From contig CAWHCF010000036.1 of the NCBI GenBank assembly GCA_963827655.1, positions 232,827 to 296,826 on the forward strand: DNA of 64,000 nucleotides. The letters are read 5' to 3'. This document shows, piece by piece, positions 1 through 64,000 of this stretch. The notes below the pieces were generated by a model, which ran no database searches, was not told the origin of the DNA, and saw only the letters and a program-made list of their open reading frames with translations. The stretch is from an uncultured Acidobacteriota bacterium. GTDB lineage: Bacteria > Acidobacteriota > UBA6911. Each line of letters starts with the position of its first letter. Position 1 is the stretch's first letter. The position numbers were made by a program, and so were the translations under genes.

Positions 1-767
1 ATTCCGGGGTGGATGCTGATCGTTACCTTCTTGCCGGCGTTCAGGAGCTCGGGGAAGAAGAAGTCGAAATTAAGCTTCTTGAGAGGGTGAACGTCGCCGT
101 GGGTCACGATGACGGGACACCGGATCTTGGCGAGCTTCTCCCGCGTGAGTTGCCGGTGCCGATCCGTAAAATACTTGGCGGGGTCGGCCATGATCGGCTT
201 GGCGCTCCCCTCTTCATCCGGCCCACTTTTCGTCATCATCCCGGTGAAAAGAACCGTGGCCGGCTCCCACGCGGCGACCGCGGCAAGATCGGTTTCTCCC
301 GCCAACTCGAGGACGAGACTGCCGCCACCGCTTCCTCCCCAGGCGACGATGCTCTTCGGGTCGACCTGAGGCAGCTTCTTGACCTCCTCGACCACCGCGA
401 GAAAATCCCACAGCGCGCCGGGCGCCTGAGGGTCTTCTCTGCGGTCGCGCCATGTGGTGAGAACCGTGATGTACCCCGCAGCCAGGAAATAAGCGGGATA
501 GGGTTGTTCGGTCGCTCCCTTCTTCAGTTGTTCGGCGGACCACTCACTAAGCCCGCCATGGGACAGAACGACCGCCGGCAGCTTCCCCCGGGAGGTCGGG
601 TAGCGCACGACGGCCCGCGTCACGTGTCCGTCGCGGGCCGTGGCGGTGATCACCTTCATCGGAGAAACCTGCTCGGACACGTGAGGCCGCTTGTCGACCG
701 CTCGGGCCTGAGAGGCCACTGAACTTGCCAGCACGAGCATGGCCAGGAATGAGGCAATTCGTTTCAT
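1..767 (-). CDS. Secreted alpha/beta hydrolase (dienelactone hydrolase/peptidase S9-like), runs off left edge
   Basis: Manual translation from ATG at 767 (missing from the ORF track because there is no stop in the window): signal peptide MKRIASFLAMLVLASSVASQA, PAVVLSHGG, nucleophile elbow WGGSGGG, CPVIVTHGD. Confidence 0.8.
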   Translation of the reverse strand, partial: MKRIASFLAMLVLASSVASQARAVDKRPHVSEQVSPMKVITATARDGHVTRAVVRYPTSRGKLPAVVLSHGGLSEWSAEQLKKGATEQPYPAYFLAAGYITVLTTWRDRREDPQAPGALWDFLAVVEEVKKLPQVDPKSIVAWGGSGGGSLVLELAGETDLAAVAAWEPATVLFTGMMTKSGPDEEGSAKPIMADPAKYFTDRHRQLTREKLAKIRCPVIVTHGDVHPLKKLNFDFFFPELLNAGKKVTISIHPG

Positions 768-780
768 AAGATTCTTCCTT

Positions 781-3700
781 TCAGAACAGGAATCGCAGCC
801 CAAACTGAATCACTCGCGGGGCGGCCGTCGTCGAGCTGATGACGCCGAAGGTCGCCGGCGTGGCGATGGCGGTTCCCGGAAGTCCGAAATTGGTCTGGTT
901 CAGCGCGTTGAAGAATTCCGTTCGGAATTCGAGGAACCGTTCTTCGCCCAGGGCTACCCGTTTGGAAACGCCGAGATCCAGGTTACTCTGCCCTGGCCCT
1001 CTCAGAATGTTCGACCCCGTGTTGCCAAAAATCGTGCCGGCCTGCGAGACCGGGAAACCGTCGGGAGTCGTCTGGCCTGCCGCAACGGTGGGAGCTCGCA
1101 CGAATGCCGCAGGATTGAAATACTGGTTCAGACGGGATTGCGTGGAACCTGATAAGGTCGCGGTTTCGGCCGTGGCGCCCGCAGCGAAGCTCGCCCTCCC
1201 GCCGGCATTTCCGTACAGAGTGCCTGCAGTGCTGTCCCCGATGCCATAGGGTGGGCCCGATTGCACCGCCCACACGCCGGAGAGCTGCCAGCCTCCAAAG
1301 ACTTTCTGAAGCGCGGAAGTGCTCCCACGATAGAAGGGAAGCTCGTACAGGAAGCTGGTCACAAAGCGGTGGGTGCGATCGAAGCCGACCAGCCCGTAGC
1401 CGGTTCCCCGGACATTGTGCTGGTCCTGGGCGAGATTGCCGAAGCTGCCGGCAAAGTCCCCGAACGCGTCTCCTCCGTCAACCGTGCCGAGACTCTTCGA
1501 ATAGGTGTAGGAGGCGAGCAGGCCCAATCCATGACTCATCCGTTTGGTGAGACTCGCCTGCAGCGAATTGTAGTTGGAAATCCCGGTGTTCTCGTTGCTC
1601 CAGGTGGTGTTGGCAAAGCCCAGCCATTGGGCCCTCATCACCGCGTTTGCGGGCGTGTTGGTCGTGATGCCGTTGATGGGATGCTCCGGACTCGCGAGAG
1701 CTGCCTGATTCTTGGTTATCGAAAGGTATAGCTTCGTGCCTCTGGAGCCGACGTATCCCATTTCCAGCAGGAGGTCGCTGGTAAACGCATACTGCACGTT
1801 CAGGCTGTAGGTCTGAAAATAGGGGGTTCGGCTCAAAGGGTCGAGGAATCCCCTGGATACGGTGGCTCCCGCGAAAGGGGGTCCGGGGATGATCGAGAGA
1901 GAGATGGGGGAATCCGGCGGCGGCACCGGCGGAAAAGGATTGTCCAGGGTGGAGGCCGCATTGTCGATACCACTGCGCAGGAGGGGAGCCTGAATCAGAC
2001 CACTCTCCAGAATCACGGGAAGGAAACTTTTCTTGTCGTAGTAGATTCCGTATCCGCCGCGAATGACCGTGTTTTTCCAGGACTGATAGGCGAAACCGAA
2101 ACGCGGGGCAAAGTTGTTCCGGTCTGACGAGTCGAGAAACGTCTTGTTGACGAGGGGGATACCCTCAAGGGGAAACGCCGTATTCTCCGGAAGCACCCAG
2201 CCGGCCGAACTGAATCCGCCCGGCGGAGGTACGCGATACAGGCGCGGATCGAAGTTGGCCCCATAACCGTGCGCATCCCACATGTCGCCCAGGAACTCCC
2301 AGCGCAGCCCCAGATTCAGGGTCAGCCGGGGATGGACCTTCCAGTCGTCAGCCAGGAAGAAGCTTTGATCCCAGGCACGTGTCGCCCGGTAGTTGAACCT
2401 CGCTGTGGCGGCGATGTTGATCTGGTTGATATTGCTGAAAGTAGTCCCGTTGCCGCCCTGATCGATAGGGCCTGCCCGGCGTCCCAGGAGAAAGTCGGCG
2501 AAAGACTGAATCCGCATGATCCCGACCTGCTGGCCACGGAAAGTATTGATATTGACCTGAAGCCTCTTGGTTTCGGCTCCTGCTCGAAGTTCATGCCTCC
2601 CCCGTCGGAAAGACAGGACATCACCAAAGGAAAAGGTGTTCGTGACTTGACGCGAATTATTGCCCTGAGTGCCAAAGGCGTACGCACCCGTAATAATGAT
2701 GGAGGGCATCGCAGGATACACGTCCTGATAGGGACGGTATATCCCCACGTCGGTGTCCCGGAGTGCTTCGCCGCTGTTGTTGATACGTCCGGTCCGGGTA
2801 TAGCCGAGCCGTGCCTCGTTGATGGTCCTGGCTCCGAAGAAATGGGTATCGCCCAGTGAAAGATTCTGGTTATCGAAGTCTATGTTGGTAGGGAAGCCCG
2901 GAAGGTTTATACCGTTATAAATTCCCTCTTCGCGGATCGAGTCGGCGAAAAAGTATTTGCCTGCCAGACGGTTGCGCTCGCTGACTTTATAATCGAGGTT
3001 GGCGTTGAACTGGTCCTCATGGAAAACAGCCGGTATAGAAACGGCATAGTTGACGCCCGGACCCTGGTGCTGCGGACTGGGAAGGAGAAACTCACCCCCG
3101 GGGAGCTTGTAATTCAGCAACCTGAGAGCGACCGGGTGAATGTTAGAGCCATCGGGAGCGATCGCCAGCCCACCCCGTATTCCCGTTTGACCACCGAAGA
3201 CAGCCCCCAGGCTCGCCGGGCTTCGGTCCTGCGGTACCGGCGGCAGTACGATCTGGCGGGTGGAGGACAGAGAGGAACCATTCAGCTGGCGAGTTCCCTC
3301 ATACGACGAGAAGAAGAACAGCCGATCCTTCAGGACCGGTCCGCCGACTGTCCCTCCAAACTGATTCTGGCGCAGGATGGGACGGGGCGCGTCAAGACTG
3401 TTGAAGAAGAACTGATTGGCGTTGAGAACTTCGTTCCGGAAGAACTCGTAGAGGCTCCCATGAAATGCCGAGGTTCCGGACCTGGTCACGATGGCCACGT
3501 TGGCGCCGGCATTTCTGCCATAGGACGCATCGTAGAGTCCAGTCTGAACCTTGAACTCGTGAATCGTTTCGACGGATGGCGTTGACACTCCCGCCTGAAT
3601 TCCAGGCCCGGAATTCGAGGCCGAATTCGTGTAGGGATTGTTGGCGTCGACGCCGTTGATGGTGTAACTGTTGCCCAGCTGGTAGACCCCGTTGGTAAAC

Positions 3701-4311
3701 ACGTTGCGCGTGCCTTTCCCCAGGGCCGAGCTGTCCGGCAGGGCCATCGTCGTTCCGGGAGAGAGGGCGCTCAACTGTGTGAAATTGCGCGTGACCAGGG
3801 GCAACTCGGTGATCTGGCGTGAGTCCACAACCCGCCCCATGGCTGGGCTGTTGGTCTGAAGGATGGACGCGTCCCCTGTGATCGTGACCACTTCGTCCCG
3901 TGTCGACACTTCCAGCGCGACGTCCACCACCGATGTCTCCGTGACTCGAACCGTCACGCCGTCCCGGATAACCGTCTTGAAGCCAGGCATGGAAACCTTG
4001 ATGCGATAGCTGCCCGGATTAAGCAACTGGAAGCCATAGAGTCCTTCAGTGCCCGTTATGGTCTCGCGCATCTCTCCGGTGTCGGTCTGGTTGATTTGAA
4101 CCGAGACGCCTGGAATGATTCCCCCGGATGCGTCCTTCACCGTTCCCGTTATGGCACCCGTGTTCGCAGTCTGCGCCATCAGACTGCTGCCCGGAATCAG
4201 CCACAATAGAACCAGCGCGCAGAACAATACCCTCAACGAACAAGCGTCCAGGCGTTCGGCCTTGAGCCGCACCCATCCGCTTCCACCTATCGGTTCCCTC
4301 TTGATCTTCAT
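781..4311 (-). CDS. TonB-dependent receptor-like outer-membrane protein with N-terminal carboxypeptidase-regulatory-like domain
   Basis: GAITGTVKDASGGIIPGV N-domain, LPLVTRNF, YGRNAGA, FHGSLYEFFRN, RQNQFGGTVGGP, C-terminal PRVIQFGLRFLF. Start uncertain (ORF open to 4356). Confidence 0.9.
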   Translation of the reverse strand: MKIKREPIGGSGWVRLKAERLDACSLRVLFCALVLLWLIPGSSLMAQTANTGAITGTVKDASGGIIPGVSVQINQTDTGEMRETITGTEGLYGFQLLNPGSYRIKVSMPGFKTVIRDGVTVRVTETSVVDVALEVSTRDEVVTITGDASILQTNSPAMGRVVDSRQITELPLVTRNFTQLSALSPGTTMALPDSSALGKGTRNVFTNGVYQLGNSYTINGVDANNPYTNSASNSGPGIQAGVSTPSVETIHEFKVQTGLYDASYGRNAGANVAIVTRSGTSAFHGSLYEFFRNEVLNANQFFFNSLDAPRPILRQNQFGGTVGGPVLKDRLFFFSSYEGTRQLNGSSLSSTRQIVLPPVPQDRSPASLGAVFGGQTGIRGGLAIAPDGSNIHPVALRLLNYKLPGGEFLLPSPQHQGPGVNYAVSIPAVFHEDQFNANLDYKVSERNRLAGKYFFADSIREEGIYNGINLPGFPTNIDFDNQNLSLGDTHFFGARTINEARLGYTRTGRINNSGEALRDTDVGIYRPYQDVYPAMPSIIITGAYAFGTQGNNSRQVTNTFSFGDVLSFRRGRHELRAGAETKRLQVNINTFRGQQVGIMRIQSFADFLLGRRAGPIDQGGNGTTFSNINQINIAATARFNYRATRAWDQSFFLADDWKVHPRLTLNLGLRWEFLGDMWDAHGYGANFDPRLYRVPPPGGFSSAGWVLPENTAFPLEGIPLVNKTFLDSSDRNNFAPRFGFAYQSWKNTVIRGGYGIYYDKKSFLPVILESGLIQAPLLRSGIDNAASTLDNPFPPVPPPDSPISLSIIPGPPFAGATVSRGFLDPLSRTPYFQTYSLNVQYAFTSDLLLEMGYVGSRGTKLYLSITKNQAALASPEHPINGITTNTPANAVMRAQWLGFANTTWSNENTGISNYNSLQASLTKRMSHGLGLLASYTYSKSLGTVDGGDAFGDFAGSFGNLAQDQHNVRGTGYGLVGFDRTHRFVTSFLYELPFYRGSTSALQKVFGGWQLSGVWAVQSGPPYGIGDSTAGTLYGNAGGRASFAAGATAETATLSGSTQSRLNQYFNPAAFVRAPTVAAGQTTPDGFPVSQAGTIFGNTGSNILRGPGQSNLDLGVSKRVALGEERFLEFRTEFFNALNQTNFGLPGTAIATPATFGVISSTTAAPRVIQFGLRFLF

Positions 4312-4512
4312 TAAAACGAGACTCCCATGTTGCGGCGGCGAGCCAGGACGCTCCAAGCCGATTTGAAATCTGCCCTTCTCTGCTCAGGTTCTGCAGCGCG
4401 TATGATCGGGACGAGACAGGTGCCCGGAGATGATTCACGATAGCCAGCATCCGTGGCTCGGTCCGGTTTATCCCGATCGTGTCAAATCGCCAGCCGCAGT
4501 AGCAGGTGAATT

Positions 4513-4611
4513 GAATTGTTCGAAGATAATCTTAGTCCCCAAGAACAAAACGTCAACAGAAATTGTCCACAAGTGGTGTTGAATTGTTCTCAAATCAGGT
4601 TAGAATTGTCC
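4513..4611. promoter_or_regulatory. Repeated AATTGTYC motifs and TTGT-CC-ACAA palindrome upstream of the TonB receptor
   Basis: AATTGT(T/C)C at 4514, 4561, 4582 and 4604; TTGTCCACAA at 4563-4572 resembles GntR/FadR-type operators. Confidence 0.45.
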
Positions 4612-5031
4612 CCAATTCTCGGTAGCCGGCTCTTCCCATCTCGCGCTCTTTGTTCCTGCTCGAACCGGGATCGACGCCGAGATAAGAAAAGGGGATGGCC
4701 GGACCGGCGTGGCCGGACTCTATGGCCTGGGGAGGCGCATGCGGAGAGAATGCGAGTCCGAATCAGGAATCTGTCTCGATGTGCCGCACCTTCGGCGGGC
4801 GTAATTTCTAAGACCGTGCAACTCTTTTCCCGGCCTTGCGGCGCGGGCCTATCACTGCCGAGCACCTGTGCGCCTGAGGGACATTGGTTACTTCGCCGGT
4901 CGCGGCAGCAAGCTGCCGAGGCACAAGTGCGCAAGCAGTAGCTTGCGCACTTCAAAATTGACTCAAGGTCGTTCACCGCCGTACATGTCTGATATCGGGA
5001 ATTCTAACCCGATGACTTGGGAGCAAGACTC

Positions 5032-5415
5032 ATGAAACAAGCGACACGGTCGGCGGTTGCGTCTTACGCTCGCGACGCGCGTTTTGAACCTGACGACACC
5101 ATACGCACCTGGCTGCGGTTCCGCGATCTCGGTGTGGCCCAGGCGACCGAAGGCAAGTTCCACGCCTACGTCACCCGCGCCGCCGAGTTGGGGAAATCCA
5201 CCGGCTGGCATTACCACAAGTTTGATTTCCAGTTGATCTTTTGTCTGAAGGGCTGGGTGAAGATGCAGTACGAGGGGGGTCAGGAAGTCACACTGGGTCC
5301 CGGCGATTCCGTGTACCAGCCGCCCGGAGTTGTCCATAACCTGGTCGACTACTCGGAAGACATGGAGATCCTCGAGATCGAATCTCCTCACGGGATCGTC
5401 ACTGTCGATGTCTGA
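5032..5415 (+). CDS. Cupin-domain protein
   Basis: GWHYHKFDFQLIFCLKGW and PGDSVYQPPGVVHN cupin motifs. Confidence 0.85.
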   Translation: MKQATRSAVASYARDARFEPDDTIRTWLRFRDLGVAQATEGKFHAYVTRAAELGKSTGWHYHKFDFQLIFCLKGWVKMQYEGGQEVTLGPGDSVYQPPGVVHNLVDYSEDMEILEIESPHGIVTVDV

Positions 5416-5424
5416 CCCGCGACG

Positions 5425-6927
5425 ATGATCCCCCTCTCGACAGTGGACTGGCTGATCTGCCTGGGCTACCTGGCCGCGGTGATCGTGGTGGGGTTCTGGT
5501 GTGCTCGCAGATCCACTACCGAAGAAGATTACTTCGTAGGATCGCGCAGAATGAGCTGGTGGCTCATCGGAGTTTCGCTGTTTGCTACCGGCTTCAGCTC
5601 ACTCTCTTTCGTGGGGCTGCCGCGCGAGGCCGCCTACGCGGACTACCACCTCTTCCTCGCGATTCTGCTCATTCCTGTCTGGGTGGCTCCCGTCGTCGGC
5701 CGGGTTTTCATTCCCATCTACCACAGGCTGCGGTTGACCAGCGCCTATGAGTACCTCGAGCGCCGCTTCAACCGGCAAACGCGGCTGGCGGGAAGCGGTC
5801 TCTACACGGTCTACTGCCTGGGCTGGTTGGGCTCGATGCTGTACGCCGTCGGTCTGGTTGTGGCAGTGGCCCTCGGTCTTGCGGATGACCAGATCATCCG
5901 GATAGTGGTCGTAGTCGGTCTCTTAACCACCATCTACACGGTGGTGGGAGGATTCACAGGAGTGATCTGGAACGACCTGCTGCAGGCTGTCACGCTGGCG
6001 GTGGGGATTGCAATCGTGCTGACCACCGCAGTTGGCCAGATCGATCGCGGCTGGATCGGAGTATGGGAACTGGCGCAGCTCCATGACAAGCTGCAGATGT
6101 TCGACTTGCATCTCGATCTCCCCTCTGGCGGAACCTTCTTTTCGGCGGCGGCTCTCGGGTTGTTCACCTTCCTGGGAATCTTCGCGGTCGAGCAGGTCAT
6201 GGTCCAGCAGTACGTCGCAATGCCGGATGTTGCGAGCGCGCGCCGCGCCTTGTGGCTCACCGCGCTCATCGTAGTCTGCGTCGATCTTATGTTCTTCGTG
6301 GTAGGAACCACGGTTTTTGCTTACTACCACCAGTCCCTGCCGGCGAACGCCCCGGCGGGAAGCGGTTTCCCTCCTCTTGCGCGGCAGGACCAGCTGCTCC
6401 CACTCTTCATCAAAACCGAAGTTGGGTTTCCCGGGCTGACGGGTGCCTTCCTGGCCGGCCTGTTCGCAGCGGCAATGAGCAGCCTTGCCGGAGGTTTGAA
6501 CTGCCTGACGGCGCTTCTCGTCTGCGACTGGCTCCCGGGACGGAAGCTCCGCGCCGGCGCGACACGCCTGATCTCAGCCCTGTTCGGGCTCGCGGTTACG
6601 GGCGCGTCGCTCCTGGTCCCGCACATTGGAAAGAATGTCTACGAGATCATTGTCAAGATCATGGGCACACTGAGTGGCCCGCTGCTCGGAGTCTTTCTGC
6701 TCGGCATCCTCACTCGCCGCGCGAACTCAGCCGGCGCCCTCGCCGGGCTGGCCGGAGGACTTGCGTTCAGCGTCTGGCTTATCTTCCAATCGGTCGTGTC
6801 CTACTGGTGGTTCAGTGCCATCACCACCTTTGCCACGATCACGATCGGCCTGGTCGTGAGCCAGTTCTTGCCGCCTCGTCCGGCACATGAACTCGAGGGA
6901 CTCGTCCTGCGTCGGTCCCTTGAGTAG
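5425..6927 (+). CDS. Sodium:solute symporter (SSS family)
   Basis: EDYFVGSRRM, SAYEYLERRF, GGFTGVIWNDLLQ, AGLFAAAMSS; multiple TM helices. Confidence 0.92.
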   Translation: MIPLSTVDWLICLGYLAAVIVVGFWCARRSTTEEDYFVGSRRMSWWLIGVSLFATGFSSLSFVGLPREAAYADYHLFLAILLIPVWVAPVVGRVFIPIYHRLRLTSAYEYLERRFNRQTRLAGSGLYTVYCLGWLGSMLYAVGLVVAVALGLADDQIIRIVVVVGLLTTIYTVVGGFTGVIWNDLLQAVTLAVGIAIVLTTAVGQIDRGWIGVWELAQLHDKLQMFDLHLDLPSGGTFFSAAALGLFTFLGIFAVEQVMVQQYVAMPDVASARRALWLTALIVVCVDLMFFVVGTTVFAYYHQSLPANAPAGSGFPPLARQDQLLPLFIKTEVGFPGLTGAFLAGLFAAAMSSLAGGLNCLTALLVCDWLPGRKLRAGATRLISALFGLAVTGASLLVPHIGKNVYEIIVKIMGTLSGPLLGVFLLGILTRRANSAGALAGLAGGLAFSVWLIFQSVVSYWWFSAITTFATITIGLVVSQFLPPRPAHELEGLVLRRSLE

Positions 6928-6960
6928 AGCGGCTTGGTCTGTGGCGCGGGCCATAATGAG

Positions 6961-7925
6961 GCCGTCGCAAAACGTAGATTCCCCTGGTAGTCATGGCTCA
7001 GACCTTCTTCCGAGCACCCTGATAGGGGTAGGGAGGATCGATTGAGTTCGATCCCCCCTCCCTCCGAACCGGACGTGCGGATCTCCCGCATCCGGCTCTC
7101 CAGTCGGTGGTTCACCTCGAAGAGGGTTGACGTGCCATTCAGAGGCGTTGGTCAGGATCCCACACCTGCGAATGTAACTGAAAACTTTCGCGATTGGTTT
7201 CCAGTTGCCCGGATGACCAAGGCTGTCAACATGCATCTCACGTGCGCTGCCAGTTCCGGCCACGGGTTTCAACCCGTCGCTCTCTCCGACTCGCATAGCC
7301 CTTGGGCACTAGCGTCGGTTTGTCTTCTGTCAGTCACGCATCCATGCATCCACCTCCCTGCGCTCCTTTGCTCCAGGCCCATTACGGCCCTTCCCCGCTC
7401 TTATGAGCGCTCTGACTCCTGCCCGCCCGGCTCTTCGGCTCTTCCGAGCATGAACTCCGGCTCCTGCTACGAGCAGGTCTCCCTGATTCACGCACTTGAT
7501 CTTCCGATCCCTCCGTCTCCAACCACCAGTCAGTCCCCCAACGTCGCTTTCGCACGCTACCCCTCAGCTCGTCGAGTCTCCCGCTTTTGCGGGTCTAGGT
7601 TTTGCCTTACGCCAGCAGGCTCGCCGATACAGACCGGCCGAATCGAGTTCGTTATCCTACGGATGGATCGTTCACCTCCTGCTGCTCCCCACCCCGCCTC
7701 ACGGCGACGCAGTTGCATTCGGTTTCAGGCCGGAGAGCGTATGCCTGGAGAGGACTTTCACCTCTCTGATCATGTGCGCTTTAAGGCGCACTGGCGACGG
7801 GCCAGTGGCCCGTCGCAATTAACGTAATCGGTATACCTTAACCTTAAAAAGTTCGGTTGTGCCCCTCGGGGGCCGGACGGGCTTGATAGCCCGTCCGCAC
7901 ATGTATCGGTGGTTTTTGCGACGGC
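6961..7925. mobile_element. Putative MITE-like element (12-bp inverted termini) hosting the intron
   Basis: GCCGTCGCAAAA at 6961-6972 and TTTTGCGACGGC at 7914-7925; about 195 bp remain once the intron is removed, with internal hairpins. Confidence 0.4.
7022..7791 (-). ncRNA. Group II intron, ORF-less (intron-encoded RT deleted), 770 nt
   Basis: 5' GTGCG at 7791; domain V GAGCCGGATGCGGGAGATCCGCACGTCCGGTTC (7098-7066) with AGC triad; domain VI ending ACCCCTAT at 7022; candidate EBS1 TGGCG (7614-7610) complementary to the 5' exon end CGCCA. Confidence 0.92.
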
Positions 7926-7978
7926 TCGGCGAAGCAAGCTTGCGCACCCCAAAGAGCCTGTCGCCAATACGATCGCAT

Positions 7979-9751
7979 TCAGCGATTCGGCATCACCGGT
8001 AGGGCCACATGGGACGGGCGCGCGCGATCGTGGAAGACGGTCTGGCGCGCGGACCTCCACTCGGTATCGGTAGGAATAGGGTTCCCGGTATTCTGGTTCG
8101 GCGCTATGAAGGGATATGCGCTGCTCGAAATTTCGATTCGCACCCTATGCCCGGGCAGGAAGGCATGCGCGAAATCGAACAACTCGATCCGGAACTTCTC
8201 GGGTTTCCCGGGCGTGAGAAGCTCCGGGCGCTCGAGCCCGTTTCGATAACGCGCCCGGATGACGCCCGTTGGTAGCGTACCGAGTTTCACCGCGCGCCCG
8301 TCGGGATAGACATCCAGTATCTTGGCGGTGAAGTCGGTATCCCGGGCGTCACTGGCCGCAAACAGCTCGACGTGGCTGCGACCAATCACCTCCAGCCGGT
8401 CAGCCAGTGGATCGCTGGTGTAGACGAGTACGTCGTCGCGGCGCTCGATCGGTCGGTGGTCGAGAGGTAAGTCCTCGCCATTGAGCTTCGAAGGCACAGG
8501 ATTTCGAGGGTCGAAAGTAAAGCCATCGGGAGGCTCGTCGGCCGCGCTGTCCCAACTGAGTCGCCCATCCCCGGTGGCAGAGTTTGCTCGGCCGCCGCTG
8601 TGCAGGTAGAGGGGCCGGAACCGGGCATCGGCCGGCGGGTACTGATCGAAGCTGCGCCACTGGTTCAGTCCGGTAACGTAGACGCGGGCCCGCGGGAAGT
8701 CGAACTTCGGGGTCACTCTCTTCAGGTAATGGTCGAAAAAGGCGAGGTGAAGCGCTTTGTTGTCGACCACCGAATCGGAAGAGAAGTCCATGTCTCCGAG
8801 CTTGATCTTTCCGCCCAGAAAGGTGTCGTTGTGAGTCCACGGTCCGGCAAGCAGGTACTGCTGTTCGCGGGACGGAGAGTGTGCCGTCATGCCGCGCCAC
8901 CGGTGCATCGCCGTGGGCTGGTCACCGTCGAACCAGCCGGTGACGTGGAGGGCAGGAATGTCGAGGCTGCGGTAGACTTCGGGATCGAAGTGCAGCTTCT
9001 TCCAGTGTGGATCCCAGTCGGGGTGCTCCATGAAGGCCCGATAAAAAGGAATCCGGCGGCCAAATGCCTCGTCCATCGTCAGGAGCGGCCGGTGCTGGAA
9101 AACCTGGTCCCAGTCTGTGCCGGTGACATTGTCCCCCTGGTAGATCCGTCCCGAGACGAGGTTCAGCCACGGGATCGCCCACCCCATGACGACCGCTCCT
9201 CCGAGGTAATTGAAGATGCCGTCGAGAGCACCGGAGGCGGTGGGGGCGATACAGACCAGGTGAGGCGGACGCGCCCGAGCCGCCAGCCACTGCACTTCCC
9301 CCAGATAGGAAAACCCCAGCATCCCGACACGGCCGTTACACCACGGCTGCGTTGCCATCCATTCCACAGTGTCATAGCCGTCGTCGGCGTCCGTGAGATA
9401 GAAGTTGTACTCTCCTTCCGAATCTCCGCGTCCGCGCACGTCCTGGACGACCAGGACGTAACCACGGCTCGCAAAGAATGCCCCGTGTTCAGGGAATTTG
9501 AACAGCCCCCTGGTCTTGAGATAGGGCGTCCGGATAAGGAGCGCAGGGTAGCGCCCGGAATCCGGCGGGAACCATACGTCGGCCGAAAGGCGTACCCCAT
9601 CGCGCATCGGGATGCGCATGTCAAACTGCCTCCGGACCTTGGGGGACTCCTTTGATTGTCCCCAGACACCCAGATTCGCCGCGAGCGTCAGCAACGCGAC
9701 GGCAAAACCGGGAATCGACCACCGAACCGAACCTGACAGAGTCAAGGCCAT
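7979..9751 (-). CDS. CocE/NonD family hydrolase (peptidase S15-like)
   Basis: IPMRDGVRLSAD, IRTPY, QDVRGRGDSEG, GFSYLG nucleophile, GWFD, GPWTH, C-terminal PepX-like domain. Confidence 0.93.
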   Translation of the reverse strand: MALTLSGSVRWSIPGFAVALLTLAANLGVWGQSKESPKVRRQFDMRIPMRDGVRLSADVWFPPDSGRYPALLIRTPYLKTRGLFKFPEHGAFFASRGYVLVVQDVRGRGDSEGEYNFYLTDADDGYDTVEWMATQPWCNGRVGMLGFSYLGEVQWLAARARPPHLVCIAPTASGALDGIFNYLGGAVVMGWAIPWLNLVSGRIYQGDNVTGTDWDQVFQHRPLLTMDEAFGRRIPFYRAFMEHPDWDPHWKKLHFDPEVYRSLDIPALHVTGWFDGDQPTAMHRWRGMTAHSPSREQQYLLAGPWTHNDTFLGGKIKLGDMDFSSDSVVDNKALHLAFFDHYLKRVTPKFDFPRARVYVTGLNQWRSFDQYPPADARFRPLYLHSGGRANSATGDGRLSWDSAADEPPDGFTFDPRNPVPSKLNGEDLPLDHRPIERRDDVLVYTSDPLADRLEVIGRSHVELFAASDARDTDFTAKILDVYPDGRAVKLGTLPTGVIRARYRNGLERPELLTPGKPEKFRIELFDFAHAFLPGHRVRIEISSSAYPFIAPNQNTGNPIPTDTEWRSARQTVFHDRARPSHVALPVMPNR

Positions 9752-10051
9752 GCCTCTCGATAAACGCGCCGCACGTCAGCGCTCACTCTTCCTGGCCCAG
9801 CGAGAGCCGGTGCGTCGCACGTGTGATCCGCGTTGCTCTGCGCAGCTGCATTCTTTCAGGTACGCGGATGAACGCGTAAACCGCGGCTCGATATCAGCCG
9901 CTGAAACTCTTACCAGATCCCGAGGTGAAAGGCCACGACGTTGACATTACCGCATCCTTCTCCTACGATGCCCCGCGCCGGCGACTCTCTCAGTAATACA
10001 GGCGAGATCTTACAGTGATCGGGCCGGCAGTCGTCCAAGGCGGAGCTTGAT

Positions 10052-11524
10052 GTGATGCGCGTCGTAACTGGAGGGATCAGCCACGAGACCAGCACCTTCA
10101 CGCCCATCCCGACAACCTGGGGGAGTTACGACGAGCGCTTCAATCTTCGGGGAGCGGCCGTGCTGGAGACCTTTCGCGGCACTAACACGCCGATCGGCGG
10201 CTTCATTGAGGGGTCGGAGTCACACGGTTTCGAGCTGGTACCTACCCTCTTTACCGAGGCATTTCCCAGCGCGCCGACACCGCGGAGAATCTTCGACTTG
10301 CTGCTCGGCGAACTGCTGCAACGGATTGAGGAAGCGGGGCCAGTCGATGGCGTCCTGCTCGACCTGCACGGCGCCATGATCGCCGAGGGAATCGACGATG
10401 CCGAGAGCCACATTCTGGCCTCGGTGCGCGGGCTCGTCGGCCCGAAGGTTCCGATCGTGGCGCAGCTCGATCTCCACTCGCACATGTCGCACCGCATGAT
10501 CGAGATTGCCGACGTTCTCATCGGGCGGGAGACCTACCCGGAGGTCGATATGGCCGAGCGCGGGCGAGAATGCGCCGACGTCTTGGCCAGGATTCTCAAG
10601 GACGGTCTCCGGCCCGCGACGGCGCTTCACCAGGTCCCGATGGCGTGGTGCGGCAATGATGTGACTGCCATGCCGCCGGCCAGTGAAGCGATCGCCGAGC
10701 TGCACCGGATCGAGCGTGAGCCCGGAGTCGTCTGCGGCTCCATCGCCATGGGGTTCCCCTTTGCCGACGTGCCCGACATGGGCGTGTCGGTGTTCGTCGT
10801 CACCGACGGCGATAAGGCGCTCGCACAATCCTATGCGGACCATCTAGGCGAGTGGATCTTCGACAGGCGACAAGTCTGGTGGGATTTTCCCATGCCGAGC
10901 ACTCGAGAGGCTCTCGACCTGGCCCGAATCGAGCAACGCTTTCCCGTGATCTTTGCCGACACGAACGACAACACAGGAGGCGGGACCGCGGGCGACAGCA
11001 CGGGCATGCTCGAGGTCTTCCTCGAGGCCAAGCTCGAGGACGCGTGCCTGCTTTACATTGTGGACCCTGAGGCAGTCGCTCAATGCGCCCAGGCGGGAGT
11101 GGGCGCGACGGTAACATTGAACGTCGGCGGGAAGTCCTCCCCGCTGCAAGGACGTCCGGTCCGCATGACCGCCGAGGTTATGGGGCTGGCTGACGGCCGC
11201 TTTCGCTACGACGGGCCGATGTATGCCGGGCTCGAGGGCAATCTGGGTCCCTCGGCCTGGATCCGTCAGGTGGGAGTCCATGTTGTGCTGGTGAGCAAGC
11301 GCGAGCAACCCTTCGATGCGGCCCTGGCGCGCACTCTGGGGCTGGAACCGCGCCGGATGCGCTACCTCGGGCTCAAGTCGAGCGGTCATTTCCGAGCCAG
11401 CTTCGGGTCATGGGCCGGGGCCATACACGTGGTTTACGAGCCGAGCGTTCACGACTTCACGCTGAGAACGCTCCGTTTCCACAGGCTCGGCCGCGAGCTT
11501 TACCCGGTCGACGGCAGGTGGTAG
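10052..11524 (+). CDS. M81 family metallopeptidase (MlrC-like)
   Basis: HETSTF, DLHGAM, LDLHSH, TYPEVD, DNTGGGTAGD, LKSSGHFRA. Confidence 0.92.
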   Translation: MMRVVTGGISHETSTFTPIPTTWGSYDERFNLRGAAVLETFRGTNTPIGGFIEGSESHGFELVPTLFTEAFPSAPTPRRIFDLLLGELLQRIEEAGPVDGVLLDLHGAMIAEGIDDAESHILASVRGLVGPKVPIVAQLDLHSHMSHRMIEIADVLIGRETYPEVDMAERGRECADVLARILKDGLRPATALHQVPMAWCGNDVTAMPPASEAIAELHRIEREPGVVCGSIAMGFPFADVPDMGVSVFVVTDGDKALAQSYADHLGEWIFDRRQVWWDFPMPSTREALDLARIEQRFPVIFADTNDNTGGGTAGDSTGMLEVFLEAKLEDACLLYIVDPEAVAQCAQAGVGATVTLNVGGKSSPLQGRPVRMTAEVMGLADGRFRYDGPMYAGLEGNLGPSAWIRQVGVHVVLVSKREQPFDAALARTLGLEPRRMRYLGLKSSGHFRASFGSWAGAIHVVYEPSVHDFTLRTLRFHRLGRELYPVDGRW

Positions 11525-11526
11525 GT

Positions 11527-11613
11527 CTTGGTGTTTCTTGGAGTCTTCGTTCTTCGTGGTTAGCGTTGCGAAACAATTACCACGAGGCCACAAAGACTCG
11601 AAGAAACACCAAG
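11527..11613. repeat. Intergenic REP-like imperfect inverted repeat
   Basis: TCTTGGTGTTTCTTGGAGTCTTCG...CGTGGT pairs with ACCACGAGG...AAAGACTCGAAGAAACACCAAG. Confidence 0.6.
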
Positions 11614-11623
11614 GGAGCAGCCA

Positions 11624-13756
11624 ATGAAAGAGATCTTCAAACTCATCGGTGCGCACAGGCGCGCACTCCTTGCCCTGAGCATCGGTTCAGTTCTCGTTGC
11701 GCTTGTCGTCCATAGACTGGACGCTCAACGGCGAGGCCCCGCCGTCGCCTCGGGAGTTCCAGCCCCACAGCTCTATTACGTCAGCCGAGTCCCGCTTTCG
11801 GAGTGGGAACTGGACGGGAGCGTTGCCGAAGGCGATCTGGCAAAGGTGATCCTGAGACACAAGGAAACGAAGCTCCCGCCGGCGCAGCTCCTCAAGGCGG
11901 TCCATGGCCAGCGCGATTATCGTGTCGAGGACTTTGACCAGCTGTCCGGGCCTCACTTGATCAAGGTCGCGGTGCAGGAAAACGGAGACGTCCAATTAGC
12001 GGCGGCGCCCGAGAAGATCGTGATGATGCCGATCCACCGATACGTCGTGCCGCTCTTGATCAAGAGCGAACGCAGCACGCCCGGGATGCTGCAGGTGCAG
12101 GTGGCGACCCGGAGCTACGAATTACCGCTGCCGCCCCAGTCCGTACGCGGGTACTGCGTCAACCTGCGCGCGGACCAGGTTGGGACCTCGCTCACGAAGA
12201 TAGCAGTGAAGTTTGGCGAGCAGCAGAAAGAAGCTCCGTTGACCCTCGACGTCCGGCCCGCGGCGACGCTAAAGGTCCGTCTCACGGACCCAGGAAACGA
12301 GCCTGCGGCCGCGAGGGTTTATCTTTTCGGAAGCGATGGCCTGGCTCACTCCCCCAACGGCGGGCTGGCCCGGATGACACTCGGCGGGGAGTACTTTTTC
12401 TACGCCGCTCGTGAATTCGAAGTGGTTCTTCCTGAAGGGGCCGCCGCGATCGAGGCGGTGCGAGGGATCGAGTACAGCCCGGTCCGGCGGGAAGTGGCCG
12501 TGAGATCGGACGGCACCCCGGAGATTGAAATCAGGCTGGAGCCGCGACTGCCCATTCATCGCAAGGACTGGTATTCGGCCGATGCGCACATTCACGCGAA
12601 CTACGTCAACAACGAGTCGGTCGAGCTGGAGGACATCCGTCTTCAGATTCTCGGCGAGGGTCTCGACCACGCCAACCTGATGGTGGCCAACTCTTACTCG
12701 GCTGTTGTCCACGACCTGCGCTTCTTCGAAGGAAAACCTAACCGCGCCAGCCAGGGCCGCACGGTGCTCTATTGGAACGAGGAGATGCGAAATCGCTCCC
12801 TCTACGGGCACATGGCCTTCTTCAACTTGAAGCAGCTCGTTCATCCGCTTTTCACCGGGTTTCCCGGCACTCCGAACTTCGAGGACTATCCACCGAATCA
12901 CCACCAGGCTCAGAAGGCGCAAGCGCAGAAAGGCGCTGTGACCTACGTGCATCCTGCGACGCGGCCAGGCTTCCAGGGAACGGGCGCAGTCGGCGCCAAG
13001 GAGTTTCCCGTCGACCTTGCATTAGGCCAGGTCGACGCCCTGGATGTGCTGAGCAATTTCAACGAAATGGCCTCGATGGAGCTCTGGTACCGAGCGCTGA
13101 ATTGCGGCTTCCGCTGCGCGATCTCTGCCGGAACCGACGCATTCACAAACCATCTCATGGGGACATTGCCCGGCGCGGGCCGTGTCTATGTTCACGTCCC
13201 GGGCGCGTTCTCATACGATCGCTGGGTCGAGCAATACAAGAAGGGGGTGAGCTTCGCCACCAACGGTCCGTCACTGACGTTCACGGTTGACGGGAAGCTC
13301 CCTGGCGATGAGATTCGCGTCCCGGCGGGCAGCTCCAGGGTCTCGCTGCGCGTCAAGGCGGTTGTGGACACGCTGGTTCCAGCCGACCGGCTCGAGATTG
13401 TGGTCAACGGCCAGGTGGTAGCGACCCAGGCCGCGCCGTCGAGCGGGACGAGGTGGGAGATCGAGCGCGAAGTCCCGGTCGAACGCAGTTCCTGGATCGC
13501 GGCGCGAGTCCTCGGACCGGCGCACCGTCTCGTTATCAACGATGCCCAGGCGTTCGCGCACAGCAGTCCCGTCTACTGCTACTTCGGCAATCAGCCGATT
13601 TGGAGCCGGCAGGACGCTGAATTCTTCGTCGACTGGATCGACCAGCTCATCGCAAGCGTCGAGCAGCGAGGTGTTTTCCGGTCGCCCGATCGACGTGACA
13701 ACGTGGTGCAGCTCTTCCGGAAAGCGCAGGCGATCTACCGCAACGGACCCCCGTAG
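11624..13756 (+). CDS. CehA/McbA family PHP-fold metallohydrolase
   Basis: ARVYL..SDG, RGIEY, WYSADAHIH, NEEMR..LYGHM, YVHP, WYRALNCG..SAGTD, FATNGP, AHSSPVY. Confidence 0.88.
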   Translation: MKEIFKLIGAHRRALLALSIGSVLVALVVHRLDAQRRGPAVASGVPAPQLYYVSRVPLSEWELDGSVAEGDLAKVILRHKETKLPPAQLLKAVHGQRDYRVEDFDQLSGPHLIKVAVQENGDVQLAAAPEKIVMMPIHRYVVPLLIKSERSTPGMLQVQVATRSYELPLPPQSVRGYCVNLRADQVGTSLTKIAVKFGEQQKEAPLTLDVRPAATLKVRLTDPGNEPAAARVYLFGSDGLAHSPNGGLARMTLGGEYFFYAAREFEVVLPEGAAAIEAVRGIEYSPVRREVAVRSDGTPEIEIRLEPRLPIHRKDWYSADAHIHANYVNNESVELEDIRLQILGEGLDHANLMVANSYSAVVHDLRFFEGKPNRASQGRTVLYWNEEMRNRSLYGHMAFFNLKQLVHPLFTGFPGTPNFEDYPPNHHQAQKAQAQKGAVTYVHPATRPGFQGTGAVGAKEFPVDLALGQVDALDVLSNFNEMASMELWYRALNCGFRCAISAGTDAFTNHLMGTLPGAGRVYVHVPGAFSYDRWVEQYKKGVSFATNGPSLTFTVDGKLPGDEIRVPAGSSRVSLRVKAVVDTLVPADRLEIVVNGQVVATQAAPSSGTRWEIEREVPVERSSWIAARVLGPAHRLVINDAQAFAHSSPVYCYFGNQPIWSRQDAEFFVDWIDQLIASVEQRGVFRSPDRRDNVVQLFRKAQAIYRNGPP

Positions 13757-13780
13757 CTGGAGCGCTGATCAGGTGTGAAG

Positions 13781-13955
13781 TCATTGGTCATTTAGTCATT
13801 TTTCAAATTCGTCATTTATGAAGGGAGATGGAGATTGTGGCAAGGGCCATTGCGTAGCTACTACGGTAAGCGCATACGCGGATGCCCGCAGCACCAACTG
13901 GTGACAAATCGCACAGATGCTCATGACAAATGACTAAATGAGAAATGACCAATGA
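13781..13955. repeat. AATGAC-type inverted tandem repeat between convergent genes
   Basis: TCATTGGTCATTTAGTCATTTTTC at 13781 mirrored by ATGACAAATGACTAAATGAGAAATGACCAATGA at about 13923-13955. Confidence 0.65.
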
Positions 13956-13963
13956 AAGCTCCA

Positions 13964-16030
13964 TCAGCTGCCGTTACCCTTCACGTACAGATCGAACCAT
14001 TCCAGGTTGCGTTGCATGCAATCGAGCAAGAGTTTGGGCTCTTCGATGCCGTGCGGCGTGCGCGGGTAGATGACCATTTTGACCGTGCAGCCTTGCCGTT
14101 TCAGGGCGTTGTACAATTCCTGACCCTGCGACAGCGGCACGCGCTCGTCGCGCTCACCGTGCTGGATGAGCGTCGGCGTGCTCACGCCCTTGACGTTGAA
14201 CATGGCGGAGTGGGCGCGGTAGGTGTCGAGCTTGTCCCAGGGCTCGCCGCCAAAATAGTCGGGCAGGAAGCCTGGGATGTCGGCAGTGCCGGTGAAGCTC
14301 ATGAGGTTGGTAACCCCTGCCCCCACCGACGCAGCCCGGAAGCGCCTGGTCTGGGTGATGACCCAGGAAGTCATGTAGCCGCCGTAGCTCCAGCCCATGA
14401 CGCCTAACCGCTCCGGATCGGCGACCCCCGCGGCGACGACGTGATCGACTCCGGTCATCAAGTCCTTGTAGTCCATGCCCCCCCAGTCGCCGTAGTTGGC
14501 GTGGCGAAACTTCTGCCCGTAGCCGCTGCTGCCGCGAATGTTGCAGCGGAGGACGGCGTAACCGCGCGAGGCGAACGCTGCGATGGGGTAGAGGCCCGAG
14601 GCGCCGATGTAGTTCTGCGAGAACACGCCCATCGGCCCGCCGTGGATCACGAGCAGCAGCGGATAGCGTTTCCCCTTCTCGTAGCCGACGGGGTAGGTGA
14701 GCAAGCCTTCGACTTCGAGGGCATCCGCCGATTTCCAGCGGACTACCTCCGTCCGTCCCAGCGGCGGCACGGCAACGTCCTGGTTTTCCCGGCTGACCTG
14801 GGCTGGTTCGAAGCGTTCCACCGCGCTGACGTAGGCCTCGGCTGGTCGAGTCAGGCCTTCCCAAGCGAATCCGAGCTTGGTTCGGCTGTGATTCAAATGG
14901 ACGCCGCCGACCATCATGCCGTCGGCCTGGCTTATCTGCTGCGGCTTGGCGTCCAACGGGAGCGCTCCGACCTGCAATGTCGTGCCACGTGCCTCGGCGT
15001 AGTAGAGCTTGCTGCCATCTGCGGACCAGCCGATCAGATCGGAATAGCGCCCGAAGCGGTCAAAGGTTTCCGTCAATGATCTTGGCACGCCGCCGTTGGC
15101 TGGAATTACGTGAATGACGCCGCTGCCGCCCCAGGTCGGCGGATTGTCGCTGGCGACATAGGCGATCTGCCGGCCGTCCGGCGAAAAGCAAGGTAAAGTT
15201 TCGGCTGCTCGGGTCTGCACCAACGGTTTGACGGTTCCCGTTGCGACATCGACCAGCATGAGATCGGCGCTCATCCAGTCGTCGGGGCGCGGCGTGGAAG
15301 TCCGGGAGAATACCAGGGCCTTCCCGTCCGGCGACCAATCGAACGCCCGGCCAGTCCGCCCGCCTTCATTGCCGACACTGTAATTGCCCTTGGTGAGAAG
15401 CCTTGCTTCCGCTGGGGGACCGTTCGTTGGCCGGGAGGAAATCACATAGAGCCGGCTCATCTTGATGTTTTCGTCCACCACCCGGGCGTCGTTTTTCTCC
15501 TTGGTCGCCTTCTCCTCTTCGGACGTGAGGGGATCAAGAGCGGTGAAGGCAATCGACTGGCCATCCGGCGACCACTTGAAGCTGCCCACACTGTCCTTCA
15601 CGGCGGTTAGCACCCGCGCCTCGCCGGCCTGCACTCGGATTATCCAGATATTCCTCTTGCCCAGGCGCTTGGAGAGGAAAGCGATCGATTCGCCGTCCGG
15701 CGACCACTGGGGCGAATCGCACGCGTGTTCCCCCTGGGTCAGTTGGAGTGGCATGCTGCCATCCGCATTCGCGAGATGAAGGTGTGTCAGGTACTCGCTC
15801 TTTTCGCCCTCCATCAGCGCCTTGCGGGCCGTGTAAACAACTCGCTTGCCGTCCGGCGAAACATCCACGCCGCCGATCTGGCGGACTTGCATCATCAGCT
15901 CAGGCGTCCATGCGCGCCCCGGGGGTGCGCCTTGCCGGGCCGGCGCCTTCGGGGTCTGCAACATGAGGATAAGGAAGGCAAGCACGAGGGCGCTCGACGC
16001 GCGACGACAAGTCAGGATTGACTCGATCAT
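13964..16030 (-). CDS. S9 family prolyl oligopeptidase/acylaminoacyl peptidase
   Basis: WD40-like SPDG repeats, IHGGP, GWSYGG, GERDERVP, YPRTPHG catalytic triad motifs. Confidence 0.95.
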   Translation of the reverse strand: MIESILTCRRASSALVLAFLILMLQTPKAPARQGAPPGRAWTPELMMQVRQIGGVDVSPDGKRVVYTARKALMEGEKSEYLTHLHLANADGSMPLQLTQGEHACDSPQWSPDGESIAFLSKRLGKRNIWIIRVQAGEARVLTAVKDSVGSFKWSPDGQSIAFTALDPLTSEEEKATKEKNDARVVDENIKMSRLYVISSRPTNGPPAEARLLTKGNYSVGNEGGRTGRAFDWSPDGKALVFSRTSTPRPDDWMSADLMLVDVATGTVKPLVQTRAAETLPCFSPDGRQIAYVASDNPPTWGGSGVIHVIPANGGVPRSLTETFDRFGRYSDLIGWSADGSKLYYAEARGTTLQVGALPLDAKPQQISQADGMMVGGVHLNHSRTKLGFAWEGLTRPAEAYVSAVERFEPAQVSRENQDVAVPPLGRTEVVRWKSADALEVEGLLTYPVGYEKGKRYPLLLVIHGGPMGVFSQNYIGASGLYPIAAFASRGYAVLRCNIRGSSGYGQKFRHANYGDWGGMDYKDLMTGVDHVVAAGVADPERLGVMGWSYGGYMTSWVITQTRRFRAASVGAGVTNLMSFTGTADIPGFLPDYFGGEPWDKLDTYRAHSAMFNVKGVSTPTLIQHGERDERVPLSQGQELYNALKRQGCTVKMVIYPRTPHGIEEPKLLLDCMQRNLEWFDLYVKGNGS

Positions 16031-16153
16031 GACAGCCTCCAATTCAGGCAAAGCGAGGGCAGCTCTGGCGAAACCCGATACCGCTAGTTGGGGCCCGGGC
16101 GACGAAGGACACGTCTATTCGGACCAGGCCCAGGCCGGCGCGTGCACTCGCGC

Positions 16154-16387
16154 TCAGACCTTCGGCAACTCTTTGCTCCCGACAATCGTCAGATTCAAGC
16201 CGATCTGGACCGAGACCGGCGTCCCGCCCACGTCCAGGGTCACCTTGCTATTGAGGTACCAGCCAAGCGAGCCGGTCGAAAACTCTTTGACCTCCGCCAT
16301 AAACGGGACGTTGGCAATCGTTACCGGCACCGGCTTTGCCTTGCCCTGAAAGTCAGCGCGGGTAATGGGGCAGCTCGTCTTGGCCAT
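16154..16387 (-). CDS. Small conserved-looking hypothetical protein (77 aa, beta-rich)
   Basis: ATG preceded by AGAGGA; GC3-biased codons; KEFSTGSLGW and VQIGLNLTIVGSKE motifs. Confidence 0.7.
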   Translation of the reverse strand: MAKTSCPITRADFQGKAKPVPVTIANVPFMAEVKEFSTGSLGWYLNSKVTLDVGGTPVSVQIGLNLTIVGSKELPKV

Positions 16388-16509
16388 CAGCAGGTCCTCT
16401 TGAATGGTCGAAGCGTAGGGTTGGTAAGGGAGTCGGCATCATACCACGCACCCCGCGGGGGGCGCCAGCAAGTGAGCCATTCAGTCCAATCCGCGGATTT
16501 GCTCGGACG

Positions 16510-18069
16510 TCATGTGGCGGGCTCCGTCCGAGGCAAAGTTGATTCCCTCGGTGATGGAGAAAGTAGCGCCGCAGACTCTATAGGAATGGCATCCCGGCGG
16601 GAGCGGCAGAAGCGGTAGAAGAGGTGGCGGACTCGCGACGCCTCGACAAGCGGCCGCCAAACCGGTCCGGTCAACCTGTGGCGGATGAGGAAGGGCCAGA
16701 GCCAGTTCGATTTCTTATAAAGCAAGGACATGGCGATATAGGGAAGAACTGCGGCAGCGTGCTCGGGCCGCCGCCGCCAGATTGACTTCAGCGAGAACAG
16801 CGTGTGGTACGACCAGGCATAACCTTCCTCCAGTGCCTCCGGGGACATGTGTCTGGGGAGGAAAACCGCGTGCCCCGTATCATAAAGCTCCCAGTCACGA
16901 TGCAGGATTCTTCTCTGAGATTCCAGCTCGCGGAAGAGGGGCGTCCCTGGATAAGGCGTGAGAATGTGAAAGGTCGCATTTTCCAGATGCGCGCCTTCGA
17001 TCCAGCGAACCGTCTGCTCGAAGACATCGGGGCGATCGTGATCGAATCCGAAGACAAAGCTGCCGTTCACCTGAATGCCGAACTGGTGGAGTAGGTCCAC
17101 GCGTCGGGCATAGTCCTCGGGCCGGGGAGTTTTTTTGTGCGCATCCTCCAGGTTTTCTGCAGTGATGGACTCGAAGCCGACAAAGACGCCCACGCAGCCC
17201 GAAAGGGCCATCTCCCGAACCAGGCCGGGATCATCCGTGACATCGATGGTTACCGCGGCGCTCCAAATCTTCCCCAGACGGGCCATTTCCCGGCAAAGCT
17301 GGCGGAGATAGCGCGGCCGGGAGCCGAGGTTGTTGTCGACGAACACGGCGTAGGGCTGCGCGTCAGATCGAAATTCGTCCACGACCTGCTGCGCGTCTCG
17401 CATGAGATAAGGCATGTGCAGACCTTCCGTTGAGAGATAACAGAAGTCGCAGCGATTGTGGCAGCCACGCGTGGCGATAAGACTGGTGGTCGTCAAGAAG
17501 GACCGGCGTGGAAGGAGCGACCGACGAGGTGGAGGATCGTCGCGGTAGGGTCGGCGATAGCTCCCGAGATAACGCGGTCGAAGCCGCCCGAATTCGACAT
17601 CCCTCAAGATTGCCGGCCACAGTTGTACTCCTTCTCCAAGGGCCAGGGCATCGGCATGCGGCGCCGCCTCCTCCGGACAGCTCAGGACGTGAAGACCTCC
17701 GAGCACGACCCTGGCCCCGCGTGTCCGATACCAGTGCGCCAGTTCGTAGGCACGTCGCGCGAACGTCAGGTGAACGGTAATACCCACGACCTGCGGGAAG
17801 GGCTCGAACGGGGGATGCCCCTGCAGCAGGTTTTCGTCCCAGTAGCGAATCGACCAGTCGGGCGGAGTCGCGCCCGCGATGGAGGTGAGGGCGAGCGTCG
17901 GCGTCAGGACATGTTTGCCAAAGCTCGCCACCGGATCTTTGGGATAGAAGGGATTGATCAGAAGCGCACTTTTGGGCTGCGGGATGCCCACGCGGCGGTC
18001 GCAGCAAAGCTCAGGCGCGACCCTCATGCTGCGGGGCCAGAAGTATCCCTCTCTGCCATCAGGTCTCAT
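16510..18069 (-). CDS. Cobalamin-binding radical SAM protein
   Basis: VVLGGLH and GEG B12-binding domain motifs, TRGCHNRCDFC cluster motif, VGFES, TPYPGTP. Confidence 0.92.
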   Translation of the reverse strand: MRPDGREGYFWPRSMRVAPELCCDRRVGIPQPKSALLINPFYPKDPVASFGKHVLTPTLALTSIAGATPPDWSIRYWDENLLQGHPPFEPFPQVVGITVHLTFARRAYELAHWYRTRGARVVLGGLHVLSCPEEAAPHADALALGEGVQLWPAILRDVEFGRLRPRYLGSYRRPYRDDPPPRRSLLPRRSFLTTTSLIATRGCHNRCDFCYLSTEGLHMPYLMRDAQQVVDEFRSDAQPYAVFVDNNLGSRPRYLRQLCREMARLGKIWSAAVTIDVTDDPGLVREMALSGCVGVFVGFESITAENLEDAHKKTPRPEDYARRVDLLHQFGIQVNGSFVFGFDHDRPDVFEQTVRWIEGAHLENATFHILTPYPGTPLFRELESQRRILHRDWELYDTGHAVFLPRHMSPEALEEGYAWSYHTLFSLKSIWRRRPEHAAAVLPYIAMSLLYKKSNWLWPFLIRHRLTGPVWRPLVEASRVRHLFYRFCRSRRDAIPIESAALLSPSPRESTLPRTEPAT

Positions 18070-18465
18070 AGCGAGGTCCTTTCACTTTATATTGAGAAGT
18101 ACTTTACATATGCTAAAGCTTTCTGTCGAGAGGAATCCTCTGTCAAGACACCGCGCCGAATAAAAAGATGTCGGAGCGGGCCGTGCAGGGTGTCGGCGAG
18201 GTTGAGCGCGTAGATGGGAGCGCCGCCTCGAGCGGCCACGCACGAGTCTCTTTGAGGATGGCGGAGAGCGTGACCTGATCGACACGCGCACATAGAGGTA
18301 AAGTGGGCGCTGGGTCCGGGCGCCCGCGCATCCGCTCCCGCTGGCAAGAATGGGACTTCATCACCTCTCCACGAATGACGTGCTAAACACGCCGCGTCCC
18401 TGGATTAGAGAGTCATCGTTGCATTAACTTGTGGCTCGCTCTGACCCAACGATCTATGGGTCCGA

Positions 18466-18504
18466 TTCACAAAACTTTAAATTCTTTTTCGTCATTTGTT
18501 CATA
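18466..18504 (+). promoter_or_regulatory. Putative Pho box array
   Basis: TTCACA/TTAAAT/TTCGTC/TTCATA at exact 11-bp period (18466, 18477, 18488, 18499) upstream of the alkaline phosphatase operon. Confidence 0.5.
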
Positions 18505-18624
18505 AGCCCGCCGCAGACTTGCCTTCCAGAGAATTCGACTTGATTTCAAGATACGTCACGGTTGTCGATCGCCTTGTCAGGCATCCGGTCCTCGTGAGCC
18601 GTAAGACTTCCTCAGGCGTGCAGT

Positions 18625-19159
18625 ATGAACTCGATCAGATGGCTGAGTTGTGCAGCATTGTTTCTGAGCAGCGCACGTCTCGGCGCAGCACCGGCACACG
18701 TTGTCCTGTCCCAGGAAAAGGAAGCAGGCTCAATCGCAAGGAACCGCGACTTACAGGACGTTGAGCTTCCTGAGATTCAGTTCAAGGACTTTTTCGACCC
18801 GATCGGCGATCGCGGGCTGACCCTTACCGGGCGCCTGGTGAGTCTTCACGGTAAGCGAGTCCGTATCCGTGGATATGCAGTCCGTGAAGACAAGGCTCAT
18901 GCTCGACGATTCCTTCTGACGTCGCTTCCGGTTCAGCTTCACAGTGAGTACGGCATGGCGGACGACCTTCCCCCAGCAACGGTTTTTGTCACACATACCC
19001 CGTAATCTGGAAGCGCCTCAGCTGAAAGGTGGCTTGCTCGTTCTTAGCGGCACCCTGGATATCGGAAACCGAGAGGAACCCGATGGCCGGATTTCATTGG
19101 TTCGGTTAACCCTGGATTCAATACTCCAACCTCTACCTCGACCCCCGACGCGGCATTGA
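18625..19159 (+). CDS. Exported hypothetical OB-fold-like protein (DUF3299-like), frameshifted near 18995
   Basis: Signal peptide, LHGKRVRIRGY; continues in the 18944..19159 frame (LVLSGTLDIGNREEPDGRISLVRL). Confidence 0.65.
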
Positions 19160-19194
19160 CCTCGAGTCCGCATGGTTCGGAAGAAAGGACATCG

Positions 19195-21120
19195 ATGATC
19201 CCGAAGCTCTTATGCCTGGTTATTATGGCGAGTTTTCCATTTCCTTTGCTGGCGGCCCCGGTTATCACGCGGCTCACCCCTCCCACTAACCGCGACTCAG
19301 TGGGAACCCCTGTTCCTCCGGTGGTCGCGCGGTTTCTGCCGGACCAGCGGTTTGACCTTAGAGTCGAAGCTACCCCGGATGCGGGCCGGAGTTTGACCGA
19401 GGTTCAGTTCTTCGTGGATGGAGAGCGGGTTGAGTCCGCGAGGGGTACATTGGGGACCCGGCGCGCGTACTCCAACAGCACTCCGGGCATCCATACCCTT
19501 AGAGCGATTGTGACTCAGAGTGATGGTCAAACCGCATCCCAGGAGGGCATTTTCGAAATCATAGACATCGTGCCAGGAGGGCTGCGAGCCCGCAACGTGA
19601 TCGTTCTAATCGGCGATGGAATGGGGACCGCACACCGAACCGCGGCCCGCGTCATGCTCCACGGGGTCTCGCAGGGGAAGACGCGGGGGTTCCTGTCCAT
19701 GGACACATTCCCGGCTACCGGAATGGTCATCACCCACTCGCTCAATAGCATCATCACGGATTCGTCGCCGGGCTCTCACTGCTACTCGACCGGGAACAAA
19801 GGAAACAACAACCAGCACGGTGTGTTTCCGGACAACACCGCAGCCAATTTTGACAATCCTCGAATCGAGCATCTCGGCGAATATCTGAAGCGGACACGAG
19901 GGATGTCACTAGGCCTGGTCACTACGTCGGATGTTTTCGATGCCACACCGGCGGCATGGGCCACACACACGCAAAGCCGCAGCGCCGGCACCGGCATCGT
20001 GGATCAGTATCTTGATGAAAGGGACTTCAACGGGTTGTCTGTTCTGCTGGGCGGAGGAAGAAAGTGGTTTCTGCCCAACACGACACCCGGATCGGCGAGG
20101 TCGGCAAGCACGGATTACATGCTGCCGGCGGAACTGGCTGACGGCTACGGAATTCCAACGGGGAGGATTGATCCGGGGCGCGATCTCATCACCGATTTTA
20201 CCGCCGCCGGTTTCCATTACGCTCCCACAAAGTCCGCTCTCAATGCTGTTCCTGACAGCGCCACCAAGCTGCTCGGGCTCTTCTCCTTGTCGAATATGAA
20301 TGTGGCTCTGGACAAAATAGAAAAGCGCCGCAATCCGCGTGCTCCCGGCGTCTTGGACGACTACGGCTTTCCAGATCAGCCGATGCTGGATGAAATGACT
20401 GAAATCGCCCTCAAAGTCCTGGACAAGAATCGTTACGGCTTCGTCCTGATGGTGGAGGGAGCATCGATTGACAAGCAGGCCCACAACATGGATAGCGAGC
20501 GATGGATCCTCGACACCATTGAATTCGACCGGGCGGTGGCCGTCTGCAAGAAATTTGCCGAACAGCGAGGCGACACGATCGTCGTGGTAACCGCTGATCA
20601 TGAGTGCGGGGGGGTGAACCTGATCGGAGCGTCTCAGCTGTCAAATGCCGAACTCAGAAATCGAGCATCGGCGGGAGGCGCTGCGGCTCAGCTTCGGGAT
20701 TCCGTGGTCGGCACTTATGAGAATGCGGGGTTCCCGCAATACACGATTGCGCCGGACGGATATCCGGTCACTACTGACGTCGACCGGCGACTTCTCATAG
20801 GATACGCGGCCAATGCCGACCGATACGAAGACTGGCTGACCAATGCCCTGCCGCTGCGCGACGGCCAGCAGCCCTTCAATGGTGAGGCCCCTCTGAACAC
20901 TTATCCCTCGGGTCCGATGAACCGCGACGAAGCGGGACGATTCCTGATCATGGGCCAGGTAGGAGACACCACCGCCGTGCATACAGCGTCCGACATCCCG
21001 ATCTCCGCCTTTGGACGTGGCGCGCTTTTATTCACGGGCGTTCAGGACAATACCGATGTCTTCTTCAAGCTGGGCCAGCTCATCATTGGTGGGACTAACG
21101 TTCCGGACTCAATCCGCTAG
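19195..21120 (+). CDS. phoA: Alkaline phosphatase (PhoA family) with N-terminal Ig-like domain
   Basis: NVIVLIGDGMG, ITDSSP (catalytic Ser), DATPAA, MVEGASIDKQAH, VTADH, HTASD. Confidence 0.9.
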   Translation: MIPKLLCLVIMASFPFPLLAAPVITRLTPPTNRDSVGTPVPPVVARFLPDQRFDLRVEATPDAGRSLTEVQFFVDGERVESARGTLGTRRAYSNSTPGIHTLRAIVTQSDGQTASQEGIFEIIDIVPGGLRARNVIVLIGDGMGTAHRTAARVMLHGVSQGKTRGFLSMDTFPATGMVITHSLNSIITDSSPGSHCYSTGNKGNNNQHGVFPDNTAANFDNPRIEHLGEYLKRTRGMSLGLVTTSDVFDATPAAWATHTQSRSAGTGIVDQYLDERDFNGLSVLLGGGRKWFLPNTTPGSARSASTDYMLPAELADGYGIPTGRIDPGRDLITDFTAAGFHYAPTKSALNAVPDSATKLLGLFSLSNMNVALDKIEKRRNPRAPGVLDDYGFPDQPMLDEMTEIALKVLDKNRYGFVLMVEGASIDKQAHNMDSERWILDTIEFDRAVAVCKKFAEQRGDTIVVVTADHECGGVNLIGASQLSNAELRNRASAGGAAAQLRDSVVGTYENAGFPQYTIAPDGYPVTTDVDRRLLIGYAANADRYEDWLTNALPLRDGQQPFNGEAPLNTYPSGPMNRDEAGRFLIMGQVGDTTAVHTASDIPISAFGRGALLFTGVQDNTDVFFKLGQLIIGGTNVPDSIR

Positions 21121-21179
21121 CAGGCCGAGTTGGCCCCACAGGCCTGGACGCTGCTGTACGAGTCGGCTCTGTTTCTGCC

Positions 21180-21294
21180 AGAGCCGAAGGCCCGTTAGTG
21201 AGTAGCCCCGCCCGTGAGGGCGGCGTCTTCAAGGGTCCCTGACGCGAGGTCCGAAAGGACCGGCACTCCGGCTGTGTCGCACCTTCGGCGCTCT
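21180..21294. repeat. REP-like repeat, related copy near 4780-4800
   Basis: TGTGTCGCACCTTCGGCG (about 21273) vs TGTGCCGCACCTTCGGCG (about 4780), plus GC hairpins AGCCCCGCCCGTGAGGGCGG and GGTCCGAAAGGACC. Confidence 0.5.
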
Positions 21295-21411
21295 TCTTAA
21301 TCGAACGTTCATTCCGGGTCTCGGTGATTCTGTCATCCATTGTTGGTCAGGATTAGTATCAAGCTTTAGATCACTGTATGTTACAGCCGAATTTGGCATC
21401 ACCAATTCTGG

Positions 21412-21612
21412 TTGGCTATAGATCAGGAACAAGTGGGCTCCCGTGCTGAGGTCGACAGCCTCCATTCTGATCTGAAGAAAATAGGAGCCACGATAGTGAG
21501 CCCACCGCGGGAGTATCCAGAGTATACGCCTCCAGGCTACTACGCTCTCTTCTTCAAGGATCTGGAGGGTATTAAGTACGAGATCGTGTGCCATGCTCAC
21601 AGCGGAGCGTAG
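21412..21612 (+). pseudogene. 3' fragment of a VOC/glyoxalase gene
   Basis: SRAEVD..H, PPREYPEYTPPGYYALFFKDLEGIKYEIV; the 5' half is missing. Confidence 0.75.
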
Positions 21613-21613
21613 C

Positions 21614-21659
21614 GCCTAACACGGCAGTGGAGCGGACGGCCAAAGCGCCAGCGTTGGGC
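21614..21659 (+). mobile_element. Shortened integron attC-like site
   Basis: GCCTAAC (RYYYAAC) directly after the stop codon, then CAGTGGAGCGGAC, ending GTTGGGC (GTTRRRY); only 46 bp, so the right arm looks deleted. Confidence 0.7.
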
Positions 21660-21680
21660 GTAAAGCACGGAGGAGTCCAC

Positions 21681-22078
21681 ATGACACAAGCAGAGATTTC
21701 CGGCATCTCACCCTTTTTTATCGTGAGCCACGTACCGTCATCGCTTTCGTTTTACCGAGACCGGCTTGGATTTGAGATCACCTTCCGGGGCCTGCTCCTG
21801 ACGACATCTTCTTCGGCATCGTTCGCAGGGGCGGTGCGCAGATCCTGCTCAAAGACGTTGGCGTAGCTCCACTGCCGAACTACAAGCGAGACGTCAAAAA
21901 AGGTATCGCCCGCTGGGACGCATTCGTTGACGTCCCGGATCCTGACGCACTGGCGGCCGAATTTGCTTCGCGCAATGTCGAGTTTTCCGAGCCACTGAAA
22001 GACACTGATGACGGTTTGCGTGGTTTCGAGCTCAAGGACGTCGACGGCTATGTCTTATTTTTCGGTCGTCCTCGGTGA
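21681..22078 (+). CDS. VOC/bleomycin-resistance family gene cassette, frameshift near 21788
   Basis: GGAGGAG RBS; ISPFFIV..SLSFYRDRLGF, then in the shifted frame FFGIVRRGG...GLRGFELKDVDGYVLFFGRPR; followed by GCCCAAC at 22132. Confidence 0.8.
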
Positions 22079-22246
22079 TGAGCGTTCAGTCGAAATGGGA
22101 CACATGAACGTTTCCTGCGGCGGGAGATCACGCCCAACAATGCGCAACTTGACCTGGTTTTGATAAACACCAGGCGACTACTCAGGACCAATCGCTAGTC
22201 GTCACGTCTAGTTGCCGACGCCGGCTGCGACAGCAGGCGTCCTTTC

Positions 22247-22271
22247 GGTTCGAATCCCAGTCACCCAGCCA
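22247..22271 (+). mobile_element. tRNA-Gln-like 3' end fragment (att-site remnant)
   Basis: GGTTCGAATCCCAGTCACCCAGCCA has a T-loop, 3' acceptor strand and CCA; the matching 5' tRNA half is absent. Confidence 0.65.
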
Positions 22272-22458
22272 CACAACGTGCCCTGTGTTTTCAATCACTT
22301 CCAACGCAGGGTGATTTCACTATCGAACCCAGCGCGGTAAACGATCAGCAAGCAGCGGTTGCTTCAACTGGCCGGTTGCTCAACTCAGCGCGGTTGTCCA
22401 ACCTCTTACCTGCTTCCAACAAAACGGCGGCCTGGCGACGGGGCGATTGATTTCCGGG

Positions 22459-22497
22459 TTGACATACATAGAACACCAATGTATAAGACTTCTACGT
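22459..22497 (+). promoter_or_regulatory. Sigma70-like promoter with overlapping palindromic operator for padR
   Basis: TTGACA (22459)-17 bp-TATAAG (22482); TACAT-N9-ATGTA palindrome spans the spacer; ATG follows 10 nt after the -10 element. Confidence 0.6.
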
Positions 22498-22836
22498 ATG
22501 GACATGAGTAAGGATTTGGTTGCTGCGTCCGCCACGCCGCTCGTGCTCGCGATCCTTGCCGAAGGCGACAGTTACGGCTACGCCATCATCAAGCGAGTGA
22601 CCGAGTTGTCAGGCGGGCACCTACAGTGGACCGACGGCATGCTCTATCCCGTGCTGCACCGGCTTGAGCGCCAAGGTTATGTCGCGGCGAAGTGGTCCGC
22701 GGCCGAGAACGGCCGCAGGCGTAAGTACTACCGGATCACGAAAGAAGGCCGGGCGCAGCTCGCAGCCCAGCGGCAGCAATGGAAGGCCGTGGACGGTACC
22801 CTGCGGGGGATCTGGATGCAGGCGTGCACAGTATGA
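22498..22836 (+). CDS. PadR family transcriptional regulator
   Basis: SYGYAII, GMLYPVLHRLE, RRRKYYRIT..G. Confidence 0.93.
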   Translation: MDMSKDLVAASATPLVLAILAEGDSYGYAIIKRVTELSGGHLQWTDGMLYPVLHRLERQGYVAAKWSAAENGRRRKYYRITKEGRAQLAAQRQQWKAVDGTLRGIWMQACTV

Positions 22837-24209
22837 CGACCTTCACCGATCAACCGCTCGAGGAGCAAATCGCGCAGTGGCGGGCGTACTTACGCCGCCG
22901 GCAGGGGGTTCACAGTCCCGACGTGGAGGAGCTCGAGGGACATCTGCGCGAACAGCTGACGGCGCTCACCGAGGCCGGCCTGGCAGCAGAAGAAGCCTTC
23001 CTGGTCGCGGTCAAGCGCATGGGCAGCCTCGATGCGCTGTCACGCGAGTTCGCACGCGCGCATTCCGAGCGACTGTGGAAGCAGTTGGTCATGGCCCCCG
23101 ACGCTGCCGATGAGTCGGCGAACACCGCACACGCCGAGACGCTCATCGTCCTGAGCCTTGCGGTCGCCGCAGCGTTGGCCATCAAGGTGCCGGCTCTGTT
23201 CGGTCTTCGGCTCAGCCCTGATGAAGAACTGCCGCCTTTCTACGCCCGGAACGCCAGCCTGTTCGTCTTCCCGCTGCTCACGGTCTACTTCGTGTGGAAG
23301 CGCGGGTCGGACGTTGTACGCAGCCTCTGGCTGGCGCTGCCCTTCGCGGCCGGGGCTGTTTTCGCCAACGTCTACCCCTTCGGCACGGGCAGCAACACTG
23401 AGGTGCTGACCGCTCTGCACTTGCCAATCGCCCTATGGCTGGCCGTCGGCTTCGCGTACGTCCGAAGCCGCTGGTTCGCCGACGATGGGCGCATGAACTT
23501 CGTGCGGTTCTCAGGCGAGCTGGCGATCTACTACGTGCTCATCGCACTCGGCGGGGGCGTTCTGATCGGCTTTACGATCATGATGTTCGCATCCATCGGG
23601 ATGAAGGCTGAGTGGTTGGTCGGGGGCTGGCTGGTCCCGTGCGGGGCGGTGGGAGCCGTCATCATCGGGTCCTGGCTCGTGGAGGCGAAGAAGAGTGTCA
23701 TCGAGAACATGGCACCGGTGCTGACCAGGCTGTTCACGCCGCTGTTCACCGTTCTGCTCCTTGTGTTTCTGGCCACGATGGCGTGGACAGGCAGCCCCAT
23801 CAACGTGAAGCGGGAGGTACTGATCGGCTTCGATCTGCTGCTGGCGGTCGTCGTTGGGCTGGTGCTCTACGCCGCCTCCGCGCGCGACCCGCAGGCACCG
23901 CCCGACTTCTTCGACGCCCTGCAACTGCTGCTCGTGGTCAGCGCACTCGTGGTCGATGGCGTGGCGCTCGCGGCGATCGCAGCCCGCATCTCCGAGTTTG
24001 GCTTCACTCCCAACCGAGTGGCGGCTCTTGGCGAGAATCTCATTCTGCTCATCAACCTGGCGTGGACGGCGTGGCTCTATGCGCGCTTCGTGCGTCACCG
24101 GGGCTCGTTTGCCACGCTGGAGCGATGGCAGATCGCCTATCTGCCCGTGTACGCCGTGTGGGCGGCGATCGTCGTGATCGTGTTTCCGCTGGTATTCGGA
24201 TACAGGTGA
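22833..24209 (+). CDS. Permease-prefix-domain membrane protein
   Basis: ATGA overlap with padR; EELEGHLRE..EEAFLVAVKRMG prefix domain; about 11 TM segments; GFTPNR motif. Confidence 0.85.
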   Translation: MTTFTDQPLEEQIAQWRAYLRRRQGVHSPDVEELEGHLREQLTALTEAGLAAEEAFLVAVKRMGSLDALSREFARAHSERLWKQLVMAPDAADESANTAHAETLIVLSLAVAAALAIKVPALFGLRLSPDEELPPFYARNASLFVFPLLTVYFVWKRGSDVVRSLWLALPFAAGAVFANVYPFGTGSNTEVLTALHLPIALWLAVGFAYVRSRWFADDGRMNFVRFSGELAIYYVLIALGGGVLIGFTIMMFASIGMKAEWLVGGWLVPCGAVGAVIIGSWLVEAKKSVIENMAPVLTRLFTPLFTVLLLVFLATMAWTGSPINVKREVLIGFDLLLAVVVGLVLYAASARDPQAPPDFFDALQLLLVVSALVVDGVALAAIAARISEFGFTPNRVAALGENLILLINLAWTAWLYARFVRHRGSFATLERWQIAYLPVYAVWAAIVVIVFPLVFGYR

Positions 24210-24283
24210 CCGGGTGGCGATATACCCGTTCTCCGCACCGGCCTTCGCGGATGTGGACGGGGATGGGCACCTCGAATTTCAAC

Positions 24284-25168
24284 ATGTTGCGCAACTTCAC
24301 CAGGCGAAGTTCGCTGGTAGTCCTGCTGGGAGTGCTGAGCGCTCTTGCGGTGGTACTCGTCGGCAGGTGGCTGAACGCGACAAAGCGCGGCGGGCAGGAG
24401 CCCGCCGAACCGTTCCGCATCGCCGGCAACCTCTACTACGTCGGCGCGAACGACATCGCGGCTTTCCTCATCACCGGGCCCGAGGGCCACGTCGTGCTCG
24501 ACGGTGGCTATCCCACCACCGCGCCGATGATCATGGCGAGCATCGCGAAGCTCGGCTTCGACATCAAGGACGTCAAAGTGCTCCTGAACTCGGAGCCGCA
24601 CCCCGACCATGCGGGCGGGCTGGGGGTGCTCCAGCAGGCGTCCGGTGCCGAGCTGTGGGCCAGCGAAGCGAGCGCGGACGCCATCGCCTCCGGCGGCGAC
24701 GACCCCGACATCGTCCTGCCGTTGAGGGCCCTCATCCGGATCGGGATCCTCGGCTACCCGGCCACGCGCGTCGACCACCGGTTCAAGGACGGCGACACGA
24801 TCCGTGTCGGGCCGATCGCGCTCACCGCGCACGTCACGGGCGGCCACACGCGCGGCTGCACCTCGTGGTCGTTCCCCGTCCGCGACGGTGACCGCGTGCT
24901 GAACGTCGTGAGCGCCTGCAGCCTGGTGGTGCTGCAGGGGATGCGGTATCCAGAACAAGGGGCCGACCTCGAGCGCAGCTTCCGCGTGCTGCGGAGCCTC
25001 CCCGCCGACATCTGGGTGACCTCGCATGCGAGACAGTGGGGCAGGTACCGCAAGTTCGCCGCACGCGCCACCGCGAAGAACCCGGTGGACCCGTTCATCG
25101 ACCCCGAGGGCTACCGCGCCTACATCGACGCCGCCGAGACGGAATTCCGCCAAGGGGTTGTGCACTAG
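24284..25168 (+). CDS. Subclass B3 metallo-beta-lactamase, E-H-H/D-H-H variant
   Basis: EPFRIAGNLYYVG, LDGG, SEPHPDHAGG, GGHTRGCTSW, VTSH; N-terminal hydrophobic leader. Confidence 0.88.
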   Translation: MLRNFTRRSSLVVLLGVLSALAVVLVGRWLNATKRGGQEPAEPFRIAGNLYYVGANDIAAFLITGPEGHVVLDGGYPTTAPMIMASIAKLGFDIKDVKVLLNSEPHPDHAGGLGVLQQASGAELWASEASADAIASGGDDPDIVLPLRALIRIGILGYPATRVDHRFKDGDTIRVGPIALTAHVTGGHTRGCTSWSFPVRDGDRVLNVVSACSLVVLQGMRYPEQGADLERSFRVLRSLPADIWVTSHARQWGRYRKFAARATAKNPVDPFIDPEGYRAYIDAAETEFRQGVVH

Positions 25169-25354
25169 CCGCGACACCGCGCCTCGGTGTGGTGGAAGCT
25201 GCGCCCGGGTCTGCGCAGCATCAAGTCGATGCGGAAGCCGGATCCTGGTGCCGAAGGAACAGCTCGGACACCTGCAGTTCTCGACGGTCGAGTCGTCGGC
25301 AGCCATCGAGGCTGCTACAGATCCGCACATCTCGCTTTCCATCGGCGGTCGCGC

Positions 25355-25622
25355 TCAAGATCTGGCGGGACGCCGGCGCGAAGCACTGACGGCTCTCGAC
25401 GAGCTTCGTCGGCTCGCCGGCCCGCAGGACCCTTCACCCTTCCTCGTGGCGCTTGTCTACACCGGTCTGGAGGACAACGACCACGCGTTCGAGTGGCTCG
25501 GAAAGGCGATTGACGCGCGGGCATGGGAGATGCCCATGCTGAAGGCCAGCCCGATCTTCGACAGGCTTCGCTCGGATCCCCGTTTCCCTGCGTTGCTCGC
25601 CCGCGTCGGTCTTGCACGCTAA
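25355..25622 (+). pseudogene. C-terminal TPR-type remnant of a kinase/adenylate-cyclase-associated protein
   Basis: ALVYTGLEDNDHAFEWLGKA...PIFDRLRSDPRFPALLARVGL; no N-terminus. Confidence 0.75.
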
Positions 25623-26355
25623 CTTGGATGTCGGTGGTTCCCTGTTCGATGAGAACCGGCTTTTCGAGCGCGGCGATCTGCGTCGCGGATCATAGCGGAA
25701 CCACGAGATCAGGTAGGGTTGGACGCTCGCACGGAACAGAGCCGCAAGTTGAGCGGGAATCATCTCAACCGTTTTTCCCCTCAGACAGGCTCTTGAGGAT
25801 CTCATTCGCCTGGTTCTGGAGATCGGGCGGCGCGGCCTTGAGCTGTTCTCGAATCACATCCTGCGCCGGACGGCCCGCGCCGGCAATCGAGACAAATCCG
25901 TCGGCGTTCGCTTTCTTTGCCGCCGCCATCCCGATCAGGGAGCCCTCGCTGTGTCCGATGATCGTCAGGAAGGAGAAGCGGCGGTCCCCGCGCAGCCTAT
26001 TGCACCATTCCACGGCATCATCAATATACGTATCGAAGCGTAGATTCCCCTCCGGCACTTTCGTGCTCTCCCCGACGCCTTTCTTGTCATAGCGCAGCGA
26101 CGCAATCCCGCTGGCCGCAAGCTCTTCGGCCAGTTTCTTCAGGCCGTCATTCTTCCCGGGCAACGCCACGGAGTTCCCATCCCGATCCGTGGGCCCGGAA
26201 CCGGCGATGATCAACGCCACGGGATGTGGGCCGGAACCCTCCGGCAGAAGTAATGTGCCAGCTACTTTTCCGCTCGACGTTTCCAGGACAACCGGTTCAG
26301 AGGTTGAAACCAGCGCCACCGCTACGACGCCACCAAGAAAGGCTTTCCATTTCAT
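25620..26355 (-). pseudogene. Exported alpha/beta hydrolase, two frameshifts and 3' truncation
   Basis: IAGSGPTDRDGN, RYDKKGVG, GHSEG; continues via FRASVQPYLISWFRYDP, then PVLIEQGTTDIQV, and is then cut off at the TPR remnant. Confidence 0.8.
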
Positions 26356-26718
26356 TGCGCGACCGCCTGTTCCTGTGGTCATTGGAATGTCCAATCCGCG
26401 CCGGCGCCCGCTCCAAAAAAGCTTGCCTGACCGGCGAAAACAGTCCAATCCGAGTATAAGGGCCTTCGCGACCACCGGTAGGGCGTTTTGTATTGATCAA
26501 TGTGCCGGTGTAAATGTCTGCTCAGAATTCCACCCTTTCGCTTGCTGCCGTTCCCCGCTCGGCGCTTACCGCTGAAATTTTCTGGGCCTGTTCAAGTTTT
26601 AAGCTTCAATTCGCGCATTCATGAGCGAGGGGGCGAGAGACCGGCTGCACAGGAGCCGGCCGGCAGCTCCCAAATCGGAAACCTGAACATTCGATCCAGA
26701 CTCGGAAAAGGAGGGATC

Positions 26719-28209
26719 ATGAAGCGTCCCAACACGCTGATCAAAGCAGTCTGCGCCGCCATCCTGGTGGCTGCCGGTTTAGCCTATACCAGTGTCCGGT
26801 TGGAGTTCCCAGCGCAGACTCCTGGTCCTCCGTCGTACAGCACCATTGAACCAGGATTCATCCCACATACGGATGATTGGGCTGCAGCGCCCTTGGTGCG
26901 GCAGACTGCTCGCGTCCCTTCGAACTTCAACCTACTTGATTTCGCTGATCGAACCCCGGCTTTTCCAGGTGGCTTGCCGCGCTTGCTTCTGGGCGATCTG
27001 ACCGTAGAGGGACATGCGATTTTCAGGAATGCCCCTCCCCCTGTCGCAGGGCCGTATGACGACGCGATCGGGCAGGAAACCAGCAGCAGTACCGTCGAGC
27101 AGACCCTCTGCCTGGATTGCGATCCCACGCTGTCGGATGCGTCCGCCCGCCTCCGAGCGGGTCGGCATCTCTTCGACGTGGAGAGGTTCGGCGGCAATGG
27201 CCGCACGTGCCGGACCTGCCACAGTAACCGGACCGGCACGTTCTCGCCGGAGGATGCGCTCGCGCGTCTGGCCGAAGACCCGAACGACGCGCTCTTCCTT
27301 CACGACGGTCTCGACGATGGAGTTGCTGGAACGACCCGGATAACCAAACACGCGACGATCCGGATCGAGATCCCGCTGCCTCCGGATGTGGTTCTGGTGG
27401 GCGATCCGACCCGCAGGAGCGTGATCCTCAACCGAGGGACGCCCACGACGATCAACACGCCCGCGCTCGATCCCATGCTGATGTACGACACCCGCGAGCC
27501 GAACCTGCTGACGCAGGCGTTCAACGCCATCCGCGATCATGCGCAAAATACACGGGAGCCCACGGCGCTGGAGCTCGATCTCATCAAAGAGTTCCAGCAG
27601 ACGGATTCGCGCTTCTTCTCCTCTGAGGCGCTTCAAGATTTTGCGAACGGCGGTCCTCCGCCGCAGCTCCCGCCTGGCACGACGGAATCCGAACGGCGCG
27701 GGCGTGCGATGTTCGACAACGTTCCTTTCGATAGGGTGACGACGCGGGGCCTCTGCAACACGTGTCACTCCGGGCCGATGCTGAACCGATTCGCCCCGGG
27801 CAATTCTTTTGGGCTGCCTCCTGGTGGTCTCCGTGGCAGCATAGGAGTCTCAGAGCGGAATCTGATCGGCAACCCGGTCTATTCGTTCATCGTCACGAAT
27901 CAGGACGGAAGCGTCGTCGCGATCGCACCCACGCCCGACCCGGGCGCGATGCTGAACGATCCGCCGCCGAGCGCGCCGCCTGGAGTACCGACACCGCCGA
28001 GGTCCTTCTTCGCGAACCTGTTCAAAATCCCGCCACTGTGGGGTATAAAAAATACTGCTCCGTACTTCCACGACAACTCCGCTAAGACACTCGAGGATGT
28101 CGCGGAACATTACGCCTTCTTCTTTTTGAACAGTCCAAGCACACGAGGCTTCGTGTTCACGGCGCAGGATCAAGCCGACATGGTGGCATTCCTGAAGCTG
28201 CTCCGTTGA
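26719..28209 (+). CDS. Di-heme cytochrome c peroxidase/MauG-superfamily protein
   Basis: AAGGAGG RBS, signal peptide, GNGRTCRTCH, CNTCH, FKIPPLWGIKNTAPYFHDNSAKTLEDV. Confidence 0.85.
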   Translation: MKRPNTLIKAVCAAILVAAGLAYTSVRLEFPAQTPGPPSYSTIEPGFIPHTDDWAAAPLVRQTARVPSNFNLLDFADRTPAFPGGLPRLLLGDLTVEGHAIFRNAPPPVAGPYDDAIGQETSSSTVEQTLCLDCDPTLSDASARLRAGRHLFDVERFGGNGRTCRTCHSNRTGTFSPEDALARLAEDPNDALFLHDGLDDGVAGTTRITKHATIRIEIPLPPDVVLVGDPTRRSVILNRGTPTTINTPALDPMLMYDTREPNLLTQAFNAIRDHAQNTREPTALELDLIKEFQQTDSRFFSSEALQDFANGGPPPQLPPGTTESERRGRAMFDNVPFDRVTTRGLCNTCHSGPMLNRFAPGNSFGLPPGGLRGSIGVSERNLIGNPVYSFIVTNQDGSVVAIAPTPDPGAMLNDPPPSAPPGVPTPPRSFFANLFKIPPLWGIKNTAPYFHDNSAKTLEDVAEHYAFFFLNSPSTRGFVFTAQDQADMVAFLKLLR

Positions 28210-28380
28210 CCATGATGCTGACTGGGAGTGTTGCAGGCCCGATGCAGGACCCGGTTCCGCGGCCTTTTCGAACGGAGCCAGGCGCCAGGGCCACTGAGAA
28301 GAGAATTCGGAGCCGGGGCCGATCCCACCAAGCAGGTCGGTCCCTCCTCTCTTCTGGGCATGCAGCAGAAGAGACAACCG

Positions 28381-31174
28381 CTACCAATCGGAGAAGTCCG
28401 CCCGCCAAAGCTCGTGGCGTCCCTGGTTGAACCGGACGAACACCACTTCGTCATGGGACGAGACGTCGTAAAAGGTTCCGATTGGGTGCAGCGGCCGTAA
28501 CTCCCCGATCCGCCTCTCGCCACTCCCGTTAGCAGCGATGCACCAGAGTTCTTTACCGTCCCTGGAGCTGCCAGTGCGCAGAAAATAAATCAACGATTCG
28601 TCACGAGACCACTCGGCGTTATAGCCCCTGCGTGACATTTCGGCAACTGAAAGGGTCTAGCGCGCAGATCACGACATCGCCGGGCACATAACGCGGATTG
28701 GCAGAGTTGTCTGTTGCCAGGAGTGACTTGCCGTTCCTGGACCACCGTGGGTAGCGCAGCGGCAAAGGAAGAACCTGCTCCTGCCCGGTTTGAACGTTGT
28801 GGATGACGGCGCCGGAGATCGTCCCCTTTTCGATCCTCGAATAGACAATGAACTTTTCCGAATGATCGATCTCTGCGCTGAAATGAGTACCCCAATGCCA
28901 GCCCGCAGCGATCTGCGAACTCGGTCCGCCGCTGAGTGGGATTCTCCGAAACGAGGCGGTCGGATGGTGCTGGTAGAAATACAGGGCACTGCCGTCAGGC
29001 GACCAACGGGGCATGATATTACGCTCGCCCTTTCCGTGCGTGACGCGCGTCAGGTTGCCTCCTTCGATGTTGATCGTGCAAACCTGGGTGTCGCCATTTT
29101 CCACAATGGCGAAGAATGCGATCTTGTCCTGCAGAGGGGAGAACGAGGGAGCGGTGATGGCGTATCGGGACTCCCACAGGTTTCGCATCAGCCCGGTGGA
29201 CGGATTCCAGAGTGTGAGAACATAGCTATTCCGTGTATTGGTATAGATCAGGCTGCGCCCGTTGGCAGAGATGTCGGGCTCGGTATCCTCGCCGGCGCCC
29301 TGCAGCACGGATTCCGGCGTGCCACCGGCGCTTGGGACTCTCCACAGCGTCCTGCTTCCGCCTCGCATCGATGAGAAGACGACGAACCGTCCATCCGGAG
29401 TCCACACCGGCGTACCGCCTAGGTGGTCATCGAAGGTCAGTTGCTTCGCTCTTCCACCATTTGAGGGAATCAACCAGACGTCCCCAGGCGGTCCCTTTCC
29501 GCATTGAAAGAAGGCGAGGTGCGATCCATCCGGCGAATACGCCGGCATCCGGTCGGCAAGGAGCAGGTCCGCTTGTGGAATGCCCTCGACCCTTCGCTGA
29601 TCGCTTCCGTCGGGCGTGGCGGTCCACACCTGGTCGTCTACCTCATAGACAAGCCGGCTTCCGTCGCGTGCCCAGTTCGGATTACGCCCCCTTTCGATAA
29701 TCTTCCGCGGGGTTCCGCCCAGAGGCGGCACTGTCCAGATGCTCTGCTCCCAGTCTGTGCCGCGGGTGAAGACAATCTGGTCATTCCTGGGCGACCAGCG
29801 CGGCCGGTGCGCGGGAACATCTTCGGAAGTAATCGGAATCGGATCACCCTGGGCCAGGTTCTTGATCCAAACCTGTGGAACGCCTGCCACGTCATTGATG
29901 AAGGCGATCATGCTGCCGTCCGGCGAGAAGCTCGCCTCTTGGTGCGAACCGGAAAAAGTCGAGATGAGACGCTGCTGCGGTTGACCAGGATGAGATACTT
30001 GCCACGGTGACAACAGCAGCAGCACAGTCGCGGCTGACAACAGGATGGCGAGCGCCAGAATTAAAGGGCGATATGGCCGGGCTCGCCAGGCCGCGTGCCA
30101 GGGCAACGTCGCAGTTTCGGGACCACTCAAGACGGCCCTCAGAGCCTGCGCCAGGTCACGGGCCCCCTGGAACCGGTTCGCAGCGTTCTTCTGGAGGCAA
30201 CGGCTGACAATCTTGCCGAGCGCCGGAGGAATGTCCTTCTTCAGGTCGGTCAGTGCCGGAGGCTCGTCCTTGAGGATCGCAGCCAGGGTCTCCGCTGTGG
30301 TTGCGTGAGAAAATGGGCTGCGGCCGGAGAGCATCTCGTACAGCACGCACCCTAATGAGAAAATGTCACTCGGCGCTTCGATGGTTTCGCCCCTCACTTG
30401 CTCCGGTGACATATATCCCGCGGTGCCCAGAACACGTCCCGGTTCGGTGGCCGTAGTAACCGGCTGTACCGCGGGGCGTGCTTTGACGCGTGCAATCCCG
30501 AAGTCGACGATTTTTATCTGGCCGTCTGTGGTGAGAAAGATGTTGGCCGGTTTCAGGTCGCGATGGATGATCCCTTTTTCATGTGCCGCCGCCAGACCCT
30601 CGGCGATCTCCACGCCGACATCGGTGGCCTGGCGCCACGCGAGCGGCCCGCGCGCCAGCCGGCTGCCGAGGTCTTCCCCGTCGAGCAACTCCATCACCGC
30701 GTACGTGATCCCCTGCTCACTTCCGAAATCGTGAATTGCCAGGATACCGGGGTGCGAAAGAGCAGCCACCGCACGCGCTTCGCTCTTGAAGCGCGCGACA
30801 GCCTCTGGACTATGCGCGAGGTGCTCCGGAAGGACTTTGATCGCCACGTCGCGATCGAGACGCATGTCTCGGGCCCGATAAACCTGGCCCATGCCGCCTG
30901 CCCCTAGCAGCGACAAAACCTCATAAGGGCCGAGATTCCGTCCCGCTAGAGACGCTGTTCGGTCCTCCGCGTCCAAGCGGGAGGCCACGTCGAGCGCGGA
31001 CTCGTCGAGGAAGGATCCCGCTCGCGCGTCGACCCGGAGCAGGGTCAGGACTTCGTGATGCAGTGCCTCGTCACCGGCGCATACTTCCTTGAGAAAGGCG
31101 TCACGTTCGTCCGGCTGCAGTTCCAGGGCGTCGTGATAGAGCCGTTCGACCTGGTGCCAGCGCTCAGGATTCAT
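28381..31174 (-). CDS. Hanks-type Ser/Thr kinase with TM helix and TolB-like beta-propeller, frameshift near 28625
   Basis: GAGGMG, VAIKVL, HRDLKPAN, DFG, YMSPEQ; SPDG repeats; C-terminus continues in the 28381..28638 frame. Confidence 0.92.
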
Positions 31175-31770
31175 TTCCGGTCGTCGCCATTCTCGTGTGG
31201 GTTGAGTTCGTGGAGAAGCCAGGACCTGGCCAGCCGCCAGTCGCGCATGACTGTGTCGGCGGAAACTTTCAGGATCTCCGCGGTTTCATCCACGCTTAGG
31301 CCGCCGAAGAAGCGCAGCTCGATTACCTCGCTCTTGCGCCGATCGATGGTCGCGAGGGCCTGCAGAGCATCATCGAGAGCGACCAAATCGGGCCCTTTTT
31401 CATGCGAAAACGTAGATGCCTCTTCGAGTGGCACGTGGCGGGCTTCTCCCCCGCGCCTGATGTAGTTGCGCGAGCGCGCATAGTCGACCAGTATGCGGCG
31501 CATCAGCCGCGCCGCTATCGCGAAGAAGTGGGCCCGGTTCTGCCAGCTCAAGCTGCGGGTGTCAATCAGGCGCATGTAGGCCTCGTGTACCAGAGCGGTG
31601 GTCTGCAGCACGTGCCCGCGCTGCTCCTTCCTCAGGTAGCGCCGGGCCCGCCGATGCAGCTCGTCGTAAACCAATGGGGTCAACTTATCGAAGGCTTCCT
31701 GATCGCCGTTGCTCCACGCAACCAGAAGTCGCGTTATTTCTTTCGGGGAGGGAAGTTTCTTCGATACCAT
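31171..31770 (-). CDS. ECF sigma factor of the kinase-associated type
   Basis: LVYDELHRRA, LQTTALVHEAYMRL, RAHFFAIAARLMRRILVD, ELRFFGGL, TVMRDW; ATGA overlap with the kinase gene. Confidence 0.93.
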   Translation of the reverse strand: MVSKKLPSPKEITRLLVAWSNGDQEAFDKLTPLVYDELHRRARRYLRKEQRGHVLQTTALVHEAYMRLIDTRSLSWQNRAHFFAIAARLMRRILVDYARSRNYIRRGGEARHVPLEEASTFSHEKGPDLVALDDALQALATIDRRKSEVIELRFFGGLSVDETAEILKVSADTVMRDWRLARSWLLHELNPHENGDDRK

Positions 31771-31989
31771 CTTCAGCAGAACCGCGTTTTACGTGGTTTC
31801 CAATATTATAGTGCCCGCACCATACTCCTTTCTTGTTTATTTTGTGTGCGCGGATCCTCCAAGAAGTGATAGGGCGGTCCGTCGATCCGCGAGCCACTTG
31901 GACGAGTGTCGGCTAATCGGAAACTGACAACAGACTGAGCAAAATGCCTTGTGAGTCTTCCATCGGTATCCCCTGCGTATGAGTGCCTC

Positions 31990-32634
31990 TTATTTCAGCG
32001 ATTGTCCTGCAGGCGGAATAAAGATGAAGTACGAACCCGGAGAATCATCGACTGTCTGCATTATCTTAAAGTCTTTCAGACCGGCATTCTCCAGGATTTT
32101 CGTTAGAGCGTCGGCAACTCTCTCATTGCTCAGATCGATCGTCACCAGCTTGCTCTCAGAAGCGGTCTCCCCGAAAAGACTGTACCCAACGGCAGCAAAT
32201 TTGAAAACGTCCTCCAATACAAATCTCAAAGGAACGTTTTCAAACCGCATGTTGGATCGCATGCGTTTATCAAGCCCGCTCATCAACGGAGTCGAGCGAG
32301 ATGACAGGCCCGAGGTCTCGAGTTTTGCCAATGGTTCGATTACGAGTTGGCCATTCTCAACGCGCCAGCCACAGCGGATGCTTTCGCAAATTACGTCGAG
32401 GGCTGTTTGTTGGGTCACGCCGTGGGCCCGTACCGTAATCATCTGACTTACTTGTTTATCCAGAGCTACCTCACAATTCAGGTCTCGTGCCAGCATCCCA
32501 AATACTTCCAACGGGTCGGCGCCTGCAAAGGCAATGGAGACTCGTTTTTGTGGATTCACCTGAGGCGATGCCGATGCAAGGCTCATCAAGAGGGGGATGA
32601 CCAAAAATACAGTTGGACCAATTGTTCCCTTCAT
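31990..32634 (-). CDS. Exported protein with secretin/TonB short N-terminal (STN)-like repeats
   Basis: Signal peptide; two repeats KRVSIAF..ALDVIC and KRMRSNMRFENVPL..ALTKIL. Confidence 0.6.
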   Translation of the reverse strand: MKGTIGPTVFLVIPLLMSLASASPQVNPQKRVSIAFAGADPLEVFGMLARDLNCEVALDKQVSQMITVRAHGVTQQTALDVICESIRCGWRVENGQLVIEPLAKLETSGLSSRSTPLMSGLDKRMRSNMRFENVPLRFVLEDVFKFAAVGYSLFGETASESKLVTIDLSNERVADALTKILENAGLKDFKIMQTVDDSPGSYFIFIPPAGQSLK

Positions 32635-32734
32635 TTCATCTGCCTCCATGAGTACAGGCACCAGGTGCGGCCCTCAGAAGTGAGCTCGGGCGACGGGGAC
32701 GGGCATCTTAGGATACGGGAGCATTCCAGCCTAG

Positions 32735-32990
32735 TCACGGCTCTTGAGGATTTGGTGTTGAGTTTTTCTCTCTGATTTTTTGCATCCGAGCTTTCATTGC
32801 ATCCGCCTCAGCAAAGCGGCGACTTTCCTGAAGGAGCCCAGCATAGTACTGCAGGGGTTGCAAGCAGGTTGGAATCCTCCGGTCCATATTCACTTTCCAA
32901 AGCCTCGAGACATATTTTATAGAGATTCTCCGCTTCCGCGAGTCGCCCCTGCCTGCGATATGCCACGCACAGATTGTTCGCAGAGAACAC
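32735..32990 (-). pseudogene. Kinesin-light-chain-type TPR remnant
   Basis: NNLCVAYRRQGRLAEAENLYK..LE and, shifted, LQYYAGLLQESRRFAEADAM. Confidence 0.6.
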
Positions 32991-33216
32991 GATTGCGCGG
33001 ATATCCGTGGAGCCTTCGCGACCGTAAGCTTCACCGCTCCATTTGCGGAGACCGGCCCGGCGGTGTTATACCTGAAGCACGCAGGTATGTGAGCCACGCG
33101 ATTGCGGAGGCATCGCATGTTCCTCTGCAACCTGGCACCGCAGGAACCGTATCGCAGATAACGGGCGAGTGCCCTCGATCAGCGGCATTCTGAGTTGTTT
33201 CTCGTCGCCGCGACAT

Positions 33217-34098
33217 ATGGGCGAAACGTTTACGCCGAGCAGGACTGCCGAGGTAATGGCGCTCTTCCGTGCGCTCGAAACGCTCCGTCCACCGCAGGAA
33301 CGGCTGTTTGCGGACCCGCTGGCGGAGCATTTCTTGGGCTCCTGGGGACGTGCTTTGGTCATCGTGTCGCGCATCCCTTTCGCCCGTCGGTTGGTTGAGC
33401 GGGTCGTGGATCGGAGGTGGCCCGGTGCCCGTACGTCGGCGATTGCACGGACTCGCCTCATTGATGATGCAGTCGGTTTGGCGATGCACGATGGTGCCGC
33501 GCAACTTGTTCTGCTTGGCGCGGGATTTGACAGTCGTCCGTATCGACTAGCAGTCGGCCGCGCCCGAATATTCGAGTTGGATCAGCCTGCGACACAGAAA
33601 CGAAAGATTCAGGGGATTGAGGCTCGATTTGGATCATCTGCGAAAAGCGTCATCTACATTCCGGTCGACTTCCAGACGCAAACTGTCGACTCCGCGCTGC
33701 GCGCGAAAGGATTCGATCCAGACGCCCTATCACTTGTTGTGTGGGAAGGAGTCACGAACTATCTGTCGGAAGGCGCCGTTGACGTAACACTACGGTCGGT
33801 CGCAAAGGCTGTAGCTCCCGGCAGTGCCATGGTCTTCACCTACGTCCATCGCGGTCTGCTTGATGGATCGGTTGAATTCGCCGGAGGCGCTCAGATTTTG
33901 GAGCAAGTTCGCGCGGCGCACGAGCCGTGGACGTGCGGGTTCGAACCGCGGGATCTTCCGTCATATCTTGCGGCGCGCGGATGGACGCTCATCGACGATT
34001 TGTCGGCCGACGAGTATCGCGCCAGGTACTTCGGCGCCGCGGCGCAGTTGATGTCAGGATACTCGTTTTATCGTGCCGTCCTTGCTCGCCGGCAGTAA
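33217..34098 (+). CDS. SAM-dependent methyltransferase (LCM family)
   Basis: SRTA, LFADPLA, ARTRLID, LLGAGFDSR, FELDQP, WEGVTNYL. Confidence 0.92.
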   Translation: MGETFTPSRTAEVMALFRALETLRPPQERLFADPLAEHFLGSWGRALVIVSRIPFARRLVERVVDRRWPGARTSAIARTRLIDDAVGLAMHDGAAQLVLLGAGFDSRPYRLAVGRARIFELDQPATQKRKIQGIEARFGSSAKSVIYIPVDFQTQTVDSALRAKGFDPDALSLVVWEGVTNYLSEGAVDVTLRSVAKAVAPGSAMVFTYVHRGLLDGSVEFAGGAQILEQVRAAHEPWTCGFEPRDLPSYLAARGWTLIDDLSADEYRARYFGAAAQLMSGYSFYRAVLARRQ

Positions 34099-34249
34099 CG
34101 CCGAAGTTTTGCAGAAAACATCGGCGCGAGCTCCCTGCACCTCTCGGGACCAGAGGTCCTATTGTGGGAAGTTCCAGAGGTTTATCTCTTGGTCACCTGG
34201 ACGTATAGTCGGCTAACCGTCCATTAGGCCTATCAGCATGTACGCTTGA

Positions 34250-34315
34250 TTAGACGGGTTCGATGCCGATCTGGTCATTTACCGCACCTTTCAAACGCTG
34301 CTTGCATCCGATATA
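34250..34315 (-). pseudogene. Tyrosine integrase C-terminal tail (remnant 1)
   Basis: YIGCKQRLKGAVNDQIGIEPV* matches, from memory, the ...TTERYLGCKQ..AVND..GIEP tail of acidobacterial tyrosine recombinases. Confidence 0.65.
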
Positions 34316-34340
34316 AATCAAATGTGCTGCAGGACATTTC

Positions 34341-34418
34341 AAGTACCTCGGCTGTAGACAGAAGCCTCGAATCGCCGTGAACGACAGCCTTGGAATCGAA
34401 CCCGGCCAGGCAGCCTGA
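34341..34418 (+). pseudogene. Tyrosine integrase C-terminal tail (remnant 2)
   Basis: KYLGCRQKPRIAVNDSLGIEPGQAA*, a paralog of remnant 1 on the opposite strand. Confidence 0.65.
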
Positions 34419-34476
34419 TCGTCGAACGGGGCGGCATAGATCACCCCTTGGCGACTTTGCGCGATGTGTCGTTCTT

Positions 34477-34857
34477 TTACATGTCGCTGCGGAAATCATA
34501 GAAGACACGAATGAGGTTGCCATCAAGATCGGCGACCATAAACTCGCGCAGCTTCCACGGTTTGTCCTCGGGCTCGGAAACGATCTTCGCGTTCGCGGCC
34601 TTCCACTGTGCGAAGAGTTCGTCTACCTCAGCCTTGCTGTCGAGATTGAGCCAGAAAAGGATAGGGCCTATGTTGCCGTAGGACTCTCGGAAGGAGCGAT
34701 TGGTGATAAACAGTCTGCAATTCCCCCTTGAGATGCCTGCAATGCCGCCTTGGTCGTCCCCCCAATCGAAGGTGAAGCCCAGCGTGTTGACATAGTAGGC
34801 AACGGCTTTGTCGACGTTGGCCGCGGGGATCTCCGGGACAGGAGCGGGGAACGTCAT
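34477..34857 (-). CDS. VOC/glyoxalase/bleomycin-resistance family protein
   Basis: VPEIPAANVDKAVAYY..LGF, EPEDKPWKLREFMVADLDGNLIRVF. Confidence 0.9.
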   Translation of the reverse strand: MTFPAPVPEIPAANVDKAVAYYVNTLGFTFDWGDDQGGIAGISRGNCRLFITNRSFRESYGNIGPILFWLNLDSKAEVDELFAQWKAANAKIVSEPEDKPWKLREFMVADLDGNLIRVFYDFRSDM

Positions 34858-35215
34858 GCAGTGAATCGTAGCACGAGCACGCGGCTTGGACACCCAGGAA
34901 TATCAGGGGTTGAGTTCAATCCATAAGTTTCGTCGATCATTCGTGATTAACGCAGCTGGCGTCCTTCAGCGCAAAAGCGTGAAGGAGGAATGCTATGGCT
35001 CGATGCATCGTGCGGAAGAGGATATTGACGTGCTTTTTGATCCCAGCTCCGGTGCAGCTTTCTGGTCAGGCACCCGCACCAATGGATTCACGGGAGGTCG
35101 TTGCGGACAGAAAACGACTGGCGGCCGGTAAGGCTTGACCTGTTGGAATCGCCAGCAAGCTTCGGAAGCGCCCTCAGCGGACGGGCCGATGGCTCGCATA
35201 CCGCTCGGGACCCGG

Positions 35216-35629
35216 TCAGGAGAGGGGTGAAGCCGGAGGGCGCCCGGGCTCGTCAGCCGAGGGTCCGACTCTCTGGATCAGCTCCCCCACCACTAAGAAC
35301 CAGCCCTGGAGCTCCGCTGCCGTCGGCGCCAGCTCGTACGGGTGATGGTGGCAGGCCCGGCTCAGGGCCGACCAGGCGTGGCCGGCGCGTGCGGCAAGCT
35401 CCGCGTCCTCCAGGTAAGTCCGCAAGCAGATGAGCTGGGCCCGCATCGAGCAGCCCTGGAGATCGAGCGTCCGGCGTTTCCACAGCCCGAGAACGCTTGC
35501 CTCGAGAGCTTGCCGGGCGAGGAGGGCCGAGGCCCGGGGCCACAGACCGGCTGTGGACGGATCCACTCGGCGGAGCAGGCCGCGGGCCATGTCGAGAAGC
35601 TCACGTGGGTTGCCCTCCCCTCTAGTCAA
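35216..35629 (-). CDS. Small helical HEPN-like protein
   Basis: TTG start overlaps the ATPase stop (TTGA); ALLARQALE helix and LSRACHHHPY (Rx4H). Confidence 0.7.
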   Translation of the reverse strand: MTRGEGNPRELLDMARGLLRRVDPSTAGLWPRASALLARQALEASVLGLWKRRTLDLQGCSMRAQLICLRTYLEDAELAARAGHAWSALSRACHHHPYELAPTAAELQGWFLVVGELIQRVGPSADEPGRPPASPLS

Positions 35630-38073
35630 CGCAGCCCCTGCAACCACGCCGCCAGTTTGCTCGCCCGCCGGACGAGGTCGACGGCAGCGAGCGCCTGGAC
35701 CTCGTAGTCCCCCTCATGGCATTGCCGTAGAGTCTCGGCGCCTCCCGGTCCGACTTCGTGGTCGAGGTGGGGGAGGACGTCCCCGACGCGCTCGACATCG
35801 TCGAAGACGGCGAGGGCGGCCAGCCGTGTCAGGCGACCCGCTTCGGTCAGCGTCCGCTCGACCTCGGCATGCGGCTCTCCACGGGTCAGCCGCCGCCGGC
35901 GCACCACCTCCATGCACGCGGCTTCGAGGGCGAGGCAACACAGTCCCGGCACCACTCGAGCGGCCGCCGAGGAGGGAAGATCGGCAGTGCTGGCCACCGT
36001 GAAGGCGTCCTCGAGGTAGCGACCCACGGGATCGAGGGCCCGCCGCAGCTCCACCACCGAGGCCTCCCGGCGAGTCACTTCGACGATCTCGGCGGCGATG
36101 TCGAGCCGGCGAACGGCTTCGGGAAGCCGGTCGTCGTGGGTGAAGACCAGGACTTGGCGGTTCGCGGACGCGCTCTCCAGGACGCGGGCCAAGCCGTCGA
36201 CCCGGGCCGGGTCCATCGACTGCACCGGGTCATCGATGACAATAAAGCGGAAAGGGCTCTCGGGGAGGGTGGCCCGAGGTACGAAGAGACTTAGGGCGAG
36301 CGAGTGCAGCTCGCCCTGGCTCATGACCCCCAGAGCAGCGCCGCCGACACCATCGATGGTGACGTCGAGGGCCACGCGGCGTCGTGTGCCCTCTCCTGTG
36401 AGCTGGATCTTCCCTAGCTCCACGTGGCTCTGCTGGCGGAGATACTCCCAGATCCGGGCCGCTTTCTCGGCGATGGGTGCGAAGCGGTCATCACGGATCC
36501 CGGCCGCCGCCTTTTTGAGCCAGGCCTCGGCCGGCTTGAGCCGCTTCAAGTCGGCGGCTCCCCGTACGGCTTCGTGGGCGCCCGCCAGCCAGGTCGCGAC
36601 CTCGACGGCCACCGGTCGCCACGCGTCCTCCTTGCGCCCAAGTTCGGCCCGCGCCCTTTCTCGCAGGCGGACGATCGCCTCCCGCAGCGGTTCACTGGCT
36701 GACTCGACGTGGTCGGCCAGCTTTCCGAGGTCGGCTATCGATCCAGCCTTGACCCAGACCCCCAGCGCTTCGACGAACTCGTCCAGGTCCAGGCCCAGGC
36801 CGGCCGCGCGCGTGAGCGCCTCCCCTTTCAAGGTGACCAGGCCTTCCCACTGGCGCCGAGCGGCGTCGGCCCGCTCGTGGATGGCGTCTGCTTCGCGCGC
36901 CGCTTTATGAAGACGGGCCGCGGCGGCCCGTTGTCGCACGCTCCAGGGCCGGTCGAGGGCGCCTTTGCGGCCGCACACCGGGCAGTCGGCGTCGCCGTGA
37001 GCGGCGTGATACTGGAGAGCGAGGTCGAGGAGCGCCGCCGCTTCGCGGGACCGGGCCTGCGCCGTCCCCAGGGCCGACTGCAAGGCCGCAGCCGCGGTGC
37101 GCATCTCGGCGACGGCGGCCGACACTCGCGCGGGCTCGGGTGGCTCCAGGCTCGCGATCCCCCGGAGTACGTCGACCTCCGCCGCCCCGGCTCCCGGAGA
37201 CGGGGCTCCCGAGAGCACTTCTTCGACCGCGCCGAGATCCCACTCCTTGCCGTCGAGGGCGGCGACGACGCGCCGTGCCCGGGCGTCGTCCACGTTACGC
37301 AGGCGCTCGATCAGGCGACCCCGCGCGTCGGTCGCGTCCTTGAGAGCCTTCTCACGCGAGCGGCGGGCCTCCTGGAGCGCGCGCTGGGCTTCGACGAGGT
37401 CCTCGAGACCCAGGATCGAGGAGAGGGCATCGTAGAGCTTCGAGGGCCCTTCGTCGAGCAGGGAGCCCAGCTCGTTATAGGAAAGGAAGGGGCGATGGGT
37501 GCGCAGGGCCGCGGTCCAGCCCAGGGACCCAAGGTCGGACCGGGGCTTGCCGTGAAGCTGGGCCGAGGCTTCGGCGGCTTCGAACGCCGCCCCGGGTTCC
37601 CAACGGCGCCACATCTTGCACGGCCCGTGCTCACCTTCGACGAGAAACGTCGCTGTCAGAGACGCCGTGGGATGATGGAGGTTCCGCCAGCCCTCGCGCC
37701 AGACGGCGGCGCGCTCCTTCCAGCGCAGACTGTCGCCGGTGAGAAGGACCTCAAGGGCCTCGGCGAAGCTCGACTTGCCGGAGCCGTTACGCCCTACGAC
37801 GAGCGTCAGGCCGGGCCCGGGCCGCAGCTCCAGCGTCTGTGCAGGACCGATCCCGCGGAACCCTTCGACGGCGATTGACTGCAGGAATGCGCCGGCGGGC
37901 GCCGGAGACACCTGCGCTACGGCACTGCGCGGCGCGGCCGCGCTGCCCGACAGTTCTGCCTCGATCCCGGAGGCGCCTTCGAGAGCTGCGAGGACGAGCG
38001 CACCCCACGCCTTCTCGATGGGGCCGTCGGCCTCGAGCCGCGACAACACGATGTTCCTGATGCCCGGGTCCAT
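35626..38073 (-). CDS. Rad50/SbcC/RloC-like SMC-family ABC ATPase with zinc hook and C-terminal HEPN-like extension
   Basis: VEGFRGIG, Walker A GRNGSGKSS, coiled coil with CPVC, signature MSQGE, Walker B/D-loop IVIDDPVQSMD, H-loop FTHD, about 130-aa helical tail. Confidence 0.88.
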   Translation of the reverse strand: MDPGIRNIVLSRLEADGPIEKAWGALVLAALEGASGIEAELSGSAAAPRSAVAQVSPAPAGAFLQSIAVEGFRGIGPAQTLELRPGPGLTLVVGRNGSGKSSFAEALEVLLTGDSLRWKERAAVWREGWRNLHHPTASLTATFLVEGEHGPCKMWRRWEPGAAFEAAEASAQLHGKPRSDLGSLGWTAALRTHRPFLSYNELGSLLDEGPSKLYDALSSILGLEDLVEAQRALQEARRSREKALKDATDARGRLIERLRNVDDARARRVVAALDGKEWDLGAVEEVLSGAPSPGAGAAEVDVLRGIASLEPPEPARVSAAVAEMRTAAAALQSALGTAQARSREAAALLDLALQYHAAHGDADCPVCGRKGALDRPWSVRQRAAAARLHKAAREADAIHERADAARRQWEGLVTLKGEALTRAAGLGLDLDEFVEALGVWVKAGSIADLGKLADHVESASEPLREAIVRLRERARAELGRKEDAWRPVAVEVATWLAGAHEAVRGAADLKRLKPAEAWLKKAAAGIRDDRFAPIAEKAARIWEYLRQQSHVELGKIQLTGEGTRRRVALDVTIDGVGGAALGVMSQGELHSLALSLFVPRATLPESPFRFIVIDDPVQSMDPARVDGLARVLESASANRQVLVFTHDDRLPEAVRRLDIAAEIVEVTRREASVVELRRALDPVGRYLEDAFTVASTADLPSSAAARVVPGLCCLALEAACMEVVRRRRLTRGEPHAEVERTLTEAGRLTRLAALAVFDDVERVGDVLPHLDHEVGPGGAETLRQCHEGDYEVQALAAVDLVRRASKLAAWLQGLR

Positions 38074-38105
38074 GCGCCTAGTGCCGTTCCAACTTGTTGT
38101 CTCTA

Positions 38106-38340
38106 AGGGTTCGTGAAGAAATAAGTTCGCATTCTGCTGCAGGCCCCCAGGCCCGCTGGCGAGGCGCGAGCGACGATGCGTACCCGGTGCGGTACGTGAG
38201 GAGCGAGCAACAAAGCCAGCGGGCCTGCGGGCCGCAGCCCGAAGGGGCGCGATCCTCAGCGTGCTTGGCGAACAGAAACCGGTTCATGATTGACCACCGA
38301 CTCTCGCGCCAGAATGTGAAGTTATTTCTGCGCGAGCCCT
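38106..38340. mobile_element. MITE-like element, 235 bp
   Basis: Termini AGGGTTCGTGAAGAAATAA and TTATTTCTGCGCGAGCCCT match at 16/19 as an inverted repeat; internal arms CAGGCCCGCTGGC...GCCAGCGGGCCTG; no transposase. Confidence 0.7.
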
Positions 38341-38430
38341 ATAGCATCGAAATCGAAGAGGCGAGTCGGCGTTTCAGGTAGCGGCCTCCGTTGCCAGTCT
38401 TCAGAAAGAACGTACGGCTCCGCGTCCAAG

Positions 38431-40197
38431 TCATCGGGCCTTCAGGATGAGGGCGGTCAGGTCGTCGCTGGAGCCCACCGCGCCCGCCCATTGGTTGACC
38501 GCCGCTATCAGGCCCTCCAGGATGGTGGACGCGCTCCCCCCGGAAAGTGTGCATAGAGCCTCGCAGACCCGCTCGTCGCCGAACTCGCGTTCGTCGGGAG
38601 AGTTGGCCTCGGTCACCCCGTCCGTTACCATGGCTACCACGTCCCCCGGCTCGAGCCTCACCTCGCCCGCCTCGTAGGACACATCATCAAGGATGCCCAG
38701 GGCGAGCCCGCCCGTCAGAAGCCGGCTCACCGTCCCGTCCCGGGCGACGCGGTAGGGCGGGACGTGGCCGGCGTTGACGTAGGCGAGCCGGCCCGATGCC
38801 GCGTCGAGTTCCCCATAGAAGAGCGTCACGTATTTATTGGCCTGGGTCTTCGCGAAGAGGAAACCGTTGAGGCGCTCGATCACCTTCGCGGGCGCTGCCG
38901 TCCCCGCCAGCGCCTGCATGGATGCGTGGACCGAGGCCATCAGAAGGCTGGCCGGCGTCCCCTTCCCCGAGACGTCCGCTATGAGGAGGGCGAGTCGGCC
39001 GCTTCCCAGGTTGATCCAATCGTAGCAATCGCCGCCCACCTCGTAGCATGAGCGGCTCTCGGCCGCCATGTCGAAGCCCGGGATCGCGGGGAAGTGCGGC
39101 GGGAAGAGACTGCGCTGGATCTCGCGGGCGAGCTGCAGCTCGCGGTCCTGCCGCTGCTTCTCGACGCGCAGCCGGTGCAGGCGCGCGCCTTCCAGCGCGG
39201 CGAATGCGTGACGGGCCAGCGTCTGAGCGAAGTCCCGGTCCTCCGACGAGAACGGCGTGCGAGAAGCGCGCTCCCCGATGGCCAGGACCCCCTCGACGCG
39301 CTCCCCAGCCGTCAAAGGCACTGCGAGGGCCAGCCGGGCTTCCTTCAGCCGCCGGCGCAGCGGTCCGTCCGGCAACTCAGCCACCTCCTTCGGCCCGAGG
39401 AGGTCACGGAGCGCGGCCCGCGCCTCTTCGGGAGGGATTGGCGCGCTGTTGACCTCGCGCCGCAGCCCGCGTTCGTACACGAGGGTCAGTCCTCGCGGCC
39501 CGAGGAGGTAGAGGCCGCAGCGCGAGACCACGAAGTGGCCCATGACGGTGGTCGTGATGAGGCCCTGGATCGCCTCCTCCTCGAAGCTACCTGTCAGCTC
39601 ACGGCTGACGTCGAACAGGTTGTGGAGCTGGTACACCTTGACTGAGAGCTTCTGCTTCACGCGCCTCAGCTCGTCGTAGATGAGGTTGTTCTCGACCGGA
39701 GCGGCGGCACAGGCGGCCACGCTGCGCAGGAAGGCGTGCTCCTCCGCGCCGTACGCGTCTCCTCCCGCTCGGGGGCCCAGGCCGAGCACGGCGATCGCGC
39801 GCTCGCGGCGACGGATCGTGCACAGCAGCACGAGACCGTGGCGGGCATGGGCCTGGTCGCCGGGCCCCAGGGCCGTGAGGTCATCGGGTGGCGCCTCAAA
39901 GCCCAGTGTGGAGGGCGCCCCCGGCGGGAGGCCGCACGAGGCCCGGATCGCGAAGGTGTCGTCGTCGCGCCTCACGAAGAGGGCCCCCCGCGAGGCCTGC
40001 ATCTCTGACATGACGATCAGAAGGGCCGCGTTCAGGCTCTCCTCACTGGCGAGGCCTGAGCTGAGCGTGGTCGTGAAGTCGAGGAGCGAGATCAGCTCCG
40101 ACATCCGCTTGAGGAGCGGTGGCTTCCTCCCCCCCTCCCGCCGGAAGTGGTCGAGGGCCTGCTGGTACTCGCGAACCACGGGGGTGGAGGCCGACAT
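38431..40197 (-). CDS. GAF-GAF-SpoIIE (PP2C, RsbU-like) phosphatase
   Basis: ELQLAREIQ, VGGDCYD, IADVSGKG, NAGH, TDGVTEA, SDDLT. Confidence 0.92.
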   Translation of the reverse strand: MSASTPVVREYQQALDHFRREGGRKPPLLKRMSELISLLDFTTTLSSGLASEESLNAALLIVMSEMQASRGALFVRRDDDTFAIRASCGLPPGAPSTLGFEAPPDDLTALGPGDQAHARHGLVLLCTIRRRERAIAVLGLGPRAGGDAYGAEEHAFLRSVAACAAAPVENNLIYDELRRVKQKLSVKVYQLHNLFDVSRELTGSFEEEAIQGLITTTVMGHFVVSRCGLYLLGPRGLTLVYERGLRREVNSAPIPPEEARAALRDLLGPKEVAELPDGPLRRRLKEARLALAVPLTAGERVEGVLAIGERASRTPFSSEDRDFAQTLARHAFAALEGARLHRLRVEKQRQDRELQLAREIQRSLFPPHFPAIPGFDMAAESRSCYEVGGDCYDWINLGSGRLALLIADVSGKGTPASLLMASVHASMQALAGTAAPAKVIERLNGFLFAKTQANKYVTLFYGELDAASGRLAYVNAGHVPPYRVARDGTVSRLLTGGLALGILDDVSYEAGEVRLEPGDVVAMVTDGVTEANSPDEREFGDERVCEALCTLSGGSASTILEGLIAAVNQWAGAVGSSDDLTALILKAR

Positions 40198-40529
40198 GGC
40201 ACTCGGAAACCTATAGGAGATTAGAATACGCAGCCGCGACGGCAGAGTTCCCGGAGCGAGGCCTCCCGCAACTCGTGCGAGAGATGCACGGCATGACGCT
40301 TCGTCGTTCCGGAAATCTTACAGGCGTTGTATATCGCGAAGGCGTCCGGCGAGCAAGGGAAATGGTGGCAGCGGATGGTTGCCTCGCCGATGTGGGGACT
40401 GGGAAGGTCGGGATTGCCTCTACTTCCCCGGCAACCAGAACCGCCCTCGCAGCCCTGACGTTGCTCGAAATGCGCTCCTCCAGCCCCGGCCCCGCGCGAA
40501 ATTTCGCTTCCTCCGGAAGCCTCCACGAT

Positions 40530-40660
40530 AGAAACGCTTATATGCGTATCTCACGAAATCACGAATCTCACGCTCATCATCGCCAGAAGGACGTCTATCA
40601 CCGCATTGATCGATGAGGGTGACTGCTCTGTGGGGGATCGGCAATCGAGATCTTCAGCAT
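40530..40660 (-). pseudogene. Decayed small STAS-like gene
   Basis: AAGGAG RBS + MLKISIADP, then out-of-frame fragments VTLIDQCG and VLLAMMS. Confidence 0.4.
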
Positions 40661-40679
40661 CTCCTTCCGCCTTGGGAAC

Positions 40680-40828
40680 TGCATTACTCGTGCCAGATCG
40701 TTCTTGGGTTCGAGATGTATCGTAAAAAGCTGATTGGAATAAAGTTCACAAAGGATGCGGCGAATCGCGTGGCGAGAACTGTCTAAGGTGTCGACACGAC
40801 ACGTGTCGAGAGGTGTCGGACTTTAGAC
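40680..40828 (-). promoter_or_regulatory. Sigma54 promoter with IHF site and upstream enhancer palindrome
   Basis: CTGGCACGAGTAATGCA (40696-40680, GG-N10-GC); AATCAGCTTTTTA (40735-40723) fits WATCARNNNNTTR; GTGTCG-rich inverted repeats at 40781-40828. Confidence 0.75.
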
Positions 40829-40974
40829 ACAATTCCCGCGAGCCGACTGTGAACAAGCGGACAGCGAATAATCGAAGTACTGAAGGCACATGATTCATCC
40901 AGAGCAATGGAGACGTCTAAGAGCTGGCGACGGGAGGGGGAATACCCTATGGCGAGCGCCGCTCGCGCTGATCC

Positions 40975-41238
40975 ATGGGCTCGCCGTTCAACTACGGCCT
41001 TCTTCACGAAGACCTCTTCTTTGAGACCAGCGGCGAGTTTTTCGGGGTTTGGGAGATCATAAAACCCATCGTCCCACAGGCTCGCGAGCGTTTCGTCGAC
41101 CAGCAATATCTCTCACACCTGGAACGGGTCGCACAGCGCTACGAATCCTTGGCGGAACGCCGTGCGCCCGGCCATGTTGCTGCCATGCGGCAATTCATGC
41201 AGCAGATGCGCCCTCAACCGGCAGCGGCAACCGCCTGA
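40975..41238 (+). pseudogene. 3' fragment of a hypothetical gene (DUF4760-like)
   Basis: NYGLLHEDLFFETSGEFFGVWE...HLERVA with coding-like composition; appears 5'-truncated. Confidence 0.5.
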
Positions 41239-41395
41239 TCAGACCGCAAACTAACCCGAGATGATGCTGGCAGGGTTCTCGTTCGGTCAGTTTGTCAGCG
41301 AACTTCACTACAGTCTGCGGTCTTGATGTCAACCTGACGAGATTCCTTCGAGATCCTCGCGATCGAAATTTCGGGACTGCGCCAAATCGAAGATG

Positions 41396-42700
41396 TTAAC
41401 GGCTTGCCTTGATGTCGTAGGCCCACAACGTCTCGAGATCCCGAATGTAAAGCCTCCCATTAGCAATGACCGGATACGCAAACGCCCTCTCCGCATACTG
41501 CCCCACCTTTTTATGCTTCGGCTGATTCGGCGGAGTGAATCGGCCCTTTTCGCGATACGCCTTCAGGGGTCGCCTCCACCAACACGAAATCTCCATTCTC
41601 TTTGTGAAGGTATAAATGCCCATCGGCGTAGGCTACCGAACTCATGCCTAAACTCTCGGCCTTCCATTTCACCTTCCCCGTAGTGAACTCAACCGCGACC
41701 AGCTCTTTCCCGGCGATTTCAGTGCCGTAAAGATAGTCACCGACCAGCACCGCCCCGCCGAAGCCGTTCGGGAGTCCGCGCGTGAAGTAGACCTGCTCCG
41801 CGGCGACTCCGCCACCGTCCGGCTTTAAGCGGACGAGTCCACCTCCGATACTAAGCGCCCCACCGTACACATATTCACCACGCGCGACCGGCGTGAAAGA
41901 CTGCGCCGGGCCTTTGGCCACTTCCTTGTAGCGCCAGAGGAACTCGCCCGTCTTCGCATCAACTCCGACTATGCCTTTTTTCAAAAACTGCACATATTGT
42001 TTTCGCCCGCCCCCTTGCACGACAATCGCCGACGCATAACCTGCGGGGTCGCCACCCGGAACCGCCGATTTCCAGATGACCGCGCCCGTCTTCTTGTTAA
42101 GCGCCACTATGGTGGCCTGCGCGCCGCCGGGGGTTACGACAACGACGTCACCATCAACCAACGGAGACTCCGCATAGGCCCATTCGCCCGGTTGGCCGCC
42201 GAACTCTTTACGGATGCTCTTCTGCCATCGAATCTTGCCGCTGCCGGTCTCGAGGCAGGCGAGGTCACCGTCCGAGCCCAGCGCGTAGATGAAGTCTCCG
42301 TCAACGGTAGGAGTGGACCGGGCCTTCGGGTAAGGCGGGTTCTGATCCGGGTTGCCTACGTTGCCGACGCGCGTTGTCCAGACAGGTGTTCCATCCTGAG
42401 TTGAGAGAGCCTGAACAAACTCGTTCTCCATGCCACGGTTACTCATCAGGTAGATCCGCGTTCCGACAACCGCCGGCGTTGAATAGCCGTCTCCTATGTC
42501 GTTCACTTGCCAGAGCAGTTTGGGTCCCTCCACCGGCCATTGTTTAAGGAGGCCGCTCTCCTGCGATGTCCCGTCACGTTGCGGACCTCGCCACTGAGGC
42601 CAGTCGGAAGTCGAAGTACCCATGTTGGCAGACCTCGAAATGGACACGGCTGAGAAGCCAACCAAACCGCTGCAATGGTAGTTAGTAATCGTGACTTCAC
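41396..42700 (-). CDS. PQQ-binding-like beta-propeller protein, two frameshifts (about 42665 and 41565)
   Basis: AGAAGGAG + GTG start; DWPQWRGPQRDG, GYSTPAV, ESPLVDGD; C-terminus AYPVIANGRLYIRD in a shifted frame. Confidence 0.85.
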
Positions 42701-43194
42701 TGTCTTCTCCTTCTGACTATTGGAGATGCAGAGGGATGCCCATGGCTGAAGGCAACAGGTATTCACATCAACAGATCAGTAGTTTTACGATTTTTGCGGG
42801 CTTTTGGTTTGAATTCATTTTTTTTCTCCTTTTCTTGAACGATATTGAACAGGCTATGAGCGCACGGTCAGGGATCTTGTCGGCACTCCTGTCCTAGGAG
42901 GTCTACGAATGCTCAACGGGGCCCGGATTGGGTTCTTGACGGATATTGGGATGGATCGCTGTCAAATGTGGAGTATGTGGTCGTCGCTCAATGCGGCTGA
43001 GAAGGCACGATTGGGCCTGGCGGTTCCGCAACGGCACGCCGCGCTTGCTCCAGCCACAGTGTGAACCGCATCGCGGCCAGGTCATGAGCCTGACGATCGG
43101 CTCACTCTCTCCTTCGCGATCCCCGGCCGCCCACCGCGCCCGGGATCAATTCCCCTTCGGCACCGCCTGCGTCAGGAGCGCGAGTGCGCGCCGC

Positions 43195-43260
43195 AAGCTC
43201 CGCAGGAACAGATTTTCAGCGGCGAGCGCACCTCGTGAACGAAGCCCGGTCCTAAACACG
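43195..43260 (-). pseudogene. N-terminal stub of an integrase-core (IS481/IS3-like) transposase
   Basis: FRTGLRSRGALAAENLFLR motif; the remainder is degenerate. Confidence 0.4.
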
Positions 43261-43431
43261 AAACTCACTCTATGCGACAGGGAATGGATGATTATGCAAG
43301 CATGGATCAGAAAGGGGATCTTCCGATGAACGCTTGCTGCGCCAGCTTTTGGATCACCATGTCGCGCTCAAGCGTCGGGAACTGACGTTTGACGATGGTC
43401 GTCGGTCAGAGAGTGCCGCCGCAACGGCTAG

Positions 43432-44835
43432 TCAATACTCGCGACTCCTCGTGATGCCCGGCATCGGCACCGGATACTTGCCGTCGGGGCCGCACTGCAA
43501 CGGCGCGGGCGAATTCTCAGCGAGCCGGTCGAGCCCGGGAGCGAACTCGTGGTCCCCATTGAGGATCTGATCAAAAGTGATGACCTGCCCGGTGTGCGCG
43601 GCCATGCGGCCCATCGAAGTGACAAGGCTCGCCTCGACGCCGCGCTTGACCTCGTTGTAGGGTGTGTCGTTGCGGATCGCGGTGATCAGGTGGGTCCATT
43701 CGTTTCGATAGGGGTTCCGCTCGTCCGGATTGACGTTGGATTCCCACAGCAAGTCTGAGGTCGGAGACTGGCCCTTGAAGATGCTGGAAGGCAGTCCGCA
43801 GTCGCCCCGGCTTGAGCCGATCGCGGAGCCCTTAGAGCCGTGGATGTAGCTACTGTAGTAATTCTGGCAGCCATTGATACAGCGGCCATCAAAATTGAAC
43901 TTGGTTCCGTCGGCGAACGTGTATTCGACGGCATACACATCGAAGTTCTGGTCAACGTAGGTGGCGCCATCGGCACTCTGGCGATAGTGGCGGCCGCCCA
44001 GCGCGTGGGCCTCCACCGGCCACTCGTTCTTCATCCAGCAGAGATGGTCGATGATGTGAATGTAGAAATCGCTGTAGTTGCCGCCGCTGGCCCACAAGAA
44101 ACTGTGGAATCGCTGCACCTGATACCGCAGGTCGCTCATGCCTTCCGGTTTCGGCGGCGACGAGAAAGAGCCGACGGGCCCGTGCATGCGGTAGCCGCGC
44201 ATGAGGATGACGTCGCCGATCTCCCCGCCGTGGATACGCTGGGCCAGCTCCTGCAGTGCAACGCTGTGTCGAGACATCAGGCCCACCCCGACCTTAAGAT
44301 TCTTTTTCGCCGCTTCCTCGCCGAGCGCGAGCATCCGCTTGCTCGTCGGGCCGTCCACCGTCACGGGTTTTTCCATGAAGACGTTCAGGCCCTTCTCAAT
44401 GGCGTAGGTGAAATGAACCCACCGGAACGCTGGCGGCGTCGCCAGGATCACCACGTCGCCCGGCTTCAGGCAATCCATCGCGTTCTTGTAGGCGTCAAAG
44501 CCGAGGAACCGGCGCTCCTCCGGTACATCCACCAGCGTGCTGACCTCTGCGTTATTGCTCAGCACACCGTGGCTGTTCTTAAGCTTGGACTCGAACACGT
44601 CGGCCATGGCGACGAGCTTGATGGGGCCGATGCTGGCCGTGCTGAACGCATCGCGGATCGCACCCGTACCGCGTCCGCCGCAACCCACGAGGGCGATCTG
44701 CATGGTGTTATTGCCAGCCGCGTAAACGCGCGGGATGACGGCGCCCGCCAGGGCCGAACCTGCGGCCGCCACCAGGAATTGGCGGCGGGAGGGATGCTGG
44801 GATGTCGGCAACGATGAAACTGATTGTCGCTTCAT
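43432..44835 (-). CDS. Tat-exported Gfo/Idh/MocA family oxidoreductase
   Basis: SRRQFL Tat motif, LVGCGGRGTGA, LATPP, FMEKP, HIIDH. Confidence 0.92.
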   Translation of the reverse strand: MKRQSVSSLPTSQHPSRRQFLVAAAGSALAGAVIPRVYAAGNNTMQIALVGCGGRGTGAIRDAFSTASIGPIKLVAMADVFESKLKNSHGVLSNNAEVSTLVDVPEERRFLGFDAYKNAMDCLKPGDVVILATPPAFRWVHFTYAIEKGLNVFMEKPVTVDGPTSKRMLALGEEAAKKNLKVGVGLMSRHSVALQELAQRIHGGEIGDVILMRGYRMHGPVGSFSSPPKPEGMSDLRYQVQRFHSFLWASGGNYSDFYIHIIDHLCWMKNEWPVEAHALGGRHYRQSADGATYVDQNFDVYAVEYTFADGTKFNFDGRCINGCQNYYSSYIHGSKGSAIGSSRGDCGLPSSIFKGQSPTSDLLWESNVNPDERNPYRNEWTHLITAIRNDTPYNEVKRGVEASLVTSMGRMAAHTGQVITFDQILNGDHEFAPGLDRLAENSPAPLQCGPDGKYPVPMPGITRSREY

Positions 44836-45316
44836 AGCTTGCTCTTTCTCCGAGGGCTGTGAACGTGGGCTCGGTCGTATTCGCCCGAACCCGTTCCGGT
44901 TCGCATTCATTGGAGCACTGCGCGATCTGTATACTATAGCACTGTCTTCGTCGATTGCGGCTGGCTCTCGGCAGATATAATACAACATCACCCTTCTGCC
45001 TAACGTGATCAGATCAGCTCTCTTACCGTTCGAAGGTCCATCTGGAGCCGTCAACTTGCTCCGAACAGACTTGACCAGCCGTCGCACGCGCGATCCTCGC
45101 CAAGGGAGGGACGCGCGAAGAAGTCGAGGCCAGGACGAAGCAATGGCTCGCAGGGCACCGGTCGCGCCCAGTGAAGCGGGTGTTTTTTGGCGCGTCAACC
45201 CGATGAATTGACCGCAGCCTTCTTCATCTCTTGAGGAGGAAACTGAAGGCTTTCCCTATTGCTGGAACCCGTGAATCCCCCCGAACTGGCCCCTCAGAAT
45301 TGTCAACCCCACCCTC

Positions 45317-46369
45317 TCAAAGGGCACTCACATCGAGGTGTTCAGCCGTCATCGCGGTGACTTCTACCATCCGCACAGGACCCTTCCCCTTGAGTTCAAC
45401 CGCTCCCCGTAAGGAAACATCGGCGCAGGGAAGCCGGGCGGACATTTCTTCCGTTACAGCGACCGTACCGGGAGAGGCCACGCCTGCCAGACGGGCGGCG
45501 ACATTCACGGTGTCACCCCAAATGTCGAACTGGTAGCGCTCGCGGCCCACGATCCCGGCCATGACCGGGCCCATGTGAACGCCGGACCTGACCCGCCAAC
45601 TGTGCCTGCTCTGGCCAGCCACTTTGGAGATCGCCAAGGCGCAAGTCACTGCGGCGTGCAAAGGGTCGGCCACTGGGTGGAGCAACCCGGCTGTTGCAAG
45701 AAATGCGTCGCCAATCGACTTTATCTTTTCCAGCCCATGGGAGCTCACGCATTCCTCGAAGGCAACGAAGAGGTCGCCTAAATCGCGGACGACCTCTTCC
45801 GGAGAGTGTTGATCGCAGTAAGTCGTGAAAGCCACCAGATCCGCGAACAGCACCGCGACGTTCTCAAAGCGGCGCGGTATCACGCTACCGGTCTTCTTGA
45901 TCTCCACGACGGCGGCGGCCGGAAGAATATTTTCAAGGAGTCGATCAACCTTGCGTTTTTCCTGGGCCAATTGCTCGCGAGCTTCGCGCAGCGTCAGGTG
46001 CGTTTGAACACGCGCCTGAACCACGGCAGGCGAGAAGGGCTTGTGGATATAGTCGACGGCGCCGAGTTTGAACCCCTTGGTCTCGTCCTCGGTCTCGGTT
46101 TTCCCGGTAAGGAAAATAACGGGAATGTCGCACGTAGTCGGGTCCAGTTTCAAGCGGCTGCACACCTCATAACCATCAAGATCAGGCATCATGACGTCGA
46201 GCAGGATCAGGTCAGGCTGCGGGAGCTCTTTCGCAAGCTCCAAGGCCTTAGCACCGTTGGTTGCAATCCGGGTTGTGTAGGAGTCCTTGAGGATGTTACG
46301 GATCACCTGGATGCTTGCTGGCGTATCGTCAACCAGCAGGATCAGCTTCTTGTCCATGCTGTCTTCCAT
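45317..46369 (-). CDS. Response regulator with class III adenylate cyclase output
   Basis: REC domain (LVDD, LLDVMMP, KPF); VLFADLVAFT, EKIKSIGDA, FDIWGDTVNVAARL (K/D adenine-specifying residues). Confidence 0.92.
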   Translation of the reverse strand: MEDSMDKKLILLVDDTPASIQVIRNILKDSYTTRIATNGAKALELAKELPQPDLILLDVMMPDLDGYEVCSRLKLDPTTCDIPVIFLTGKTETEDETKGFKLGAVDYIHKPFSPAVVQARVQTHLTLREAREQLAQEKRKVDRLLENILPAAAVVEIKKTGSVIPRRFENVAVLFADLVAFTTYCDQHSPEEVVRDLGDLFVAFEECVSSHGLEKIKSIGDAFLATAGLLHPVADPLHAAVTCALAISKVAGQSRHSWRVRSGVHMGPVMAGIVGRERYQFDIWGDTVNVAARLAGVASPGTVAVTEEMSARLPCADVSLRGAVELKGKGPVRMVEVTAMTAEHLDVSAL

Positions 46370-46442
46370 TCTTGCACCTCAAACGGGGTAGAGAACGCAC
46401 CTGCGGAAGTTCCGTGATGGCTTCAGGGTGCTCCACGTAAAC

Positions 46443-49400
46443 TCAGATTTTTTTGGTGAGAGCATTCCTCTCTCCGGCGGCTATCAGTTCCTCGTATGCC
46501 TCGGAGAAAGCATAGTTCTCGATCAGGCTCGCAAAATGTTCGAATTCTTGCTTGTTGAAGAAGATCCGCAAATGCGGCGCTGCAGACTCGAAATAGTCAA
46601 TCGCGGCTCCATCGGACTTCGCCAGGTAGCGCGACAACTGCTCGACAGCTGACTTAACCTGCCCAGGATCGCCTGCTGGAGCGGGTTCGCGGTCCGCTCG
46701 ATCAATTCCTTTCAATCCTTGGATGAGATCGGCAAGACACTCCTCAAGCGATGCGCGCCACAGTTCGATGTCAGATGCTGCAACCGAATCGGTAATAGCC
46801 TTCTCGAGATTGGCGGCCGCATGCTGGACAGCTTTGGCGCCAATGTTTCCGGCGACACTCTTTAAACTGTGAGCCAGCCGACCAGCCAGGGAACGATCGT
46901 TCCCGGCAAGGGCGGCCGCAATGCGCTGGGCAGCGTCAGCTTCCGTGTTGCAGAACTGGCGCAGGAGTTTTCTATACAGCTTTCTGTTGTCGGCCACCCG
47001 CAAGAGACCTTCCGCCGTGTTAAGGCCGGGCACATCCGGCAACTCGTCAGCCTCCGCGACCACAGCGGAACCCTGTTCATGTGCCGGCACGGCGACCGTC
47101 TTCACGATCGGCGTGACGAAGCGCTCCAAGGTTTCGAAGAGCGAAGAGGGATTAATCGGTTTGGACACATGAGCATTCATGCCAGCTTCTAAGCACTTCT
47201 GCCTTTCCTCAATGGTGGCGTGCGCTGTCATGGCTATGATTGGAAACTTCTCGAATCGTGGATCAGACCGGATTTTCTTCGTGGCCTGGTAACCATCCAT
47301 TCCCGGCATTTGAATGTCCATCAGCACCACATCAAAATTTGTGGGCGCCGGCTGGTCCAGCATCTTGCGGACCGCTTCAAGACCGTCGTTAGCGATCTCA
47401 ACGGTCGCGCCGACCCCCTGCAGCAACTCCACGGCGATCTGCTGGTTGATCTCGTGGTCTTCGGCAAGAAGGATTCTTACGCCACTCAGCCGGTCTGCAT
47501 GGCGATCGATCGCCGAAGCCGGCGTCGTTGTGTCTTGGCGGGCTCCAGAGAACAGAGTGACCAGCGTATCGACCAGCATTGACTGCGTAACCGGCTTAAG
47601 CAAGAACCCATCCATCTCCACCCGCTCCGCCTCTTCGCGCACCTCGTCGCGCCCAAAAGCGGTGACGAGCACGACAGCGGGGTGCTTCTTCAGTTCAGGC
47701 TCCTTTTTGATGAGACGTGCCGTCTCAATACCATCGAGGCCAGGCATTCGCCAGTCCATGAAAACGACGTCGTACGGCTCGTCCGAGTCGTGTTGTTTCA
47801 CTGCGGCTATGGCTTCCTCGCCCGAGCTCACCGCATCCACGCGGGCGCAGAGGCCATCGAGCGAATGCACCAGAATGTCGCGCGCCGCAGCATTATCATC
47901 CACAACCAGTGCCGAAACGGCGCGAAGCCGCTCGGGAACGATCCTGCTCCGCGCCAGGCCCGAGGCCACTCCCAAAGAGACTGTAAATCGAAACGTGCTT
48001 CCGGAGCCTGGTTCGCTCTCGAGCCAGATCTCGCCACCCATCAATTCTACTAAACGCCGGCAAATGGTCAGCCCGAGTCCGGTCCCTCCATGTTTGCGTG
48101 TTGTGGACGCATCGGCCTGGCTGAAAGGCTGAAACAAGCGGGCCGTCTGCTCTGGCGTCATGCCGATGCCCGTGTCCCTCACAGAGAATCGGAGCCTCGC
48201 CCTGGAGCCTATCTGTTCCAGCAGTTCCACTTTCAAGTAGACTTCGCCGTGATCGGTAAACTTGATCGCATTGTTGATCAGGTTCGAAATCACCTGGCCC
48301 AAGCGCAACGGATCGCCCACCAGATTCTGGGGAACAGAATCTGCGACGTCAGCCAGGAACTCGAGCCCCTTTTGCTGAGCCTTCTGAGCTGTGATGGAAG
48401 TCACGGAGGCAATCACGTCATCCAGGCGGAAGTCCACCGTCTCGATGTCAAGCCGCCCCGCTTCGATCTTCGAAACGTCGAGGATGTCATTGATCACCCC
48501 GAGCAGCGAGGTCCCCGCATTGTGAATCTTGTTGAGGTAGTCTCGCTGCTTGTCTGTCAACGGCGTCTTCAAGGCCAGGTACGCCATCCCAATGACCGCA
48601 TTCATCGGCGTCCGTATCTCGTGGCTCATGTTGGCCAGGAAGATCGACTTCATAGCCGTAGCCTCTTCTGCTCTCTCTTTCGCGATCTTGAGTTCCTGCT
48701 CAGTGGCGCGGAGTTCTGCCGTGCGCTGCTGCACCAGTTCATCGAGCCGCTTTTCACGCAGTTTCAGCCCCCTGACTCGCAATCTGTGGGCGCCGAGAAC
48801 CAGTCCCACAAATGCCAGACCCATCAGGCTCCTGAACCACCATGTCGCCCACCAGGGCGGTAGCACCGTGAGCTTGAGGGTGATACCCTTGTCATTCCAC
48901 ACCCCGTCTTTCGTCGATGCCAGAACGCGGAAGACATACCGTCCAGCCGGAAGGCTCGTATAGGTGGCTTGCCGGCGCGTGCTGTCAACCTCGTTCCATT
49001 CTGATTCCAGACCTTCCAACCGGTATCGATATCGGTTCTTTTCCGGGGCGGCATAGCTCAGACCAGCGAACTGCAAAGTAAAAATGCTCTGCGCGTGGTT
49101 GAGTATCAGGGAATCGGTCATCCAGATTGGCTTGTCGAGCGGCGAACCTTGACCCGGCTTGATCCGTTGATTGAACAAATGAAGGTCGGTCAAAACAACT
49201 GGCGGGACGTAGGAATTAGTGAAAAGGCGATCTGGGTAGAAGCTTGTCACGCCGTTGGTTGAGCTAAGGACCATTTCACCACTCGGACTCTGCCAGCTGC
49301 CCTCTGACAAATAAGGGTTCAGGACATTGGAAGGTAACCCCTCGGATTCTGAGTAGGTGCGATGATCTCTTGTCTCAGGATGAAATCTGATCAGGCCGTT

Positions 49401-51347
49401 TTCCGTGGCTAGCCAGAGATAACCCTCTCGATCTTCGAGAATCCCCCTGATTCCCGTATTTGGGAGACCGTCCTTGCGCGTGAAAACCGTGAAGGTTCCC
49501 GTCCTGGGATCAAGTGTTTGAAGGCCTGTAAAGGTGCCGATCCATAGCCTTCCCTGGCGATCCTCGCGCATGGCGCATACGCGATTGTGGGCCGGGGTCT
49601 GGAACTGCCGTGACTGATCGCGATAGACGGTGAATTGACCCGTGTTGCGGTCAAACCGATTCACCCCGTCGCGAGTCCCCACCCACAACGTTCCGGCTCG
49701 ATCCTCGAGGATGACAGAGACGGTGTCGTGAGATAGACTGTGACTGTCTTTCGGATTGTTGCGATAAACTCTGAATGTTCCTGTCGCCGGGTCAAATCGG
49801 TTCAGCCCTCCGTCCTGTGTGCCCACCCAAAGCACCCCTTGGCGGTCCACAAGAAGAGAAAGCACAAAATTGGTGCTTAAGCTGCCAGGCTGCTTCGTAT
49901 TGTGCTGGTATCTGAAGAATCGTCCAGTGGCGCGATCAAAGCGGTTGAGCCCTCCGCCGTAGGTTCCAAACCAAAGTGCGCCGGAGGCGTCTTCGCGAAT
50001 CGCCGTTACCTTGTCATAAGAAAGGCTGTGTCTGTCCTTGGGGTCATGCCGGTAGAGAGTGAATTGGCCACTGTTTCGATCCACCCGGTTGAGACCACCC
50101 TCCGTGCCCAACCAAAGGAATCCCTGGCTGTCGCCTTGGACGGCCCAAACCATATTGCGATACAAGCTGTTCGGATTACCTGCGCTGTGCTGATAGTTGA
50201 CAAACGGAAGAGGCCTTCTGGGGAAACGGCTCAGGCCACTCCGTGTTCCTACCCACATCATTCCTTCCCTGTCTTCAAACAGCGAGTAGACCCAATCGTT
50301 CGGCAGGCTTTTTGGGTCGGCAGGGTCCGTGCTGTACCGAGTGAACTGGGTGCGTTCAGGATTGAGTTTCAGAAGTCCGCGATCAATTGTGCATAGCCAG
50401 AGTATTCCCTCCTTGTCTTCATACAGGTTATCCACCCCGGCGAAGGCTTCGTTGCCTGATTCTCCTGGATGAAAGGAATAGCGGACGAATCGACCAGTCT
50501 TAACGTTCAGGGCACTGACGCCTCCCACCTTTGTGCCTACCCAGAGTACCCCTGAGTGGTCTTCGCGGACCGAAAGCACATCATCGTGGCCGAGGCTGTG
50601 GGGATCCATCGGATCGTGCAGGAAACGCGAAAACCGCCCCGTGGTTCGATCCAACTTGTTCAGGCCCCTTTGTGTACCTATCCACAGATTGCCCAGCCGG
50701 TCTTCAACAATGGAACTGATAAGACTATTGCTCAGGCTGCCGGCATCCTGGGGATCGTGCTTGTAGTGCAAGAAAGTTCCGCTCGCCGGGTCCAGGCGAT
50801 CCAGCCCCGCTTCGGTTCCAACCCACAGTATGCCGCCGCGGTCCTCGTAGATTTGCCAGACTCTGTCAGCGCTCAAACTCCGAGGGTTGGCGGGATCAGA
50901 CCGGTAGTGGGTAAAGATCTCCTGAGCTGGGTCGAGGCGGTTAAGCCCTCCAAAGGACGTGCCGATCCAGAGGATGCCAGCGCGATCTATGCAAACAGAT
51001 TGGACCCAGTCGTCGCTCAAGCTATTGGGATCGTCCGGATCGCGTCGGTAGGTCTTCAGGTTATATCCATCATACCGGTACAATCCAACATTGGTCCCAA
51101 ACCACAGGAATCCGTATTTGTCTTGCGCGATCCCACCTGTTATTCCACTTTGAAACGATTCCTTATCTACGGAGAGGTGGCTGAACCGGATATCCTGCCT
51201 ATCCACGACTGGAAGCTTCATGAAGCCGTTGCGAAGCGAAGCTGCGAGGCGGTCCTGCGTGCCCGCTCCGGACGCAGAGAGACAGAAAGGCAGCAGGACC
51301 CCGAGGGCAGAGAGGAGCATTGGTCGTAGTCTGGCCGAATGTGTCAT
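46443..51347 (-). CDS. Hybrid sensor histidine kinase: two-component propeller, Y_Y_Y, HisKA, HATPase, 2 REC, Hpt
   Basis: ED..G.LWIGT repeats, [30 protein letters not shown], two REC domains, [13 protein letters not shown]. Confidence 0.95.
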
Positions 51348-52033
51348 GGAGTCTGCCTACTGAACAGCGCGAATCCATTCCAGGGCGAATATCCGCGAGT
51401 GTGAGAGTTGCGCATGTGGAACGCAAAACGGCTATATCCAGGTCCTCGCAGTTCAGAAATCATACGCCTTCTCACAAACAGGAGGCTTCGCCAAGCGCTT
51501 CAAGGAATTCGGAAAGCAACCTTCCAGGAAAACTGCCCGAAGACCCGCAGTCTGATGCGCGACTTACAGAGAACCGAGCCGTGGGGGCCAAGTCACCATG
51601 CACTATGACCGCACACTGCACCAATAAAAGGCAAAGGTCGGGACTAAATGATCGATCGGGGAGAAAGCTGACAGTCCTCTGCGCAGCGAGCTTTGGTTCA
51701 AGGTTTCGCGTCGGTCATCGAATCCGCAGGTCAATCATTCCTTGCTGACTGACTGTGAGCGATCCCTCGTGCCACCAAGCGAAATATAAGCGCCTGTTCT
51801 TGAGAATGGGTTCACGCCCGAGAGCTTCCGACTTGTGATGTCATCTCGACTGCGCGCGTCTTCCCCGGCAATTTCCCGCCACGCCGGATAGTCTATCACG
51901 GATTTTGCGGACTCGCTTCCCGAGGAGGCGTCCATCCAGGCACAATATCTTGCCACGATCGGCAATGATTGACGCCACGTCAGGATCACAAGAATGGCCC
52001 GCGGATCTGGGGACCTCGAGCGAGGCTGAGTCG

Positions 52034-53875
52034 CTATCTTGTCGATTGCAGGGAGCCGAGACGAATCCGGGTTCCTACCGAGAGGTCATGCGCCCGAAAG
52101 GCTTCGATGGAACTGTAGCTGTACCAATGCCACTCCCCGACGATGTCTAGCCGTTTTGTGGCAGGCGCGATCAGCCTGGCTCGAGGAACATAATACCTTG
52201 TGGGTCGGGTGCCTTCGCTCCAGGAAAACGCGCCGCCGGCGTGGAGTACGACTCCGCCCATGAGGCGCACGTCGGCATAGGCACTGCCATGGTGGCCACG
52301 GTCGCTGTATATGGAAATGTCGCGCCGAAAGAACGTCGGGTCGATGAACACGGAGGTCGAATCTATGGTTTCTCTCGAGTAGGTGCCCACGAGTATCGTT
52401 CGCCGTGATTGATTGGGTGTCCATTCCACCGTTACGGCGGCTTGCCGGCTTTGGAAGTCGATACCGACGTTCTCGTTGGACAGTGTCTTCCAAAGGCCGG
52501 TAACCTGCAAGGCATCCGTAATGCGCAACCGTCCTTGAAGGGCTAGCTTGCGGTAATCCTGCAAGCCGGTGCGAAAATAGGTCTCATCGCCGGGGGAGCC
52601 TTCGAAGTCGCCATTCAGCCGCGCGCGGCCCTTCCAAAAACTAAATGTCGCGCCCGCCAAAGCGACGTTTCGACGGATACGCGGGTTGTTTAAAACGGTT
52701 TCGGGGAAGATCAAATCCGCCGGCGGCAGATCCGTATCGCTGCGCACGTAACGATGGCCTGCCCGGACTGTTAACGCACGGCCGATATCGCCGGAGATCT
52801 CCGTTTCGCTCTGGTCATAATGGAGATTCAGATGCGTTCGTGGAGAGGAAACCGGCTCCAGCATCGCCGCGGTACGCGAAGCTCCGGAGATCTCAAAGTC
52901 ATCGGAGAACCAGTTGTAGCGCAGGCGCCAGCGGGGGTGCGGCCGGAACTCGGCGCTGAATGTCCCTGACGTATGGGGCTGGCTGGCGTCGGCAAAGCTT
53001 TGCTCGACCTGGGTCGTGTAGGGTCTGAGGGTTGCCGGGTCCTGGAAGATTCCTTCGGCGTTCAGTTCATGCGTAACTTCCAGCTCGGGACGGCTGTAGA
53101 CGAAATGCCCGCTGAGTGCCAGCTGCTGAAAAGGCTGCGCTTGAAAAAAGCCTCGGGTGAACGGCCCCGAACCGGACCCCTGATACTTCTCCAGCAAGTG
53201 TCCAAGAACGATCGTATCCTGCCGGTTTCCTCCATTGACACTGGAATCCAGCGTTTGGTCGTCGGTGTATCCGGTCCAACCCTGCTCGATGGTGGCGGTC
53301 CAGGCCTCGCCATTAAACTGCACACCGCCGCGCGCGGTTGTCAGCTTGTCGCCGAACGTTGTGAAGACGGGAAACTCATCCCCGCCCCCGACAAATGGCG
53401 TAATCCCCTGCCCGTCTCCTGAAGTGCGCAGGAGTCCAAAGAATGGCGTGACCCGCGATCGGGGCTTGAACCGGAACTCCATATCGAGTTGATTTCGCCG
53501 CAGGTCGATGGCGCGCTGACTGGTTACCGCTCCCTGCGCCAGCAGAGGATTGGCATAGGAAGGCAGATTGTTGAAGTAGGCTAGATCTCGATACTGCAAC
53601 TGAAACTCGTACACCTTCTCTCGGCGCAGGTCGAACCTCAGTTCGCTATTCGGATCGCCGCCCCAGTTATGCGCGCTGAAATCAATGCGATCTTTGCCTT
53701 CATAGCGTACCAGGGCATCGAACAGACGCGGCCCCTCCCCCAGGTTCACGATGCTTCGATAGACCTGTCCTTTGTCGCCGGTCACAAAGCGGTTCCTGAT
53801 ATCGAACTCGGCGCTGAAGGGCTCTTGTGCGTGAAGCCATCCCGCGGTGAACAGAATCACGACGAGAGTCTTCAT
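52034..53875 (-). CDS. MtrB/PioB-like outer-membrane beta-barrel porin
   Basis: Signal peptide, YRSIVNLGEGPRL, amphipathic beta-strand pattern, ATGA overlap with the decaheme gene; assignment relies partly on gene context. Confidence 0.75.
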   Translation of the reverse strand: MKTLVVILFTAGWLHAQEPFSAEFDIRNRFVTGDKGQVYRSIVNLGEGPRLFDALVRYEGKDRIDFSAHNWGGDPNSELRFDLRREKVYEFQLQYRDLAYFNNLPSYANPLLAQGAVTSQRAIDLRRNQLDMEFRFKPRSRVTPFFGLLRTSGDGQGITPFVGGGDEFPVFTTFGDKLTTARGGVQFNGEAWTATIEQGWTGYTDDQTLDSSVNGGNRQDTIVLGHLLEKYQGSGSGPFTRGFFQAQPFQQLALSGHFVYSRPELEVTHELNAEGIFQDPATLRPYTTQVEQSFADASQPHTSGTFSAEFRPHPRWRLRYNWFSDDFEISGASRTAAMLEPVSSPRTHLNLHYDQSETEISGDIGRALTVRAGHRYVRSDTDLPPADLIFPETVLNNPRIRRNVALAGATFSFWKGRARLNGDFEGSPGDETYFRTGLQDYRKLALQGRLRITDALQVTGLWKTLSNENVGIDFQSRQAAVTVEWTPNQSRRTILVGTYSRETIDSTSVFIDPTFFRRDISIYSDRGHHGSAYADVRLMGGVVLHAGGAFSWSEGTRPTRYYVPRARLIAPATKRLDIVGEWHWYSYSSIEAFRAHDLSVGTRIRLGSLQSTR

Positions 53876-54693
53876 CGCAGGAAATCCCGGTTCACAAACG
53901 AGCCATGAGTCTTCGCATGGCAGACGGTGCAGCTTTGATAGCGCGCACTTCGCAGGTCATGAAAGGCCGGCGGCGAGCCACCCGCAAACGACATGGTAGT
54001 CGTGTGGCACTCCAGGCACAATTGGCTCACATTGCTGCGAGTGAGCATGCGGGGATTGGCGGACCCATGCGGTTCATGACAACTTGCGCACGGCTGTACG
54101 CGGACCGGAGCATGCTCGAACGGGAACGGGCCGCGCTTGTCGCCGTGGCACTTGAAACACGCCGTGTCCTGGCCGCCGATGGCGCGCACTCGCGTTGCCG
54201 GCAGGCTGCCGTGCGGATCGTGACAGTCGCCGCAGTGGACTGCGCCTGAGGTCAGCTTATGCGCGAAGGGCCGTTCGAAGCTGGCTCGCACTGCCGGGTG
54301 GCAGCTCGAGCAGAGCGTGTCGCTCGATCGGCGGATATCGGGAGTGTGAACGCGATGGCAGGCATTACAGCCCACGCCGTTCCGCGAATGCGGCGACTCG
54401 AACCGCTGCATCTGTCTACGATCCTGCCCGTGACACTTCTGGCAGGACCGGTTGACCGTATCGGCCTGGCTGCCGGCGTAAATCTTAAGCCGCTCGGGAT
54501 CAAGCGCTTCAACATGCGCCAGTCCGGGTCCGTGACAGGATTCGCAGGACGAGTCGTGGTGCCGATTCTTATGAAACTCATCCGCCTGCGTCTTGTGGCA
54601 AACGGCGCACCGAGGCGATCCGACAAAGCCCCCCTGCGCGTACAGAGCAGAGCTCTGCAACACGAGCCACAGGACTGCCCATTCAGTTCGCAC
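53872..54693 (-). CDS. MtrA/DmsE-family periplasmic decaheme cytochrome c
   Basis: 10 CxxCH; FVGSPRCAVCH, CESCHGPG, CFKCHGDKRGPFPFEHAPV, CHEPHGS, CTVCHAKTHGS. GTG start inferred. Confidence 0.92.
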   Translation of the reverse strand: MRTEWAVLWLVLQSSALYAQGGFVGSPRCAVCHKTQADEFHKNRHHDSSCESCHGPGLAHVEALDPERLKIYAGSQADTVNRSCQKCHGQDRRQMQRFESPHSRNGVGCNACHRVHTPDIRRSSDTLCSSCHPAVRASFERPFAHKLTSGAVHCGDCHDPHGSLPATRVRAIGGQDTACFKCHGDKRGPFPFEHAPVRVQPCASCHEPHGSANPRMLTRSNVSQLCLECHTTTMSFAGGSPPAFHDLRSARYQSCTVCHAKTHGSFVNRDFLR

Positions 54694-57226
54694 TCTGAAG
54701 TTCCAGACCCTGGTGGCATTTGCGGCAATTGTGGAGCGTCGCAAACGCGGTTTTCCCCGGAGCATGACATGCGGCGCACAACTCGCCTCTTGCCTCCGCC
54801 GTTCGGTGATGGTCCGCCGAGTAGCCGGGGAGACCTCGGCGTCCCATCGGGAACAGTCTGTTGTGGCAGTCGCTACAGTCGCCTTTAGCCTTCCCGAGGT
54901 GCAGATTGTGATTGAACGTCACCGGACCGAGCCGATTGGCATAAGTCAAGGGCGCGTCGAGCGCGGCTATCGACCCGCGCGCAGTCAGCTCGGTATGGCA
55001 TTTCAGGCAATTGTCTTTGGCGGCAAAAGCCGTTCCATTGTCCCGATGACAGGCGCCACAGGAGGTTTTGTTCTGTTCGGCCGTTCGATGCAGATTATCG
55101 GCATATCCGAGCATGCCTTTGGCGAGAGGAAAGATTTGGTTGTGACAGCTTCGGCAATTTCCTTTGCTGATATCCACATGGCGGGCATGATCAAATTTGG
55201 CCGGCCCGAGTCGCGTCTCGATCGATCTCGAATCGGGCAACCCGGAGACGCCGGTTTTCGGCGTCGGACGTGGAGTCCCTAGACCCGTATGGCACCGCTG
55301 GCAATTGTCTGCAGAAGCAAATGCGCTGCCGGATGGAGCGTGACATCCGGCACAAGAGGTCCGCGCCGATTCGGCCGGCCGATGCAGGCCGGCGCGATAG
55401 TTGAGGTCGGCCTTCGCCATCGGAAATAGCTTGTTGTGGCAGGCGACGCAATCGCCTTTCGCGAGCGTCACGTGCTGCGCATGGTCGAACGCCGCCGTGC
55501 CCAGCGATGTGTCGTACCGTAACCCGCCCGGCAGACCCGGAGTGTCAGACGTGGAGACGCTGGCAGCCGTACGAAGAGGCGTGCTCAGGTTTGTGTGGCA
55601 GCGCGCGCACTCTCCCTCGGAGGCAAAGGCGGTTCCTCCCGGAGCGTGACAGCCCGCGCATGATGTGCGCGCTGCTTCGGCGGCTCGGTGAAGTTTGGCC
55701 TTGTAGCGTAGATCTCCGCGTTCCATGGGGAAATACTTGTCATGGCAAGCAGTGCACTCGCCATTGGCCCGCGTGAGATGCTTGGCATGGTCGAAAGCCA
55801 CTTCCCCGGCGGCGGACTGGTAGGGAATATTCGCGGGCATTCCGCTATCGGCTGACGCTGATCGTATCGCGACAGGCTCTGACACGGGTTCATTACGCTT
55901 CTCGATGCGGTGGCAGACGGTGCAGCTTTGTGAGACGGGCCTTCGCTGATCGTCCTGACTGACCAGCTCCGAATTGTGGCATCGGTAACATCCGTCGTGA
56001 CCGAGGAAATTCGGATGCGTGCCCCAGTCCACTCCCCATTCCGGGAATACATTGCGGCTGCGAATGGCCACCAGCTCCGTGGCGGCCTTCGAGATTGCGG
56101 CCCCTTGTTCGGCGGCAGCCTGCGGATAGCGGCTCTGGTAGAAGGCGCGCAGAGATTCCGGAATCGCATCCTTCTTTTTGAGTTCGGATAATCCCGCCGC
56201 CTTGATCTCGGGCAGCGTGTGGTCAATCTTCCCCTCGGCCAGGGCCTGGTCCAGGGCCCTGGCGGGGTCTTCAAAGCTATGCGCCGCCCGATTGTGACAA
56301 TCGGTGCAATCCATGGTGCGCAGCTCGCCGTTGGATGGCTGGGCGCCGGCACGAGCGAAGATTGTCTCTCGACCCTGGGGGTTTCGATAGCGAATCCAGT
56401 CAATCTTTTTGCGGTCCGGCGTCGACCGGTACTCTATTTGAGCCCCGTTTGAGAGATGAGCGCCGTGGGCGCCCAGCGGGTTGGCGCCTCCACCGATCAA
56501 AATAGCCAGTTGCGTACGGGTGGCGGAGTTTGCCGCATCCGAACCAAACTCAATGGCCTCCCATCGCTTGTTCCCGAAATCCCGCTCCGCATGACACTTT
56601 GAGCAGGTCAGCTTGCCCTGGGCGAGATTGTGGACCGGAGTAGGAACGGGAATGTGTTCGGTTCCCGTCATCACCTGCAACAGCTGTTTAGCGCCGTTGA
56701 GCTTGGCTGCCACGTACGATCTGGCGCCGGCACCGATGTGGCAGTCGACACACGGCACCTGGGAGTGAGGCGCGATCTTATAGGCCGTGAACTCGGGCGT
56801 CATGATATGGCAAGTGGACCCGCAGAACTCCACGGAATCCATGTGTTCAATGGCGGTGTACGTCAGGTGTCCTCCGATTACGACGTTCAGCACGGTGGTT
56901 ATGGCGAAGAAGAGGACCAGGTTGCGGAACTGAACATTGTTCCATCGAAGCTCGGGAAACTCTGCGGGCGTGCCGATCTTCCGTTTCTGCAGCCGAATGC
57001 CGAGAGGAATCAGTGCCAGTCCCAGGAAGAAGAGCGCGGGCAGCAGGAATACTGTCAACAGTCCGAGATACGGGTGGCTCGACCCGGTCAGATTCGCGGG
57101 TAATGTGAAGAGCCACGATACCGCGGCTGCAGTGACCAGAAAGATACCGATCCGGCTGATCCAGTTGCTGGATAGATAGACCAGAGGTCGCAACCGCTCA
57201 GCGAGCGTGGACTTTGTCGACGGCAA
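54683..57226 (-). CDS. ImcH/NapC-NirT-like membrane quinol dehydrogenase fused to four c7 triheme domains (18 hemes)
   Basis: 3 TM helices, FCGSTCH plus 5 CxxCH, WGTHPNFLGH; then 4 repeats of FxHxxH-CxxCH-H-CxxCH-CxxCH. Start codon uncertain. Confidence 0.9.
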   Translation of the reverse strand: MPSTKSTLAERLRPLVYLSSNWISRIGIFLVTAAAVSWLFTLPANLTGSSHPYLGLLTVFLLPALFFLGLALIPLGIRLQKRKIGTPAEFPELRWNNVQFRNLVLFFAITTVLNVVIGGHLTYTAIEHMDSVEFCGSTCHIMTPEFTAYKIAPHSQVPCVDCHIGAGARSYVAAKLNGAKQLLQVMTGTEHIPVPTPVHNLAQGKLTCSKCHAERDFGNKRWEAIEFGSDAANSATRTQLAILIGGGANPLGAHGAHLSNGAQIEYRSTPDRKKIDWIRYRNPQGRETIFARAGAQPSNGELRTMDCTDCHNRAAHSFEDPARALDQALAEGKIDHTLPEIKAAGLSELKKKDAIPESLRAFYQSRYPQAAAEQGAAISKAATELVAIRSRNVFPEWGVDWGTHPNFLGHDGCYRCHNSELVSQDDQRRPVSQSCTVCHRIEKRNEPVSEPVAIRSASADSGMPANIPYQSAAGEVAFDHAKHLTRANGECTACHDKYFPMERGDLRYKAKLHRAAEAARTSCAGCHAPGGTAFASEGECARCHTNLSTPLRTAASVSTSDTPGLPGGLRYDTSLGTAAFDHAQHVTLAKGDCVACHNKLFPMAKADLNYRAGLHRPAESARTSCAGCHAPSGSAFASADNCQRCHTGLGTPRPTPKTGVSGLPDSRSIETRLGPAKFDHARHVDISKGNCRSCHNQIFPLAKGMLGYADNLHRTAEQNKTSCGACHRDNGTAFAAKDNCLKCHTELTARGSIAALDAPLTYANRLGPVTFNHNLHLGKAKGDCSDCHNRLFPMGRRGLPGYSADHHRTAEARGELCAACHAPGKTAFATLHNCRKCHQGLELQSAN

Positions 57227-59201
57227 ATTGCGATCCCGTTCCGTGGCATGTCGCACAGCTCTCACCGAATCTCGATGAGATGTTGAGGTCGGCATGCGCA
57301 GCGGTCGAAGTAGTGGTGTGGCAACTCAGACACGCGCCCGTCGCCGGCGGTGACGGGTTGAAGAATCCTTTGGGATCAATCGCCGATGCAAGATTCTCTA
57401 GCAGCGGCAGCTGTTCCGACCCGTTGTCATGACAGGCGCCGCAGTCGTTTCTCGGCCGCGGATAGCGAAGCCCATTGTAATTGGTCCCCCCAATGGTGTA
57501 TTCGCGCGTATTGTCCACACCGAGATGGATCCGATGAATCATTTCCTTGAAGTTGATCGACTCCGGCGGGTTGGCCTCGTCGGTCCCGGTAGGATTGTGA
57601 CAGAGCACGCACTGCAGCGGGTCGTTGCGGTTCGAGCCGTGGAAATTGAGAGAGTAATGGCAGACGCTGCATTTAGCGTTGTTACGACCTGCCGCCGCGG
57701 TTTCACGGTCGTGTCGGTCACCCGGAAAGACAGCACTACGTTGTGGCCCGCATCTCGCACTTCCCTTTGCTGCAGCGTTCCCGGCAGCAAGATTTCGTTT
57801 TTGTAACCTTCAATTCCCACAGTCCAGCTCAGTTTCGCAGCTTGCGGAAGCGCAGCCTGTGAATTGATAGGTGTACCGTCCGTCCGCACCCGCCGAGGCC
57901 ATCCGAGCGTCTTCGCTGATGTAGGGCCCGTTGTCGGCATTCGAATCCACCGGTCCGGCGAGTACCAGAGCCAGCCTGTCCAGTGACGAGGGAGCCAGCG
58001 GCTTGTCTGATTTGTCGCTCACACCGAATGTGACGGCCGGGCTTTGACCCGGCGCCGTATTCTGAATACCGAAGAGCTGGAATTTGACGCCGGGTAGAGA
58101 CTTGGAGAACCTTTCAACGGTATGGGCGCCCTTGATCGAAATGTCGAATTCCAACTCACCTTCGGGGATATGGCACTGACGGCATTGGTTGTCCGATACC
58201 TGCGGCAGCGCGGCATGATTTTCTCCGGTGGCGAAATTGACATTGTCATGACAGCTTCCGCAGGCGCGGCGGCTCGGGTTGGTCAAGTGCTGATTGCCGG
58301 TGGCGCCTTCCAGGTGGCAGACGGTGCAGTTACGGACATCGGCCGGGAAGACGACCGTAGAATAATCGTGGACGGATTGATTATTGCCGATGATCACGTA
58401 GGGTTTGCCGGCCATGACGCTGGGTAAGCCTGATCCCTGATGGATCTTGTGCACCATGGTCGTAAAATCCACGGTGTTACCGGTGTCGGGATCCGTTGTC
58501 TGCGGAGTGTGACACATAATACAAACCTCAACCGTAGTCCGGCTGCCGTGAAAAACCAGCGGGGTTCCGTGGCAGGAGTCGCATTTCTGATTGGACGTAA
58601 TCTGCCGGGTTTCTGTCACGGCTGAGCCGGCCGGTACCCAGTTGAAGGTCTTCGCCGCCAACGAGTTACTAAGCTCGAATTCAGACAAATCGCGGCTCGC
58701 ATAGGCGCCAACCGTGTGGGTAGCGGTCCGATCGTAGCCGGTGGGCAGTTTTGTGTTGAACCGGTATTCGTACACTCCGTCGCTGATCTTGGTGAAGGTG
58801 CCTCCGGAATCGGTAGCGGCTTGAATTGCACTCACGCCATTTGTGGGGCTGGTCTGAGTTCTGGTGATGTAGGAAGTGTATATGCCCTGGCCGCGCGGAA
58901 TGTAGCCCAGCAGGGAGCTGATGCTCACCGGACCGGGCGTGACAATACCCTCGCGATCAAGCGGTAGTCCCTGGGGATCTGTAATCTTGAACTGATACCG
59001 GACGGTACCGTCCGCATCCACGGTTACGGACAGAATATTCAGCACGAGTCCTGGCCGGATGAAACTCAGTTGCTGCTCATCAAGAAACGCAGCTTTGCTT
59101 TTCTGAGTTGAGTCTTTTTGAATGCTGACTGCAGCCCAGCCGGAAATGGCCAGACAGCCGACAAGCAGGGTCGTGACTCTGAACCGCGTTTTGTTTGTCA
59201 T
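57198..59201 (-). CDS. OmcA/MtrC-family decaheme cytochrome, interrupted by compensating +1/-1 frameshifts (about 57850 and 57680)
   Basis: Two beta domains each followed by 5 CxxCH (CDSCH, CIMCH, CTVCH, CGSCH, CRQCH; CSVCH, CVLCH, CGACH, CLSCH, CATCH); FHGSR, MVHKIH and MIHRIH motifs. Confidence 0.9.
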
Positions 59202-59307
59202 GAAGACCTTATGGTTGCGCGAACGCTAGGTTCTAACACAAGGATGCGCATAGGTGGCTTTTAGCCGACCGCTGAGCATGCACTTGCCAAACTACGGTTC
59301 CGGATTC

Positions 59308-59367
59308 GCGTTATTATAAGCTCTGGGGGTTGCGTGATTATAAGCCCTGGGGGCCGCCAACAGTCAA
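59308..59367 (-). promoter_or_regulatory. Tandem 22-bp repeat with two TATAAT boxes upstream of the cytochrome operon
   Basis: GCGTTATTATAAGCTCTGGGGG (59308-59329) and GCGTGATTATAAGCCCTGGGGG (59332-59353); TTGACT lies 19 bp upstream of the distal TATAAT on the minus strand. Confidence 0.5.
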
Positions 59368-59663
59368 GCAAACTCTTCTGTAGGGACGCCAGCTCGGATA
59401 GACCGCGTGGAGAGCGACCAGTTTGAGTAGACGCCGCCAAACTTCCCGGCAAAACTGTGATTCGGCCGTATGGCTGTCCAGGCTACGCACTGCCGGGCCT
59501 TCGACCTCTCCAATCTGTTCACGTCTTCTGACGAGCCGGCTTTGAGCTTTCTCCAATCGTTTCACGTCTCTGAGCTATTGTTTCTTTCTGCTGAACCACA
59601 GGCCGAAGGCCGGCAGAAGCTAGGCCCACGCCGAGCGATGGACTACTGGCGGCAGTGGGGTCA

Positions 59664-61088
59664 TCACATCGTCCATGTTTTGACCTGGGCGGGCCCGGGC
59701 TCTGACGTGTAGTAGGCAATTCGTTTGATATTCAGCAGATGGGTGTATGTCACGCTATCGGTCGTGGAGTTGCCGCCCCATGTCCCACAGCCCAGCGTCA
59801 ACGACGGCAGCAACCCAGTCGTCAGCCCGGTCAGACCCTGCGTGCCCGGCGAATTCACCAGGATGCGGCTGGCTGGCATCGACGCCGCGAAGCGCTCACT
59901 GAGCTTGGTGTTGCGAGTGTGGATGATCGCCGTGTGACCCATCCCGTCAATCGCAAGCAGCGCGCGGCAAACGCGGAGTCCTTCGTCCGCGTCGTTGACT
60001 GTGAAAAGGCTGAGCACCGGCGCCAGCTTCTCGGCCGCCAGCGCATTCTCCGCAACCACGTCCTCGCTCGGGATCACCAGCAATCGGATCGGGTAGGGAC
60101 GCCGGATCTGCGCCAGCGAGGCCACAGTCGTGGCATCCTGGCCGATAACCGACCGTATAAGGCGATGCGTTTGTGGATCGACCGCCGCATCTCGAAAGCG
60201 CTCGGCCTCCTCTGCACTCAACACCGCGGCGCCCTGAACCTCCAGTTCCTTGAACAAGGCTGGGCGGACACTCGCCTCGACCACCAGGTGATTTTCAGCC
60301 CCACAGATCAGCCCGTTGTCGAACGGTTTACTGTACACGACGCTGCGTGCGGCGTGGTCCAGATCGGCGTCGGCGCTGATCAGCACCGGAGCGTTGCCGG
60401 GCCCGACGCCAATCGCCGGCGTGCCCGAACTGTAGGCAGCCTTGACCATCGCCTGGCCGCCGGTCGCCAGCACAAGTCCGACCCCTGGGTGACTCATCAA
60501 AGCCGCAGTGGTGCCGCGACTGCTGCCGCCGCCCAGCCACTGCACCAAATCCGCGGGCGCGCCATGCGCACTCAGCACCTCCTGGATCAGTGCGCCCACC
60601 CGCTGCGAAACCTGCACCGCACGGTGGCTGGGGCTGAGAATCAGCGCGTTGCGACCTTTGAGAGCGATCAACGTCTTGAAGATAAAGGTCGCCACCGGAT
60701 GGGTGGCGGGGATGAGCCCGACGACGATGCCAACCGGGCTCGCGATCTCAGCGAGCTGGCGCCGACTGTCAAAACTGATTTCGCCATGCCCGATTCGACC
60801 GGCCAACTGCTGGTAAATCCCGAGGCTGGCAATGCGGTTTTTGAGCGTCTTATCCCGGACATTGCCCATGCCGGTCTCGGCGACCGTATCTACGGCGAAT
60901 CCTTCGGCGTGGTCGCTGACGACCTGGGCCAGCGCCTGCAGGAGAACGTCGATTCGCGTCTCGGTCCAACTCTCGATCAGCGGCCATGCCGCCTGCGCTC
61001 GCTCGATCAGTTCTCCGACAACCGGGTCGGCCTGTGGTGGCTGATCGGTAAGGCGGCGGATTTGGTGTTGTGCTTGGGCGCCGATCAT
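59664..61088 (-). CDS. CoA-acylating aldehyde dehydrogenase (AdhE-N/EutE-like)
   Basis: ETGMGN, IPATHP, LATGG, GVGPGN, FDNGLICGAE, EKLAPVL, GHTA, PSLTLGCGTWGGNS. Confidence 0.93.
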   Translation of the reverse strand: MIGAQAQHQIRRLTDQPPQADPVVGELIERAQAAWPLIESWTETRIDVLLQALAQVVSDHAEGFAVDTVAETGMGNVRDKTLKNRIASLGIYQQLAGRIGHGEISFDSRRQLAEIASPVGIVVGLIPATHPVATFIFKTLIALKGRNALILSPSHRAVQVSQRVGALIQEVLSAHGAPADLVQWLGGGSSRGTTAALMSHPGVGLVLATGGQAMVKAAYSSGTPAIGVGPGNAPVLISADADLDHAARSVVYSKPFDNGLICGAENHLVVEASVRPALFKELEVQGAAVLSAEEAERFRDAAVDPQTHRLIRSVIGQDATTVASLAQIRRPYPIRLLVIPSEDVVAENALAAEKLAPVLSLFTVNDADEGLRVCRALLAIDGMGHTAIIHTRNTKLSERFAASMPASRILVNSPGTQGLTGLTTGLLPSLTLGCGTWGGNSTTDSVTYTHLLNIKRIAYYTSEPGPAQVKTWTM

Positions 61089-61238
61089 TTGGTTACTCCT
61101 CTACACTCTCGGGTGGCCGCTCGATCAAATCAGGGCGGAGGGAGTTCTTCGGTACGCAGCGATTTCAATGCATGTTAAGGTTCACGGCATTCGATTCGTT
61201 CAACGTGCATCGTCATCGGACCTCCCAGTTCACCCGTC

Positions 61239-61271
61239 TCGGAGACCAAACCTGGCGGGTTTGGTCTCCGA
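61239..61271. repeat. 14-bp-stem hairpin between adh and aldehyde dehydrogenase
   Basis: TCGGAGACCAAACC-TGGCG-GGTTTGGTCTCCGA. Confidence 0.6.
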
Positions 61272-61388
61272 TTGCGCTTCTCGGGGAACGTCCTACGTCG
61301 GCTTCTGACTGACTAGCGGACCAGGTGCCCCGATCCTCTGGACTTCAATCCGGGGCGGGAGACCTCATCCTTAATACGATCTGGAGAT

Positions 61389-62447
61389 TCAAGCCGCTTT
61401 CCATTCGTTGATTACGCTGAATCCGAGAGTGCTGTAATCCGTCATGTCGTTGAGCACTTTTCCGGCATCAGCTACCGGAATAGCGGACTCTACGAGCCGC
61501 GCAGGCTGCAGTTTGCCGGCTGCGACCATGGATAACATTCCGGTATAGCTTGACATCGGGCAACCTAGACTGCCCACGATTCGCAGCTCCTTAAAGACGA
61601 CGAGGTCCATCGGCATCGGAATCACTCCGGCCTCTTCCGGGCCAGTAAGTCCAAGTTGCACGTGTCTTCCATACTTGCCGAGCGACTGCAGTGCAGGAAG
61701 AGTGGTTTTGATTGATCCGAGTGCATCCACTGTCACCGCCGCCCCCCCTCCGGTTATCTCGAGTATGTGGGCGGGTGCGTCCGCGTCTGCCTTGATCGTC
61801 ACCTCGGCTCCCTCCTGCCGGGCTTTCGCGAGTTTTTCCTCGCTGCGGCCCACTGCAATCACACGCGCGCCTACCGCAACGCCGATTTGAACCGCAGATA
61901 GGCCGACGCCTCCGATGCCGAAGATTGCAATCCATTCTCCCGGTCGCACCGCGGCCTGGTCCACAATGCCGTGGTACGATGTCATGAACCGGCAGCCGAG
62001 CGCCGCGGCCGTGAACGAGTCCACCTCCTCAGGGAGTCGAACCAGAGTGGAATCGGCGCTCGGAACTCTTACCAAATTTCCGTAGCCGCCGTCGTGGTGG
62101 AATCCAATGACGCCGTAGGCCAGACACAGATTGGAGAGGCCGGACCGGCAGTGCCTGCAATGACCGCAGCCGAGATGGAATGGTACCGTCACGCGATCAC
62201 CCACCCGGAAGCTCTTTACGTCGCGGCCTACCTCCACGATCTTGCCTCCGAATTCGTGGCCGGGCACGCGGGGGAGAGTTGCCTCGATCCCCAGCCAGGT
62301 CCAGTGGTGCTGCCACAGGTGCCAATCGCTGCGGCAAATTCCACATGCCTCGGTTTGGATGATGGCATCCTCGACTCCGGGCGCCGGGTCTGGAAGCTCC
62401 TGAACTTCCAACGGCTGATTGTATTGGGTAATCAAAGCAGCTCGCAT
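61389..62447 (-). CDS. Zinc-dependent alcohol dehydrogenase
   Basis: GICRSD, PGHE, CGHCRHC..NLC, LGCRFMT, GIGGVG; AAAGGAGG RBS. Confidence 0.94.
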   Translation of the reverse strand: MRAALITQYNQPLEVQELPDPAPGVEDAIIQTEACGICRSDWHLWQHHWTWLGIEATLPRVPGHEFGGKIVEVGRDVKSFRVGDRVTVPFHLGCGHCRHCRSGLSNLCLAYGVIGFHHDGGYGNLVRVPSADSTLVRLPEEVDSFTAAALGCRFMTSYHGIVDQAAVRPGEWIAIFGIGGVGLSAVQIGVAVGARVIAVGRSEEKLAKARQEGAEVTIKADADAPAHILEITGGGAAVTVDALGSIKTTLPALQSLGKYGRHVQLGLTGPEEAGVIPMPMDLVVFKELRIVGSLGCPMSSYTGMLSMVAAGKLQPARLVESAIPVADAGKVLNDMTDYSTLGFSVINEWKAA

Positions 62448-62597
62448 GGTGCCTCCTTTGAGGTCCTTTCGATGTGACGCGCGGGTTTGGGTTCGTACCC
62501 TGCCGGCAAATGAGTGGCCCGGGCCTGGTCCAGTTGCAGGTCACGGCTGGCCCCCCGGCGAGCTGTCACTTGTTTGTATCGGCGCGTCTTTGCATCT

Positions 62598-62614
62598 TGC
62601 GTCGCCTGTGCCAA
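62598..62614 (-). promoter_or_regulatory. Possible sigma54 promoter for adh
   Basis: TTGGCACAGGCGACGCA with GG-N10-GC spacing; the -12 element is imperfect. Confidence 0.5.
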
Positions 62615-62902
62615 GCGGGCGGCAACTATGGGAATTCCTTCGATGCTGATCATTCCGCTACTCCTTTGCATTTGTCGGGTGGCTGCTCGATCAGAGCAGG
62701 ACCGAGTGAGTTCCCTGAACCTGGTGTGACAATGTCAATGCACGTAGGTTCACGACATTCGACTCGTTCAATGTGCGTCGTCATCTGCTCTCTCCAGTTC
62801 GGCTTTCGTTAGTGCACGAACGAAGCCAACCCTGCACAAAAGAGAAACTCACGGGAACTCAAGTGGTTGAAGGAAGGGGCCCTCGACGATCCGGCTGGTC
62901 AA

Positions 62903-62937
62903 TACTGACATTTCAGCAAAGTGCTGAAATGTCAGTA
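62903..62937. promoter_or_regulatory. Perfect 16-bp inverted repeat (operator/enhancer candidate)
   Basis: TACTGACATTTCAGCA-AAG-TGCTGAAATGTCAGTA; no U-tract on either side. Confidence 0.5.
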
Positions 62938-63107
62938 GGCGATCGGCAGAAACGTAACAATAGCGAAGCCGACCAGGCTGGGCGTGCCGCCGGGCGCGCG
63001 AGCGCAAGGGAGACATCCCCCTGCTGGCAGCGTATTCGTGCGGAAATTCTCGCAGCACATGCGGAAGCGGGGTTAAGCGATAGTCCGTATGTTCAACAGC
63101 GCTGCCG

Positions 63108-63479
63108 TCAGGAGCCTGGCTGGCTTTGGACAGTAAACGGATCGCCGATAACAAGACGCCAGGTGCCATCCGGCTGCCGCCGAAAAACCTCAACGGCATG
63201 TCCAGACATCTCCTGACCCGACGTAGTCTTCCACTCGTTGTGGACAAGGGCGATATCGCCCGCCTGCACGATTTTCCTCGGGTTGAATTTGAAGTTCGCC
63301 CTCAAGGCCGCGAACGGCGCCAATTCCTGCCGAATGGCTTCAAGCCCGACTTTCACTTCTCCGTCACGATTGGCGAAGACTGCGCCCGGCTCGTAGAGTT
63401 CGAGCGCGGCGTCGATATCACCCTTGCGGATGTGCTCCGGGAACAACTGATGGAACTCTTGGACGGTCTTGGCCGGCAT
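63108..63479 (-). CDS. NTF2-like/YybH (DUF4440) protein
   Basis: GGAGGAAAG RBS; GDIDAALELYEPGAVF, G.EAIR, EVFRRQPDGTWRLVIGDP. Confidence 0.88.
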   Translation of the reverse strand: MPAKTVQEFHQLFPEHIRKGDIDAALELYEPGAVFANRDGEVKVGLEAIRQELAPFAALRANFKFNPRKIVQAGDIALVHNEWKTTSGQEMSGHAVEVFRRQPDGTWRLVIGDPFTVQSQPGS

Positions 63480-63639
63480 CTGTTCTTTCCTCCTTCCGTT
63501 GCACCTTGACGACGGCGCCATGCTACGGAGGCGGTCCGGCCGGTGTCAAGCAACGAACGCCATCGTGTGCGCGCGAACCTCAGGTTCGTCACATGGAAAG
63601 AAGCGACCAAGGGCAAATCGGCGTTGATAGCTTTAATAT

Positions 63640-63693
63640 TTGTTCCTCGCCTCGGATGCGTCGGTCTACATCACCGGCGTGAACATTCCAGTC
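63640..63693 (+). pseudogene. C-terminal stub of an SDR oxidoreductase
   Basis: LFLASDASVYITGVNIPV with no upstream gene body. Confidence 0.55.
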
Positions 63694-64000
63694 CGGGCTA
63701 GGTCCTTTTGGGCCCGGCTACCGTTCTAATTCACGAACCCTCAGTCGCGCGTTTCTTCCACAAAAGGCTTGACACGGGGTGGACTCGAATGCTCCATCGG
63801 CCGACTACGCGGCTGCGCGAACGATCGGTCTGCGAACCAATCCGGATCGGCAGGCTCTCGACGCGTCAGGCTCGCGGGAGCTCTACATGTGGTCTGACGA
63901 ACTCGGCTACGCGCGGTCGGAGTTCCACATCACGGTGAACCGCATCACCCTCCCCGACGACCGTCGGCCGGTGGTGGAGTATTTTTCACGGCCGACCTCG

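Follow-up and report, generated by a model that had tools for sequence, protein, structure and literature searches.

In extracellular electron transfer, the passage of electrons through the periplasm is the step on which there is least agreement; for both Shewanella and Geobacter, soluble periplasmic shuttles are the usual assumption. Passages of Baker et al. (2022, PMC8805035) describe that Shewanella encodes CymA and the shuttles away from mtrCAB, that nearly all Mtr groups have at least one member whose cluster includes a CymA homologue, and that the acidobacterial Group 5 is the only one without such a homologue. Previous publications have described Bryobacterales Mtr clusters as well as acidobacterial ImcH homologues.

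The hallmarks of ImcH, the inner-membrane cytochrome of Geobacter, are three transmembrane helices, a first haem motif of the CXXXCH form and homology to NapC/NirT (as given in parts of Levar 2014, PMC4251993, and Zhong & Shi 2018, PMC6295460). According to the abstract of the latter, ImcH homologues carry 6–10 haem-binding motifs, and its Table S3 contains homologues of 374–603 aa, three rows of which have 13 motifs, and places the motifs of Geobacter GSU3259 at 132, 156, 205, 311, 428, 448 and 486. As stated in part of Pimenta (2023, 10.1101/2023.05.03.539133), members of the Ppc trihaem family are interaction partners of ImcH, and PpcA receives electrons from it; the GSU1996-type dodecahaem is described as wire-like in shape in part of PMC11492766. 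Herein, we analyzed a four-gene cassette in a 64,000-nucleotide stretch of DNA (the window), in which parts of these systems are combined.

Gene layout and families of the products

Four ORFs were confirmed at 52034–59201, where the original prediction had placed four abutting or overlapping genes (Table 1). The order is mtrC-like A, ImcH-c7 B, DmsE/MtrA C and porin D, and all three junctions overlap: A with B, B with C, the candidate GTG start of C at 54693 overlapping the B stop (54685–54683), and C with D, the start of D at 53875 overlapping the stop of C by 4 nt. The closest relatives were Bryobacteraceae and Bryobacterales (Acidobacteriota), consistent with the acidobacterial origin that had been thought probable. 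The identities proposed for the four parts (OmcA/MtrC, ImcH/NapC-like with c7, MtrA/DmsE, and porin) were borne out computationally by HMMs, a PDB match, Foldseek and haem motifs. Of the three TIGRFAM families suggested as a check, two scored above their cut-offs, TIGR03507 (OmcA/MtrC) giving the 5ʹ part of A 299.9 bits (curated cut-off 209.3) and TIGR03508 (DmsE family) giving C 199.6 bits (cut-off 192.2).

Table 1. Coordinates of the cassette genes and of the out-of-frame segment in gene A (window positions)
Feature	Coordinates	Strand	Length (aa)	Description
Gene A	57198..59201	(-)		OmcA/MtrC-family decahaem surface lipoprotein gene, interrupted in assembly
Out-of-frame segment of A	57678..57860	(-)		Two 1-nt indels; holds in-frame TGA 57812–57810
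Gene B	54683..57295	(-)	870	Inner-membrane ImcH-type domain and four c7-type trihaem domains
Gene C	53872..54765	(-)		DmsE/MtrA-family periplasmic decahaem; signal-peptide-like N-terminus
Gene D	52034..53875	(-)	613	Predicted outer-membrane beta-barrel, MtrB-like by fold; signal-peptide-like N-terminus

The product of gene B, whose length is outside the stand-alone ImcH size of about 450–600 aa, consists of an ImcH-type quinol dehydrogenase domain (residues ~1–480) and four c7 trihaem domains (~490–870). Hydropathy indicated hydrophobic segments at 45–69, 73–103 and 121–145, which are three putative N-terminal transmembrane helices. The first haem motif, a CX3CH (CGSTCH, residue 158), adjoins the third helix and is followed by five CXXCH at family spacing (182, 231, 330, 436 and 458); in all 81 of 81 stand-alone homologues (478–536 aa), a CX3CH likewise precedes five to six CXXCH. 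PF03264 (NapC/NirT) matched residues 127–212 with 43.6 bits against a cut-off of 24.1, and the NrfH model TIGR03153 reached 61.7 bits, under its cut-off. In the C-terminal part, TIGR04257 (c7 trihaem) matched four stretches with 164.2 bits in total (cut-off 40), and the same part matched PDB 3ov0_A, an entry that we take to be GSU1996, with an E-value of 1.1e-29. The whole protein carries 17 CXXCH and one CX3CH, so that the predicted 18-haem ImcH/NapC-like fusion held with the CX3CH counted. As homologues begin near residue 25 in alignments, the true start of B is perhaps the TTG at 57226. Considering that ImcH and the Ppc trihaem family are known to interact, the fusion joins known redox partners.

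Gene C has ten CXXCH motifs, in agreement with the MtrA/DmsE decahaem that had been predicted. Gene D has zero haem motifs and zero cysteines, and the suggested HMM check for MtrB/PioB gave nothing: no Pfam or NCBIfam family, any MtrB/PioB model in NCBIfam included, matched at E ≤ 0.01. The sole PDB sequence match at E ≤ 1 was an unrelated ATPase inhibitor (E 0.97), which was rejected. The AlphaFold2 model of D (pLDDT 81.9, pTM 0.73) was all-beta with ~28 strand elements, and its best Foldseek match was the MtrB chain 6r2q_B (E 8.7e-15, TM 0.67/0.64), the next matches being TonB-dependent receptors with TM of 0.49 or less. By structure prediction, D would be an MtrB-like barrel. The complex predicted for D and C scored 0.88 (median of three runs) versus 0.00 for the best of three controls, passing a mark that was reached by 116 of 157 solved complexes and 2 of 215 mismatched pairs. 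At least 79% of the contacts agreed between the runs, the partner pLDDT was at least 78, and C residues 97–297 lined the interior of the barrel. D is thus predicted to sheathe the decahaem C, as had been proposed for the 613-aa protein, and the pass may reflect model memory of the solved Mtr complex 6r2q.

According to Pfam/NCBIfam profiles, the cassette is flanked by genes for a hybrid histidine kinase, an acylating aldehyde dehydrogenase and a Zn-ADH. No sigma-70-like promoter was detected in 51200–59800 by a scan that covers acidobacterial promoters poorly. Four short RNA-library contigs from one soil library (X15), 95–99% alike and possibly derived from DNA carry-over, weakly suggest that the cassette is expressed in soil.

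The interruption in the mtrC-like gene

The 5ʹ ORF of gene A (59201–57810) encodes 463 aa with five CXXCH and ends at the TGA given in Table 1. Past this TGA, the frame runs for 202 more codons (57809–57198) with five more CXXCH, until the stop at 57200–57198. With TIGR03507, the 3ʹ part scored 140.6 bits, and reading through the one TGA raised the score to 443.4 bits. In 8 of 8 homologues, ten CXXCH are found in one intact protein, which is not the case for A here. The 10-haem OmcA/MtrC that had been predicted therefore stood in its family and in the ten CXXCH of one frame, but not as one intact ORF; likewise, the total of 38 haems requires reading A through the TGA and counting the CX3CH of B, and does not apply to the cassette as assembled. 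An LVGC at residues 13–16, after a basic N-terminus, is presumably a lipobox and would fit surface display.

Gene A has one extra base near 57859/60 and lacks one base near 57678–82, which together put ~59 codons out of frame and create the in-frame TGA. Contigs from three other soil or rhizosphere metagenomes, 95–99% alike (X1, X3 and X4), are each one base shorter at 57859/60 and have the compensating extra base, after 57678 in X1 and X3 and after 57682 in X4. As neither indel is present in these contigs, the break in mtrC is either an assembly error or a strain-specific pseudogene. The original prediction of one operon encoding a full conduit from the quinone pool to the surface does not hold as assembled; the conduit would be complete if the indels arose in assembly, and otherwise only in the sister populations without them.

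Conservation of the cassette in relatives

The A-B-C-D order was present in 6 of the 11 loci with full-length B that were examined (L052, L053, L054, L055, L056 and L057), so the suggested synteny check found it in six other acidobacterial genomes. Independent metagenome contigs also span the junctions, D/C/B being covered by X1 (53540–54892) and B/A by X1 (56634–57827), X3 (57107–57463) and X4 (57063–57362). Metagenomes with cassette matches came from soil, rhizosphere and one freshwater sediment. No conserved flanking genes were found around the related cassettes.

In four loci, a single reading frame of 1163–1192 codons covers both B and C, and such single-frame proteins of ~1150 aa made up 22 of 120 protein clusters among the matches listed. 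They carry 27 CXXCH and one CX3CH, equal to 28 haems. This Rosetta-stone arrangement indicates that B and C work together. By comparison, 12 of 14 loci from relatives had plain A-C-D without B, and in the MtrA tree the seven B-bearing clusters were split from the 12 without B by a branch with 100/99 support.

The proposed conduit, its alternatives and described systems

We consider it likely that the cassette is an Mtr-type trans-envelope conduit of a soil bacterium of the Bryobacterales, in which the inner-membrane and periplasmic stages are carried by one protein. The ImcH-type N-terminal domain of B, held by its three-helix anchor, would oxidize menaquinol at the periplasmic face. Electrons would then travel along the four c7 domains of its tail, whose 12 haems would form a wire tethered covalently in the periplasm, in place of diffusible c7 or STC/FccA-type shuttles. 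From there they would reach the MtrA-like C, threaded through the MtrB-like barrel D, at those of its N-terminal haems that face the periplasm. The surface lipoprotein A would reduce outside acceptors, for example Fe(III)/Mn(IV) minerals, humics or electrodes. What we infer from these parts is that B oxidizes quinol, that it contacts C, that the flow is outward, and which acceptors are used.

More tentatively, the periplasm of this acidobacterial clade might be crossed by a fixed wire instead of diffusing cytochromes, with ImcH-c7x4 docked on MtrA and the single-frame forms tying both membranes together covalently, with ~38 haems when MtrC is included. If so, the B-C polypeptide would have an inner-membrane anchor at one end and an outer-membrane porin plug at the other and, with MtrC, would form an unbroken ~38-haem chain from menaquinol to the cell surface. 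A quinol oxidase with a 12-haem tail, its gene lying between mtrC and mtrA and in relatives in one frame with MtrA, would be a natural "hard-wired" solution. The cassette also offers engineers a compact module of four (or three) genes, and it points to the Acidobacteriota that abound in soil and the rhizosphere as likely respirers of metals or humics.

The cassette could instead be a decaying remnant in this genome, in which the mtrC indels are real and MtrAB and ImcH-c7 are left without a functional surface cytochrome; it would then be akin to a system of the Mto/Pio type with MtrAB alone, or be without function. The assembly shows the two indels in a non-homopolymer context, and the other indel differences from the three metagenomes in the four genes are only 3-nt and in frame, indicating that the assembly is not generally indel-prone. 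The neighboring 1634-aa ORF is intact, and a TIGR03507 profile search of the genome (90% complete) gave no second OmcA/MtrC gene. However, B, C and D are intact, and the out-of-frame segment of A still matches homologues in another frame and so shows no sign of decay there. The three populations 95–99% alike are without both indels, and two indels that compensate each other exactly over a distance of 180 nt would also be in keeping with an artefact of local consensus or polishing. We regard the remnant as possible, but rather unlikely.

For the conduit as proposed above, the direction of flow and the partner also have to be weighed. An inward conduit drawing on Fe(II), reduced humics or cathodes, as proposed for MtoAB/PioAB, with B as a quinone reductase, seems improbable to us. 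Multihaem chains are reversible in principle; however, the cassette has an MtrC-type surface lipoprotein, which to our knowledge Mto/Pio systems do not have. Mtr, CymA and CbcL homologues are noted in Fe(II) oxidizers in parts of PMC8805035 and PMC6295460, but ImcH homologues were found only in Fe(III) reducers according to the abstract of Zhong & Shi 2018 (PMC6295460), and Geobacter ImcH serves high-potential acceptors according to part of Levar 2014 (PMC4251993). That electrons from the cytochromes go to a terminal reductase in the periplasm or outer membrane, as with DmsEF-DmsAB, and not to minerals, is very improbable. The score of C on the DmsE family model would fit it, but no molybdopterin or other reductase gene adjoins the cassette by the Pfam/NCBIfam profiles of its neighbors, nor is one a conserved neighbor in relatives, and 6 of 7 related cassettes contain an OmcA/MtrC gene. 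For the case that the original prediction had set against itself, an operon serving a periplasmic reductase only, no adjacent terminal reductase gene was found.

Compared with Shewanella MtrCAB (6r2q), the cassette shares a surface decahaem lipoprotein, a periplasmic decahaem in a large barrel and the order C, A, B. It differs in the fourth gene between mtrC and mtrA, and D has 11% identity with MtrB in structural alignment and no HMM match. With the acidobacterial "Group 5" MtrCAB (PMC8805035) and the Bryobacterales "EET2" (10.64898/2026.05.27.727921), it shares the taxon and the three core genes, whereas here B lies inside the cluster and the B-bearing MtrA form a separate, strongly supported group. 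In the main text of 10.64898/2026.05.27.727921, the terms "inner membrane", "ImcH" and "fusion" had 0 occurrences.

B resembles Geobacter ImcH (GSU3259) and its acidobacterial homologues in the three transmembrane helices, the leading CX3CH, the NapC/NirT homology and a motif spacing that is close to that of GSU3259 by tabulated motif positions. Unlike those stand-alone proteins, it has 18 motifs, a dodecahaem tail and a place between mtrC and mtrA. Its tail has four tandem trihaem c7 domains as in the GSU1996-type dodecahaem (PDB 3ov0), which is soluble and periplasmic in Geobacter, whereas here they are the C-terminal half of a quinol dehydrogenase anchored in the membrane. Our search of the literature on Mtr clusters and ImcH homologues turned up no imcH::c7x4 gene inside mtrCAB, and passages of two papers state that no such imcH/mtr adjacency was seen.

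The mtr clusters of Vibrio, Aeromonas and Betaproteobacteria with cymA, netBCD, pdsA or mtoC/mtoD are likewise self-sufficient, with genes for the inner-membrane and periplasmic stages next to mtrCAB (parts of PMC8805035), but their CymA, NetBCD and PdsA are separate small proteins of other families, with no ImcH-c7 fusion. A quinol dehydrogenase inside the cluster, which the original prediction had contrasted with Shewanella, is nothing out of the ordinary among Mtr groups; what is unusual here is its ImcH type, the fused c7 wire and its place between mtrC and mtrA.

Gene content and flanks of the cassette

ORF calling showed that 52034-59201 of the window is occupied by four minus-strand ORFs, here named genes A to D, and motif counting gave 5 + 5 CXXCH haem motifs in A, 17 CXXCH and one CX3CH in B, and 10 CXXCH in C. 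The ORFs and motif counts agree in part with the four-gene, 38-haem operon of the original prediction, but the mtrC gene (gene A) is interrupted by a TGA.

Locations of the cassette genes, their neighbors and related features (window coordinates, unless a locus or contig is named)
Feature	Location	Strand	Remarks
Gene A, OmcA/MtrC decahaem	59201-57198	minus	TIGR03507, 5' part 299.9 bits (cut-off 209.3)
Gene B, 870 aa	57295-54683	minus	PF03264 NapC/NirT-like region at residues 127-212; four c7 trihaem domains, TIGR04257 164.2 bits
Gene C, 297 aa, DmsE/MtrA	54765-53872	minus	TIGR03508 199.6 bits (cut-off 192.2)
Gene D, 613 aa	53875-52034	minus	no cysteine, no family match
Hybrid histidine kinase, 1634 aa	51347-46443	minus	directly downstream of cassette
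Acylating (acet)aldehyde dehydrogenase	61088-59664	minus	upstream flank
Zn-dependent alcohol dehydrogenase	62447-61389	minus	upstream flank
B-C single frame, L054	7992-11483
B-C single frame, L055	7971-11474
B-C single frame, L056	3729-7226
B-C single frame, L060	7932-11510
B-C fusion protein clusters	P0011-P0027, P0029, P0031, P0034-P0036		n = 22, 1142-1177 aa
ImcH-like/mtr pair, G023 contig C19	3278-4687 and 35598-36395		same contig
ImcH-like/mtr pair, G008 contig C27	30307-31695 and 66508-67296		same contig
ImcH-like/mtr pair, G019 contig C15	18638-19429 and 53369-54406		same contig

In the Geobacter inner-membrane quinol dehydrogenase ImcH, as described by Levar 2014 (PMC4251993), the N-terminus bears three transmembrane helices, the first haem motif is CXXXCH, more CXXCH motifs are present, and there is homology to NapC/NirT. 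According to Zhong & Shi 2018 (PMC6295460), the atypical motif of its homologues is followed by 5-9 of the typical CX2CH form. Gene B has hydrophobic segments at residues 45-69, 73-103 and 121-145, followed by CGSTCH at 158 and CXXCH at 182, 231, 330, 436 and 458; Table S3 of PMC6295460 places the motifs of Geobacter ImcH (GSU3259) at 132, 156, 205, 311, 428, 448 and 486. A search with B residues 1-480 found 137 proteins, and our counts rest on the 120 matches listed, among which all stand-alone proteins of 478-536 aa (81/81) had a CX3CH followed by 5 or 6 CXXCH at this spacing. The C-terminal half of B matched the solved dodecahaem 3ov0_A (E 1.1e-29), which we take to be GSU1996, a wire built from four c7 modules. 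Dodecahaems of the GSU1996 type are described as wire-like in shape (PMC11492766). As judged from its sequence, the product of gene B belongs to the ImcH type and carries a putative c7 wire, its likeness to GSU3259 being one of motif positions. The Pimenta 2023 preprint (10.1101/2023.05.03.539133) reports that Geobacter ImcH reduces PpcA and interacts with the Ppc trihaem family; B would thus combine, in one protein, the enzyme and the family to which its known partner belongs. Table S3 of PMC6295460 also lists three ImcH homologues from deltaproteobacteria, 582-603 aa long and with 13 haem motifs each, the range in the abstract being 6-10, and these therefore provide a precedent for a C-terminal haem extension of ImcH.

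Gene D was modeled with AlphaFold2 from an alignment with 18 homologues of related clusters. The model was all-beta (mean pLDDT 81.9, pTM 0.73), and its top Foldseek match in the PDB was chain B of the Mtr complex (6r2q_B; E 8.7e-15, TM 0.67/0.64), followed by TonB-dependent receptors with TM values of at most 0.49. When residues 17-613 of D and 45-297 of C were submitted to complex prediction with alignments for both, the score was 0.88 (median of three runs), compared to 0.00 for the best of three controls; 116 of 157 solved complexes attained this mark, as did 2 of 215 mismatched pairs. The runs shared at least 79% of contacts, with a partner pLDDT of at least 78, and residues 97-297 of C were predicted to contact strands all round the D barrel, with the N-terminal part of C outside. 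Because a solved structure of the Mtr complex exists, the high score may reflect the predictor's memory of that structure, and it shows likeness, not binding. Gene D is predicted to be an MtrB-like barrel: the all-beta model, the 6r2q_B match and the predicted complex all speak against the possibility, raised with the original prediction, that the 613-aa protein is not a barrel holding the decahaem.

The 1634-aa kinase contains Reg_prop beta-propeller repeats, Y_Y_Y, HisKA/HATPase, two receiver domains and Hpt. Both dehydrogenase genes share the strand of the cassette, with 462 nt devoid of a cytochrome ORF between them and mtrC. A further cytochrome gene in the intergenic stretches 51348-52033 and 59202-59663 was rejected, with zero CXXCH in all six frames, and family searches found no terminal reductase gene in the cassette flanks. 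The kinase and the two dehydrogenases have no counterpart next to the related cassettes at loci L052-L057; because the kinase is not kept there, a regulatory link between kinase and cassette is unsupported. A sigma-70-like scan of 51200-59800, which covers acidobacterial promoters poorly, gave no promoter-like site, and terminator-like sites were at chance level (9 found, 7.5 expected). Four short contigs of a soil RNA library (X15) mapped on A and B, but were not counted as evidence of expression, as these are contigs only and may derive from DNA carry-over.

Interruption of the mtrC gene

The ORF of gene A ends at a TGA (57812-57810) after 463 codons with 5 haem motifs, and the main frame continues past it for 202 more codons with 5 more motifs. 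Near the TGA, the main-frame translation is unlike the homologues, while a second frame resembles them over about 59 codons. The homologous genes of relatives were open in 8/8 cases, each with 10 CXXCH. The DNA of gene A has one surplus base near 57859/60 and is one base short near 57678-82. In three DNA metagenomes, each of a separate study (X1, X3 and X4), the contigs mostly were 95-99% alike to the region, and all three had one base fewer at 57859/60 and one extra base after 57678 (X1, X3) or 57682 (X4), and therefore mtrC is intact in sister populations. The other length differences listed across the rest of the four genes were 3-nt and in frame only. Such indels in sister populations, at 52691-52694 (porin gene) and 58839 (mtrC), are ordinary strain variation, unlike the two frame-breaking ones.

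Selenocysteine insertion or recoding of the stop codon was rejected, as the flanking ~59 codons fit the homologues in another frame only, and the stop is accounted for by a pair of 1-nt indels. The interruption has one of two origins: a local error in assembly or polishing, or a pseudogene particular to this strain. No decay is seen in the out-of-frame segment, as expected of an error or of an event that took place very recently. The pseudogene reading stays in play because the assembly is not prone to indels elsewhere. The source genome, 90% complete, contained no second OmcA/MtrC gene.

Distribution of the cassette and fusion of genes B and C in relatives

MtrA-like genes were present in 31 of the 41 genomes searched among relatives, including the window's own. 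The plain A-C-D arrangement, with nothing between A and C, was seen in 12 of 14 fetched loci, and the other two gave a C match only. ImcH-like genes were found in 26 of the 51 genomes of the window's GTDB order; outside the window's genome, they were at most 41% identical and lay outside the mtr cluster. Three genomes of one related genus carried a stand-alone ImcH-like gene 31-35 kb from a plain mtrC-mtrA-mtrB cluster on the same contig, the G023 copy with one TGA within the match. This spacing could be a loose linkage preceding the insertion seen in the window.

Scanning contigs with the B alignment kept 80 loci, of which 11 were examined. Six of these (L052-L057, from Bryobacteraceae, Bryobacterales including the cultured isolate of L053, and 'Acidobacteriota' MAGs) had A-B-C-D, and one (L060) had B-C-D. 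Since the neighboring genes vary from locus to locus, the four genes move together as a unit. Near-identical sequence is carried by soil and rhizosphere metagenomes. In the MtrA tree, a branch with 100/99 support split 7 B-bearing clusters from 12 B-less ones, which fits B having been either gained once or lost once. At L017 (G040, a relative of another family), the porin gene is followed after about 5 kb by an ImcH-like gene on the opposite strand (15970-17367; 34% identity to B residues 26-469). Locus L070, from a Terriglobia MAG, has a distant full-length B-like protein (8001-10469, 31% identity) and a D-like barrel gene (16373-18214, 33% identity) about 6 kb apart on opposite strands, with no A or C match above 90 bits; the locus may represent the same parts arranged in another way.

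At L054, L055, L056 and L060, a single open frame of 1163-1192 codons covers both B and C and contains 27 CXXCH and one CX3CH. The 120 matches listed included, besides the 22 fusion clusters, 12 B-like ones of 740-878 aa. A short hydrophobic, signal-peptide-like stretch was kept at the junction in 21 of the 22 fusion clusters (18/19 by automatic scoring, three by eye); P0027 has a 19-residue polar linker instead. Such frames may encode one 28-haem chain across both membranes, or MtrA may also be started or processed separately. If the stretch were a stop-transfer helix, the MtrA part would land in the cytoplasm. Under either reading, such a fusion counts as a classic line of evidence for B and C acting together.

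Proposed electron path and comparison with known systems

We propose that electrons would pass from menaquinol to the ImcH domain of B, along its c7 tail to MtrA (C) in barrel D, and on to MtrC (A). The basis of this path is the assignment of families and folds, together with one complex prediction, synteny and the gene fusion. The full quinone-to-surface conduit originally envisaged was largely right in its parts and probable role, but it is not complete as assembled, with mtrC broken.

A 2026 preprint (bioRxiv 10.64898/2026.05.27.727921) describes an Mtr-like conduit, EET2, in Bryobacterales; 'ImcH', 'fusion' and 'inner membrane' are absent from its main text, and its figures or supplements may show the gene. 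Our literature search, with subscription journals outside its reach, found no description pairing ImcH with Bryobacterales, nor one of an ImcH-c7 or ImcH-MtrA fusion. Given this and the published statements of no adjacency, the cassette is counted as a case of known parts that are fused and linked in a new way. Baker et al. 2022 (PMC8805035) defined an acidobacterial Group 5 of MtrCAB and state that, unlike in almost all other groups, a putative inner-membrane quinone oxidoreductase is missing from the surroundings of its cluster, whereas here the quinol dehydrogenase-type gene B lies inside the cluster. Likewise, the text of Zhong & Shi 2018 (PMC6295460) reports no mtrAB/mtoAB next to imcH, whereas in the window the imcH-type gene adjoins mtrA.

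Follow-up and report, generated by a model that had tools for sequence, protein, structure and literature searches.

A membrane-anchored ImcH-type cytochrome carrying four c7-type triheme domains in an acidobacterial mtr operon suggests a built-in electron cable across the cell envelope

The window analysed here, a 64,000-nucleotide stretch of DNA from an uncultured Acidobacteriota bacterium, contains on its minus strand a row of four genes whose stops overlap the starts that follow: mtrC, imcH-c7x4, mtrA and an mtrB-like gene, with imcH-c7x4 placed between mtrC and mtrA. The same gene order is found in locus L005. The mtrA gene (53872..54693, minus strand) encodes a decaheme cytochrome of the DmsE/MtrA family (TIGR03508, 199.6 bits with a cut-off of 192.2). 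Its likely start is a GTG at 54693, which gives the signal peptide MRTEWAVLWLVLQSSALYA followed by QG and overlaps the stop of imcH-c7x4 by 11 nt in the +1 frame; the mtrA frame itself is open up to 54765. The next gene (52034..53875, minus strand), whose start overlaps the mtrA stop by 4 nt, encodes a putative outer-membrane porin of 613 aa, designated mtrB-like on the basis of synteny and a weak match to PF11854 (MtrB_PioB; E 0.039, 13 bits with a cut-off of 23). Homologues of this protein follow mtrA in 8 of 80 loci (L005, L006, L008, L010, L013, L021, L025 and L065), and PF11854 matches 2 of the 11 aligned homologues, with a best E of 1.9e-7.

The first gene of the row, mtrC (57198..59201, minus strand), corresponds to a decaheme lipoprotein-type cytochrome of the OmcA/MtrC family and is interrupted in this assembly. 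TIGR03507 matches it in two pieces, at 57810-59201 (299.9 bits, cut-off 209.3, profile positions 4-424) and at 57198-57608 (109.6 bits, profile positions 514-672). Both pieces share one frame, and the middle part fits the MtrC of L005 only in another frame. About 60 codons are shifted out of frame by 1-nt changes at two places, near 57859/57860 and 57678-57680, and an in-frame stop lies at 57810-57812. Metagenome contigs carry one base fewer at 57859/60 in four of four runs, and an extra C behind 57678/80 in all three runs that cover this site. With mtrC interrupted in the assembly, the pathway may be incomplete in the window genome.

The gene in between, imcH-c7x4 (54683..57295, minus strand), is a single open frame of 870 aa encoding an inner-membrane multiheme cytochrome (P0001). 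A preliminary description had placed this ORF at 54683-57226; the single frame stands at that place, but it runs on to 57295 and its true start is uncertain. Further in-frame starts are available at 57265, 57256 and 57226 (the last a TTG, codon 24), and because the starts of homologues fall at codons 13 to 27, the protein may measure anything from 847 to 870 aa. It carries 18 heme motifs, six in the N-terminal module and 12 in four triplets, all of them invariant in an alignment with 11 full-length relatives.

Three predicted transmembrane (TM) helices open the protein (56858..57163, minus strand), at about aa 45-69, 73-103 and 121-146 by hydropathy and at 45-69, 75-107 and 121-152 in the AF2 model (pLDDT mostly 68-89). 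They are followed by a periplasmic heme module of ImcH type (55910..56824, minus strand; aa 158-462), with motifs at aa 158, 182, 231, 330, 436 and 458. The first of these is a CX3CH (CGSTCH) located 12 residues past TM3, which is followed by x-Met in an NrfH-like start, and the other five are CXXCH. The residues C158, C162, H163 and M165 of this CH-x-M arrangement are invariant in 69 sequences, and the CX3CH form also occurs in the unfused relatives P0039-P0060. PF03264 (NapC/NirT) matches aa 127-212 with 43.6 bits (cut-off 24.1), spanning the last TM helix and the first hemes, as in the ImcH family. Hydropathy, motif count and this Pfam match agree with the ImcH/NapC-like module of three TM helices and six hemes that had been proposed earlier.

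The hallmarks of ImcH are three TM helices, a first motif of the CX3CH form and a NapC/NirT region (Levar 2014; Zhong & Shi 2018), with five to nine further CXXCH motifs in about 500 aa (Zhong & Shi 2018). The whole imcH-c7x4 product, with 17 CXXCH in 870 aa, lies outside this range, whereas its N-terminal module alone, with five CXXCH, lies within it. By these published sequence hallmarks the N-terminal module is of ImcH type, the match being one to the family as described. The tetraheme NapC/NirT/NrfH/CymA class (one TM helix, four hemes, 150-200 aa) was rejected in view of the three TM helices, the six hemes and the scores of the NrfH model (61.7 bits, cut-off 134.2) and the napC_nirT model (16.7 bits, cut-off 310.6), both under their cut-offs. 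Among solved structures, 2j7a_C matches the module with an E of 0.0025, and NrfH is the only meaningful fold match in Foldseek (probability 0.97-0.99).

The C-terminal part comprises four c7-type triheme domains, each matched by Pfam, NCBIfam and a solved structure and all encoded on the minus strand: A (55592..55834, aa 488-568), B (55286..55531, aa 589-670), C (54992..55234, aa 688-768) and D (54710..54955, aa 781-862). Their motif triplets lie at aa 514/546/563, 616/648/665, 714/746/763 and 807/840/857, respectively. PF14522 (cytochrome c7) gives 150 bits in four stretches, and TIGR04257 (c7-type triheme domain) gives 164.2 bits (cut-off 40), also in four stretches; the repeats are 81-82 aa long and share pairwise identities of 42-60%. 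The computed block, 55834 to 54710, coincides closely with the four triheme repeats that the preliminary description had located at 55840-54713. The linkers measure 25, 20, 17 and 12 aa. Their characterization as rich in Pro, Ser and Thr holds for the A-B linker (10 of 20 residues) and the B-C linker (8 of 17) but not for the C-D linker (2 of 12). In the AF2 model the linkers are predicted to be disordered and the c7 domains have a low pLDDT of 40-70; given such linkers, a tethered string of beads is as likely as a rigid wire.

The best solved relative of the c7 tail is GSU1996 of Geobacter sulfurreducens (PDB 3OV0; 3ov0_A, E 1.1e-29), a dodecaheme 'nanowire' likewise built from four tandem c7-type triheme domains and described, in the title of its report, as an extended 12 nm protein. 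However, the domains of GSU1996 follow one another at short junctions in a protein that is free in the periplasm, whereas the array of the window forms the C-terminal part of a 3-TM protein, rather than a free soluble protein with its own signal peptide, and is anchored to a membrane enzyme, with linkers of 12-25 aa. Each domain of GSU1996 has one His-Met ligated heme. Where GSU1996 aligns Met/Asp (M..ME), the window protein has a conserved His (LHRxAE; H536, H638, H736 and H830), in which it is more like PpcA; the Met after the first motif (FPM) is kept in domains A, B and D, and domain C has Leu. The 15 hits of 215-685 aa, mostly fragments from short contigs, included no free four-domain c7 array of this subtype.

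The fusion recurs outside the window. Among 37 clusters of the fused type (P0002-P0038), 22 joined to MtrA and 11 two-gene forms with the same 18-heme layout come from JGI, ENA, NCBI and Logan assemblies, the two-gene forms all from assemblies other than that of the window. An artefact of assembly or gene calling is therefore extremely improbable: the cover by metagenome contigs is patchy, with the whole gene on no single contig, but the frame is uninterrupted, the two-gene and triple clusters share the layout, and contigs of four metagenome studies, which bridge aa 430-506 and the 3' junction (the latter in four runs), show no indel within 54683-57295. The fusion, whose support by sequence data had been marked early on as a point to be checked, can thus be taken as genuine. 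It is also improbable that the operon is decaying in the window genome, its mtrC being disrupted by two frame changes and a premature stop, and that the fused gene is a relic without present function. The broken mtrC points in that direction; four related populations have an intact mtrC frame, and the other Pfam-matched genes of the window mostly cover their family at full length, so that assembly-wide indel noise is not obvious. However, the frames of imcH-c7x4, mtrA and mtrB are uninterrupted, none of the 18 + 10 heme motifs is lost and P0001 is 95% identical to P0002; moreover, the two changes in mtrC, opposite and 180 nt apart, may also be local assembly errors.

In the 22 clusters joined to MtrA, imcH-c7x4 is fused to it in frame, giving a protein of about 1160 aa with 28 heme motifs. 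Four long metagenome contigs display the layout mtrC-(imcH-c7x4-mtrA)-mtrB, in which the fused ORF encodes 1164-1176 aa and 27 CXXCH. In the tree all of the fused forms make up one clade (100/100), in which the two-gene form of the window is nested among the triple fusions and thus probably arose secondarily, by a split of the larger 28-heme fusion. The nearest unfused ImcH (94/72) belongs to locus L008, where a free single-c7 gene lies next to mtrCAB. The triple fusions keep a signal-peptide-like hydrophobic segment at the junction (20 of the 20 junctions listed); if this segment were a stop-transfer helix, MtrA would stay in the cytoplasm. It is possible, if somewhat doubtful, that in these sister lineages a single polypeptide of about 1160 aa and 28 hemes has its ImcH helices in the inner membrane and its MtrA end in the MtrB porin, forming a covalent path from the quinone pool to the outer membrane, and that the pair in the window is a still-working split that docks on MtrA. 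If true, a respiratory chain hard-wired across both membranes of a Gram-negative cell would have its first natural example here.

How electrons cross the periplasm of about 20 nm, from the quinol dehydrogenase to the outer-membrane conduit, is an open question, with free shuttles, transient complexes and a static bridge under discussion. For the window, we consider it probable that imcH-c7x4 encodes a membrane-tethered (mena)quinol dehydrogenase of ImcH type with a 12-heme c7 string that feeds MtrA. The NrfH-like heme of the ImcH module, close to the membrane, would be the site of quinol oxidation; electrons would cross the six hemes of this module, move along the 12-heme string from one c7 domain to the next and reach MtrA in the MtrB porin. 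From there MtrC would deliver them to an acceptor outside the cell, for example Fe(III)/Mn(IV) minerals or humic matter. The protein would represent a covalent version of the Geobacter step from ImcH to c7 (PpcA/GSU1996), set inside an Mtr operon, and could provide a membrane-anchored route through the periplasm in place of or alongside free shuttles. The link to MtrA, which the preliminary description had put forward, is supported by the gene order with overlapping ends and by the 22 clusters with an in-frame fusion. We infer the direction of flow and the contact with MtrA, and the string may be one continuous wire or a set of tethered beads that meet by swinging and colliding. From the quinol site to the MtrA end, 18 + 10 = 28 heme motifs are counted; it has been estimated that about 27 hemes are required to cross a periplasm of about 200 Å (Edwards 2019). 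Electron transfer from reduced ImcH to oxidised PpcA, a c7 triheme cytochrome, has been observed by NMR in vitro for the Geobacter proteins (review PMC13591261).

Electrons might also run the other way: taken from external Fe(II), reduced humics or cathode-like surfaces through MtrCAB and the string, they would allow the ImcH module to reduce quinone, as proposed for the Mto/CymA systems found in iron oxidisers. The direction is not fixed by anything in the sequence. However, c7-type bis-His hemes are usually of low potential, and an MtrC-type outer cytochrome is typical of reducers. Mtr-type conduits with NapC/NirT- or CbcL-type partners have been implicated in both directions (Zhong & Shi 2018; Baker 2022), but ImcH itself is so far described as acting in quinol oxidation only (Zhong & Shi 2018), and reverse flow appears improbable here. 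That the four c7 domains mainly store electrons, as a capacitor, or serve the periplasm as a general hub, with no dedicated bridge to MtrA, is unlikely as well. Electron storage has been suggested for GSU1996 (review PMC13591261), and the linkers, predicted to be disordered, would be flexible; yet the gene lies between mtrC and mtrA with coupled ends, and the physical joining to MtrA in 22 clusters would be hard to explain for a general store.

No description of an ImcH-c7 fusion was found in full-text literature searches, in line with the earlier statement that no described fusion of a quinol dehydrogenase to such a heme wire was known, and two surveys state the opposite of the window arrangement. 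ImcH (GSU3259, G. sulfurreducens), compared by description, likewise has three N-terminal TM helices, a CX3CH right after TM3, a NapC/NirT-like region and further CXXCH motifs. However, it is a monocistronic protein of 495-519 aa with seven motifs and no c7 domains, and the survey of the family reports no mtrAB beside imcH (Zhong & Shi 2018), whereas the window protein combines a six-motif module with 12 more hemes inside an mtr operon. The mtr cluster of the window is probably of one kind, and from one lineage, with MtrCAB 'Group 5' of Acidobacteriia/Bryobacterales (Baker 2022) and with the 'EET2' cluster of Bryobacterales (bioRxiv 10.64898/2026.05.27.727921). In Group 5, according to its authors, mtrCAB has no quinone oxidoreductase of the inner membrane in its vicinity, and mtrB is followed by a tetraheme gene (Baker 2022); the window, by contrast, has the oxidoreductase gene between mtrC and mtrA and lacks a tetraheme gene behind the mtrB-like gene. 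The main text of the EET2 preprint mentions cytochromes of 8-13 hemes, with no wording on ImcH, NapC or a fusion (bioRxiv 10.64898/2026.05.27.727921).

The Shewanella pathway from CymA through CctA/FccA to MtrCAB also joins a NapC/NirT-related quinol dehydrogenase, a periplasmic relay and an MtrA-MtrB-MtrC conduit (Baker 2022). Its relay is described as consisting of free soluble proteins, with cymA unlinked, whereas the window encodes a relay in one chain with the dehydrogenase, which relatives extend covalently to MtrA as well. The PCC3 cytochrome of Gallionellaceae iron oxidisers resembles it in the idea of one long multiheme protein bridging both membranes, but is reported as a separate periplasmic protein of 21-27 hemes, unfused to a quinol dehydrogenase or MtrA and with no c7 repeats. 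PgcA of G. sulfurreducens, a 'heme-tethered redox string', shares the cytochrome domains on low-complexity linkers and the interdomain electron exchange; however, it is described as extracellular, with three monoheme domains and no membrane enzyme attached.

If the proposed function is correct, evolution has tied together three steps (dehydrogenase, relay and conduit), in two proteins in one clade and in one protein in its relatives, and the fused gene fills a gap in the published acidobacterial Mtr clusters, which were reported without a quinol oxidoreductase. It also offers an experimental handle, through which domain number or linker length could be set against rate, and a self-contained imcH-c7x4-mtrA module would make an attractive building block in the engineering of electroactive cells. 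In soil and peat, Acidobacteriota rank with the most abundant bacteria, so their capacity for mineral and humic respiration bears on carbon turnover.

Among the 37 ORFs with at least three CXXCH in the window genome (90% complete), imcH-c7x4 encodes the only ImcH-like and the only c7-type protein. None of the small multiheme ORFs of this genome reaches the c7 or CctA cut-offs; there are other small ORFs with 4-5 hemes, which leaves room for free shuttles. Beyond the window genome, the full fusion occurs in 0 of 50 genomes from its GTDB order and in 0 of 136 sampled from its class, making its distribution patchy. The homologue search returned 456 representatives at E ≤ 1e-30, and the nearest atlas clusters include one with Thermodesulfobacteriota as the commonest phylum. 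Among named proteins, the closest carry the label Bryobacteraceae or Bryobacterales. The host itself is a soil acidobacterium.

The gene imcH-c7x4 (window 54683-57295, minus strand; product P0001) was found by ORF analysis to run through 870 codons in one unbroken frame. Hydropathy analysis places three hydrophobic segments in the protein, at about residues 45-69, 73-103 and 121-146, and the same segments form three long helices in an AlphaFold2 model built with 69 aligned sequences as input. A CX3CH motif (CGSTCH) stands right behind the third helix, followed by five CXXCH motifs up to residue 462. This N-terminal module carries the published hallmarks of ImcH. Residues 127-212 show homology to NapC/NirT in Pfam (43.6 bits, cut-off 24.1), and the NCBI NrfH model scores below its cut-off (61.7 bits, cut-off 134.2). 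NrfH is the sole match of the module in a sequence search of solved structures (2j7a_C, E 0.0025), and no other fold matches the model in a meaningful way (probability 0.97-0.99 for NrfH, over about 115 aligned columns). The CH-x-Met behind the first heme motif is invariant in the 69 aligned sequences and likewise marks the quinol-site heme of NrfH.

From residue 488 on, four repeats of 81-82 residues follow, each with three CXXCH motifs and with pairwise identities of 42-60%. The c7-type triheme model TIGR04257 matches in four stretches (164.2 bits, cut-off 40), and the best solved relative of the repeats is the dodecaheme GSU1996 (3ov0_A, E 1.1e-29). The linkers are 25, 20, 17 and 12 residues long, and their regions have pLDDT values below 50 in the AlphaFold2 model. 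The single frame, three helices, heme motifs and four c7 repeats thus confirm the layout given in the preliminary description, an ImcH/NapC-like module followed by four triheme repeats, which is borne out by the motifs, Pfam, TIGR04257 and the GSU1996 match. The count of six hemes in the module also stands, with the correction that the first motif is CX3CH, while the Pro/Ser/Thr-rich character ascribed to the linkers applies to two of the three inter-domain linkers but not to the last one.

Whether the fusion could be an assembly artefact, as the preliminary description had allowed, was addressed with protein clusters and metagenome contigs. In a word-indexed search of 5.8 billion proteins, 8000 candidates were scored and the best 120 of 124 matches were listed. 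Clusters P0002-P0038, classed by length and motif count, comprise among the matches listed 11 clusters with the same 18-heme layout (821-878 aa), including P0002, which is 95% identical to the window protein, 22 long clusters (1142-1177 aa) and four partial ones. From P0039 onward, the matches listed are unfused proteins of 478-654 aa that span about half of the query, and in P0039-P0060, the ones checked, a CX3CH and five CXXCH motifs are present. Furthermore, contigs from four soil or rhizosphere runs, belonging to four studies, were aligned to window 54600-57950, and stretches that a given run left uncovered were given no weight. No insertion or deletion within the fusion gene was found in the contigs of the four runs, each contig covering part of the gene. 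The ImcH/c7 junction is bridged by a contig (X2 record 11, 55776-56005), and the 3´ junction with mtrA is bridged in all four runs (e.g., X4 record 25, 54600-55693). The recurrence in clusters, combined with junction-bridging and indel-free contigs, therefore rules out an assembly artefact. A loose contig end at 55911 (runs X1 and X3) suggested a deletion variant and was rejected as a repeated-motif artefact: its 30 letters are those of window 53888-53917 at the 3´ end of mtrA, where a short QSCTVCH stretch recurs. In RNA runs X15-X20, 6-10% of sampled words were present.

The fusion gene belongs to a four-gene cluster on the minus strand. The stop of mtrC (OmcA/MtrC family, 57198-59201, minus strand) falls within the first codons of the fusion gene. 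On the other side, the decaheme gene mtrA (minus strand; DmsE/MtrA family, 199.6 bits, cut-off 192.2) has its likely GTG start at 54693, so that it overlaps the end of the fusion gene (11 nt, +1 frame); read from this GTG, MtrA has an ordinary predicted signal peptide. The start of the fourth gene, in the mtrB position (613 aa, minus strand), overlaps the mtrA stop. Its product matches Pfam MtrB_PioB weakly (E 0.039), a model that matches two of 11 aligned MtrB-like homologues (best E 1.9e-7).

In this genome, a pair of 1-nt frame changes of opposite sign, near 57859/57860 and 57678-57680, interrupts mtrC, so that about 60 codons (roughly 57860 to 57680) are read in another frame; a stop lies at 57810-57812 in the main frame. 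The break may be either a local assembly error or a real lesion. Compared with the window, related populations in metagenomes lack one base at 57859/60 (four of four) and have an extra C at 57678-80 (three of three covering that site), and with these 1-nt differences at both breaks the mtrC frame is therefore open there. Other window genes with a Pfam match mostly show full-length coverage of their families.

In the 22 long clusters, the frame runs on beyond c7 domain D through a whole MtrA module, giving CX3CH plus 25-27 CXXCH motifs, up to 28 in all. These triple fusions lie within P0011-P0036, at about 1160 aa and 28 heme motifs. On metagenome contigs of 37-425 kb, four loci have mtrC followed by an ORF of 1164-1176 aa with 27 CXXCH and then by mtrB (L114:5986-9516, L115:5950-9468, L116:5950-9468 and L119:5989-9483); L115 and L116, with identical figures, may come from the same organism. 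A segment resembling the MtrA signal peptide is kept between domain D and MtrA at all 20 junctions inspected, of 22, with K/R, then a core such as PWALLLLLAVP and a small-residue site. An MtrA with its own start within the triple fusions is not supported, because none of the three DNA loci has an in-frame ATG, GTG or TTG with a charged N-region ahead of the hydrophobic core. If the kept segment acts as a stop-transfer helix, MtrA would end up in the cytoplasm; the segment, with no suitable internal start found in these loci, would then conflict with MtrA export and is the main puzzle of the triple fusions. No forms above 1523 aa were found on search, which is weak evidence. In P0011, a triple fusion, the first heme motif of c7 domain C is WRTCH instead of CxxCH, in this protein only, which points to heme attachment through one cysteine or to an error in the sequence.

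The simplest explanation is probably a relay from quinol to MtrA anchored in the inner membrane, in which the ImcH module would oxidise quinol and the anchored relay would pass the electrons on to MtrA; we infer that they flow outward. The wire from quinol dehydrogenase to MtrA proposed in the preliminary description is in part supported, by sequence evidence throughout, its link to MtrA being strengthened by the in-frame MtrA fusions. According to the review PMC13591261, reduced ImcH reduces the c7 cytochrome PpcA in Geobacter, and GSU1996 is a periplasmic protein with four c7 domains. In contrast to these separate partners, ImcH and c7 are covalently joined here, inside an mtr operon, and relatives of the window protein extend the same chain with MtrA. 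About 27 hemes have been estimated to cross a periplasm of ~200 Å (Edwards et al.), so the heme count of this system, 18 + 10, fits such a crossing. A tethered string of beads is favoured over a rigid wire, since the linkers look disordered in the model, and it can be likened to PgcA, which has been described as such a string. Complex prediction for c7 domain D (aa 775-870) with mature MtrA gave a score of 0.00, neutral on binding.

A maximum-likelihood tree of the ImcH module was built from 58 rows (11 two-gene forms, with MtrA separate, 22 triple fusions and 25 unfused proteins). The two-gene form is found, among others, in P0009 from the isolate Bryobacteraceae strain F-183, and the triple form in P0022. 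The unfused rows were every fourth identifier of P0040-P0120 and four locus ORFs; P0010, P0012, P0030, P0037 and P0038 were left out as short or partial. The 33 forms with c7 domains make up a single clade (100/100), and its closest unfused neighbour (94/72) is the ImcH of the homologous locus L008, where a free 208-aa single-c7 protein (L008:5036-5662, minus strand; TIGR04257 43.8 bits, cut-off 40) lies beside mtrC-mtrA-mtrB. Neither state forms a single clade in any of 200 bootstrap trees. Because the two-gene forms make two separate groups nested among the triple fusions and the first branch, rooted on the unfused outgroup, is a triple fusion (P0035), parsimony favours, loosely held, a triple-fused ancestor with two later splits, one giving the window's form. 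The junction states differ by a small frame change, so switches may be easy.

Neither the 50 further genomes of the GTDB order nor a sample of 136 further genomes of the class contains the full fusion, which shows a patchy distribution for the sampled genomes of both ranks. MtrA-like genes occur in the retrieved flanks of 26 of the best 80 loci that carry imcH-like genes, and eight of the 80 combine MtrC-, MtrA- and MtrB-like matches; at L006, mtrCAB is immediately preceded by an imcH that carries no fusion. Of 37 ORFs with at least three CXXCH in the genome that holds the window (8.18 Mb in 53 contigs, 90% complete), the fusion protein is the only ImcH-like and the only c7-type one. None of ten small multiheme ORFs scanned there reaches the c7 or CctA cut-offs, and three of the ten resemble QrcA-type pentaheme proteins. 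No free array of this c7 subtype was found among proteins of 215-685 aa, again weak evidence.

When 1.84 billion representatives were searched with HMMER without filters, 456 proteins reached E<=1e-30, with the fused clade reduced by 50% clustering to two representatives, P0016 and P0136. In the 147 further representatives listed, five CXXCH motifs were counted in 78 proteins, six in 31 and seven or more in 27, P0136 included. P0194 (876 aa), P0202 (939 aa) and P0268 (940 aa), distantly ImcH-like with 19-20 CXXCH, have a C-terminal extension that matches DmsE/MtrA-like or paired-CXXCH models, not c7, and may represent an independent fusion of ImcH to a decaheme. Additions to the C-terminus of ImcH are thus recurrent, but the four-c7 array is confined to the fused clade. 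Nine loci with tblastn matches past residue 560 (L013, L019, L024, L026, L028, L030, L032, L038 and L077) were rejected as fusions: by ORF calling, imcH ends there at 465-500 aa and a separate gene of 9-19 hemes follows 10-100 nt later. A CbcL-like b-type domain is present in two of four downstream genes tested (L019 and L024). In other Acidobacteriota, CbcL-like genes with 9-13 c-type heme motifs and an FdnI-type b-cytochrome domain directly adjoin the imcH-like gene (L008:6027-8018, L019:9471-11627, L024:9405-11033), so two Geobacter-type quinol dehydrogenases are neighbours there.

Full-text literature searches, whose reach stops at supplementary material, turned up no account of ImcH fused to c7 or to c7 and MtrA. 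Zhong & Shi 2018 describe ImcH homologues with 5-9 CXXCH and no mtrAB or mtoAB adjoining imcH. An acidobacterial/Bryobacterales Group 5 of MtrCAB has been defined (Baker et al. 2022). According to that paper, the group lacks a quinone oxidoreductase of the inner membrane in the vicinity of mtrCAB, and in all of its acidobacterial clusters mtrB is directly followed by a tetraheme gene. The window differs from Group 5, so described, with no heme-motif ORF after mtrB in 51347-52034. At L013, a 402-aa four-heme ORF occupies this position. A 2026 preprint (bioRxiv 10.64898/2026.05.27.727921) reports an expressed Mtr-like cluster of Bryobacterales, 'EET2', with cytochromes of 8-13 hemes, and in its main text neither ImcH nor NapC nor a fusion is mentioned. 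For PCC3 of iron oxidisers, a cytochrome that spans the periplasm has already been proposed. All of the modules belong to known families, and in databases the names 'c(7)-type cytochrome triheme protein' and 'DmsE family decaheme' are already attached to such proteins; the fusion is therefore no new category. Judged from sequence, its relevance for the field of extracellular electron transfer would be high.

Beyond the cluster, the neighbours (aldehyde and alcohol dehydrogenases, a large hybrid histidine kinase and a response-regulator cyclase) have no obvious link to it. Directly downstream of mtrB on the same strand, window 45317-51347 (minus strand) encodes a 1634-aa hybrid histidine kinase (Reg_prop beta-propellers, Y_Y_Y, HisKA, two receivers and Hpt) and a receiver-adenylate/guanylate cyclase protein, and these are possible regulators of the cluster. 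Scans of 51300-59750 found no sigma-70 promoter sites (shuffle mean 3.0) and nine terminator-like sites, not above shuffles (7.6), both uninformative on operon ends. Finally, G+C rises to 0.68-0.71 at window 36001-40000, from about 0.6 elsewhere, overlapping an SMC_N/AAA ATPase ORF (35626-38073) and a GAF-SpoIIE phosphatase ORF (38431-40197).
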